From assembly GCA_964016885.1 (NCBI GenBank), contig OZ024764.1, positions 27,156,001 to 27,220,000 of the forward strand: a DNA stretch of 64,000 nucleotides. Reading direction: 5' to 3'. The position numbers and the translations under genes are program-made. Of the stretch, positions 1 to 64,000 are shown piece by piece (the stretch's first letter is position 1; each line of letters begins with the position of its first letter). The notes beneath the pieces are model-generated. The model was not told the origin of the DNA and did no database searches. It worked only from the letters and a program-made list of their open reading frames with translations. This DNA comes from Eledone cirrhosa. Its lineage: Eukaryota.

Positions 1-48
1 TGCTGGAAAGCATGGCGTCAGACCCTCTACCGATACTGCCAATTCACC
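1..48 (-). mobile_element. 5' end of tRNA-derived SINE (cut by window edge)
   Basis: Same sequence as 38523-38570 and 52840-52887. The minus strand reads GGTGAATTGGCAGTATCGGTAGAG, which is A-box-like. Confidence 0.75.
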
Positions 49-242
49 ATACAGTATAATTATACAAATATGCATATAGATAGCAATATATATACACTAA
101 TATGTATGTACATATTTACACATATGTACATATATATAGGGAGAGAGAGAGACACATGTATGTATATATATATACACATGCGTGTATGCATGTGTGTTTA
201 TGTACATTCTTCGGTATATATATCGGTATACACATTGGAGAC

Positions 243-520
243 ACAGAGAGAGAGAGTTGAAACGAGAGGTGAGAGAGTTGAAACAAGAGAGGAGATGGTT
301 GAAACACGAGGAGAGAGAGAGAGTTGAAACGAGAGGAGAGAGAGTGAGTTGAAACGAGGAGAGAGTTGAAACAAGAGGGTGAGGGGAGAGAGGAAGAGAG
401 AGAGAGAGAGGAAGAGAGAGAGAGGGGATGAGAGAGAGGAATAGAGATAGAGGGGAAGAGAGAGAGGGGGAGAGAAGGGGATGAAACAACAGAGAGAGGG
501 GAGAGAAAGAGAGAGGGGAT

Positions 521-555
<35 letters not shown>

Positions 556-819
556 ATTGAATCAAGAGAGAGATGAAACAAGTGAGGGATTAGAGAGAGA
601 TGAAACAAGTGAGGGATTAGAGTGTTGAAACAAGAGAGAGAGAGCGAGATGAAATGAGAGAAAGAGAGTGAGATGAAATGAGAGAGTGGGAGCGAGATGA
701 AACGAGACAGGGAGAGCGAGATGAAATGAGAGAGTTAGAGTGAGATGAAACGAGAGAGTGAGAGCGAGATGAAACGAGAGACAGAGAGAGCGAGATGACA
801 CGAGACAGAGAGCGAGATG

Positions 820-858
<39 letters not shown>

Positions 859-3800
859 GAAACGAGAGAGAGAGTGCGAGATGAAACGAGAGTGAGAGAG
901 CGAGATGAAACGAGAGAGTGAGAGCGAGATGAAATGAGAGAGAGAGAGAACGAGATGAAATGAGAGAGAGAGAGAGCGAGATGAAATGAGACATAGAGAG
1001 ATGAAACGAGAGAGAGATGAAACGAGAAAGAGAGGAAACGAGAGAGAGGAAACGTGAGTAGAGAGCGAGATGAAACAGGAGAGAGAGAGCGAGATGAAAC
1101 GAGAGGGAGAGAGAGATGAAACGAGAGCGAGAGAGAGATAGAGGGAAATGAAACGTCAGAGAGAGAGACAGATGAAACGAGGGATATAGAGATGAAACGA
1201 GAGAGAGAGATGAAACGAGAGAGAGGAAGAGAGAGATAGAACGAGAGAGAGGAAGAGAGAGATGAAACGAGAGAGAAGAAGACAGAGGTGAAACGAGAGA
1301 GAGAGCGAGATGAAACGAGAGAGAGAGCGAGATGAAACGAGAGAGAGGAAGAGAGAGAGCGAGAGATGAAACTCTGTCATGGACATATCTGACCCTGGGG
1401 CTAATAATTGTCATGTAATGTTATGGACATCTCTGCCCCTGTGGCTAATAATTCTGTCATGTAATGTTATGGACATCTCTGCCCCTGTGGCTAATAATTC
1501 TGTCATGTAATGTTATGGAAATCTCTGCCCCTGTGGCTAATAATTCTGACATGTAATGTTATGGAATCTCTGCCCCTGTGGCTAATAAATCTGTCATTTG
1601 ATGTTACGGACATCTCTGCCCCTGTGGCTAATAAATCTGTCATGTAATGTTATGGACATCTCTGCCCCTGTGGCTAATAATTCTGACATGTAATGTTATG
1701 GACATCTCTGCCCCTGTAGCTAATAATTCTGACATGTAATGTTATGGACATCTCTGCCCCTGTGGCTAATAAATTCGTCATGTAATGTTATGGACATCTC
1801 TGCCCCTGTGGCTAATAAATCTGTCATGTAATGTTATGGACATCTCTGCCCCTGTGGGTGGCTAATAATTCTGACATGTAATGTTATGGACATCTCTGCC
1901 CCTGTGGCTAATAATTCTGACATGTAATGTTATGGACATCTCTGCCCCTGTGGCTAATAATTCTGAGAGAGATGAAACAAGTGAGGGATTAGAGAGAGAT
2001 GAAACAAGTGAGGGATTAGAGTGTTGAAACAAGAGAGAGAGAGGAAGAGAGAGTGAGAGCGAAATCAAACGAGAGAGAGAGAGCGAGATGAAATGAGAGA
2101 GTGAGAGCGAGATGAAACGAGACAGAGAGAGCGAGATGAAACGAGAGAGAGAGAGAGTGAAATGAAACGAGACAGATTAGAGCGAGATGAAACGAGAGAG
2201 AGAGAGCGAGATGAAATGAGAGAGTGAGAGCGAGATGAAACGAGAGAGAGAGAGAGAGCGAGATGAAATGAGAGAGAGAGAGCGAGATGAAATGAGACAG
2301 AGAGAGCGGGATGAAACGAGACAGAGAGAGCGAGAGCGAGATGAAACGAGACAGAGAGAGCGAGATGAAACGAGAGAGAGAGAGCGAGATGAAATGAGAG
2401 AGAGAGAGCGAGATGAAATGAGAGAGAGAGAGCGAGATGAAACGAGAGAGTGAGAGCGAGATGGAACGAGACAGAGAGAGCGAGATGAAACGAGAGTGGG
2501 AGAGCTAGATGAAACGAGAGAGAGAGGAAACGAGAGAGACGAAACGAGAGAGAGGAAACGAGAGTAGAGAGCGAGATGAAACAGGAGAGAGCGAGCGAGA
2601 TGAAACAGGAGAGAGAGAGCGAGATGAAACGAGAGGGAGAGAGAGATGAAACAAGACAGCGAGAGAGAGATAGAGGGAGATGAAACGACAGAGAGAGAGA
2701 CAGATGAAACGAGGGAGATAGAGATGAAACGAGAGAGAGAGATGAAACGAGAGAGAGGAAGAGAGAGATGGAACGAGAGAGAGGAAGAGAGAGATGGAAC
2801 GAGAGAGAGGAAGACAGAGATGAAACGAGAGAGAGAGAGCAAGATGAAACGAGAGAGAGAGATGAAACGAGAGAGAGGAAGAGAGAGATGGAACGAGAGA
2901 GAGGAAGAGAGAGATGGAACGAGCGAGAGGAAGACAGAGATGAAACGAGACAGAGAGAGATCGAGATGAAACGAGAGAGAGGAAGAGAGAGAACGCAAGA
3001 TGAAACGAGAGAGAGGAAGAGAGAGAACGCAAGATGAAACGAGAGAGAGAGAGAGCGAGATGAAACGAGAGAGAGGAAGAGAGAGAGCGCGAGATGAAAC
3101 GAGAGAGAGGAAGAGAGAGAGAGCGCGAGATGAAATGAGAGAGAGAGAGCTAGATGAAATGAGAGATTGAGAGAGAGCGAGATGAAATGAGAGAGAGAGA
3201 GCGAGATGAAATGAGAGAGAGAGAGCTAGATGAAACGAGAGAGTGAGAGAGAGCGAGATGAAATGAGAGAGAGAGAGCGAGATGAAATGAGAGAGAGAGA
3301 GCGAGATGAAACGAGACAGAGAGAGCGGGATGAAACGAGACAGAGAGATCGAGATGAAATGAGAGAGAGAGAGCGAGATGAAATGAGAGAGAGAGAGCGA
3401 GATGAAACGAGAGAGTGAGAGCGAGATGGAACGAGTCAGAGAGAGCGAGATGAAACGAGAGAGTGAGAGCTGGATGAAACGAGAGAGAGAGGAAACGAGA
3501 GAGAGAGGAAACGAGAGAGAGGAAACGAGAGTAGAGAGCAAGATGAAACAGGAGAGAGAGAGAGCGAGATGAAACCGGAGAGAGAGAGCGAGATGAAACG
3601 AGAGGGAGGGAGAGATGAAACGAGAGAGCGAGAGAGAGATAGAGGGAGATGAAACGAGAGAGTGATAGCTAGATGAAACGAGAGAGAGAGGAATAGAGAG
3701 ATGGAACGAGAGAGAGGAAGACAGATATGAAACGAGAGAGAGAGAGAGCGAGATGAAACGAGAGAGAGGAAGAGAGAGAGCGCGAGATGAAACGAGAGAG

Positions 3801-6800
3801 AGAGAGCGAGATGAAACGAGAGAGAGAGAGCGAGATGAAACGAGAGAGAGGAAGAGAGAGAGCGCGAGATGAAAGTCTGTCATGTAATGTTATGGACATA
3901 TCTACCCTTGGGGCTAATAATTGTCATGTAATGTTATGGACATATCTACCCTTGGGGCTAATAATTGTCATGTAATGTTATGTACATCTCTGCCCCTGTG
4001 GCAAATAATTCTGTCATGTAATGTTATGGACATCTCTGCCCCTGTGGCTAATAAATCTGTCATGTAATGTTATGGACATCTCTGCCCCTGTGGCTAATAA
4101 TTCTGACATGTAATGTTATGGACATCTCTGCCCCTGTGGCTAATAAATATGACATGTAATGTTATGGACATCTCTGCCCCTGTGGCTAATAAATCTGTCA
4201 TGTAATGTTATGGACATCTCTGCCCCTGTGGCTAATAATTCTGACATGTAATGTTATGGACATCTCTGCCCCTGTGGCTAATAATTCTGAGAGAAATGAA
4301 ACATGTGAGGGATTAGAGAGAGATGAAACAAGTGAGGGATTAGAGTGTTGAAACAAGAGAGAGAGAGAGGAAGAGAGAGTGAGAGCGAAATCAAACGAGA
4401 GAGAGCGAGATGGAACGAGACAGAGAGAGCGAGATGAAACGAGAGTGGGAGAGCTAGATGAAACGAGAGAGAGAGGAAACGAGAGAGACGAAACGAGAGA
4501 GAGGAAACGAGAGTAGAGAGCGAGATGAAACAGGAGAGAGAGAGCGAGATGAAACAGGAGAGAGAGAGCGAGATGAAACGAGAGGGAGAGAGAGATGAAA
4601 CGAGAGAGCGAGAGAGAGATAGAGGGAGATGAAACGACAGAGAGAGAGACAGATGAAACGAGGGAGATAGAGATGAAACGAGAGAGAGAGATGAAACGAG
4701 AGAGAGGAAGAGAGAGATGGAACGAGAGAGAGGAAGAGAGAGATGGAACGAGAGAGAGGAAGACAGAGATGAAACGAGAGAGAGAGAGAGCAAGATGAAA
4801 CGAGAGAGAGAGATGAAACGAGAGAGAGGAAGAGAGAGATGGAACGAGAGAGAGGAAGAGAGAGATGGAACGAGCGAGAGGAAGACAGAGATGAAACGAG
4901 ACAGAGAGAGATCGAGATGAAACGAGAGAGAGGAAGAGAGAGAGCGCAAGATGAAACGAGAGAGAGAGAGCGAGATGAAACGAGAGAGAGGAAGAGAGAG
5001 AGCGCGAGATGAAACGAGAGAGAGGAAGAGAGAGAGCGCGAGATGAAATGAGAGAGAGAGAGCGAGATGAAATGAGAGATTGAGAGTGAGATGAAACGAG
5101 AGAGTGAGAGAGAGCGAGATGAAATGACAGAGAGAGAGCGAGATGAAATGAGAGAGAGAGAGCGAGATGAAACGAGACAGAGAGAGCGGGATGAAACGAG
5201 ACAGAGAGATCGAGATGAAATGAGAGAGAGAGAGCGAGATGAAATGAGAGAGAGAGAGCGAGATGAAACGAGAGAGTGAGAGCGAGATGGAACGAGTCAG
5301 AGAGAGCGAGATGAAACGAGAGAGTGAGAGCTAGATGAAACGAGAGAGAGAGGAAACGAGAGAGAGAGGAAACGAGAGAGAGGAAACGAGAGAGAGGAAA
5401 CGAGAGTAGAGAGCAAGATGAAACAGGAGAGAGAGAGAGCGAGATGAAACCAGAGAGAGAGAGCGAGATGAAACGAGAGGGAGGGAGAGATGAAACGAGA
5501 GAGCGAGAGAGAGATAGAGGGAGATGAAACGAGAGAGTGATAGCTAGATGAAACGAGAGAGAGAGGAATAGAGAGATGGAACGAGAGAGAGGAAGACAGA
5601 TATGAAACGAGAGAGAGAGAGAGCGAGATGAAACGAGAGAGAGGAAGAGAGAGAGCGCGAGATGAAACGAGAGAGAGAGAGCGAGATGAAACGAGAGAGA
5701 GAGAGCGAGATGAAACGAGAGAGAGGAAGAGAGAGAGCGCGAGATGAAAGTCTGTCATGTAATGTTATGGACATATCTGCCCTTGGAGCTAATAATTGTC
5801 ATGTAATGTTATGGACATATCTACCCTTGGGGCTAATAATTGTCATGTAATGTTATGTACATCTCTGCCCCTGTGGCAAATAATTCTGTCATGTAATGTT
5901 ATGGACATCTCTGTCCCTGTGGCTAATAATTATGTCATGTAATGTTATGGACATCTCTGCCCCTGTGGCTAATAATTCTGTCATGTAATGTTATGGACAT
6001 CTCTGCCCCTGTGGCTAATAAATTCGTCATGTAATGTTATGGACATCTCTGCCCCTGTGGCTAATAAATCTGTCATGTAATGTTATGGACATCTCTGCCC
6101 CTGTGGCTAATAATTCTGACATGTAATGTTATGGATATCTCTGCCCCTGTGGCTAATAATTCTGAGAGAGATGAAACAAGTGAGGGATAAGAGAGAGATG
6201 AAACAAGTGAGGGATTAGAGTGTTGAAACAAGAGAGAGAGAGGAAGAGAGAGTGAGAGCGAGATCAAACGAGAGAGAGAGAGCGAGATGAAATGAGAGAG
6301 TGAGAGCGAGATGAAACGAGAGAGAGAGAGCGAGATGAAATGAGAGAGAGAGAGCGAGATGAAATGAGAGAGAGAGAGCGAGATGAAACGAGACAGAGAG
6401 GGGCGAGGTGAAACGAGAGAGAGAGAGAGCGAAATGAAACGAAACAGATTAGAGCGAGATGAAACGAGAGAGAGAGAGCGAGATGAAATGAGAGAGAGAG
6501 AGCGAGATGAAACGAGAGAGTGAGAGCTAGAGGAAACGATAGAGAGAGGAAACGAGAGAGAGAGGAAACGAGAGAGAGGATACGAGAGAGAGGAAACGAG
6601 AGTAGAGAGCGAGATGAAACAGGAGAGAAAGAGCGAGATGAAACAGGAGAGAGAGAGCGAGATGAAACGAGAGGGAGAGAGAGATGAAACGAGAGAGCGA
6701 GAGAGAGATAGAGGGAGATGAAACGACAGAGAGAGAGACAGATGAAACGAGGGAGATAGAGATGAAACGAGAGAGAGAGATGAAACGAGAGAGAGGAAGA

Positions 6801-9800
6801 GAGAGATGGAACGAGAGAGAGGAAGAGAGAGATGGAACGAGAGAGAGGAAGACAGAGATGAAACGAGAGAGAGAGAGAGCGAGATGAAACGAGAGAGAGG
6901 AAGAGAGAGAACGCGAGATTAAACGAGAGAGAGAGAGAGCATGATGAAACGAGAAAGAGGAAGAGAGAGAGCGCAAGATGAAACGAGAGAGAGAGAGCGC
7001 GAGATGAAAGTCTGTCATGTAATGTTATGGACATATCTGCCCTTGGGGCTAATAATTGTCATGTAATGTTATGGAAATCTCTGCCCCTGTGGCTAATAAT
7101 TCTGTCATGTAATGTTATGGACATCTCTGCCCCTGTGGCTAATAATTCTGTCATGTAATGTTATGGACATCTCTGCCCCTGTGGCTAATAAATCTGTCAT
7201 GTAATGTTATGGACATCTCTGCCCCTGTGGCTAATAATTCTGACATGTAATGTTATGGACATCTCTGCCCCTGTGGCTAATAAATATGACATGTAATGTT
7301 ATGGACATCTCTGCCCCTGTGGCTAATAAATCTGTCATGTAATGTTATGGACATCTCTGCCCCTGTGGCTAATAATTCTGACATGTAATGTTATGGACAT
7401 CTCTGCCTCTGTGGCTAATAATTCTGAGAGAGATGAAACAAGTGAGGGATTAGAGAGAGATGAAACAAGTGAGGGATTAGAGTGTTGAAACAAGAGAGAG
7501 AGAGAGGAAGAGAGAGTGAGAGCGAAATCAAACGAGAGAGAGCGAGATGAAATGAGAGAGTGAGAGCGAGATGAAACGAGAGAGAGAGAGAGAGCGAGAT
7601 GAAATGAGAGAGAGAGAGCGAGATGAAATGAGAGAGAGAGAGCGAGATGAAACGAGAGAGTGAGAGCGAGATGGAACGAGACAGAGAGAGCGAGATGAAA
7701 CGAGAGTGGGAGAGCTAGATGAAACGAGAGAGAGAGAGGAAACGAGAGAGAGGAAACGAGAGAGAGGAAACGAGAGTAGAGAGCGAGATGAAACAGGAGA
7801 GAGAGAGCGAGATGAAACAGGAGAGAGAGAGCGAGATGAAACGAGAGGGAGAGAGAGATGAAACGAGAGAGCGAGAGAGAGATAGAGGGAGATGAAACGA
7901 CAGAGAGAGAGACAGATGAAACGAGGGAGATAGAGATTAAACGAGAGAGAGGAAGAGAGAGATGGAACGAGAGAGAGGAAGAGAGAGATGGAACGAGAGA
8001 GAGGAAGACAGAGATGAAACGAGAGAGAGAGAGAGAGCAAGATGAAACGAGAGAGAGAGATGAAACGAGAGAGAGGAAGAGAGAGATGGAACGAGAGAGA
8101 GGAAGAGAGAGATGGAACGAGCGAGAGGAAGACAGAGATGAAACGAGACAGAGAGAGATCGAGATGAAACGAGAGAGAGGAAGAGAGAGAGCGCAAGATG
8201 AAACGAGAGAGAGAGAGAGAGCGAGATGAAACGAGAGAGAGGAAGAGAGAGAGCGCGAGATGAAACGAGAGAGAGGAAGAGAGAGAGAGCGCGAGATGAA
8301 ATCTGAGAGAGAGAGCGAGATGAAATGAGAGATTGAGAGTGAGATGAAACGAGAGAGTGAGAGAGAGCGAGATGAAATGAGAGAGAGAGAGCGAGATGAA
8401 ATGAGAGAGAGAGAGCGAGATGAAACGAGACAGAGAGAGGGGGATGAAACGAGACAGAGAGATCGAGATGAAATGAGAGAGAGAGAACGAGATGAAATGA
8501 GAGAGAGAGAGCGAGATGAAACGAGAGAGTGAGAGCGAGATGGAACGAGTCAGAGAGAGCGAGATGAAACGAGAGAGAGAGAGCGAGATGAAACGAGAGA
8601 GAGGAAGAGAGAGAGCGCGAGATGAAAGTCTGTCATGTAATGTTATGGACATATCTGCCCTTGGGGCTAATAATTGTCATGTAATGTTATGGACATATCT
8701 ACCCTTGGGGCTAATAATTGTCATGTAATGTTATGTACATCTCTGCCCCTGTGGCAAATAATTCTGTCATGTAATGTTATGGACATCTCTGTCCCTGTGG
8801 CTAATAATTATGTCATGTAATGTTATGGACATCTCTGCCCCTGTGGCTAATAATTCTGTCATGTAATGTTATGGACATCTCTGCCCCTGTGGCTAATAAA
8901 TTCGTCATGTAATGTTATGGACATCTCTGCCCCTGTGGCTAATAAATCTGTCATGTAATGTTATGGACATCTCTGCCCCTGTGGCTAATAATTCTGACAT
9001 GTAATGTTATGGATATCTCTGCCCCTGTGGCTAATAATTCTGAGAGAGATGAAACAAGTGAGGGATAAGAGAGAGATGAAACAAATGAGGGATTAGAGTG
9101 TTGAAACAAGAGAGAGAGAGGAAGAGAGAGTGAGAGCGAGATCAAACGAGAGAGAGAGAGCGAGATGAAATGAGAGAGTGAGAGCGAGATGAAACGAGAG
9201 AGAGAGAGCGAGATGAAATGAGAGAGCGAGAGCGAGATGAAATGAGAGAGAGAGAGCGAGATGAAACGAGACAGAGAGAGCGAGATGAAACGAGAGAGAG
9301 AGAGAGCGAAATGAAACGAGACAGATTAGAGCGAGATGAAACGAGAGAGAGAGAGCGAGATGAAATGAGAGAGAGAGAGCGAGATGAAACGAGAGAGTGA
9401 GAGCTAGAGGAAACGAGAGAGAGAGGAAACGAGAGAGAGAGGAAACGAGAGAGAGGATACGAGAGAGAGGAAACGAGAGTAGAGAGCGAGATGAAACAGG
9501 AGAGAGAGAGCGAGATGAAACAGGAGAGAGAGAGCGAGATGAAACGAGAGGGAGAGAGAGATGAAACCAGAGAGCGAGAGAGAGATAGAGGGAGATGAAA
9601 CGACAGAGAGAGAGACAGATGAAACGAGGGAGATAGAGATGAAACGAGAGAGAGAGATGAAACGAGAGAGAGGAAGAGAGAGATGGAACGAGAGAGAGGA
9701 AGAGAGAGATGGAACGAGAGAGAGGAAGACAGAGATGAAACGAGAGAGAGAGAGAGCGAGATGAAACGAGAGAGAGGAAGAGAGAACGCGAGATGAAACG

Positions 9801-12800
9801 AGAGAGAGAGAGAGCAAGATGAAACGAGAGAGAGGAAGAGAGAGAGCGCAAGATGAAACGAGAGAGAGAGAGCGCGAGATGAAAGTCTGTCATGTAATGT
9901 TATGGACATATCTGCCCTTGGGGCTAATAATTGTCATGTAATGTTATGGAAATCTCTGCCTCTGTGGCTAATAATTCTGTCATGTAATGTTATGGACATC
10001 TCTGCCCCTGTGGCTAATAATTCTGTCATGTAATGTTATGGACATCTCTGTCCCTGTGGCTAATAAATCTGTCATGTAATGTTATGGACATCTCTGCCCC
10101 TGTGACTAATAATTCTGACATGTAATGTTATGGACATCTCTGCCCCTGTGGCTAATAAATATGACATGTAATGTTATGGACATCTCTGCCCCTGTGGCTA
10201 ATAAATCTGTCATGTAATGTTATGGACATCTCTGCCCCTGTGGCTAATAATTCTGAGAGAGATGAAACAAGTGAGGGATTAGAGAGAGATGAAACAAGTG
10301 AGGGATTAGAGTGTTGAAACAAGAGAGAGAGAGAGGAAGAGAGAGTGAGAGCGAAATCAAACGAGAGAGAGCGAGATGAAATGAGAGAGTGAGAGCGAGA
10401 TGAAACGAGAGAGAGAGAGCGAGATGAAATGAGAGAGAGAGAGCGAGATGAAATGAGAGAGAGAGAGCGAGATGAAACGAGACAGAGAGAGCGGGATGAA
10501 ACGAGACAGAGAGAGCGAGAGCGAGATGAAACGAGACAGAGAGAGCGAGATGAAATGAGAGAGAGAGAGCGAGATGAAATGAGAGAGAGAGAGCGAGATG
10601 AAACGAGAGAGTGAGAGCGAGATGGAACGAGACAGAGAGAGCGAGATGAAACGAGAGTGGGAGAGCTAGATGAAACGAGAGAGAGAGGAAACGAGAGAGA
10701 CGAAACGAGAGAGAGGAAACGAGAGTAGAGAGCGAGATGAAACAGGAGAGAGAGAGCGAGATGAAACAGGAGAGAGAGAGCGAGATGAAACGAGAGGGAG
10801 AGAGAGATGAAACGAGAGAGCGAGAGAGAGAGAGAGGGAGATGAAACGACAGAGAGAGAGACAGATGAAACGAGGGAGATAGAGATGAAACGAGAGAGAG
10901 AGATGAAACGAGAGAGAGGAAGAGAGAGATGGAACGAGAGAGAGGAAGAGAGAGATGGAACAAGAGAGAGGAAGACAGAGATGAAACGAGAGAGAGAGAG
11001 AGCAAGATGAAACGAGAGAGAGAGATGAAACGAGAGAGAGGAAGAGAGAGATGGAACGAGAGAGAGGAAGAGAGAGATGGAACGAGCGAGAGGAAGACAG
11101 AGATGAAACGAGACAGAGAGAGATCGAGATGAAACGAGAGAGAGGAAGAGAGAGAGCGCAAGATGAAACGAGAGAGAGAGAGAGAGCGAGATGAAACGAG
11201 AGAGTGAGAGCGAGATGGAACGAGTCAGAGAGAGCGAGATGAAACGAGAGAGTGAGAGCTAGATGAAACGAGAGAGAGAGGAAACGAGAGAGAGAGGAAA
11301 CGAGAGAGAGGAAACGAGAGAGACGAAACGAGAGTAGAGAGCAAGATGAAACAGGAGAGAGAGAGAGCGAGATGAAACCGGAGAGAGAGAGCGAGATGAA
11401 ACGAGAGGGAGGGAGAGATGAAACGAGAGAGCGAGAGAGAGATAGAGGGAGATGAAACGAGAGAGTGATAGCTAGATGAAACGAGAGAGTGAGGAATAGA
11501 GAGATGGAACGAGAGAGAGGAAGACAGATATGAAACGAGAGAGAGAGAGAGCGAGATGAAACGAGAGAGAGGAAGAAAGAGAGCGCGAGATGAAACGAGA
11601 GAGAGAGAGCGAGATGAAACGAGAGAGAGAGAGCGAGATGAAACGAGAGAGAGAGAGCGAGATGAAACGAGAGAGAGGAAGAGAGAGAGCGCGAGATGAA
11701 AGTCTGTCATGTAATGTTATGGACATATCTGCCCTTGGGGCTAATAATTGTCATGTAATGTTATGGACATATCTACCCTTGGGGCTAATAATTGTCATGT
11801 AATGTTATGTACATCTCTGCCCCTGTGGCAAATAATCTGTCATGTAATGTTATGGACATCTCTGTCCCTGTGGCTAATAATTATGTCATGTAATGTTATG
11901 GACATCTCTGCCCCTGTGGCTAATAATTCTGTCATGTAATGTTATGGACATCTCTGCCCCTGTGGCTAATAAATTCGTCATGTAATGTTATGGACATCTC
12001 TGCCCCTGTGGCTAATAAATCTGTCATGTAATGTTATGGACATCTCTGCCCCTGTGGCTAATAATTCTGACATGTAATGTTATGGATATCTCTGCCCCTG
12101 TCGCTAATAATTCTGAGAGAGATGAAACAAGTGAGGGATAAGAGAGAGATGAAACAAGTGAGGGATTAGAGTGTTGAAACAAGAGAGAGAGAGGAAGAGA
12201 GAGTGAGAGCGAGATCAAACGAGAGAGAGAGAGCGAGATGAAATGAGAGAGTGAGAGCGAGATGAAACAAGAGAGAGAGAGCGAGATGAAATGAGAGAGA
12301 GAGAGCGAGATGAAATGAGAGAGAGAGAGCGAGATGAAACGAGACAGAGAGAGCGAGGTGAAACGAGAGAGAGAGAGAGGGTAATGAAACGAGACAGATT
12401 AGAGCGAGATGAAACGAGAGAGAGAGAGCGAGATGAAATGAGAGAGAGAGAGCGAGATGAAACGAGAGAGTGAGAGCTAGAGGAAACGATAGAGAGAGGA
12501 AACGAGAGAGAGAGGAAACGAGAGAGAGGATACGAGAGAGAGGAAACGAGAGTAGAGAGCGAGATGAAACAGGAGAGAGAGAGCGAGATGAAACAGGAGA
12601 GAGAGAGAGCGAGATGAAACGAGAGGGAGAGAGAGATGAAACGAGAGAGCGAGAGAGAGATAGAGGGAGATGAAACGACAGAGAGAGAGACAGATGAAAC
12701 GAGGGAGATAGAGATGAAACGAGAGAGAGAGATGAAACGAGAGAGAGGAAGAGAGAGATGGAACGAGAGAGAGGAAGAGAGAGATGGAACGAGAGAGAGG

Positions 12801-13857
12801 AAGACAGAGATGAAACGAGAGAGAGCGAGATGAAACGAGAGAGAGGAAGAGAGAGAACGCGAGATGAAACGAGAGAGAGAGAGAGAGCGAGATGAAACGA
12901 GAGAGAGGAAGAGAGAGAGCGCGAGATGAAACGAGAGAGAGGAAGAGAGAGAGCGCGAGATGAAATGAGAGAGAGAGAGCGAGATGAAATGAGAGATTGA
13001 GAGTGAGATGAAACGAGAGAGTGAGAGAGAGCGAGATGAAATGACAGAGAGAGAGCGAGATGAAATGAGAGAGAGAGAGCGAGATGAAACGAGACAGAGA
13101 GAGCGGGATGAAACGAGACAGAGAGATCGAGATGAAATGAGAGAGAGAGAGCGAGATGAAATGAGAGAGAGAGAGCGAGATGAAACGAGAGAGTGAGAGC
13201 GAGATGGAACGAGTCAGAGAGAGCGAGATGAAACGAGAGAGAGGAAGAGAGAGAACGCGAGATGAAACGAGAGAGAGAGAGAGCAAGATGAAACGAGAGA
13301 GAGGAAGAGAGAGAGCGCAAGATGAAACGAGAGAGAGAGAGCGCGAGATGAAAGTCTGTCATGTAATGTTATGGACATATCTGCCCTTGGGGCTAATAAT
13401 TGTCATTTAATGTTATGGAAATCTCTGCCCCTGTGGCTAATAATTCTGTCATGTAATGTTATGGACATCTCTGCCCCTGTGGCTAATAATTCTGTCATGT
13501 AATGTTATGGACATCTCTGCCCCTGTGGCTAATAAATCTGTCATGTAATGTTATGGACATCTCTGCCCCTGTGGCTAATAATTGTGACATGTAATGTTAT
13601 GGACATCTCTGCCCCTGTGGCTAATAAATAAGACATGTAATGTTATGGACATCTCTGCCCCTGTGGCTAATAAATCTGTCATGTAATGTTATGGACATCT
13701 CTGCCCCTGTGGCTAATAATTCTGACATGTAATGTTATGGACATCTCTGCCCCTGTGGCTAATAAATCTGTCATGTAATGTTATGGACATCTCTGCCCCT
13801 GTGGCTAATAATTCTGACATGTAATGTTATGGACATCTCTGCCCCTGTGGCTAATAA
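243..13857 (+). repeat. Composite satellite array, purine-rich strand on +: 8 higher-order units, each a GA-rich block (about 0.85-1.9 kb) plus a 46-bp minisatellite block
   Basis: GA blocks consist of GCGAGATGAAA(C/T)GAG(AG)n monomers. Minisatellite blocks of TGTCATGTAATGTTATGGACATCTCTGCCCCTGTGGCTAATAATTC lie at about 1373-1964, 3874-4288, 5750-6163, 7010-7425, 8628-9041, 9885-10254, 11702-12114 and 13354-13857. Confidence 0.97.
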
Positions 13858-13864
13858 TGCTGAT

Positions 13865-16800
13865 TTATTAGCCACAGGGGCAGAGATGTCCATAACATTA
13901 CATGACAGAATTATTAGCCACAGGGGCAGAGATTTCCATAACATTACATGTCAGAATTATTAGCCACAGGGGCAGAGATGTCCATAACATTACTTGTCAG
14001 AATTATTAGCCACAGGGGCAGAGATGTCCATAACATTACATGACAGAATTATTAGCCACAGGGGCAGAGATGACCATAACATTACATGACAATTATTAGC
14101 CACAGGGGCAGATATGTCAATAACATTACATGACAGAGTTTCATCTTGCGCTCTCTCTCTCTCGTTTCATCTCGCTCTCCCTCTGTCTCGTTTCATCTCT
14201 GTCTTCCTCTCTCTCGTTTCATCTCGCTCTCTCTCTCTCTCGTTTCATCTCTGTCTTCCTCTCTCTCGTTCCATCTCTGTCTTCCTCTCTCTGGTTCCAT
14301 CTCTCGCTTCCTCTCTCTCGTTTCATCTCTATCTCCCTTCTTTCATCTGTCTCTCTCTCTGTCGTTTCATCTCGCGCTCTCTCTCTCTCGTTTCATCTTG
14401 CGCTCTCTCTCTCTCGTTTCGTCTTGCTCTCTCTCTCTCTCGTTTCATCTCTGTCTTCCTCTCTCTCGTTCCATCTCTCTCTTCCTCTCTCTCGTTCCAT
14501 GTCTCTCATCCTCTCTCTCGTTTCATCTCTATCTCCCTCCTTTCATCTGTCTCTCTCTCTGTCGTTTCATCTCGCGCTCTCTCTCACTCGTTTCATCTTG
14601 CGCTCTCTCTCTCTCGTTTCATCTCGCTCTCTCTCTCGTTTCATCTCTGTCTTCCTCTCTCTCGTTCCATCTCTCTCTTCCTCTCTCTCGTTCCATCTCT
14701 CTCTTCCTCTCTCTCGTTTCATCTCTATCTCCCTTCTTTCATCTGTCTCGCTCTCTGTCGTTTCATCTCGCGCTCTTTCTCTCTCGTTTCATGTCGCGTT
14801 CTCTCTCTCTCGTTTCATCTCGCTCTCTCTCTCTCGTTTCATCTCTGTCTTCCTCTCTCGTGCCATCTCTCTCTTCCTCTCTCTCGTTCCATCTCTCTCT
14901 CCTCTCTCTCGTTTCATCTCGCTCTCCCTCGTTTCATCTCTCTCTCGCTCTCTCGTTTCATCTCTCTCTCCCTCTCATTTCATCTCGCTCTCTCTCTCCT
15001 GTTTCATCTGGCTCTCTCTCTCTCCTGTTTCATCTCGCTCTCTACTCTCGTTTCCTCTCTCTCTCTCGTTTCATCTCTCTCTCCCTCCCGTTTCATCTCG
15101 CTCTCTCTCTCTCATTTCATCTCGCTCTCTCTCTCTCGTTACATCTCGCTCTCCCTCTCTCGTTTCATCCCGCTCTCACTCTCTCATTTCTTCTCGCTCT
15201 CTCTCTCTTGTTTCAACACTCTAATCCCTCACTTGTTTACTATCTCTCAGAATTATTAGCCACAGGGGCAGAGATGACCATAACATTACATGTCAGAATT
15301 ATTAGCCACAGGGGCAGAGATGACCATAACATTACATGACAATTATTAGCCACAGGGGCAGATATGTCAATAACATTACATGACAGAGTTTCATCTCGCG
15401 CTCTCTCTCTCTCGTTTCATCTTGCGCTCTCTCTCTCTCTCGTTTCATCTTGCTCTCTCTCTCGTTTCATCTCTGGCTTCCTCTCTCTCGTTCCATCTCT
15501 CTCTTCCTCTCTCTCGTTCCATCTCTCTCATCCTCTCTCTCGTTTCATCTCTATCTCCCTCCTTTCATCTGTCTCTCTCTCTGTCGTTTCATCTCGCGCT
15601 CTCTCTCTCTCGTTTCATCTCGCGCTCTCTCTGTCACGTTTCATCTCGCTCTCTCTCTCTCTCCTTTCATCTCTGTCTTCCTCTCTCTCGTTCCATCTCT
15701 CTCTTCCTCTCTCTCGTTCCATCTCTCTCTTCCTCTCTCTCGTTTCATCTCTATCTCCCTCGTTTCATCTCTCTCTCGCTCTCTCGTTTCATCTCTCTCT
15801 CCCGCTCGTTTCTTTTCGCTCTCTCTCTCCTGTTTCATCTCGCTCTCTACTCTCGTTTCCTCTCTCTCATTTCCTCTCTCTCTCGTTTTCTCTCTGTCTC
15901 GTTTCATCTCGCACTCTCTCTTTCTCGTTTGATCTCGCTCTCACTCTCTCGTTTCATCTCGCTTCTCTCACTCTCTTGTTTCATCTCGCTCTCTCTCTCT
16001 CTTCCTCTCTCTCTCTTGTTTCAACACTCTAATCCCTCACTTGTTTTATCTCTCTCTAATCCCTCACTTGGTTCATCTCTCTCAGAATTATTAGCCACAG
16101 GGGCAGAGATGTCCATAACATTACATGTCAGAATTATTAGCCACAGGGCAGAGATGTCCATAACATTACATGTCAGAATTATTAGCCACAGGGGCAGAGA
16201 TGTCCATAACATTACATGTCAGAATTATTAGCCACAGGGGCAGAGATGTCCATAACATTACATGACAGAATTATTAGCCACAGGGGCAGAGATGTCCATA
16301 ACATTACATGACAGAATTATTAGCCATAGGGTCAGAGATGTCCATAACATTACATGACAATTATTAGCCCCAAGGGCAGATATGTCGATAACATTACATG
16401 AGAGAGTTTCATCTCGCGCTCTCTCTCTTCCTCTCTCTCGTTTCATCTCGCTCTCTCTCTCGTTTCATCTCTGTCTTCCTCTCTCTCGTTCCATCTCCCT
16501 CTTCCTCTCTCTCGTTCCATCTCTCTCTTCCTCTCTCTCGTTTCATCTCTATCTCCCTCCTTTCATCTGTCTCTCTCTCTGTCGTTTCATCTCGCGCTCT
16601 CTCTCTCTCGTTTCATCTTGCGCTCTCTCTCGTTTCATATCGCTCTCTCTCTCTCTCGTTTCATCTCTGTCTTCCTCTCTCTCGTTCCATCTCTCTCTTC
16701 CTCTCTCTCGTTTCATCTCTATCTCCCTCGTTTCATCTCTCTCTCGATCTCTCGTTTCATCTCTCTCTCCCTCTCGTTTCATCTCGCTCTCTACTCTCGT

Positions 16801-19800
16801 TTCCTCTCTGTCTCGTTCCATCCCGCTCTCTCTCTCTCTCATTACATCTCGCTCTCTCTGTCTCGTTTCATCTCGCTCTCACTCTCTCGTTTCATCTCGC
16901 CTCTCTCACTATCGCGTTTCATCTCGCTCTCTCTCTCTTGGTTCAACACTCTAATCCCTCACTTGTTTTATCTCTCTCTAATCCCTCACTTGTTTCATCT
17001 CTCTCAGAATTATTAGCCACAGGGGCAGAGATGTCCATAACATTACATGTAAGAATTATTAGCCACAGGGGCAGAGATGTCCATAACATTACATGTCAGA
17101 ATTATTAGCCACAGGGGCAGAGATGTCCATAACATTACATGACAGAATTATTAGCCACAGGGGCAGTGATGTCCATAACATTACATGACAATTATTAGCC
17201 CCAAGGGCAGATATGTCCATAACATTACATAACAGAGTTCCATCTCGCGCTCTCTCTCTTCCTCTCTCTCGTTTCATCTCGCTCTCTCTCTCTCTCGTTT
17301 CATCTCGCTCTCTCGTTTCATCTCGCTCTCTCGTTTCATCTCGCTCTCTCGTTTCATCTCGCTCTCTCTCGTTTCATCTCTGTCTTCCTCTCTCTCGTTC
17401 CATCTCTCTCTTCCTCTCTCTCGTTCCATCTCTCTCTTCCTCTCTCTCGTTTCATTTCTATCTCCCTCCTTTCATCTGTCTCTCTCTCTGTCGTTTCATC
17501 TCGCGCTCTCTCTCTCTCGATTGATCTCGCGCTCTCTCTCTCTCGTTTCATCTCGCTCTCTCTCTCTCTCGTTTCATCTCTGTCTTCCTCTCTCTCGTTC
17601 CATCTCTCTCTTCCTCCCTCTCTACCTCTCTCTCGTTTCATCTCTATCTCCCTCGTTTCATCTCTCTCTCCCTCTCGTTTCATCTCGCTCTCTCTCTCCT
17701 GTTTCATCTCGCTCTCTACTCTCGTTTCCTCTCTCTCGTTTCCTCTCTGTCTCGTTCCATCCCGCTCTCTCTCTCTCTCATTACATCTCGCTCTCTCTGT
17801 CTCGTTTCATCTCGCTCTCTCTCTCTCTCGTTTCATCTCGCTCTCACTCTCTCGTTTCATCTCGCGTTTCATCTCACTCTCCCTGTCTCATTTCATCTCG
17901 CTCTCTCTCTCTCTTCCTCTCTCTCTCTTGTTTCAACACTCTAATCCCTCACTTGTTTTATCTCTCTCTAATCCCTCACTTGTTTCATCTCTCTCAGAAT
18001 TATTAGCCACAGGGGCAGAGATGTCCATAACATTACATGTCAGAATTATTAGCCACAGGGCAGAGATGTCCATAACATTACATGTCAGAGTTATTAGCCA
18101 CAGGGGCAGAGATGTCCATAACATTACATGTCAGAATTATTATCCACAGGGGCGGAGACGTCCATAACATTACATGACAGAATTATTAGCCACAGGGGCA
18201 GAGATGACCATAACATTACATGACAATTATTAGCCACAGGGGCAGATATATCAATAACATTACATGATAGAGTTTCATCTCGCGCTCTCTCTCTCTCGTT
18301 TCATCTTGCTCTCTCTCTCTCTCGTTTCATCTCTGTCTTCCTCTCTCTCGTTCCATCTCTCTCTTCCTCTCTCTCGTTCTATCTCTCTCATCCTCTCTCT
18401 CGTTTCATCTCTATCTCCCTCCTTTCATCTGTCTCTCTCTGTCGTTTCATCTCGTGCTCTCTCTCTCTCGTTTCATCTCGCGCTCTCTCTGTCTCGTTTC
18501 ATCTCGCTCTCTCTCTCTCTCGTTTCATCTCTGTCTTCCTCTCTCTCGTTCCATCTCTCTCTACCTCTCTCTCGTTCCATCTCTCTCTTCCTCTCTCTCG
18601 TTTCATCTCTATCTCCCTCGTTTCATCTCTCTCTCGCTCTCTCGTTTCATCTCTCTCTCCCTCTCGTTTCATCTCGCTCTCTACTCTCGTTTCCTCTCTC
18701 TCGTTTCCTCTCTGTCTCGTTCCATCCCGCTCTCTCTCTCTCACATTACATCTCGCTCTCTCTGTCTCGTTTCATCTCGCTCTCTCTCTCTCTCGTTTCA
18801 TCTCGCTCTCACTCTCTCGTTTCATCTCGCTTCTCTCACTATTGCGTTTCATCTCGCTCTCCCTGTCTCATTTCATCTCGCTCTCTCTCTCTCTCTTCCT
18901 CTCTCTCTCTTGTTTCAACACTCTAATCCCTCACTTGTTTTATCTCTCTCTAATCCCTCCCTTGTTTCATCTCTCTCAGAATTATTAGCCACTGGGGCAG
19001 AGATGTCCATAACATTACATGTCAGAGTTATTAGCCACAGGGGCAGAGATGTCCATAACATTACATGACAGAGTTTCATCTCGCGCTCTCTCTCTTCCTC
19101 TCTCTCGTTTCATCTCGCTCTCTCTCTCTCTCGTTTCTCCTCTGTCTTTCATCTCTCTCTTCCTCTCTCTCGTTCCATCTCTCTCTTCCTCTCTCTCGTT
19201 TCATCTCTATCTCCCTCCTTTCATCTGTCTCTCTCTCTGTCGTTTCATCTCGCGCTCTCTCTCTCTCGTTTCATCTCGCGCTCTCTCTCTCTCGTTTCAT
19301 CTCGCTCTCTCTCTCTCTCTCGTTTCATCACTGTCTTCCTCTCTCTCGTTCCATCTCTCTCTTCCTCTCTCTCTTCCTCTCTCTCGTTTCATCTCTATCT
19401 CCCTCGTTTCATCTCTCTCTCCCTCTCGTTTCATCTTGCTCTCTCTCTCCTGTTTCATCTCGCTCTCTACTCTCGTTTCCTCTCTCTCGTTTCCTCTCTG
19501 TCTCGTTCCATCCCGCTCTCTCTCTCTCTCATTACATCTCGCTCTCTCTGTCTCGTTTCATCTCGCTCTCTCTCTCTCTCGTTTCATCTCGCTCTCACTC
19601 TCTCGTTTCATCTCGCGTTTCATCTCACTCTCCCTGTCTCATTTCATCTCGCTCTCTCTCTCTCTTCCTCTCTCTCTCTTGTTTCAACACTCTAATCCCT
19701 CACTTGTTTTATCTCTCTCTAATCCCTCACTTGTTTCATCTCTCTCAGAATTATTAGCCACAGGGGCAGAGATGTCCATAACATTACATGTCAGAATTAT

Positions 19801-22800
19801 TAGCCACAGGGCAGAGATGTCCATAACATTACATGTCAGAATTATTAGTCACAGGGGCGGAGACGTCCATAATATTACATGACAGAATTATTAGCCACAG
19901 GGGCAGAGATGACCATAACATTACATGACAATTATTAGCCACAGGGGCAGATATATCAATAACATTACATGATAGAGTTTCATCTCGCGCTCTCTCTCTC
20001 TCGTTTCATCTTGCGCTCTCTCTCTCTCGTTTCATCTTGCTCTCTCTCTCTCTCTCGTTTCATCTCTGTATTCCTCTCTCTCGTTCCATCTCTCTCTTCC
20101 TCTTTCTCGTTCCATCTCTCTCTTCCTCTCTCTCGTTTCATCTCTATCTCCCTCGTTTCATCTCTCTCTCGCTCTCTCGTTTCATCTCTCTCTCCCTCTC
20201 GTTTCATCTCGCTCTCTACTCTCGTTTCCTCTCTCTCGTTTCCTCTCTGTCTCGTTCCATCCCGCTCTCTCTCTCTCTCATTACATCTCGCTCTCTCTGT
20301 CTCGTTTCATCTCGCTCTCTCTCGCTCTCGTTTCATCTCGCTCTCACTCTCTCGTTTCATCTCGCTTCTCTCACTATTGCGTTTCATCTCGCTCTCCCTG
20401 TCTCATTTCATCTCGCTCTCTCTCTCTCTTCCTCTCTCTTGTTTCAACACCCTAATCCCTCACTTGTTTTATCTCTCTCTAATCCCTCACTTGTTTCATC
20501 TCTCTCAGAATTATTAGCCACAGGGGCAGAGATGTCCATAACATTACATGTCAGAGTTATTAGCCACAGGGGCAGAGATGTCCATAACGTTACATGACAA
20601 TTATTAGCCCCAAGGGCAGATATGTCCATAACATTACATGACAGAGTTTCATCTCGCGCTCTCTCTCTCTCGTTTCATCTCGCGCTCTCTCTCTTCCTCT
20701 CTCTCGTTTCATCTCGCTCTCTCTCCCTCTCGTTTCACCTCTGTCTTCCATCACTCTCTTCCTCTCTCTCGTTCCATCTCACTCTTCCTCTCTCTCATTT
20801 CATCTCTCTCTCTCGTTTCATCTCTATCTCTCTCTCTCGTTTCATCTGTCTCTCTCTCTGTCGTTTCAGCTCCCTCTATCTCTCTCTCCCTCTCGTTTCA
20901 TCTCGCTCTCTCTCTCCTGTTTCATCTCGCTCTCTCTCTCTCCTGTTTCATCTCGCTCTCTACTCTCGTTTCCTCTCTCTCTCCCTCCTGTTTCATCTCG
21001 CTCTCTCTCTCTCGTTTCATCTCGCTCTCACTCTCTCGTTTCATCTCGCTCTCTCTCTGTCTCGTTTCATCTCGCTCTCTCTCTCTCATTTCATCTCGCT
21101 CTCTCTCTCTCATTTCATCTCGCTCTCTCTCTCTCGTTTCATCTCGCTCTCACTCTCTCGTTTCATCTCGCTCTCACTCTCTCGTTTCATCTCGCTCTCC
21201 CTGTCTCGTTTCATCTCGCTCACACTCTCTCATTTCATCTCGCTCTCTCTTTCTTCTTTCAACACTCTAATCCCTCACTCGTTTCATCTCTCTCAGAATT
21301 ATTAGCCACAGGGGCAGAGATGTCCATAACATTACATGACAGAATTATTAGCCACAGGGGCAGAGATGACCATAACATTACATGACAATTATTAGCCACA
21401 GGGGCAGATATGTCAATAACATTACATGACAGGGTTTCATCTCGCGCTCTCTCTCTCTCGTTTCCTCTCGCTCTCTCTCTCTCTCGTTTCATCTCTGTCT
21501 TCCTCTCTCTCGTTCCATCTCTCTCTTCCTCTCTCTCGTTCCATCTCTCTCTTCCTCTCTCTCGTTTCATCTGTCTCTCTCTCTGTCATTTCATCTCGCG
21601 CTCTCTCTCTCTCGTTTCATCTTGCGCTCTCTCTCTCTCATTTCATCTCTCTCTTCCTCTCTCTCGTTTCATCTCTATCTCCCTCGTTTCATCTCTCTAT
21701 CGCTCTCTCGTTTCATCTCTCTCTCCCTCTCGTTTCATCTCGCTCTCTCTCTTCTGTTTCATCTCGCTCTCTCTCTCTCCTGTTTCATCTCGCTCTCTAC
21801 TCTCGTTTCCACTCTCTCTCGTTTCATCTCTCTCTCCCTCCCGTTTCATCTCGCTCTCTCTCTCTCTCGTTTCATCTCGCTCTCACTCTCTCGTTTCATC
21901 TCGTTCTCTCTCTGTCTCGTTTCTTCTCGCTCTCTCTCTCTCATTTCATCTCGCTCTCTCTCTCTCATTTCATCTCGCTCTCTCTCTCTCGTTTCATCTC
22001 GCTCTCACTCTCTCGTTTCATCTCGCTCTCACTCTCTCGTTTCATCTCACTCTCCCTGTCTCGTTTCATCTCGCTCACACTCTCTCATTTCATCTCGCTC
22101 TCTCTCTCTTGTTTCAACATTCTAATCCCTCACTTGTTTCATCTCTCTCAGAATTATTAGCCACAGGGGCAGAGATGACCATAACATTACATGTCAGAAT
22201 TATTAGCCACAGGGGCAGAGATGTCCATAACATTACATGTCAGAATCATTAGCCACAGGGGCAGAGATGTCCATAACATTACATGACAGAGTTTCATCTC
22301 GCTCTCTCTCTCTCTCGTTTCATCTCTGTCTTCCTCTCTCTCGTTCTATCTCTCTCTTGCTCTCTCTCGTTCCATCTCTATCTTCATCTCTCTCGTTTCA
22401 TCTCTATCTCCCTCCTTTCATCTGTCTCTCTCTCTGTCGTTTCATCTCGCGCTCTCTCTCTCTCGTTTCATCTCGCGCTCTCTCTCTCTTTCTCTCTCTC
22501 GTTTCATCTCTATCTCCCTCGTTTCATCTGTCTCTCGCTCTTTCGTTTCATCTCTCTCTCCCTCTCGTTTCATCTCGCTCTCTACTCTCGTTTCCTCTCT
22601 CTCGTTTCCTCTCTGTCTCGTTCCATCCCGCTCTCTCTCTCTCTCATTACATCTCGCTCTCTCTGTCTCGTTTCATCTCGCTCTCTCTCTCTCTCGTTTC
22701 ATCTCGGTCTCACTCTCTCGTTTCATCTCGCTTCTCTCACTCTCGTGTTTCATCTCGCTCTCCCTGTCTCATTTCATCTCGCTCTCTCTCTCTCTTCCTC

Positions 22801-24250
22801 TCTCTCTCTTGTTTCAACACTCTAATCCCTCACTTGTTTTATCTCTCTCTAATCCCTCACTTGTTTCATCTCTCTCAGAATTATTAGCCACAGGGGCAGA
22901 GATGTCCATAACATTACATGTCAGAATTATTAGCCACAGGGCAGAGATGTCCATAACATTACATGTCAGAATTATTAGCCACAGGGGCAGAGATGTCCAT
23001 AACATTACATGACAGAATTATTAGCCACAGGGGCAGAGATGTCCATAACATTACATGTCAGAATTATTAGACACAGGGCAGAGATGTCCATAACATTACA
23101 TGCCAGAATTATTAGCCACAGGGGCAGAGATGTCCATAACATTACATGTCAGAATTATTAGCCACAGGGGCCGAGATGTCCATAACATTACATGAAAGAA
23201 TTATTAGCCACAGGGGCAGAGATGTCCATAACATTACATGACAGAATTATTAGCCACAGGGGCAGAGATGTCCATAACATTACATGACAATTATTAGCCC
23301 CAAGGGCAGATATGTCCATAACATTACATGACAGAGTTTCATCTGGCGCTCTCTCTCTTCCTCTCTCTCGTTTCATCTCTGTCTTCCTCTCTCTCGTTCC
23401 ATCTCTCTCTTCCTCTCGCTCGTTCCATCTCTCTCTTCCTCTCTCTCGTTTCATCTCTATCTCCCTCCTTTCATCTGTCTCTCTCTCTGTCGTTTCATCT
23501 CGCGCTCTCTCTCTCTCGTTTCATCTCGCGCTCTCTCTCTCTCGTTTCATCTCTCTCTCTCTCTCGTTTCATCTCTGTCTTCCTCTCTCTCGTTCCATCT
23601 CTCTCTTCCTCTCTCTCGTTTCATCTCTATCTCCCTCGTTTCATCTCTCTCTCCCTCTCGTTTCATCTCGCTCTCTCTCTCCTGTTTCATCTCGCTCTCT
23701 ACTCTCGTTTCCTCACTCTCGTTTCCTCTCTCTCTCGTTTCCTCTCTGTCTCGTTCCATCCCGCTCTCTCTCTCTCTCATTACATCTCGCTCTCTCTGTC
23801 TCATTTCATCTCGCTCTCTCTCTCTCTCGTTTCATCTCGCTCTCACTCTCTCGTTTCATCTCGCTTCTCTCACTCTCGCGTTTCATCTCGCTCTCCCTGT
23901 CTCATTTCATCTCGCTCTCTCTCTCTCTTCCTCTCTCTCTCTTGTTTCAACACTCTAATCCCTCACTTGTTTTATCTCTCTCTAATCCCCCACGTGTTTC
24001 ATCTCTCTCAGAATTATTAGCCACAGGGGCAGAGATGTCCATAACATTACATGTCAGAATTATTAGCCACAGGGCAGAGATGTCCATAACATTACATGTC
24101 AGAATTATTAACCACAGGGGCAGAGATGTCCATAACATAACATGACAGAATTATTAGCCACAGGGGCAGAGATGTCCATAACATTACATGACAGAATTAT
24201 TAGCCACAGGGGCAGATATGTCCATAACATTACATGACAGAGTTTCATCT
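13865..24250 (-). repeat. Same composite satellite in inverted orientation: 11 CT-rich blocks separated by shorter 46-bp minisatellite blocks
   Basis: Monomers are reverse complements (CTCGTTTCATCTCGC; GAATTATTAGCCACAGGGGCAGAGATGTCCATAACATTACATGACA). The orientation switch is at CTAATAA-TGCTGAT-TTATTAG (13851-13871). Confidence 0.97.
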
Positions 24251-24419
24251 GGTTGGAGTAATAACAGTCTTGTTTATGTATATACACACATATATACATA
24301 TATATATATATATATGTTTGTTCTTGTATTTCTATAGAAAAGGTAAAGAAAAGAAGAATGCTCTATGTATTGTACAGAGCTGTTTAATTACATAATAAAC
24401 AACAGAATATAATTATTCC

Positions 24420-26774
24420 ATGCAAATAGTCTTAGAATGGAAAACATTCAGACAGAGAAGAATGGATAATGAGCGTCGTAAGAGAAATTGGCCAACAATT
24501 AATATTAATGGAAATCTAGAAGAATTTCATATTAGTGATATGAATGTTTCGTGTGATCACTGTGAAGCTTTGAAATTTAGAAATGAAAATTGTAACTGTT
24601 GTAATAAAGGAAAGGTTGTGTTGCCTCCATTGCAAATATACCCCGAGAGACTGAGAAATCTCTTTGAAAGAGGCCAGGAAGCAGTTGATTTCACAGAAAC
24701 GTCTGCAATTAAAACTACATTTATTTCACTTCATTTGGTGTTACCACCCGGCAGAGGCCCGTATAGCTTTCATATTCAGGGTCAAACATATCACTACACC
24801 CCCATCTCTGTAACCTGCAGAAAATACACCACAATATGGCCAGTTATATATTATTGATGGGAACGAAGGTGTGTAGCACAGATTGGAAGTACGACCAAAT
24901 AATTGTTTCTGGCACAAGGCCAGCAATTACTGGTACTTTATTCTATCGACCTCATAAGGATGAAAACAAAGTCAACCTTGGAGGGATTTGAACCCAGAAC
25001 GTAAAGGGCCATAACCCTATGCTGCAAAGCATGGTGTCTGACGCTCTACCGATACTGCCAATCCACCGCCCTAGTACCAAAAAATAATGAGTGCTCACCA
25101 CAAAAAATGGCTATGATAAGAGAGGTGTTGCGTGATGTAATCCATATGTCGATGTGTACAATACAATGCATGGCATCAAACAGCAAAGTGCAAGAAGAGA
25201 AAATTGTTGTGTACAGAACTGTAAATTAAGATTTAGAAGAGGATCAGATATGAGCTGCTATAATTTACCAACTAGTAATGATAGCTGTTGTTTTGTGGGG
25301 GATTGAGGGCAGACCACCTGTACAAAGAGATATTATCATCTTTCCTAAAGACCATCCTCCTCAGAAAATATCACATAATTCATGCCACTTGGACCTCATG
25401 ACCAACCCATAATGGTGAATTTTGGTGGCATAGTGACATGGAGAGGAATGCAGGACCTGTGTTTGCAATAGACTGACAATGCAGGAGTATTACATATACA
25501 GTATAGCATATAGAGGAGGATTTAGTGCGATATATAGGGCAGGTAAATTATTTTAGCAGTATTTAGTGTAAGCCTATATGAAAGTAGGGGGATGCAGGCT
25601 TCAATATTTGAGGAACAATCAAGCCCAATTGTGAGTGGATGAGTATAATGGTTTAATGAATTATCTAAACAGATGATAACACTGAGCCTTAAGAAATGAA
25701 GACAAGATAAGAAACAGAGAAGACATTGACAGAATCGTGTCAGCAGAAATACCTGCATTGGAAGATGATCAAGTACTACATGAGCAGGTTTAAAAGTTTA
25801 TGATACACGGGCCATGTGGTTCTGGAAACCCTTTTCCCCCATTTATACAAAATGGATTTTTCCAAAAGAACTATCCAAAAACCTACAGAAGGGAAACATT
25901 ATTGAACCTAAATGGATACCCAGAGTACAGGAGGTGCAAGACAGGAACTGCAGTGTAAATTGGATGACATTCAGTAGATAACAGGAATGTTGTGCCATTT
26001 AATGCCTTTTTGATTAAGAAATATTGTGCACATATTAATGTTGAAGTTTGCGCTTCTGTAAAAAGTGTCAAGTACCTCTTTAAATATGTTACATGGGGCA
26101 TGATTGTACATCTATAGAAGTAACGAATAATGCATTACCTAATGAGGCTCAGAACCAACACAACCATGATGAAATAAGAACCTATCTTTGTTGCAGGTAT
26201 GTGTCTCAGCCAGAAGCAGTGTCGTGTCTGTCCGAATTTAAGCTTCATGGTACATCACATACATTATACAGCCTAGCCACACACCTGGAGAACAAACAGA
26301 GTTTACTTTCAAAGAGGCAATGCTCAGGTTGTGGTAGAAATGCAGGGACCCTTGCTGCCTGGTTCAAGCTAAATGAACTTGCTTACACCTTCTGGGATGC
26401 CGCCTCACAAACTCCAATTAAAAGCAGGATCAATAATAATGCTTCTATGGAATATTTCAATCCAGAACAGATTATGTAATGGCACAAGATTAGAAGTAGT
26501 AGAACTGCATAAACATTTTATCAAAGCTTCTCATATCTATGGTCCTTTGATGGGCAGGTGTGTTTTGATCCCAAGACTGAAGTTAGCCCCCAGTGGTGCC
26601 AACATCCTTTTTACTTTGGAAAGACCCCAGTTTCCATTAAGACTGTCATATGCCATGACAATCAACAAGAACCATGGTCAAATACATGATAAAGTGGGTC
26701 TGTTCCTCCCTGAGCAAGTATTTAACCCTGGACAATTGTATGTTGCTTTTTCAAGAGTTCACAGACAGATGTAA
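24420..26774 (+). pseudogene. Helitron RepHel pseudogene, internally deleted and frameshifted (copy 1)
   Basis: N-terminal Cys cluster CDHCEALKF..CCNKGKVVLPP; PQYGQLYIID; DIDRIVSAEIP; Rep region MIHGPCG..YPK..GYPEYRR..DNRNVVPFN..AHINVEVCASVKSVKYLFKYV (25800-26093); DEIRTYL..RYVS..EA; PIF1 C-terminus PSGMPPHKL..LCNGTRL..LIPR..QFPLRLSYAMTINK..GQLYVAFSRV. It has stops, frameshifts and a SINE insertion. The HUH motif and helicase Walker A/B motifs were not seen. Confidence 0.93.
24904..25072 (-). mobile_element. tRNA-derived SINE inserted in the Helitron
   Basis: Minus strand shows A-box TGGCAGTATCGG, B-box GGTTCAAATCC and core GGTTGACTTTGTTTTCATCCTTATGAGGTCGATAGAATAAAGTACC. An imperfect 16-bp target duplication flanks it: AGTACGACCAAATAAT (24888-24903) and AGTACCAAAAAATAAT (25073-25088). 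Confidence 0.85.
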
Positions 26775-26968
26775 AAATTAATCCTAGCAAACCCCCACCA
26801 CTCCTACAACTGTTAGCTGTTAGCCCACCCCCAGCATCACCCAACCTCCGTTCTAGTCCCACCGTTAGAACCAATGCTGCTTACCCTGCCTCTTTTACTA
26901 GTTCACTCCGTCGCTCGAATTTCAAAGCTGGCCCTCTACACTTGGTCGTTGCCAGCTCACCACCTGGT

Positions 26969-27106
26969 TGTGCTCTCTGTGTCCGCACTAGCCGGTACCT
27001 AAACACAATAAAATGTCACCTGTGCTACCAAAACTACCACAGGAACTCTGTCGGCATCAGCAAGGCTCAAGCCGAAAGGCTTCAATACTAGACCTGTAAT
27101 CAGGGC
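26969..27106 (+). pseudogene. Degenerate PHD-type zinc finger
   Basis: Translates as CALC-x11-CHLC-x4-H-RN-S-VG..AERLQY*TCNQG. This is C4HC3 spacing, with C>S, W>stop (TGG>TAG) and C>G each explained by one substitution. Confidence 0.65.
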
Positions 27107-27346
27107 CACTTTACCTCCGACGACCAGCTTTCTACCGAGTGTGTGTTGATGGAGGGGACATGAGACCAGCAAAGTCCTAGGAGTAGAGACTAGTAAATAA
27201 TAAACGGTCCTAGCTATGTTAAGAATATATATAATAAAAATGTTCTATACATTTAAGAAGACAAGAGAAATAAATATTTACCTCTTTCATGTAGGTAATA
27301 TAGCGGTGTTATAAAAGTATAATAACTGATGCGGGTAGTTTGTTTC

Positions 27347-27934
27347 AAACTATAACACATATAACTCTATCAGTGAAGCCCTTTAGTATAGGTCAACTGG
27401 GAAACTATAACACATATAACCCTATCAGTGAAGTCCTTTAGTATAGGTCAACTGGGAAACTATAACACATATAACCCTATCAGTGAAGTCCTTTAGTATA
27501 GGTCAACTGGGAAACTATAACACATATAACCCTATCAGTGAAGTCCTTTAGTATAGGTCAACTGGAAAACTATAACACATATAACCCTATCAGTGAAGCC
27601 CTCTGGGAAACTATAACACATATAACTCTATCAGTGAAGCCCTTTAGTATAGGTCAACTGGGAAACTATAACACATATAACCCTATCAGTGAAGTCCTTT
27701 AGTATAGGTCAACTGGGAAACTATAACACATATAACCCTATCAGTGAAGTCCTTTAGTATAGGTCAACTGGGAAATTATAACACATATAACCCTATCAGT
27801 GAAGTCCTTTAGTATAGGTCAACTGGGAAACTATAACACATATAACCCTATCAGTGAAGTCCTTTAGTATAGGTCAACTGGGAAACTATAACACATATAA
27901 CCCTATCAGTGAAGTCCTTTAGTATAGGTCAACT
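27347..27934 (+). repeat. 55-bp minisatellite, about 11 copies (one truncated)
   Basis: Unit AAACTATAACACATATAACCCTATCAGTGAAGTCCTTTAGTATAGGTCAACTGGG, period 55 (27401, 27456, 27511). Confidence 0.95.
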
Positions 27935-27947
27935 AACAGAAGTATTA

Positions 27948-28001
27948 AGGTGGGCTCGATTGTGGCCCGCGGGCCGCCTGTTGCACGCCCCTCCTTTAGA
28001 C
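27948..28001 (+). mobile_element. 3' terminus of a hAT-like non-autonomous DNA transposon
   Basis: GGCCCGCGGGCCGCCTGTTGCACGCCCCTC followed by CTTTAGAC, which resembles a hAT/Charlie terminus and an 8-bp nTCTAGAn-type target site. The matching 5' end was not identified. Confidence 0.5.
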
Positions 28002-28019
28002 AGAATATCTATCACAGTT

Positions 28020-28235
28020 AAGTAATACTGTGATCTGTCGGCCAACTACATTTTCCAGCCTGAGGCGTTTGGGGGAGTCGGGATACTGACTGCGAGATTC
28101 CTATCTTCACTGGCGGCTAGCCTGACGAAGGTGACTGGTGAAGCTCGTGAGGGCACTTGGTTGTTCCAGCTCCTCAGCCTCGCCATCGCCCGAGGTAACG
28201 CTGCAGACGTGCTGGCTTGCCTAAAAAATCATTAG
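28020..28235 (+). pseudogene. C-terminal remnant of a CRE-like non-LTR retrotransposon (restriction-like endonuclease end), family 1
   Basis: Translates as K*YCDLSANYIFQPEAFGGVGILTARFLSSLAASLTKVTGEAREGTWLFQLLSLAIARGNAADVL. This matches the KY..Y.F.P.A.E..G..G...TGE.RE..WL.Q.LS.A..RGNA pattern. Confidence 0.75.
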
Positions 28236-28320
28236 AGAGGTTTCCCAGTGCTCCTCGCGATACTGTTATCTTTTGCTCTAGTAGCAGCTCGTTTGTCCAC
28301 CCCTTTCGCCTGCCTTTGGT

Positions 28321-28501
28321 TGTATGTCGTCCTAGATGTGTGTATTACCTGCTTGTGTGTTGTATGTGGTCCTAGATGTGTGTATTACCTGCTTATGTGG
28401 TCCTAGATGTATGTATTACCTGCTGGTGTGTTGTATGTGGTCCCAGATGTGTGCATTACCTGTTTTTGTGTTGTATGTGGTCCCAAATGTGTGTGCTACC
28501 C
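28321..28501 (+). repeat. About 40-bp degenerate tandem repeat, about 5 copies, downstream of the CRE-like remnant
   Basis: TGTATGTGGTCCTAGATGTGTGTATTACCTGCTTGTGTGT is repeated. Also present at 43273-43453. Confidence 0.8.
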
Positions 28502-29858
28502 GCTTCTGTGATTTGTTTTGTTCCTTCTTTCTCTCTTCCGAGAAACAATCCTGTATTTTTTTAATCTATTCCATGCGTTAAGTAATTAGCAGCAACAACA
28601 AACTGATTTTCAGTTGTAAAAAGAATCTTTAAACCTTCACCATTTACATTAACACATACCATACGTTGTCCCAGCCACAAATAAACAGTAAAAAAAAACT
28701 TACTTTGCGGTTAAATTCTTCACAATTAAAAGAAAAATATTTCTAACACGTTTCTAGACAACACCAAGTTTACACCTTCAATATCCGGTAAAAGTAAAAA
28801 CAAATTCTGGAGACATTTAACGAAACGAAACTATGTAAAGAAAAACGAAAATTAAACGAAGACAAGTAGTAAATTTTAATTTTTATTAAATAAAATACCA
28901 GTAATTCACTGCAGTAGATTTAATCAACTTTACTCTCTCTGCACGAAAGAAGAAAAAAATTCCTGACTTAGTGCTTAATATATAGAGAGGGGGAGAGTTT
29001 GGTGTTACTTCATATAGAGAGGGGTATTGGAAGAGAGTGCCGTGTAGTAGATATAGAGAGGGAGAGAGTTAGTGCTAATTGATATAAAGAGGGGGATTTG
29101 CACCCCACCCCCTAGAAAAATTCTGAAATGCTTCGACCTCCCTGTACATATATATATATATATAGTATACACACACAGACATTTTTATGTATATATTATA
29201 TATATAGTAAATAAATGTGTGTGTGTATCAGTGGTCGCCAAACTTTTCTGTTCCACACCCCTCCTCTAAAATATGTTTATGTTCCCCTTTAATATAAAAA
29301 CAATCCGAGTATTCTGAAAGTATTATTACTGTAATATAAAGTAGAAACCCTTTATTTAAACAAAGCTACGATGCAGCGATGATCAAAACAAACTTCTCGT
29401 AGGTGCTGCCAAGCGGGGAAAAGTGGATGTATAATGATGATGATATATATATATATGCCCCACCCTTGCAAACAGGGAAAAGCAGACGTAAAATGAAAAT
29501 GATGATATATATATAGATAGATAGATATGTATTTATACTTATACGTCATGGTGGCTACAGGTGCCAAGAGGAAGAAGCCGGTCAAATCCTCTGATATTTG
29601 TTTATCTTCCTTTCCTTTGTATATATATATATAGTATGTGTGTATGAAGATGTATGACCCCCTAGCAAACCAAACTACAGTTACTCCCCAACATGGAGAG
29701 CAAATTAAAACATTACCTGTTAGAGAGGAACGTGAAATGAATTGTTAGTGAACTACCGGTGTAACAGTAATTATGTTACCGGTGTAACTATTTCTGTTTA
29801 CCTTATTTTTAAATGACACTCCTATATTAGTTTAGTGACCTTTCAATTCAAATAAATT

Positions 29859-30265
29859 CTTGATGATGATTGAACTCGCCTTGGCCTCCGCGTGTGTGAG
29901 CCACATAAATGCTCTCAACGACATAGTGAGAAGAAGCCTGGACGCAGCTGAATTTCCATCTCAACTGGAGCCAGCAGGCCTAGGCCGCGGAGATGGCAAG
30001 CACCGCGAGGGAATCACCCTCTTCCCATTCGAAGGAGGTAGATCCACAAACCCCAGCATCGCTGCCCGTCTCGCAGATGAACATAAAATAAACAAATTCC
30101 GGTGTTTGTCCTGGAGCCTCTTCTAAGCACCAGCCGCCGTCGAGACCCCGGGCCAACTTGGACCCATTACAGCCGAGCTCCTCCGCAACATCGCAGTGTC
30201 TGTGGCCCGTCTGAGGATGGAGTCCCACGAGGTTGGATGCCTGTTGCAGCAGGTGTCACTGTCCT
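29859..30265 (+). pseudogene. CRE-like non-LTR retrotransposon remnant (zinc-knuckle start plus PD-(D/E)xK endonuclease), family 2
   Basis: RLGLRVCEPHKC, then NALNDIVRRSLDAAEFPSQLEPAGLGRGDGKH(R/P)EGITLFPFEGGR..AARLADEHKINKF..PAAVETPGQLGP..LLQQVSL. It carries internal deletions and stops. Confidence 0.8.
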
Positions 30266-30382
30266 TACATATATATACGTAAATGTTCCCTTGACTGCTA
30301 TTTCTAGCATATATTAATAGACACTTTAGAAACAGCAGCTAAAAATCAAGAAACAACAGTGTGTGTCTGTATATATATACAC

Positions 30383-30421
<39 letters not shown>

Positions 30422-30500
30422 AGCCAAAGACACGCACACACGAACATACACATACACACAGGTGTATGTCTGCGTGTATGTATATATATGTGTGTGTCTT

Positions 30501-30564
<64 letters not shown>

Positions 30565-30595
30565 TTATGTCAGTGATCCCCCTCGCAACCTTTAA

Positions 30596-31185
30596 TTAAA
30601 CAAACCTGCGATGAGGCGATGATCAAAATAAACACCAAAGTATAAACAAACAGCCCATAGGTGCTGCCGGATACACGATAACATGTGTAGACGAAGTAAA
30701 ACTTTTATTACTGTAATATAAAGTAGAAACCCTATATTTAAACAAAGCTGCGATGCAGCGATGATCAAAACAAACTTCAAATAACATGTGTATACGAAGT
30801 GTATCTGGAAGCTTGGTCGTATTATATGACTTTCAAATTGACCCCTATTATATTCAAATTATCCCCTGTGGGGCGTGCACCCCACGTTGAGAATCCCTCA
30901 TAAATAAAAATATGTGAGTGTGTTGCTATGACTGCTATTTCTAGCAGGTTTACTGCAGTTCTGTAGACGCACAACAAAAACCGGAAGTGGCAGCCATTAA
31001 AAAACTTTGGCTTAAAATCAGCCAAAAGATTTTCAATAATAGTAAAATTTTATTTTTGACAAGGACGATAACTTTTGTCTTACTTAATCGCAAAAATCGA
31101 GGCAAAAATTTTGCGGGTGTGCAGTTTACACGCTAAAATAAACCTGCTAGAAATAGCAGTTATAGCAACTCACATATATTTATAT

Positions 31186-31219
<34 letters not shown>

Positions 31220-31630
31220 CCAAACACACACCCTTATATATGTACGTGTGTGTGTGTTGACCGCTATATATATATATAGCAGCCAAACACATACACAGAC
31301 ACACATATATATATATATACATGTGTGTGTATATGTGTGTGTCCTCCTCTCGTCTATGGCTGTTATTTTTACATTGTCCTTTTTGTTATTTTTCTCGGGA
31401 TTTGCCCGGATTCGAACATGCGACCACCTATTTACAATATAGAATCTTTACAGCTTTACTGACTTTTAAGTAATCCAAGTTGTAACCCCGGATTTAGTAG
31501 TGTTTAATTTATTTTGAAGTATTTTATTATTGGCCTTAGTTAGACGATCGTCCAAGACCATGCTGGGGCATATATATATATATGTATATATATGTGTGTG
31601 TGTGTGTGTATGCTGGGGCATATATATATA

Positions 31631-31682
<52 letters not shown>

Positions 31683-32330
31683 CTAGGGCATATATATATA
31701 TGTGTGTGTGTGTATATATATATATATGTGTGTGTGTCCTTTCTGTTATTCGCTGCTATTTCTAAAGTGTCAATATATATATCATATATATATATATATG
31801 ATATATAAATATATGTAAGTGAGTTGCTATGACTGCTATTTCTAGCAGGTTTATTTTTAGCGTGTAAACTGCACACCCTCAAAATTTTTGCCTCGATTTT
31901 TGCGATTAAGTAAGACAAAAGTTATCGTCCTTGTCAAAAATAAAATTTTACTATTATTGAAAATCTTTTGGCTGATTTTAAGCCAAAGTTTTTTAATGGC
32001 TGCCACTTCCGGTTTTTGTTGTGCGTCTACAGGACTGCAGTAAACCTGCTAGAAATAGCAGTCATAGCAACACACTCACATATATTTATTTATGAGGGAT
32101 TCTCAACGTGGGGTGCACGCCCCACAGCGGATAATTTGAATATAATAGGGGTCAATTTGAAAGTCATATAATACGACCCAACTCCCTGTTACACTTCGTA
32201 TACACATGTTATCGTGTATCTGGCAGCACCTGCGAGAAGTTTGTTTACATTTTGGGGTTTGCTTTGATGATCGCTGCATCGCAGCTTTGTTTAAATAAAG
32301 GGTTTCTACTTTATATTACAGTAATAACAC
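30596..32330. mobile_element. Large palindromic (foldback-type) element with microsatellite-rich centre
   Basis: 30815-31172 is the reverse complement of about 31817-32178 (mirrored ORFs 30822..31025- and 31968..32171+). The motif CTGCTATTTCTAGCA recurs in both orientations. A further partial arm lies at 29280-29412. Confidence 0.75.
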
Positions 32331-32996
32331 TTTTACAAGACTCGGATTGTTTTTATATTAAAGGGGACATGTTTTTTAAACTCTGAACTCAGCATCTTTC
32401 TGTTGTTCTCCGGGATTCTAGCAAAGTATAAAAATATATATATATATATAGCTGGCAGTCAACCTCAGACTCGAAAAAGCCGCCGCTAATCGTGATCGTT
32501 GGGGTTATAATTAGACTAAAAGTGCTTCCACTGGTCACTATTAGCTGGTTGTGATCATTGGAGAATTCTTTCTGCGCTGAAAGAGCCTAGGACTAAAAGA
32601 TATATATATAGATGTCGAAACGGCAGTAGCACAGCCGTTGGGGTCCTGAATATTTTCACATCTATATATGTGTGTGTATTCTGCGACATTTATAATTACA
32701 TAAGCAAGCATATTTGAATAACAAAATTTGAGGTTTAAATACTTTATTTTTTACCAATAACATAGAGAAAGGCATGAACAACACCACATGTTAATTACTT
32801 TAATATTGAAAGTAGGGTTATAAAGATTAAAAAAGCAGATTTTTTAATCTTTCATGGTGGTCTGGTGGGTGATACCAGAGATGGTGGTAGTCCTGGTTTC
32901 GGTTTCAATCCCGGTCATGGGTTACATATAAGGTCTCATTTTTTTTTTTCTTTCTTTCAGTTTTCTTCTTATCTCTAGATATAAATATATATACAT

Positions 32997-33104
32997 AAGG
33001 TAATTTGGTAGAATTGTTAGAACATCAGATAGAATTCTTTGCAGTATTTTTCCAGTTCTTTACTCTGAGTTCAACTTTACCTTTCTTCCATTCGGTGTCG
33101 ATAA
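32997..33104 (+). mobile_element. Degenerate tRNA-derived SINE related to the minus-strand SINEs
   Basis: TTGGTAGAATTGTTAG..TCTGAGTTCAACTTTACCTTTCTTCCATTCGGTGTCGATAA. Copies lie near 35591, 47271 and 49897. Confidence 0.55.
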
Positions 33105-33222
33105 GTCTTGAATATGTCTAACGTAGCAATAATTGGAGCTACTTAACCAAGTTTTCCCAACCTAGTCGATGTCACCTACTGGTTGGCGATTTAAACTGTT
33201 GGCTGGGACAATGACCAACTAA

Positions 33223-33470
33223 TCAGTCAGATTCGAACTCACTATGTCTGGCATATATTTTATATTTTATATTTGAATGACGTTCTGTAAGTAACCTGGT
33301 GGCTTAGATGGCAATACTGCTCGAATAGATGGCTTCTATTATGAAGTTATAAGTTCATTCCCTATCCAGGATTGTAGAATTAATTTTATTTAGTTATTAT
33401 TTAATCAATTGTTTTAACAAACAAATTATATCTATAAAACGCCAAATATAGTGAGTTCAAATCTGACTGA
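33223..33470. mobile_element. About 250-bp MITE-like element with 30-bp terminal inverted repeats
   Basis: TCAGTCAGATTCGAACTCACTATGTCTGGC (33223-33252) pairs with GCCAAATATAGTGAGTTCAAATCTGACTGA (33441-33470) with 3 mismatches. No target duplication is evident. Confidence 0.65.
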
Positions 33471-33794
33471 CATGCATGGTATATATTTATGTTTCATTAT
33501 ACAACGACACAATACACAGGAACTTATAAAGATATGTATATATTGTCCAGGAGTTTCGAGTTTAGTGGGAATTGGTACAACTCTCAATTGGAGCTAGTTC
33601 CTGCAAGATCAGCATAAATAATGTTATACCTTTTCATGAAATCTTGCACACCCGATGTTTTATACATGATTATTTAAAGGTGAACAAAAACCAAAGAACA
33701 TTGTGCAGCATTTCTCAACCTTTCTACCCATGTCGATCTCTTGAAATAGTTTTTATGTCTCAGGGATGCCCTGCATAAAATATACTTTTTCTAT

Positions 33795-33850
33795 CTCTAG
33801 AGCAGTGGTTCCCAAATCGTGTGCTGCGAGATGAAACAAGATGAGCTGCA
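33795..33850 (+). mobile_element. 5' terminus of a hAT-like MITE
   Basis: CTCTAGAG (hAT-type target) followed by CAGTGGTTCCCAAA. Similar hAT-like starts occur near 29229 (CAGTGGTCGCCAAACTTTT) and 33707 (CAGCATTTCTCAACC). Confidence 0.5.
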
Positions 33851-33954
33851 AAAGACTAAGATTAAGTTTTAAGATGTGAAAAATATAAAACTGAAATTTC
33901 ATATAAAAGTTCAAATATAGCTACAGCCACAAACCTAGGCTCCACACCCCGCAA

Positions 33955-34150
33955 TGCAAAGGATAGTAAGATAGTACCAAGGCCTGACTCACCTCTTCCA
34001 CTCCATTGAGACCTCTGCCATACTTGGTCCCTGTACTGCTGATTTCCTCCATAAAGTCGGGAGGAAAGACGACAGGAGCCTCATGAGGAGGGGCGACTAT
34101 TGTAGCAGGTGTCTCTGGCCTTGCTCCGAGGTAACGCTTTTACGTTTCTT
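33955..34150 (+). pseudogene. CRE-like non-LTR retrotransposon C-terminal remnant, family 3 (4 copies in window)
   Basis: Across frameshifts it reads A(K/E)DSK..YQGLTHLFHSIETSAILGPCTADFLHKVGRK..QEPHEEGRLL*QVSLALLRGNAF. Other copies start near 36528, 48230 and 50855. Confidence 0.65.
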
Positions 34151-34526
34151 CCACAGGTTGCGGCTGAGGGACCACTTAGACTGGGGTGAAGTGTCTGTCC
34201 CTCCCCCGACTTCTTACTTCTTTTTTTTTCTCATTTTCATTTTCTTTTCTCTTCTTGCTTATCTCTGCTATACCACGGCATCAAAAACATATATGATATG
34301 TGTATGTATGGTATAGGTGTATTTATATTTAGGATAGTTATCAAAGGTAAATAGACTGGTTGAAGCAATAACAGTCTTGTTTATGTATATACACACATAT
34401 ATATATATATATATATATATCTGTTTGTTCTTGTATTTCCATAGAAAAGGTAAAGAAAAGAAGAATGCTCTATGTATTGTACAGAGCTATTTAATTACAT
34501 AATAAACAACAGAATATAATTATTCC

Positions 34527-34803
34527 ATGCAAATAGACTTAGACTGGAAAACATTCAGACAGAGAAGAATGGATAATGAGCGTCGTAAGAGAAATTGGCC
34601 AACAATTAATATTAATGGAAATGTAGAAGGATTTCATATTAGTGATATGAATGTTTCGTGTGATCACTGTGGAGCTTTGAAATTTAGAAATGAAAATTGT
34701 AACTGTTGTAATAAAGGAAAGGTTGTGTTGCCACCATTGCAAATATACCCTGAGAGACTGAGAAATCTCTTTGAAAGAGATTTCTCAGTCTCTCAGGGTA
34801 TAT
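34527..34803 (+). pseudogene. Helitron 5' fragment truncated by a perfect 30-bp fold-back
   Basis: Matches the Helitron N-terminus up to ..RNLFER. Then 34743-34772 and 34774-34803 form a perfect inverted repeat around a single G. Confidence 0.9.
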
Positions 34804-35511
34804 ATTCCCGCCGTTGAAATAAAAATTTTAATAGAAAAACGGCGGGAATATATGTTACAACCCAATCTATATATATTTAGGTTGTAACATATATTCCCGC
34901 CGTTGAAATAAAAATTTTAATAGAAAAACGGCGGGAATATATGTTACAGCCCAATCTATATATATTTGGGTTTTAACATATATTCCCGCCGTTGAAATAA
35001 ACATTTTAATAGAAAAACGGCGGGAATATATGTTACAACCCAATCTACATATATTTGGGTTGTAACATATATTCCCGCCGTTGAAATAAAAATTTTAATA
35101 GAAAAACGGCGGGAATATATGTTACAACCCAATCTACATATATTTGGGTTGTAACATATATTCCCGCCGTTGAAATAAAAATTTTAACATAAAAACGGCG
35201 GGAATATATATTACAACCCAAACATATATAGGTTGGGTTGTAACATATATTCCCGCCGTTTTTCTATTAAAATTTTTATTTCAACGGCGGGAATATATGT
35301 TACAACCCCAAAATATGTAGCTTGGATTGTAACATATATTCCCGCCGTTTTTCTATTAAAATTTTTATTTCAACGGCGGGAATATATGTTACAACTCAAA
35401 TATATATAGATTGGGTTGTAACATATATTCCCGCCGTTTTTCTATTAAAATTTTTATTTCACCGGCAGGAATATGTTACAACCCAAATATATATATATTG
35501 AGTTGTAACAT
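34801..35511. repeat. 89-bp self-complementary ('dumbbell') tandem array, 8 units, internally inverted
   Basis: Unit = X' + 22-nt loop + X + 11-nt loop, with X=AACGGCGGGAATATATGTTACAACCCAA. Period is 89 (34804, 34893, 34982). Five forward long loops are followed by three reverse ones. Confidence 0.95.
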
Positions 35512-36963
35512 GGGTTACATATAAGGTCTCATTTTTTTTCTTTTCTTTCTTTCAGTTTTCTTCTTATCTCTAGATATAAATATATATACATAAGGTAACT
35601 AGGTAGAATTGTTAGAACATCAGATAGAATTCTTTGCAGTATTTTTCCAGTTCTTTACTCTGAGTTCAACTTTACCTTTCTTCCATTCAGTGTCGATAAG
35701 TCTTGAATATGTCTAACGTAGCAATAACTGGAGCTACTTAACCAAGTTTTCCCAACCTAGTCGATGTCACCTACTGGTTGGCGATTTAAACTGTTGGCTG
35801 CGACAATGACCAACTAATCAGTCAGATTCGAACTCACTATGTCTGGCATATATTTTATATTTTATATTTGAATGAAGTTCTGTAAGTAACCTGGTGGCTT
35901 AGATGGCAATACTGCTCGAATAGATGGCTTCTAGTTCATTCCCTATCCAGGATTGTAGAATTAATTTTATTTAGTTATTATTTAATCAATTGTTTTAACA
36001 AACAAATTATATCTATAAAACGCCAAATATAGTGAGTTCAAATCTGACTGACATGCATGGTATATATTTATGTTTCATTATACAGCGACACAGGAACTTA
36101 TAAAGATATGTATATATTGTCCAGGAGTTTCGAGTTTAGTGGGAATTGGTACAACTCTCAGTTGGAGCTAGTCCCTGCAAGATCAGCATAAATAATGTTA
36201 TACCTTTTCATGAAATCTTGCACACCCGATATTTTATACATGATTATTTAAAGGTGAACAAAAACCAAAGAACATTGTGCAGCATTCTCAACCTTTCTAC
36301 CCATGTCGATCTCTTGAAATAGTTTTTATGTCTCAGGGAAGCCCTGCATAAAATATACTTTTTCTATCTCTAGAGCAGTGGTTCCCAAATCGTGTGCTGA
36401 GAGATGAAACAAGATGAGCTGCAAAAGACTAAGATTAAGTTTTATGATGTGAAAAATATAAAACTGAAATTTCATATAAAAGTTCAAATATAGCTACAGC
36501 CACAAACCTAGGCCCCACACCCCGCAATGCAGAGGATAGTAAGATAGTACCAAGGCCTGACTCACCTCTTCCACTCCATTGAGACCTCTGCCATACTTGG
36601 TCCCTGTACTGCTGATTTCCTCCATAAAGTCGGGAGGAAAGACGACAGGAGCTTCATGAGGAGGGGCGACTATTGTAGCAGGTGTCTCTGGCCTTGCTCT
36701 GAGGTAACGCTTTTACGTTTCTTCCACAGGTTGCGGCTGAGGGACCACTTAGACTGGGGTGAAGTGTCTGTCCCTCCCCCGACTTCTTACTTCTTTTTTT
36801 TTCTCATTTTCATTTTCTTTTCTCTTCTTGCTTATCTCTGCTATACCACGGCATCAAAAACATATATGATATATGTATGTATGGTATAGGTGTATTTATA
36901 TTTAGGATAGTTATCAAAGGTAAATAGACTGGTTGGAGCAATAACAGTCTTGTTTATGTATGT

Positions 36964-37008
<45 letters not shown>

Positions 37009-37109
37009 TGTTCTTGTATTTCCATAGAAAAGGTAAAGAAAAGAAGAATGCTCTATGTATTGTACAGAGCTATTTAATTACATAATAAACAACAGAATAT
37101 AATTATTCC

Positions 37110-37869
37110 ATGCAAATAGACTTAGAATGGAAAACATTCAGACAGAGAAGAATGGATAATGAGCGTCGTAAGAGAAATTGGCCAACAATTAATATTAATG
37201 GAAATGTAGAAGAATTTCATATTAGTGATATGAATGTTTCGTGTGATCACTGTGGAGCTTTGAAATTTAGAAATGAAAATTGTAACTGTTGTAATAAAGG
37301 AAAGGTAGTGTTGCCACCATTGCAAATATACCCTGAGAGACTGAGAAATCTCTTTGAAAGAGGCCAGGAAGCAGTTGATTTCACAGAAACATCTGCAATT
37401 AAAACTACATTTATTTCACTTCATTTGGTGTTACCACCCGGCAGAGGCCCGTATAGATTTCATATTCAGGGTCAAACATATCAATACACACCCATCTCTG
37501 TAACCTGCAGAAAATACACCACAATATGGCCAGTTATATATTATTGATGGGAACGAAGGTGTGTAGCACAGATTGGAAGTACAACCAAATAATTGTTTCT
37601 GGCACAAGGCCAGCAATTACTGATACTTTATTCTATCGACCTCATAAGGATGAAAACAAAGTCAACCTTAGAGGGATTTGAACCCAGAACGTAAAGGGCC
37701 ATAACCCTATGCTGCAAAGCATGGTGTCTGACGCTCTACCGATACTGCCAATCCACTGCCCTAGTCCCAACAAATAATGACTGCTCACCACAAAAAATGG
37801 CTATGATAAGAGAGGTGTTGCATGAATATAATCCATATGTCGAAGTGTACAATACAATGCATGGCATCA
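37110..37869 (+). pseudogene. Helitron RepHel pseudogene copy 2, 5' part
   Basis: Near-identical to 24420-25178, including the SINE at 37594-37762. Ends at GGCATCA. Confidence 0.9.
37594..37762 (-). mobile_element. tRNA-derived SINE (paralog of 24904-25072)
   Basis: Same sequence and flanks as the copy-1 SINE. Confidence 0.85.
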
Positions 37870-38405
37870 CAAATGAATATATATATATATACTACTAAAG
37901 TGTATGTAAAATTTTAAAATAAATACTTAAATTCAATTTGTATAATTACACATACAATATGTTTTGTTGTAAAACCCTAAATAATGATTTAAGAAATGAT
38001 GTCAATCTCTTTGTACAGAGAAAAACAATTTATATATATGCATCGTGTGCGCGTGTATACTCCATTTAAGACAGCGAAAAACCTAGTACCTCCTTCAAAG
38101 AATGCCAAATAGTTTATGCCTAAGGTGTAACACTAATTAAGTTACTGGTATAGATATTTCAGTTGAACCCTGCTTCAAACATGCATATTATTATTATATA
38201 TTTTCAAACACACTTACATACATTATATTTATACACATAGAAATGTTAAAACTAAAGTATAATGATATAACAACAGTATATAATAGTTTTCTTCACTTTA
38301 TTGAGATGCAATCGTTTTAAAGAAAAAACATGACAGTATAAGAAATATTTAATATGATAACATAATATTTCAGGTAGGATGGTGGTTTCTCTTTGAACTA
38401 ATAAT

Positions 38406-38570
38406 TGTTTCTACTTTAGGCACAAGGCCAGCAATTAACCAGTACATTACTGGTACTTTATTTTATCGACCCCGTAAGGATGAAAGGCAAAGTTAACCTC
38501 GGATCGTAAAGGGACGTAACTATGCTGGAAAGCATGGCGTCAGACCCTCTACCGATACTGCCAATTCACC
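38406..38570 (-). mobile_element. tRNA-derived SINE, separate insertion with the B-box region deleted
   Basis: Core TTATCGACCCCGTAAGGATGAAAGGCAAAGTTAACCTCGG, with an A-box at the right end. Paralog at 52723-52887. Confidence 0.8.
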
Positions 38571-38771
38571 ATACAGTATAATTATACAAATATGCATATA
38601 GATAGCAATATATATACACTAATATGTATGTACATATTTATACATATATACATATATATAGGGAGAGAGAGAGACACATGTATGTATATATATATACACA
38701 TGCGTGTATGTATGTGTTTATGTACATTCTTCGGTATATATATATGAGTCACGGTTTATTACACATTGGAG

Positions 38772-40494
38772 ACACAGAGAGAAAGAGTTGAAACGAGAGG
38801 TGAGAGAGTTGAAACAAGAGAGGAGAGAGTTGAAACGAGAAAAGAGAGAGAGAGTTGAAACGAGAGGAGAGAGAGAGAGAGTTGTAACGAGAGGAGAGAG
38901 AGAGAGAGAGTTGAAACGAGAGGAGAGAGAGTTGAAACGAGGAGAGAGTTGAAACAAGAGGGTGAGGGGAGAGAGGGGAGAGAGTGATGAAACGAGTCGG
39001 AGATAGAGTGTGAAAGAGAGAGAGAGAGGAAGAGAGAGAGAGAGAGGAAGAGAGAGAGAGAGGAAGAGAGAGAGAGAAAGAGAGAGAGAGAGGAAGAGAG
39101 AGAGAGGAAGAGAGAGAGAGGAAGAGGGAGAGGGGGGATGAAACAAGAGGGTGAGGGATGAAACAAGAGAGAGAGGGGAGAGAAAGAGAGAGGGGAGAGA
39201 AAGAGAGAGGGGAGAGAAAGAGAGAGAGAGAGAGAGAACGAATTGAAACAAGAGAGAGATGAAACAAGTGAGGGATTAGAGTGTTGAAACAAGAGAGAGA
39301 GGAAGAGAGAGAGAGAGCAAGATGGAACGAGAGAGAGAGAGCGAGATGAAATGAGAGCGAGATGAAACGAGAGAGAGAGAGAATGAGATGAAATGAGAGA
39401 GAGAGAGAGCGAGAGAGAGAGCGAGATGAAACGAGAGAGAGAGAGAGAGAGAGAGAGCGAGATGAAATGAGACAGAGAGAGCGAGATGAAACGAGAGAGA
39501 GAGAGAGCGAGATGAAATGAGAGAGTGAGTGCGAGATGAAATGAGAGAGAGTGAGAGCGACATGAAATGAGAGAGAGAGAGCGAGATGAAACGAGAGAGA
39601 GAGAGAGCGAGATGAAATGAGAGAGAGTCAGAGCGAGATGAAATGAGAGAGTGAGAGCGAGATGAAATGAGAGAGAGAGAGCGAGATGAAATGAGAGAGA
39701 GTGAGAGCGAGATGAAATGAGAGAGAGAGAGCGAGATGAAATGAGAGAGAGAGGAAACGAGACTAGAGAGCGAGATGAAACAGGAGAGAGAGAGCGAGAT
39801 GAAACAGGAGAGAGAGAGCGAGATGAAACAGGAGAGAGAGAGCGAGATGAAACGAGAGGGAGAGAGAGATGAAATGAGAGAGCGAGAGAGAGATAGAGGG
39901 AGATGAAACGACAGAGAGAGAGACAGATGAAACGAGAGAGAGAAATAGAGATGAAACGAGAGAGAGTGATGAAACGAGAGAGAGGAAGAGAGAGATGGAA
40001 CGAGAGAGAGGAAGAGAGAGATGGAACGAGAGAGAGGAAGACAGAGATGAAATGAGAGAGAGGAAGACAGAGATGAAACGAGAGAGAGAGAGAGCGAGAT
40101 GAAACGAGAGAGAGAGAGCGCGAGATGAAACTCTGTCATGTAATGTTATGGACATATCTGCCCCTGGGGCTAATAATTGTCATGTAATGTTATGGTCATC
40201 TCTGCCCCTGTGGTTAATAATTCTGTCATGTAATGTTATGGTCATGTCTGCACCTGTGGCTAATAAATCTGTCATGTAATGTTATGGTCATCTCTGCCTC
40301 TGTGGCTAATAATTCTGTCATGTAATGTTATGGACATCTCTGCCCCTGTGGCTAATAATTCTGACATGTAATGTTATGGACATCTCTGCCCCGGTGGCTA
40401 ATAATTCTGACATGTACTGTTATGGACATCTCTGCCCCTGTGGCTAATAATTCTGACATGTAATGTTATGGACATTGCTATCTTGTTTCATCTC
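38772..40494 (+). repeat. Single higher-order unit of the composite satellite
   Basis: GA block at about 38772-40131 and 46-bp block at about 40132-40475, then TGCTA plus the inverted motif TCTTGTTTCATCTC. Confidence 0.93.
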
Positions 40495-42091
40495 AAACAG
40501 CAAAGTGCAAGAAGAGAAAATTGTCGTGTACAGAACTGTGAATTAAGATTTAGAAGAGGATCAGATATGAGCTGCTCTAATTTACCAACTAGTAATGATA
40601 GCTGTTGTTTTGTGGGGGATTGAGGGCACACCACCTGTACAAAGAGATATTATCATCTTTCCTAAAGACCATCCTCCTCAGAAAATACCACATAATGCAT
40701 GCCACTTGGACCTCATGACCGACCGATAATGGTGAATTTTGGTGGCATAGTGCCATGGAGAGGAATGTAGGACCTGTGTTTGCAATAGACTGACAATGCA
40801 GGAGTATTACATATACTGTATAGCATATAGAGGAGGATTTAGTGCGATATATAGGGCAGGTAAATTATTTTAGCAGTATTTAGTGGATGCCTATATGAAA
40901 GTAGAGGGATGCAGGCTTCAATATTTGAGGAACAATCAAGCCCAATTGTGAGTGGATGAGTATAATGGTTTAATGAATTATCTAAACAGATGATAACACT
41001 GAGCCTTAAAAAATGAAGACAAGATAAGAAACAGAGAAGACATTGACAGAATCGTGTCAGCAGAAATACCTGCATTGGAAGATGATCCAGTACTACATGA
41101 GCAGGTTTAAAAGTTTATGATCCACAGGCCATGTGGTTCTGGAAACCCTTTTCCCCCATTTATACAAAATGGATTTTTCAAAAAGAACTATCCAAAAACC
41201 TACAGAAGGGAAACATTATTGAACCTAAATGGATACCCAGAGTACAGGAGGTGCAAGACAGGAACTGCAGTGTAAATTGGATGACATTCAGTAGATAACA
41301 GGAATGTTATGCCATTTAATGCCTTTTTGCTTAAGAAATATTGTGCACATATTAATGTTGAAGTTTGCGCTTCTGTAAAAAGTGTCAAGTACCTCTTTAA
41401 ATATGTTACATGGGGCATGATTGTACATCTATAGAAGTAACGAATAATGCATTACCTAATGAGGCTCAGAACCAACACAACCATGATGAAATAAGAACCT
41501 ATCTTTGTTGCAGGTATGTGTCTCAGCCAGAAGCAGTGTCGTGTCTCTCGGAATTTAAGCTTCATGGTACATCACATACAGTATACAGCCTAGCCACACA
41601 CCTGGAGAACAAACAGAGTTTACTTTCAAAGAGGCAATGCTCAGGTTGTGGTAGAAATGCAGGGACCCTTGCTGCCTGGTTCAAGCTAAATGAACTTGCT
41701 TACACCTTCTGGGATGCCGCCTCACTAACTCCAATTATAAGCAGGATCAATAATAATGCTTCTATGGAATATTTCAATCCAGAACAGATTATGTAATGGC
41801 ACAAGATTAGAAGTAGTAGAACTGCATAAACATTTTATCAAAGCTTCTCATATCTATGGTCCTTTGATGGGCAGGTGTGTTTTGATCCCAAGACTGAAGT
41901 TATCCCCCAGTGGTGCCAACATCCCTTTTACTTTGGAAAGACCCCAGTTTCCATTAAGACTGTCATATGCCATGACAATCAACAAGAACCATGGTCAAAT
42001 ACATGATAAAGTGGGTCTGTTCCTCCCTGAGCAAGTATTTAACCCTGGACAATTGTATGTTGCTTTTTCAACAGTTCACAGACAGATGTAA
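40493..42091 (+). pseudogene. Helitron RepHel pseudogene copy 2, 3' part
   Basis: Near-identical to 25176-26774, with the same Rep and PIF1 C-terminal motifs (ORFs 41410..41796 and 41756..42091). Confidence 0.92.
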
Positions 42092-42285
42092 AAATTAATC
42101 CTAGCAAACCCCCACCACTCCTACAACTGTTAGCTGTTAGCCCACCCCCAGCACCACCCAACCTCCGTTCTAGTCCCACCGTTAGAACCAATGCTGCTTA
42201 CCCTGCCTCTTTTACTAGTTCACTCCGTCGCTCGAATTTCAAAGCTGGCCCTCTACACTTGGTCGTTGCCAGCTCACCACCTGGT

Positions 42286-42423
42286 TGTGCTCTCTGTGTC
42301 CGCACTAGCCGGTACCTAAACACAATAAAATGTCACCTGTGCTACCAAAACTACCACAGGAACTCTGTCGGCATCAGCAAGGCTCAAGCCGAAAGGCTTC
42401 AATACTAGACCTGTAATCAGGGC
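42286..42423 (+). pseudogene. Degenerate PHD finger (copy 2)
   Basis: Same sequence as 26969-27106. Confidence 0.65.
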
Positions 42424-42663
42424 CACTTTACCTCCGACGACCAGCTTTCTACCGAGTGTGTGTTGATGGAGGGGACATGAGACCAGCAAAGTCCTAGGAG
42501 TAGAGACTAGTAAATAATAAACGGTCCTAGCTATGTTAAGAATATATATAAGAAAAATGTTCTATACATTTAAGAAGACAAGAGAAATAAATATTTACCT
42601 CTTTCATGTAGGTAATATAGCGGTGTTATAAAAGTATAATAACTGATGCAGGTAGTTTGTTTC

Positions 42664-42825
42664 AAACTATAACACATATAACTCTATCAGTGAAGCCCTT
42701 TAGTATAGGTCAACTGGGAAACTATAACACATATAACCCTATCAGTGAAGTCCTTTAGTATAGGTCAACTGGGAAATTATAACACATATAACCCTATCAG
42801 TGAAGTCCTTTAGTATAGGTTAACT
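42664..42825 (+). repeat. 55-bp minisatellite, about 3 copies
   Basis: Same unit as 27347-27934. Confidence 0.93.
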
Positions 42826-42971
42826 AACAGAAGTATTACGGGTATGGAAAAAATACTAAATAAGCCTACAACAGTCATTGCGGGCCACTCTGACTGGTCA
42901 GGTGGGCTCGATTGTGGCCCGCGGGCCGCCTGTTGCACGCCCCTCCTTTAGACAGAATATCTATCACTGTT

Positions 42972-43187
42972 AAGTAATACTGTGATCTGTCGGCTAACTA
43001 CATTTTCCAGCCTGTGGCGTTTGGGGGAGTCGGGATACTGACTGCGAGATTCCTATCTTCACTGGCGGCTAGCCTGACGAAGGTGACTGGTGAAGCTCGT
43101 GAGGGCACTTGGTTGTTCCAGCTCCTCAGCCTCGCCATCGCCCGAGGTAACGCTGCAGACGTGCTGGCTTGCCTAAAAAATCATTAG
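42972..43187 (+). pseudogene. CRE-like endonuclease C-terminal remnant, family 1 (copy 2)
   Basis: Paralog of 28020-28235, reading YIFQPVAF..RGNA. Confidence 0.75.
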
Positions 43188-44802
43188 AGAGGTTTCCCAG
43201 TGCTCCTCGCGATACTGTTATCTTTTGCTCTAGTAGCAGCTCGTTTGTCCACCCCTTTCGCCTGCCTTTGGTTGTATGTCGTCCTAGATGTGTGTATTAC
43301 CTGCTTGTGTGTTGTATGTGGTCCTAGATGTGTGTATTACCTGCTTATGTGGTCCTAGATGTATGTATTACCTGCTGGTGTGTTGTATGTGGTCCCAGAT
43401 GTGTGGATTACCTGTTTTTGTGTTGTATGTGGTCCCAAATGTGTGTGCTACCCGCTTCTGTGATTTGTTGTTTCTTCTTTCTCTCTTCCGAGAAACAATC
43501 CTGTATTTTTTTAATCTATTCCATGCGTTAAGTAATTAGCAGCAACAACAAACTGATTTTCAGTTGTAAAAAGAATCTTTAAACCTTCACCATTTACATT
43601 AACACATACCATACGTTGTCCCAGCCACAAATAAACAGTAAAAAAAACTTACTTTGCGGTTAAATTCTTCACAATTAAAAGAAAAATATTTCTAACACGT
43701 TTCTAGACAACACCAAGTTTACACCTTCAATATCCGGTAAAAGTAAAAACAAATTCTGGAGACATTTAACGAAACGAAACTATGTAAAGAAAAACGAAAA
43801 TTAAACGAAGACAAATAGTAAATTTTAATTTTTATTAAATAAAATACCAGTAATTCACTGCAGTAGATTTAATCAACTTTACTCTCTCTGCACGAAAGAA
43901 GAAAAAAATTCCTGACTTAGTGCTTAATATATAGAGAGGGGGAGAGTTTGGTGTTACTTCATATAGAGAGGGGTATTGGAAGAGAGTGCCGTGTAGTAGA
44001 TATAGAGAGGGAGAGAGTGTGTGCTAATTGATATAAAGAGGGGGATTTGCACCCCCCCCCCCCCGCCTAGAAAAATTCTGAAATGCTTCGACCTCCCTGT
44101 ACATATATATATATATATAGTATACACACACAGACATATATATAGTAAATAAATGTGTGTGTGTATCAGTGGTCCCCAAACTTTTCTGTTCCACACCCCT
44201 CCTCTAAAATATGTTTATGTTCCCCTTTAATATAAAAACAATCCGAGTATTCTGAAAGTATTATTACTGTAATATAAAGTAGAAACCCTTTATTTAAACA
44301 AAGCTACGATGCAGCGATGATCAAAACAAACTTCTCGTAGGTGCTGCCAAGCGGGGAAAAGTGGATGTATAATGATGATGATATATATATATATGCCCCA
44401 CCCTTGCAAACAGGGAAAAGCAGACGTAAAATGAAAATGATGATATATATATAGATATGTATATATATATATTTATACTTATACGTCATGGTGGCTACAG
44501 GTGCCAAGAGGAAGAAGCCGGTCAAATCCTCTGATATTTGTTTATCTTCCTTTCCTTTGTATATATATATATAGTATGTGTGTGTGTATGAAGATGTATG
44601 ACCCCCTAGCAAGCCAAACTACAGTTACTCCCCAACATGGAGAGCAAATTAAAACATTACCTGTTAGAGACGAACGTGAAATGATTTGTTAGTGAACTAC
44701 CGGTGTCACAGTAATTATGTTACCGGTGTAACTATTTCTGTTTACCTTATTTTTAAATCACACTCCTATATTAGTTTAGTGACCTTTCAATTCAAATAAA
44801 TT

Positions 44803-45227
44803 CTTGATGATGATTGAACTCGCATCGGAGTAGCCCAACGCCTTGGCCTCCGCGTGTGTGAGCCACATAAATGCTCTCAACGACATAGTGAGAAGAAGCC
44901 TGGACGCAGCTGAATTTCCATCTCAACTGGAGTCAGCAGGCTTAGGCCGCGGAGATGGCAAGCACCCCGAGGGAATCACCCTCTTCCCATTCGAAGGAGG
45001 TAGATCCACAAACCCCAGCATCGCTGCCCGTCTCGCAGATGAACATAAAATAAACAAATTCCGGTGTTTGTCCTGGAGCCTCTTCTAAGCACCAGCCGCC
45101 GTCGAGACCCCGGGCCAACTTGGACCCATTACAGCCGAGCTCCTCCGCAACATCGCAGTGTCTGTGGCCCGTCTGAGGATGGAGTCCCACGAGGTTGGAT
45201 GCCTGTTGCAGCAGGTGTTACTGTCCT
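44803..45227 (+). pseudogene. CRE-like remnant, family 2 (copy 2, more complete)
   Basis: LDDD..RIGVAQRLGLRVCEPHKC and LNDIVRRSL..GLGRGDGKHPEGIT. Retains 18 bp that are deleted in copy 1. Confidence 0.8.
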
Positions 45228-45344
45228 TACATATATATACGTAAATGTTCCCTTGACTGCTATTTCTAGCATATATTAATAGACACTTTAGAAACAGCAG
45301 CTAAAAATCAAGAAACAACAGTGTGTGTCTGTATATATATACAC

Positions 45345-45421
<77 letters not shown>

Positions 45422-45500
45422 AGCCAAAGACACGCACACACGAACATACACATACACACAGGTGTATGTCTGCGTGTATGTATATATATGTGTGTGTCTT

Positions 45501-45604
<104 letters not shown>

Positions 45605-45631
45605 GTCAGTGATCCCCCTCGCAACCTTTAA

Positions 45632-46950
45632 TTAACCAAACCTGCGATGAGGCGATGATCAAAATAAACACCAAAGTATAAACAAACAGCCCATAGGTGC
45701 TGCCGGATACACGATAACATGTGTAGACGAAGTAAAACTTTTATTACTGTAATATAAAGTAGAAACCCTTTATTTAAACAAAGCTGCGATGCAGCGATGA
45801 TCAAAACAAACTTCAAATAACATGTGTATACGAAGTGTATCTGGAAGCTTGGTCGTATTATATGACTTTCAAATTGACCCCTATTATATTCAAATTATCC
45901 CCTGTGGGGCGTGCACCCCACGTTGAGAATCCCTCATAAATAAATATATGTGAGTGTGTTGCTATGACTGCTATTTCTAGCAGGTTTACTGCAGTCCTGT
46001 AGACGCACAACAAAAACCGGAAGTGGCAGCCATTAAAAAACTTTGGCTTAAAATCAGGCAAAAGTTTTTTAACAATTTGCCAAGAAAGATAACTCTTGTC
46101 TTACTTAATCGCAAAAATCGAGGCAAAAATTTTGTGGGTGTACAGTTTGTTTGGTGTATTTGACTGCTATTTCTAGCATGTATGGACACTTTAGAAATAG
46201 CAGCGAAAAACGGAAAACAGCAGAAAGAAGGACACACACCTATATATATATATATATATACCAGCTATACACTCACCCATACATATATATATATACCAGC
46301 TATACACACACCCATATCTACGTATAGGTGTGTGTGCGCGCGTGTATGTATATATAAATATATATATTTAAATGTATATATCTGTGCATATATATATGTA
46401 TATATATATACGTGTGTGTCCTTCTTTCTTATGTTTCCCGTGTTTCGCTGCTATTTCTAAAGTGTCCATATATGCTAGAAATAGCAGTCAAATACACCAA
46501 ACAAACTGCACACCCGCAAAATTTTTTGCCTCGATTTTTGAGATTAAGTAAGACAAGAGTTATCTTTCTTGGCAAATTGTTAAAAAACTTTTGCCTGATT
46601 TTAAGCCAAAGTTTTTTAATGGCTTCCACTTCCGGTTTTTGTTGTGCGTCTACAGGACTGCAGTAAACCTGCTAGAAATAGCAGTCATAGCAACACACTC
46701 ACATATATTTATTTATGAGGGATTCTCAACGTGGGGTGCACGCCCCACAGGGGATAATTTGAATATAATAGGGGTCAATTTGAAAGTCATATAATACGAC
46801 CCAACTCCCTGTTACACTTCGTATACACATGTTATCGTGTATCTGGCAGCACCTGCGAGAAGTTTGTTTACATTTTGGGGTTTGCTTTGATGATCGCTGC
46901 ATCTCAGCTTTGTTTAAATAAAGGGTTTCTACTTTATATTACAGTAATAA
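45632..46950. mobile_element. Large palindromic element (copy 2, different inner part)
   Basis: About 45851-46207 is the reverse complement of about 46443-46801 (mirrored ORFs 45858..46061- and 46591..46794+). Confidence 0.75.
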
Positions 46951-48665
46951 CACTTTTACAAGACTCGGATTGTTTTTATATTAAAGGGGGACATGTTTTT
47001 TAAACTCTGAACTCAGCATCTTTCTGTTGTTCTCCGGGATTCTAGCAAAGTATAAAAAAAAATATATATATATAGATATATATATATATATCTGGCAGTC
47101 AACCTCAGACTCGAAAAAGCCGCCGCTATCTTTCATGGTGGTCTGGTGGGTGATACCAGAGATGGTGGTAGTCATGGTTTCGGTTTCAATCCTGGTCATG
47201 GGTTACATATAAGGTCTCATTTTTCTTTCTTTCAGTTTTCTTCTTATCTCTAGATATAAATATATATACATAAGGTAATTTGGTAGAATTGTTAGAACAT
47301 CAGATAGAATTCTTTGCAGTATTTTTCCAGTTCTTTACTCTGAGTTCAACTTTACCTTTCTTCCATTCGGTGTCGATAAGTCTTGAATATGTCTAACGTA
47401 GCAATAACTGGAGCTACTTAACCAAGTTTTCCCAACCTAGTCGATGTCACCTACTGGTTGGCGATTTAAACTGTTGGCTGGGACAATGACCAACTAATCA
47501 GTCAGATTCCAACTCACTATGTCTGGCATATATTTTATATTTTATATTTGAATGAAGTTCTGTAAGTAACCTGGTGGCTTAGATGGCAATACTGCTCGAA
47601 TAGATGGCTTCTATTATGAAGTTATAAGTTCATTCCCTATCCAGGATTGTAGAATTAATTTTATTTAGTTATTATTTAATCAATTGTTTTAACAAACAAA
47701 TTATATCTATAAAACGCCAAATATAGTGAGTTCAAATCTGACTGACATGCATGGTATATATTTATGTTTCATTATACAGCGACACAATACACAGGAACTT
47801 ATAAAGATATGTATATATTGTCCAGGAGTTTCGAGTTTAGTGGGAATTGGTACAACTCTCAATTGGAGCTAGTCCCTGCAAGATCAGCATAAATAATGTT
47901 ATACCTTTTCATGAAATCTTGCACACCCGATATTTTATACATGATTATTTAAAGGTGAACAAAAACCAAAGAACATTGTGCAGCATTTCTCAACCTTTCT
48001 ACCCATGTCGATCTCTTGAAATAGTTTTTATGTCTCAGGGAAGCCCTGCATAAAATATACTTTTTCTATCTCTAGAGCAGTGGTTCCCAAATCGTGTGCT
48101 GCGAGATGAAACAAGATGAGCTGCAAAAGACTAAGATTAAGTTTTAAGATGTGAAAAATATAAAACTGAAATTTCATATAAAAGTTCAAATATAGCTACA
48201 GCCACAAACCTAGGCTCCACACCCCGCAATGCAGAGGATAGTAAGATAGTACCAAGGCCTGACTCACCTCTTCCACTCCATTGAGACCTCTGCCATACTT
48301 GGTCCCTGTACTGCTGATTTCCTCCATAAAGTCGGGAGGAAAGACAACAGGAGCCTCATGAGGAGGGGCAACTATTGTAGCAGGTGTCTCTGGCCTTGTT
48401 CCGAGGTAACGCTTTTACGTTTCTTCCACAGGTTGCGGCTGAGGGACCACTTAGACTGGGGTGAAGTGTCTGTCCCTCCCCCGACTTCTTACTTCTTTTT
48501 TTTTCTCCTTTTCATTTTCTTTTCTCTTCTTGCTTATCTCTGCTATACCACGGCATCAAAAACATATATAATATGTGTATGTATGGTATAGGTGTATTTA
48601 TATTTAGGATAGTTATCAAAGGTAAATAGACTGGTTGGAGCAATAACAGTCTTGTTTATGTATAT

Positions 48666-48732
<67 letters not shown>

Positions 48733-48833
48733 TGTTCTTGTATTTCCATAGAAAAGGTAAAGAAAAGAAGAATGCTATATATATTGTACAGAGCTATTTA
48801 ATTACATAATAAACAACAGAATATAATTATTCC

Positions 48834-49109
48834 ATGCAAATAGACTTAGACTGGAAAACATTCAGACAGAGAAGAATGGATAATGAGCGTCGTAAGAGAA
48901 ATTGCCAACAATTAATATTAATGGAAATGTAGAAGGATTTCATATTAGTGATATGAATGTTTCGTGTGATCACTGTGGAGCTTTGAAATTTAGAAATGAA
49001 AATTGTAACTGTTGTAATAAAGGAAAGGTTATGTTGCCACCATTGCAAATATACCCTGAGAGACTGAGAAATCTCTTTGAAAGAGATTTCTCAGTCTCTC
49101 AGGGTATAT
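48834..49109 (+). pseudogene. Helitron 5' fragment with 30-bp fold-back (copy 2)
   Basis: Arms at 49049-49078 and 49080-49109. Confidence 0.9.
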
Positions 49110-49816
49110 ATTCCCGCCGGTGAAATAAAAATTTTAATAGAAAAACGGCGGGAATATATGTTACAACCCAACCTACATATTTTTGGGCTGTAACATATAT
49201 TCCCGCCGTTGAAATAAATATTTTAATAGAAAAACGGCGGGAATATATGTTACAACCCAATCTATATATATTTGAGTTGTAACATATATTCCCGCCGTTG
49301 AAATAAAAATTTTAATAGAAAAACGGCGGGAATATATGTTACAACGCAATCTATATATATTTGGGTTGTAACATATATTCCCGCCGTTGAAATAAAAATT
49401 TTAATAGAAAAACGGCGGGAATATATGTTACAACCCAACCTACATATGTTTGGGTTGTAATATATATTCCCGCCGTTTTTCTGTTAAAATTTTTATTTCA
49501 ACGGCGGGAATATATGTTACAACCCAAATATATGTAGATTGGGTTGTAACATATATTCCCGCGTTTTTCTATTAAAATTTTTATTTCGACGGCGGGAATA
49601 TATGTTACAACCCAAATATATATAGATTGCGTTGTAACATATATTCCCGCCGTTTTTCTATTAAAATTTTTATTTCAACGGCGGGAATATATGTTACAAC
49701 CCAAATATATGTACATTGGATTGTAACATATATTCCCGCCGTTTTTCTATTCAAATTTTTATTTCACCGGCGGGAATATGTTACAACCCAAATATATATA
49801 TATTGAGTTGTAACAT
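49107..49816. repeat. 89-bp dumbbell array, copy 2 (4 forward plus 4 reverse long loops)
   Basis: Same unit as 34801-35511. Confidence 0.95.
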
Positions 49817-51400
49817 GGGTTACATATAAGGTCTCATTTTTTTTCTTTTCTTTCTTTCAGTTTTCTTCTTATCTCTAGATATAAATATATATACATGAGG
49901 TAACTTGGTAGAATTGTTAGAACATCAGATAGAATTCTTTGCAGTATTTTTCCAGTTCTTTACTCTGAGTTCAACTTTACCTTTCTTCCATTCAGTGTCG
50001 ATAAGTCTTGAATATGTCTAACGTAGCAATAACTGGAGCTACTTAACCAAGTTTTCCCAACCTAGTCGATGTCACCTACTGGTTGGCGATTTAAACTGTT
50101 GGCTGGGACAATGACCAACTAATCAGTCAGATTCGAACTCACTATGTCTGGCATATATTTTATATTTTATATTTGAATGAAGTTCTGTAAGTAACCTGGT
50201 GGCTTAGATGGCAATACTGCTCGAATAGATGGCTTCTATTATGCAGTTATAAGTTCATTCCCTATCCAGGATTGTAGAATTAATTTTATTTAGTTATTAT
50301 TTAATCAATTGTTTTAACAAACAAATTATATCTATAAAACGCCAAATATAGTGAGTTCAAATCTGACTGACATGCATGGTATATATTTATGTTTCATTAT
50401 ACAGCGACACAATACACAGGAACTTATAAAGATATGTATATATTGTCCAGGAGTTTCGAGTTTAGTGGGAATTGGTACAACTCTCAATTGGAGCTAGTCC
50501 CTGCAAGATCAGCATAAATAATGTTATACCTTTTCATGAAATCTTGCACACCCGATATTTTATACATGATTATTTAAAGGTGAACAAAAACCAAAGAACA
50601 TTGTGCAGCATTTCTCAACCTTTCTACCCATGTCGATCTCTTGAAATAGTTTTTATGTCTCAGGGAAGCCCTGCATAAAATATACTTTTTCTATCTCTAG
50701 AGCAGTGGTTCCCGAATCGTGTGCTGCGAGATGAAACAAGATGAGCTGCAAAAGACTAAGATTAAGTTTTATGATGTGAAAAATGTAAAGCTGAAATTTC
50801 ATATAAAAGTTCAAATATAGCTACAGCCACAAACCTAGGCTCCACACCCCGCAATGCAGAGGATAGTAAGATAGTACCAAGGCCTGACTCACCTCTTCCA
50901 CTCCATTGAGACCTCTGCCATACTTGGTCCCTGTACTGCTGATTTCCTCCATAAAGTCGGGAGGAAAGATGACAGGAGCCTCATGAGGAGGGGCGACTAT
51001 TGTAGCAGGTGTCTCTGGCCTTGCTCCGAGGTAACGCTTTTACGTTTCTTCCACAGGTTGCGGCTGAGGGACCACTTAGACTGGGGTGAAGTGTCTGTCC
51101 CTCCCCCGACTTCTTACTTCTTTTTTTTTCTCCTTTTCATTTTCTTTTCTCTTCTTGCTTATCTCTGCTATACCACGGCATCAAAAACATATATGATATA
51201 TGTATGTATGGTATAGGTGTATTTATATTTAGGATAGTTATCAAAGGTAAATAGACTGGTTGGAGCAATAACAGTCTTGTTTATGTATATACATATATAT
51301 ATATATTTATATGTTTGTTCTTGTATTTCCATAGAAAAGGTAAAGAAAAGAATAGTGCTCTATGTATTGTACAGAGCTATTTAATTACATAATAAACAAC

Positions 51401-52146
51401 AGAATGGAAAACATTCAGACAGAGAAGAATGGATAATGAGCGTTGTAAGAGAAATTGGCCAACAATTAATATTAATGGAAATGTAGAAGAATTTCATACT
51501 AGTGATATGAATGTTTCGTGTGATCACTGTGGAGCTTTGAAATTTAGAAATGAAAATTGTAACTGTTGTAATAAAGGAAAGGTTGTGTTGCCACCATTGC
51601 AAATATACCCTGAGAGACTGAGAAATCTCTTTGAAAGAGGCCAGGAAGCAGTTGATTTCACAGAAACATCTGCAATTAAAACTACATTTATTTCACTTCA
51701 TTTGGTGTTACCACCCGGCAGAGGCCCGTATAGCTTTCATATTCAGGGTCAAACATATCACTACACCCCCATCTCTGTAACCTGCAGAAAATACACCACA
51801 ATATGGCCAGTTATATATTATTGATGGGAACGAAGGTATGTAGCACAGATTGGAAGTACGTCCAAATAATTGTTTCTAGCACAAGGCCAGCAATTACTGG
51901 TACTTTATTCTATCGACCTAATAAGGATGAAAACAAAGTCAACCTTGGAGGGATTTGAACCCAGAACGTAAAGGGACATAACCCTATGCTGTAAAGCATG
52001 GTGTCTGGCGCTCTACCGATACTGCCAATCCACTGCCCTAGTACCAACAAATAATGACTGCTCACCACAAAAAATGGCTATGATAAGAGAAGTGTTGCAT
52101 GAATGTAATTCATATGTCGAAGTGTACAATACAATGCATGGCATCA
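51401..52146 (+). pseudogene. Helitron pseudogene copy 3, 5' part (SINE at 51871-52039)
   Basis: ORF 51429..51824 matches copies 1 and 2. A 30-bp deletion between AGAAT repeats removes the first ATG. Ends at GGCATCA, as in copy 2. Confidence 0.9.
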
Positions 52147-52150
52147 CAAA

Positions 52151-52187
<37 letters not shown>

Positions 52188-52722
52188 TACTAAAGAGTAT
52201 GTAAAATTTTAAAATAAATACTTAAATTCAATTTGTATAATTACACATACAATATGTTTTGTTGTAAAACCCTAAATAATGATTTAAGAAATGATGTCAA
52301 TCTCTTTGTACAGAGAAAAACAATTTATATATATGCATTGTGTGCGCGTGTATACTCCATTTAAGACAGTGAAAAACCTAGTACCTCCTTCAAAGAATGC
52401 CAAATAGTTTATGCCTAAGGTGTAACACTAATTAAGTTACCGGTGTAGATATTTCAGTTGAACCCTGCTTCAAACATGCATATTATTATTATATATTTTC
52501 AAACACACTTACATACATTATATTTATACACATAGAAATAATAAGTTAAAACTAAAGTATAATGATATAACAACAGTATATAATAGTTTTCTTCACTTTA
52601 TTGAAATGCAATCGTTTTAAAGAAAAAACATGACAGTATAAGAAATATTTAATATGATAACATAATATTTCAGGTAGGATGGTCGTTTCTCTATGATGGT
52701 GGTTTCTCTTTGAACTAATAAT

Positions 52723-52887
52723 TGTTTCTATTTTAGGCACAAGGTCAGTAATTAACCAGTACATTACTGGTACTTTATTTTATCGACCCCGTAAGGATGA
52801 AAGGCAAAGTTGACCTCGGATCGTAAAGGGACGTAACTATGCTGGAAAGCATGGCGTCAGACCCTCTACCGATACTGCCAATTCACC
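52723..52887 (-). mobile_element. tRNA-derived SINE (paralog of 38406-38570)
   Basis: Same core and A-box. Confidence 0.8.
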
Positions 52888-53081
52888 ATACAGTATAATT
52901 ATACAAATATGCATATAGATAGCAATATATATACACTAATATGTATGTACATATTTACACATATGTACATATATATAGGGAGAGAGAGAGACACATGTAT
53001 GTATATATATATACACATGCGTGTATGCATGTGTGTTTATGTACATTCTTCGGTATATATATCGGTATACACATTGGAGAC

Positions 53082-53341
53082 ACAGAGAGAGAGAGTTGAA
53101 ACGAGAGGTGAGAGAGTTGAAACAAGAGAGGAGATGGTTGAAACACGAGGAGAGAGAGAGAGTTGAAACGAGAGGAGAGAGAGAGAGTTGAAACGAGGAG
53201 AGAGTTGAAACAAGAGGGTGAGGGGAGAGAGGAAGAGAGAGAGAGGGGATGAGAGAGAGGAATAGAGATAGAGGGGAAGAGAGAGAGGGGGAGAGAAGGG
53301 GATGAAACAACAGAGAGAGGGGAGAGAAAGAGAGAGGGGAT

Positions 53342-53393
<52 letters not shown>

Positions 53394-56300
53394 GAAACAA
53401 GAGAGAGATGAAACAAGTGAGGGATTAGAGAGAGATGAAACAAGTGAGGGATTAGAGTGTTGAAACAAGAGAGAGAGAGCGAGATGAAATGAGAGAAAGA
53501 GAGTGAGATGAAATGAGAGAGTGGGAGCGAGATGAAACGAGACAGGGAGAGCGAGATGAAATGAGAGAGTTAGAGTGAGATGAAACGAGAGAGTGAGAGC
53601 GAGATGAAACGAGAGACAGAGAGAGCGAGATGACACGAGACAGAGAGCGAGATGAAATGAGAGAGAGAGAGTGAGAGAGAGAGATGAAACGAGAGAGAGA
53701 GTGCGAGATGAAACGAGAGTGAGAGAGCGAGATGAAACGAGAGAGTGAGAGCGAGATGAAATGAGAGAGAGAGAGAACGAGATGAAATGAGAGAGAGAGA
53801 GAGCGAGATGAAATGAGACATAGAGAGATGAAACGAGAGAGAGATGAAACGAGAAAGAGAGGAAACGAGAAAGAGGAAACGTGAGTAGAGAGCGAGATGA
53901 AACAGGAGCGAGAGAGCGAGATGAAACGAGAGGGAGAGAGAGATGAAACGAGAGCGAGAGAGAGATAGAGGGAAATGAAACGTCAGAGAGAGAGACAGAT
54001 GAAACGAGGGATATAGAGATGAAACGAGAGAGAGAGATGAAACGAGAGAGAGGAAGAGAGAGATAGAACGAGAGAGAGGAAGAGAGAGATGAAACGAGAG
54101 AGAAGAAGACAGAGGTGAAACGAGAGAGAGAGCGAGATGAAACGAGAGAGAGAGCGAGATGAAACGAGAGAGAGGAAGAGAGAGAGCGAGAGATGAAACT
54201 CTGTCATGGACATATCTGACCCTGGGGCTAATAATTGTCATGTAATGTTATGGACATCTCTGCCCCTGTGGCTAATAATTCTGTCATGTAATGTTATGGA
54301 CATCTCTGCCCCTGTGGCTAATAATTCTGTCATGTAATGTTATGGAAATCTCTGCCCCTGTGGCTAATAATTCTGACATGTAATGTTATGGAATCTCTGC
54401 CCCTGTGGCTAATAAATCTGTCATTTGATGTTACGGACATCTCTGCCCCTGTGGCTAATAAATCTGTCATGTAATGTTATGGACATCTCTGCCCCTGTGG
54501 CTAATAATTCTGACATGTAATGTTATGGACATCTCTGCCCCTGTAGCTAATAATTCTGACATGTAATGTTATGGACATCTCTGCCCCTGTGGCTAATAAA
54601 TTCGTCATGTAATGTTATGGACATCTCTGCCCCTGTGACTAATAAATCTGTCATGTAATGTTATGGACATCTCTGCCCCTGTGGCTAATAATTCTGACAT
54701 GTAATGTTATGGACATCTCTGCCCCTGTGGCTAATAATTCTGACACGTAATGTTATGGTCATCTCTGCCCCTGTGGCTAATAATTCTGAGAGAGATGAAA
54801 CAAGTGAGGGATTAGAGAGAGATGAAACAAGTGAGGGATTAGAGTGTTGAAACAAGAGAGAGAGAGGAAGAGAGAGTGAGAGCGAAATCAAACGAGAGAG
54901 AGCGAGATGAAATGAGAGAGTGAGAGCGAGATGAAACGAGAGAGAGAGAGAGAGCGAGATGAAATGAGAGAGAGAGAGCGAGATGAAATGAGAGAGAGAG
55001 AGCGAGATGAAACGAGACAGAGAGAGCGGGATGAAACGAGACAGAGAGAGCGAGAGCGAGATGAAACGAGACAGAGAGAGCGAGATGAAACGAGAGAGAG
55101 AGAGCGAGATGAAATTAGAGAGAGAGAGCGAGATGAAATGAGAGAGAGAGAGCGAGATGAAACGAGAGAGTGAGAGCGAGATGGAACGAGACAGAGAGAG
55201 CGAGATGAAACGAGAGTGGGAGAGCTAGATGAAACGAGAGAGAGAGGAAATGAGAGAGACGAAACGAGAGAGAGGAAACGAGAGTAGAGAGCGAGATGAA
55301 ACAGGAGAGAGAGAGCGAGATGAAACAGGAGCGAGAGAGCGAGATGAAACGAGAGGGAGAGAGAGATGAAACGAGAGAGCGAGAGAGAGATAGAGGGAGA
55401 TGAAACGACAGAGAGAGAGACAGATGAAACGAGGGAGATAGAGATGAAACGAGAGAGAGAGATGAAACGAGAGAGAGGAAGAGAGAGATGGAACGAGAGA
55501 GAGGAAGAGAGAGATGGAACGAGAGAGAGGAAGACAGAGATGAAACGAGAGAGAGAGAGAGCAAGATGAAACGAGAGAGAGAGATGAAACGAGAGAGAGG
55601 AAGAGAGAGATGGAACGAGAGAGAGGAAGAGAGAGATGGAACGAGAGAGAGGAAGACAGAGATGAAACGAGAGAGAGAGAGATCGAGATGAAACGAGAGA
55701 GAGGAAGAGAGAGAGCGCAAGATGAAACGAGAGAGAGATAGAGAGCGAGATGAAACGAGAGAGAGGAAGAGAGAGAGCGCGAGATGAAACGAGAGAGAGG
55801 AAGAGAGAGAGAGCGCGAGATGAAATGAGAGAGAGAGAGCGAGATGAAATGAGAGATTGAGAGTGAGATGAAACGAGAGAGTGAGAGAGAGCGAGATGAA
55901 ATGAGAGAGAGAGAGCGAGATGAAATGAAAGAGAGAGAGCGAGATGAAACGAGACAGATAGAGCGGGATGAAACGAGACAGAGAGATCGAGATGAAATGA
56001 GAGAGAGAGAGCGAGATGAAATGAGAGAGAGAGAGCGAGATGAAACGAGAGAGTGAGAGCGAGATGGAACGAGTCAGAGAGAGCGAAATGAAACGAGAGA
56101 GTGAGAGCTAGATGAAACGAGAGAGAGAGGAAACGAGAGAGATAGGAAACGAGAGAGAGGAAACGAGAGAGAGGAAACGAGAGTAGAGAGCAAGATGAAA
56201 CAGGAGAGAGAGAGAGCGAGATGAAACCGGAGAGAGAGAGCGAGATGAAACGAGAGGGAGGGAGAGATGAAACGAGAGAGCGAGAGAGAGATAGAGGGAG

Positions 56301-59300
56301 ATGAAACGAGAGAGTGATAGCTAGATGAAACGAGAGAGAGAGGAATAGAGAGATGGAACGAGAGAGAGGAAGACAGATATGAAACGAGAGAGAGAGAGAG
56401 CGAGATGAAACGAGAGAGAGGAAGAGAGAGAGCGCGAGATGAAAGTCTGTCATGTAATGTTATGGACATATCTGCCCTTGGGGCTAATAATTGTCATGTA
56501 ATGTTATGGACATATCTACCCTTGGGGCTAATAATTGTCATGTAATGTTATGTACATCTCTGCCCCTGTGGCAAATAATTCTGTCATGTTATGTTATGGA
56601 CTTCTCTGTCCCTGTGGCTAATAATTATGTCATGTAATGTTATGGACATCTCTGCCCCTGTGGCTAATAATTCTGTCATGTAATGTTATGGACATCTCTG
56701 CCCCTGTGGCTAATAAATTCGTCATTTAATGTTAGGGACATCTCTGCCCCTGTGGCTAATAAATCTGTCATGTAATGTTATGGACATCTCTGCCCCTGTG
56801 GCTAATAATTCTGACATGTAATGTTATGGATATCTCTGCCCCTGTGGCTAATAATTCTGAGAGAGATGAAACAAGTGAGGGATAAGAGAGAGATGAAACA
56901 AATGAGGGATTAGAGTGTTGAAACAAGAGAGAGAGAGGAAGAGAGAGTGAGAGCGAGATCAAACGAGAGAGAGAGAGCGAGATGAAATGAGAGAGTGAGA
57001 GCGAGATGAAACGAGAGAGAGAGAGCGAGATGAAATGAGAGAGCGAGAGCGAGATGAAATGAGAGAGAGAGAGCGAGATGAAACGAGACAGAGAGAGCGA
57101 GATGAAACGAGAGAGAGAGAGAGCGAAATGAAACGAGACAGATTAGAGCGAGATGAAACGAGAGAGAGAGAGCGAGATGAAATGAGAGAGAGAGAGCGAG
57201 ATGAAACGAGAGAGTGAGAGCTAGAGGAAACGAGAGAGAGAGGAAACGAGAGAGAGGATACGAGAGAGAGGAAACGAGAGTAGAGAGCGAGATGAAACAG
57301 GAGAGAGAGAGCGAGATGAAACAGGAGAGAGAGAGCCAGATGAAACGAGAGGGAGAGAGAGATGAAACGAGAGAGCGAGAGAGAGATAGAGGGAGATGAA
57401 ACGACAGAGAGAGAGACAGATGAAACGAGGGAGATAGAGATGAAACGAGAGAGAGAGATGAAACGAGAGAGAGGAAGAGAGAGATGGAACGAGAGAGAGG
57501 AAGAGAGAGATGGAACGAGAGAGAGGAAGACAGAGATGAAACGAGAGAGAGAGAGAGCGAGATGAAACGAGAGAGAGGAAGAGAGAACGCGAGATGAAAC
57601 GAGAGAGAGAGAGAGCAAGATGAAACGAGAGAGAGGAAGAGAGAGAGCGCAAGATGAAACGAGAGAGAGAGCGCGAGATGAAAGTCTGTCATGTAATGTT
57701 ATGGACATATCTGCTATTGGGGCTAATAATTGTCATGTAATGTTATGGAAATCTCTGCCTCTGTGGCTAATAATTCTTTCATGTAATGTTATGGACATCT
57801 CTGCCCCTGTGGCTAATAATTCTGTCATGTAATGTTATGGACATCTCTGCCCCTGTGGCTAATAAATCTGTCATGTAATGTTATGGACATCTCTGCCCCT
57901 GTGGCTAATAATTCTGACATGTAATGTTATGGACATATCTGCCCTTGGGGCTAATAATTGTCATGTAATGTTATGGACATATCTACCCTTGGGGCTAATA
58001 ATTGTCATGTAATGTTATGTACATCTCTGCCCCTGTGGCAAATAATTCTGTCATGTAATGTTATGGACACCTCTGTCCCTGTGGCTAATAATTATGTCAT
58101 GTAATGTTATGGACATCTCTGCCCCTGTGGCTAATAATTCTGTCATGTAATGTTATGGACATCTCTGCCCCTGTGGCTAATAAATTCGTCATGTAATGTT
58201 ATGGACATCTCTGCCCCTGTGGCTAATAAATCTGTCATGTAATGTTTTGGACATCTCTTCCCCTGTGGCTAATAATTCTGACATGTAATGTTATGGATAT
58301 CTCTGCCCCTATGGCTAATAATTCTGAGAGAGATGAAACAAGTGAGGGATAAGAGAGAGATGAAACAAGTGAGGGATTAGAGTGTTGAAACAAGAGAGAG
58401 AGAGGAAGAGAGAGTGAGAGCGAGATCAAACGAGAGAGAGAGAGCGAGATGAAATGAGAGAGTGAGAGCGAGATGAAACGAGAGAGAGAGAGAGCGAGAT
58501 GAAATGAGAGAGAGAGAGCGAGATGAAATGAGAGAGAGAGAGCGAGATGAAACGAGACAGAGAGAGCTAGGTGAAACGAGAGAGAGAGAGAGCGAAATGA
58601 AACGAGACAGATTAGAGCGAGATGAAACGAGAGAGAGAGAGCAAGATGAAATGAGAGAGAGAGAGCGAGATGAAACGAGAGAGTGAGAGCTAGAGGAAAC
58701 GATAGAGAGAGGAAACGAGAGAGAGAAGAAACGAGAGAGAGGATACGAGAGAGAGGAAACGAGAGTAGAGAGCGAGATGAAACAGGAGAGAGAGAGCGAG
58801 ATGAAACGAGAGGGAGAGTGAGATGAAACGAGAGAGCGAGAGAGAGATAGAGGGAGATGAAACGACAGAGAGAGAGACAGATGAAACGAGGGAGATAGAG
58901 ATGAAACGAGAGAGAGAGATGAAACGAGAGAGAGGAAGAGAGAGATGGAACGAGAGAGAGGAAGAGAGAGATGGAACGAGAGAGAGGAAGACAGAGATGA
59001 AACGAGAGAGAGAGAGAGCGAGATGAAACGAGAGAGAGGAAGAGAGAGAACGCGAGATGAAACGAGAGAGAGAGCAAGATGAAACGAGAGAGAGGAAGAG
59101 AGAGAGCGCAAGATGAAACGAGAGAGAGAGAGAGATGAAAGTCTGTCATGTAATGTTATGGACATATCTGCCCTTGGGGCTAATAATTGTCATGTAATGT
59201 TATGGAAATCTCTGCCCCTGTGGCTAATAATTCTGTCATGTAATGTTATGGACATCTCTGCCCCTGTGGCTAATAATTCTGTCATGTAATGTTATGGACA

Positions 59301-62300
59301 TCTCTGCCCCTGTGGCTAATAAATCTGTCATGTAATGTTATGGACATCTCTGCCCCTGTGGCTAATAATTCTGACATGTAATGTTATGGACATCTCTGCC
59401 CCTGTGGCTAATAAATATGACATGTAATGTTATGGACATCTCTGCCCCTGTGACTAATAATTCTGTCATGTAATGTTATGGACATCTCTGCCCCTGTGGC
59501 TAATAAATTCGTCATGTAATGTTATGGACATCTCTGCCCCTGTGGCTAATAAATCTGTCATGTAATGTTATGGACATCTCTGCCCCTGTGGCTAATAATT
59601 CTGACATGTAATGTTATGGATATCTCTGCCCCTGTGGCTAATAATTCTGAGAGAGATGAAACAAGTGAGGGATAAGAGAGAGATGAAACAAATGAGGGAT
59701 TAGAGTGTTGAAACAAGAGAGAGAGAGGAAGAGAGAGTGAGAGCGAGATCAAACGAGAGAGAGAGAGCGAGATGAAATGAGAGAGTGAGAGCGAGATCAA
59801 ACGAGAGAGAGAGAGCGAGATGAAATGAGAGAGCGAGAGCGAGATGAAATGAGAGAGAGAGAGTGAGATGAAACGAGACAGAGAGAGCGAGATGAAACGA
59901 GAGAGAGAGAGAGAGCGAAATGAAACGAGACAGATTAGAGCGAGATGAAACGAGAGAGAGAGAGCGAGATGAAATGAGAGAGAGAGAGCGAGATGAAACG
60001 AGAGAGTGAGAGCTAGAGGAAACGAGAGAGAGAGGAAACGAGAGAGAGGATACGAGAGAGAGGAAACGAGAGTAGAGAGCGAGATGAAACAGGAGAGAGA
60101 GAGCGAGATGAAACAGGAGAGAGAGAGCGAGATGAAACGAGAGGGAGAGAGAGATGAAACGAGAGAGCGAGAGAGAGATAGAGGGAGATGAAACGACAGA
60201 GAGAGAGACAGATGAAACGAGGGAGATAGAGATGAAACGAGAGAGAGAGATGAAACGAGAGAGAGGAAGAGAGAGATGGAACGAGAGAGAGGAAGAGAGA
60301 GATGGAACGAGAGAGAGGAAGACAGAGATGAAACGAGAGGGAGATAGAGCGAGATGAAACGAGAGAGAGGAAGAGAGAACGCGAGATGAAACGAGAGAGA
60401 GAGAGAGCAAGATGAAACGAGAGAGAGGAAGAGAGAGAGCGCAAGATGAAACGAGAGAGAGAGCGCGAGATGAAAGTCTGTCATGTAATGTTATGGACAT
60501 ATCTGCCCTTGGGGCTAATAATTGTCATGTAATGTTATGGAAATCTCTGCCTCTGTGGCTAATAATTCTTTCATGTAATGTTATGGACATCTCTGCCCCT
60601 GTGGCTAATAATTCTGTCATGTAATGTTATGGACATCTCTGCCCCTGTGGCTAATAAATCTGTCATGTAATGTTATGGACATCTCTGCCCCTGTGGCTAA
60701 TAATTCTGACATGTAATGTTATGGACATCTCTGCCCCTGTGGCTAATAAATATGACATGTAATGTTATGGACATCTCTGCCCCTGTGGCTAATAAATCTG
60801 TCATGTAATGTTATGGACATCTCTGCCCCTGTGGCTAATAATTCTGACATGTAATGTTATGGACATCTCTGCCCCTGTGGCTAATAATTCTGAGAGAGAT
60901 GAAACAAGTGAGGGATTAGAGAGAGATGAAACAAGTGAGGGATTAGAGTGTTGAAACAAGAGAGAGAGAGAGGAAGAGAGAGTGAGAGCGAAATCAAACG
61001 AGAGAGAGCGAGATGAAATGAGAGAGTGAGAGCGAGATGAAACGAGAGAGAGAGAGAGAGCGAGATGAAATGAGAGAGAGAGAGCGAGATGAAATGAGAG
61101 AGAGAGAGCGAGATGAAACGAGACAGAGAGAGCGGGATGAAACGAGACAGAGAGAGCGAGAGCGAGATGAAACGAGACAGAGAGAGCGAGATGAAACGAG
61201 AGAGAGAGAGCGAGATGAAATGAGAGAGAGAGAGAGAGATGAAATGAGAGAGAGAGAGCGAGATGAAACGAGAGAGTGAGAGCGAGATGGAACGAGACAG
61301 AGAGAGCGAGATGAAACGAGAGTGGGAGAGCTAGATGAAACGAGAGAGATAGGAAACGAGAGAGACGAAACGAGAGAGAGGAAACGAGAGTAGAGAGCGA
61401 GATGAAACAGGAGAGAGAGAGCGAGATGAAACAGGAGAGAGAGAGCGAGATGAAACGAGAGGGAGAGAGAGATGAAACGAGAGAGCGAGAGAGAGATAGA
61501 GGGAGATGAAACGACAGAGAGAGAGACAGATGAAACGAGGGAGATAGAGATGAAACGAGAGAGAGAGATGAAACGAGAGAGAGGAAGAGAGAGATGGAAC
61601 GAGAGAGAGGAAGGGAGAGATGGAACGAGAGAGAGGAAGACAGAGATGAAACGAGAGAGAGAGAGAGCAAGATGAAACGAGAGAGAGAGATGAAACGAGA
61701 GAGAGGAAGAGAGAGATGGAACGAGAGAGAGGAAGAGAGAGATGGAACGAGCGAGAGGAAGACAGAGATGAAACGAGACAGAGAGAGATCGAGATGAAAC
61801 GAGAGAGAGGAAGAGAGAGAGCGCAAGATGAAACGAGAGAGAGAGAGAGAGCGAGATGAAACGAGAGAGAGGAAGAGAGAGAGCGCGAGATGAAACGAGA
61901 GAGAGGAAGAGAGAGAGCGCGAGATGAAATGAGAGAGAGAGAGCGAGATGAAATGAGAGATTGAGAGTGAGATGAAACGAGAGAGTGAGAGAGAGCGAGA
62001 TGAAATGACAGAGAGAGAGCGAGATGAAATGAGAGAGAGAGAGAGCGAGATGAAACGAGACAGAGAGAGCGGGATGAAACGAGACAGAGAGATCGAGATG
62101 AAATGAGAGAGAGAGAGCGAGATGAAATGAGAGAGAGAGAGAGCGAGATGAAACGAGAGAGTGAGAGCGAGATGGAACGAGTCAGAGAGAGCGAGATGAA
62201 ACGAGAGAGTGAGAGCTAGATGAAACGAGAGAGAGAGGAAACGAGAGAGGAAACGAGAGAGAGGAAACGAGAGAGAGGAAACGAGAGTAGAGAGCAAGAT

Positions 62301-64000
62301 GAAACAGGAGAGAGAGAGCGAGAGAGAGATAGAGGGAGATGAAACGAGAGAGTGATAGCTAGATGAAACGAGAGAGAGAGGAATAGAGAGATGGAACGAG
62401 AGAGAGGAAGACAGATATGAAACGAGAGAGAGAGAGAGCGAGATGAAACGAGAGAGAGGAAGAGAGCGCGAGATGAAACGAGAGAGAGAGAGCGAGATGA
62501 AACGAGAGAGAGCGAGATGAAACGAGAGAGAGGAAGAGAGAGAGCGCGAGATGAAAGTCTGTCATGTAATGTTATGGACATATCTGCCCTTGGGGCTAAT
62601 AATTGTCATGTAATGTTATGGACATATCTACCCTTGGGGCTAATAATTGTCATGTAATGTTATGTACATCTCTGCCCCTGTGGCAAATAATTCTGTCATG
62701 TAATGTTATGGACACCTCTGTCCCTGTGGCTAATAATTATGTCATGTAATGTTATGGACATCTCTGCCCCTGTGGCTAATAATTCTGTCATGTAATGTTA
62801 TGGACATCTCTGCCCCTGTGGCTAATAAATTCGTCATGTAATGTTATGGACATCTCTGCCCCTGTGGCTAATAAATCTGTCATGTAATGTTTTGGACATC
62901 TCTTCCCCTGTGGCCAATAATTCTGACATGTAATGTTATGGATATCTCTGCCCCTGTGGCTAATAATTCTGAGAGAGATGAAACAAGTGAGGGATAAGAG
63001 AGAGATGAAACAAGTGAGGGATTAGAGTGTTGAAACAAGAGAGAGAGAGGAAGAGAGAGTGAGAGCGAGATCAAACGAGAGAGAGAGAGCGAGATGAAAT
63101 GAGAGAGTGAGAGCGAGATGAAACGAGAGAGAGAGAGCGAGATGAAATGAGAGAGAGAGAGCGAGATGAAATGAGAGAGAGAGAGCGAGATGAAACGAGA
63201 CAGAGAGAGCGAGGTGAAACGAGAGAGAGAGAGAGCGAAATGAAACGAGACAGATTAGAGCGAGATGAAACGAGAGAGAGAGAGAGCAAGATGAAATGAG
63301 AGAGAGAGAGCGAGATGAAACGAGAGAGTGAGAGCTAGAGGAAACGATAGAGAGAGGAAACGAGAGAGAGAGGAAACGAGAGAGAGGATACGAGAGAGAG
63401 GAAACGAGAGTAGAGAGCGAGATGAAACAGGAGAGAGAGAGCGAGATGAAACAGGAGAGAGAGAGCGAGATGAAACGAGAGGGAGAGTGAGATGAAACGA
63501 GAGAGCGAGAGAGAGATAGAGGGAGATGAAACGACAGAGAGAGAGACAGATGAAACGAGGGAGATAGAGATGAAACGAGAGAGAGAGATGAAACGAGAGA
63601 GAGGAAGCGAGAGATGGAACGAGAGAGAGGAAGAGAGAGATGGAACGAGAGAGAGGAAGACATAGATGAAACGAGAGAGAGAGAGAGCTAGATGAAACGA
63701 GAGAGAGGAAGAGAGAGAACGCGAGATGAAACGAGAGAGAGAGCAAGATGAAACGAGAGAGAGGAAGAGAGAGAGCGCAAGATGAAACGAGAGAGAGAGA
63801 GCGCGAGATGGAAGTCTGTCATGTAATGTTATGGACATATCTGCCCTTGGGGCTAATAATTGTCATGTAATGTTATGGAAATCTCTGCCCCTGTGGCTAA
63901 TAATTCTGTCATGTAATGTTATGGACATCTCTGCCCCTGTGGCTAATAATTCTGTCATGTAATGTTATGGACATCTCTGCCCCTGTGGCTAATAAATCTG
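53082..64000 (+). repeat. Composite satellite array, at least 7 higher-order units, running off the window
   Basis: GA blocks start at about 53082, 54788, 56859, 58326, 59649, 60891 and 62970 and alternate with 46-bp blocks. Confidence 0.97.

Follow-up and report, generated by a model that had tools for sequence, protein, structure and literature searches.

The 89-bp tandem repeats in the window (the whole 64,000-nt stretch of Eledone cirrhosa DNA that was analysed) are probably the debris of ordinary transposons, rather than a dumbbell of a new, self-replicating kind. The explanation we consider likely is that the array is made up of eight stacked 78-bp mini-mariners with 11-nt (TA)n remnants, which was expanded, inverted in part and joined by repair into a decayed Helitron. 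An earlier note on this DNA had singled out the array as the best candidate for an undescribed system in the window, but the match of the stem to mariner TIRs and the orientation pattern of the loops favour transposon debris.

Parsing the array element by element showed that each unit consists of a 28-bp stem (S) and its reverse complement (S'), with 22-nt and 11-nt loops alternating. Equally, each unit can be divided into a 78-bp TIR-spacer-TIR element and an 11-nt TA-rich spacer, and the array (array A) holds eight of these.

34800–35511, no strand assigned: array copy A, 8.0 copies with a period of 89 (Tandem Repeats Finder).
35055–35132, no strand assigned: one clean 78-bp element, consisting of a 28-bp TIR (35055–35082), a 22-nt spacer and a 28-bp TIR (35105–35132).

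The description of eight tandem units with a 28-bp stem closed by 22- and 11-nt loops, first made by inspection, was confirmed by both Tandem Repeats Finder and the parsing. Both ends of array A lie inside S', at about the same stem position (12–14), and the last 11-nt loop, as in a second array copy (array B, below), is pure TA. The predicted fold of the array A region has an energy of −356.7 kcal/mol (z = −48.7 against 20 shuffles). A circularised 89-nt monomer is predicted to fold as a dumbbell (−28.7 kcal/mol), which agrees with what had been proposed for it. As any unit with one inverted repeat folds as a dumbbell, the monomer fold is uninformative on circles.

The stem-22-stem element is likely a MADE1-like mini-mariner of 78 bp, to judge from its TIRs. 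Reference TIRs were available for 26 of the 32 lineages in Table 1 of PMC4678618, in the portion of that source at hand. By eye, seven of the eight mellifera and cecropia TIRs have two bases followed by GGGTT, as does S', and none of the other 18 do. Four of the 26 TIRs were chosen by eye and compared with the circular unit over 178 registers. In all four cases, the best register was the one beginning at the first base of the stem, with 21/31, 18/30, 18/30 and 19/31 identities, the best (21/31) being with Rpmar4. Shuffled units scored as well in 2, 64, 51 and 27 of 3000 trials, respectively, and equally good windows were found in the background of the window 0, 1, 0 and 0 times in ~50,250. After a ~26-fold correction for choice, the best TIR is at ~0.02 and the other three are not significant on score alone. 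Only the Rpmar4 match stays near 0.02 on score; the coincidence of register is added evidence. The element has two of the features of a mariner-derived, MADE1-like MITE, namely a TIR of ~28–33 bp that resembles mariner from the terminal base, and two such TIRs around a small non-coding spacer (78 bp, 28-22-28).

Made1 (MADE1), the MITE of the human mariner Hsmar1, is 80 bp long, with a short spacer between its two TIRs in a 37-6-37 arrangement (PMC1784062 and PMC9062482, in the parts available). The element described here is likewise ~80 bp and non-coding, with mariner-type TIRs, a short spacer and a strong hairpin. It differs in having 28-bp stems and an asymmetric 22-nt spacer in place of 37 + 6, and most of its copies lie in an eight-unit array within an amplified block, in contrast to the thousands of dispersed Made1 copies. 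Rpmar4, 20, 23, 24 and 31 from Rhodnius prolixus (mellifera/cecropia) share with the stem the start of the TIR, a T-rich inner end and the same register, with 18–21 identities of 30–31, but the middle of the TIR differs and those elements are 0.9–1.3 kb long with TA duplications. According to the available part of PMC4678618, mariners rarely yield MITEs below about 800 bp.

The 11-nt loop is likely a decayed (TA)n target remnant, a reading that depends on its base composition. It is TA-rich, but its length is odd and TA is not present on both sides in a TA...TA arrangement, so the canonical target duplication is not apparent in the array. No transposase family was found in the six frames of 24250–34800 and 35512–38800. 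Both the spacer without TA...TA and the want of a transposase partner in 24250–38800 outside the array would fit a palindromic minisatellite unrelated to mariner, or the modular arm of a foldback element, captured as a templated insertion, and so would the symmetric 4+4 layout of array B with a variant common to its first and last stems. We find this origin improbable given the match to mariner TIRs in the terminal register, the existence of single-hairpin relatives with other spacers and flanks, and array ends that are ragged microhomology joints, not element termini.

Those relatives were found in public contigs of run X1. The hairpin surrounds a different spacer in at least nine X1 contigs. 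At least five contigs leave directly after the stem into unrelated flanks (next base T, then consensus A, agreement 0.59) and at least five run on into TA-rich sequence. The relatives are thus diverged copies with other flanks, and are apparently dispersed. Together with the terminal register of the mariner TIRs, they largely give the unit the identity that the earlier note had named as the one at odds with its own reading, the TIR of a MITE-like family.

Exact-pattern scans of viral contigs, metagenome contigs and prokaryote genomes, collections ill-suited to an animal repeat, returned no matches, and the letters of the unit or the satellite were not found in the papers searched. The Octopus vulgaris annotation, as described in the accessible part of PMC13282606, includes many Tc1-mariner and MITE families, and annotations under 100 bp were filtered from it; an element of this length could therefore have escaped cataloguing. 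The unit was also considered as a Helitron end and rejected, as it has no CTRR and no HLE2 ends. In the definitions given in the available part of PMC11417382, HLE1 has a 5' TC and a short 3' hairpin followed by CTRR, and this configuration was not found; the unit cut at the 11-nt loop starts with TC and ends in CCAA, with the stem reaching the end. HLE2 (Helitron2/Helentron) has 11–18-nt TIRs and a separate terminal stem-loop, and the unit has one 28-bp stem pair instead.

The 22-nt loops of array A are in forward orientation in the first five units and reversed in the last three, with the switch at the 11-nt loop at 35222–35232. A reversal had been placed at about 35225, which is correct, though the palindrome that it was said to make of the whole array is off-centre (5+3 loops). 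A second complete array is present in the window, and comparison of the two revealed an inverted segment.

49049–49816, no strand assigned: snap-back (49049–49109) and array copy B (49106–49816).
35133–35232, no strand assigned: inverted 100-bp segment, reversed relative to array B 49439–49538, with opposed 28-bp stems at its bounds.

Array B has four forward and four reversed 22-nt loops, making a symmetric 4+4 palindrome in which the first and last stems share one variant. It sits between blocks 47197–49085 and 49814–51639 and has both junctions. A higher-order duplicate (32847–39995 versus 47128–54185) holds both arrays, and array B is a duplicate of array A, not a donor. The statement that no source of the unit is visible elsewhere in the window had overlooked array B, though as a duplicate it does not supply that source. 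A fuzzy search of the window, using a probe offset by one base, found no further stem or loop copies outside arrays A and B.

Aligned directly, the 100-bp segments of arrays A and B differ by 16 mismatches and 4 gap columns, while the reverse complement aligns with 2 mismatches and no gaps; the inverted segment bears three private markers. In-place inversion between opposed stems therefore does occur in these arrays, and it accounts for the different switch points of arrays A and B. Outside the flipped segment there are 13 differences to the left (13/333 sites) and 13 to the right (13/~278), a divergence of ~4–5% compared with ~1–1.5% in the flanks, or about three to four times higher. Some array variants recur at mirror positions, and this and the high array divergence suggest that arm-to-arm conversion may have occurred. 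Microinversions have been linked to stem-loops in chloroplasts, and the avian hotspots covered in the same source lack stem-loops (PMC3123225, in the part available).

The simplest account of the orientation pattern is a head-to-tail array plus inversion. The reading in the earlier note was that a tiny dumbbell replicon, with the Helitron RepHel as its nicking enzyme, left a rolling-hairpin intermediate integrated here, or that the array is the product of repeated terminal snap-back synthesis. The dumbbell fold of the monomer, the insertion within a Helitron RepHel remnant and the presence of both flip and flop loop forms, as in rolling-hairpin replicons, are in keeping with it. We simulated hairpin-primed mirror copying from one monomer, with folding at the terminal hairpin only, a process that produces many orientation switches. 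Among 15-loop windows, one switch or fewer was seen in 0 of 25 with full-length copying, 0 of 100000 with copying of random length and 0 of 100000 with short copying, and an exhaustive search (8623 states, up to 22 loops) gave a minimum of 3 switches per 15 loops. Arrays A and B have one switch each, which misfits hairpin-primed copying, though later inversions could alter the pattern. Both forms of this reading, with repeated terminal snap-back never falling below three switches, are already largely refuted by the orientation pattern. Further, flips arise in place and move the switch, and an unrelated 46-bp satellite likewise reverses at a perfect fold-back (13818–13904). The break lies within an ORF, away from the Helitron ends, neither CTRR nor the 11–18-nt TIRs of HLE2 are present in the unit, and a single junction event accounts for both copies. 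We give this reading very little credence.

The surroundings of the array consist of Helitron pieces and duplicated blocks.

24462–26780, forward strand: decayed Helitron RepHel carrying stops and changes of frame, in which the break site is un-rearranged; it defines the flanking element.
32916–34779, forward strand: first copy of the 1.86-kb block, ending in a truncated Helitron RepHel N-terminus (ORF start 34569).
34743–34803, forward strand: snap-back hairpin at the left junction, perfect, with 30-bp arms and a 1-nt loop.
35509–35511, forward strand: CAT microhomology at the right junction, where the array meets the beginning of the duplicated block.
35509–37362, forward strand: second copy of the 1.86-kb block, with the Helitron N-terminus (37152) un-rearranged to about 37869.

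The Helitron noted at the flank is supported by matches of fragments 25980–26099 and 26502–26768 to Helraiser (7LCC; E 8.7e-11 and 8.6e-22) and by the Pfam domains PF14214 (below the curated cut-off) and PF21530 in one of 12 frames. The Helitron N-terminus occurs five times in the window (24462, 34569, 37152, 48876 and 51429) and the four copies of the 1.86-kb block differ by 1.0–1.5%. No Rfam matches were found in 24000–54500, and a Pfam scan of short frames gave a sub-threshold chance match only.

Several other features were seen in this region. From 24249 to 54532 there is a higher-order unit of ~14–15 kb with Helitron pieces, a 55-bp tandem array (27347–27934, 11 copies; 42664–42825, 3 copies) and satellites. 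At 25176 the Helitron runs through without a break, and the next copy is split by ~2.6 kb that includes satellite (37870–40492). Large imperfect palindromes at 30589–32336 and 45625–46959 are likely two copies of another TIR element placed head to head, and nested 53-bp inverted repeats in the palindrome end in TA runs (30900–31187 and 31801–32093). Copies of a short interspersed repeat, ~73% alike, lie at 24910–25070, 37588–37756 and 38400–38570, and this repeat may resemble an octopus SINE. The fold-back at 13818–13904, where a GA-rich and 46-bp satellite field reverses, has 40-bp arms and a 7-nt loop, and the skew changes sign there.

At the left junction, a pre-existing 6-bp hairpin (34767–34779) is followed by 24 new bases (34780–34803) that were copied perfectly from 34743–34766, the last four of which (ATAT) are common to the start of the array. 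In the un-rearranged Helitron allele, the same 6-bp hairpin is followed by GCCAGG; past the hairpin, three copies of the Helitron N-terminus continue with GCCAGG and two turn back there. At the right junction, the array exits through CAT, common to both sides, to a point 1.86 kb upstream, so that both the entry from a Helitron snap-back and the exit to the start of the 1.86-kb block are as originally described. The start of that block resembles the TIR/stem in 13 of 16 columns, a score reached by 2 of 434 control tiles. The break lies within the Helitron ORF, away from the Helitron end. Informative sites group the first block copies with each other and the second with each other (5:1:0), and the junction must thus have formed once, ahead of the duplication of the 14-kb block.

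The form of these junctions likely reflects snap-back synthesis and microhomology joining, with the mechanism and the putative enzyme suggested by sequence features. In the snap-back model of synthesis-dependent MMEJ (SD-MMEJ), taken from the available part of PMC5728401, there is a short inverted primer repeat at the break, a longer new inverted repeat and an exit microhomology, and all three were found here, with ATAT and CAT as the microhomologies. Unlike the junctions in that part of PMC5728401, which are shorter, the one here continues from the snap-back into a foreign insert of 0.7 kb and a duplication of 1.86 kb.

The array that entered the break could also have arisen if the element and its spacer formed an 89-nt circle that was copied by rolling circle, with the concatemer captured at the break and the flip coming later. 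Rolling circle likewise yields runs of the same orientation, the unit count of the insert is an integer, both ends being at stem positions 12–14, and the circular monomer fold is stable. Tandemisation of Helitrons by rolling circle has been described (PMC12628747, in the part available), and Helitron rolling-circle arrays resemble this one in having tandem copies beside a RepHel remnant, though the unit here lacks Helitron termini. Slippage does not require both array ends to be at the same unit phase. However, the phase match is weak given the microhomology, as CAT ends at two unit positions and ATAT starts at six; two of these six ATAT starts are at the array-end spot on that strand, making the coincidence a weak one, and there is only one event. 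We therefore regard rolling-circle copying as unlikely. A more specific version, in which a mini-mariner plus TA was circularised, the Helitron RepHel acting in trans rolled out the eight-mer and the concatemer was joined into the Helitron break, is compatible with a whole number of units and with the position in a Helitron, and is very improbable. Were it true, a cut-and-paste MITE would have hijacked rolling-circle machinery.

Public sequencing data were used to examine whether the structure is real. Part of 34640–35680 was carried by eight of the 12 public runs listed, with the largest shares in organism A (0.51) and organism B (0.47) and 0.05–0.09 in organisms C, D and E. Four runs were mapped on 34630–34912, which represents one monomer and the left junction. 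Run X10 consists of raw RAD reads of another sample from another study. Its depth across the snap-back is ~17–19, and the un-rearranged continuation is present in 99 reads, which supports both forms as real. Three loop variants were found in 31, 89 and 31 of 233 X10 reads (13%, 38% and 13%), compared with 3, 7 and 2 of the 16 loops in the window, and a stem marker found once per array was in 28 of 223 X10 reads. The X10 unit pool looks like copies of the same eight-unit array. Loose ends in X10 at 34684, 34695 and 34823–34824 are at AATT sites and were set aside as library artefacts.

In X1, the summed contig depth is 1,045–1,368 at the junction, 8,681–12,804 at the loop and adjacent positions and up to ~37,000 in the stem, and there are also several long pieces at a depth of 5–15. 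These depths are not copy numbers, but they suggest that the 14-kb block is present on the order of a hundred times and that no large satellite exists apart from it. X2, under a second organism label, includes a contig with the tandem unit and a variant of the array right end; no X2 contig covers the snap-back (depth 0), a result that does not establish its absence. No X6 sequences, and none from organism C, were placed on 34630–34912. Palindromic tandem arrays are difficult to assemble and the window is highly repetitive, which would favour an assembly or sequencing artefact. Against this, there are two copies that have diverged on both sides of the flipped segment, raw reads from another sample span the snap-back junction with the same private variants, and the tandem unit is present in contigs under a second organism label, and the chance of an artefact is negligible.

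The sequence of events that we favour, ending in a stack of mini-mariners within a decayed Helitron, would begin with a mini-mariner in a TA run gaining a second stem in direct orientation, via a fold-back copy or double insertion. Directly oriented stems could then seed slippage or unequal exchange, giving eight units in the same orientation. Inversion between opposed 28-bp stems, seen for the 100-bp segment, would also have produced the main switch. Just past the small hairpin, at 34779, a break would have been followed by snap-back synthesis for 24 bases, entry into the array via ATAT and return via CAT to the point 1.86 kb upstream, duplicating 1.86 kb. The array would then have been amplified passively within the 14-kb block, and read depth points to wider amplification. 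No donor eight-unit array free of the Helitron junction was seen.

Routes by which tandem repeats arise from MITEs are summarised in PMC12628747. In the part of that source available, Angel, Xstir, miDNA4 and TE dimers are cases in which a short palindromic MITE is multiplied by fold-back, double insertion or unequal exchange, as is proposed here. MITE-derived repeats integrate via local homology, and here the landing site resembles the TIR. This array differs from them in that the unit is a whole element plus target remnant and in that an internal inversion is present in two states.

If the favoured explanation is right, no new system is opened, and only the rolling-circle variant would surprise. 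The element would be a rare example of a MADE1-sized mariner MITE outside primates. The array would provide a clean snapshot of the passage from MITE to minisatellite, with one array in two inversion states, and would be useful to work on the origin of satellites and the instability of palindromes.
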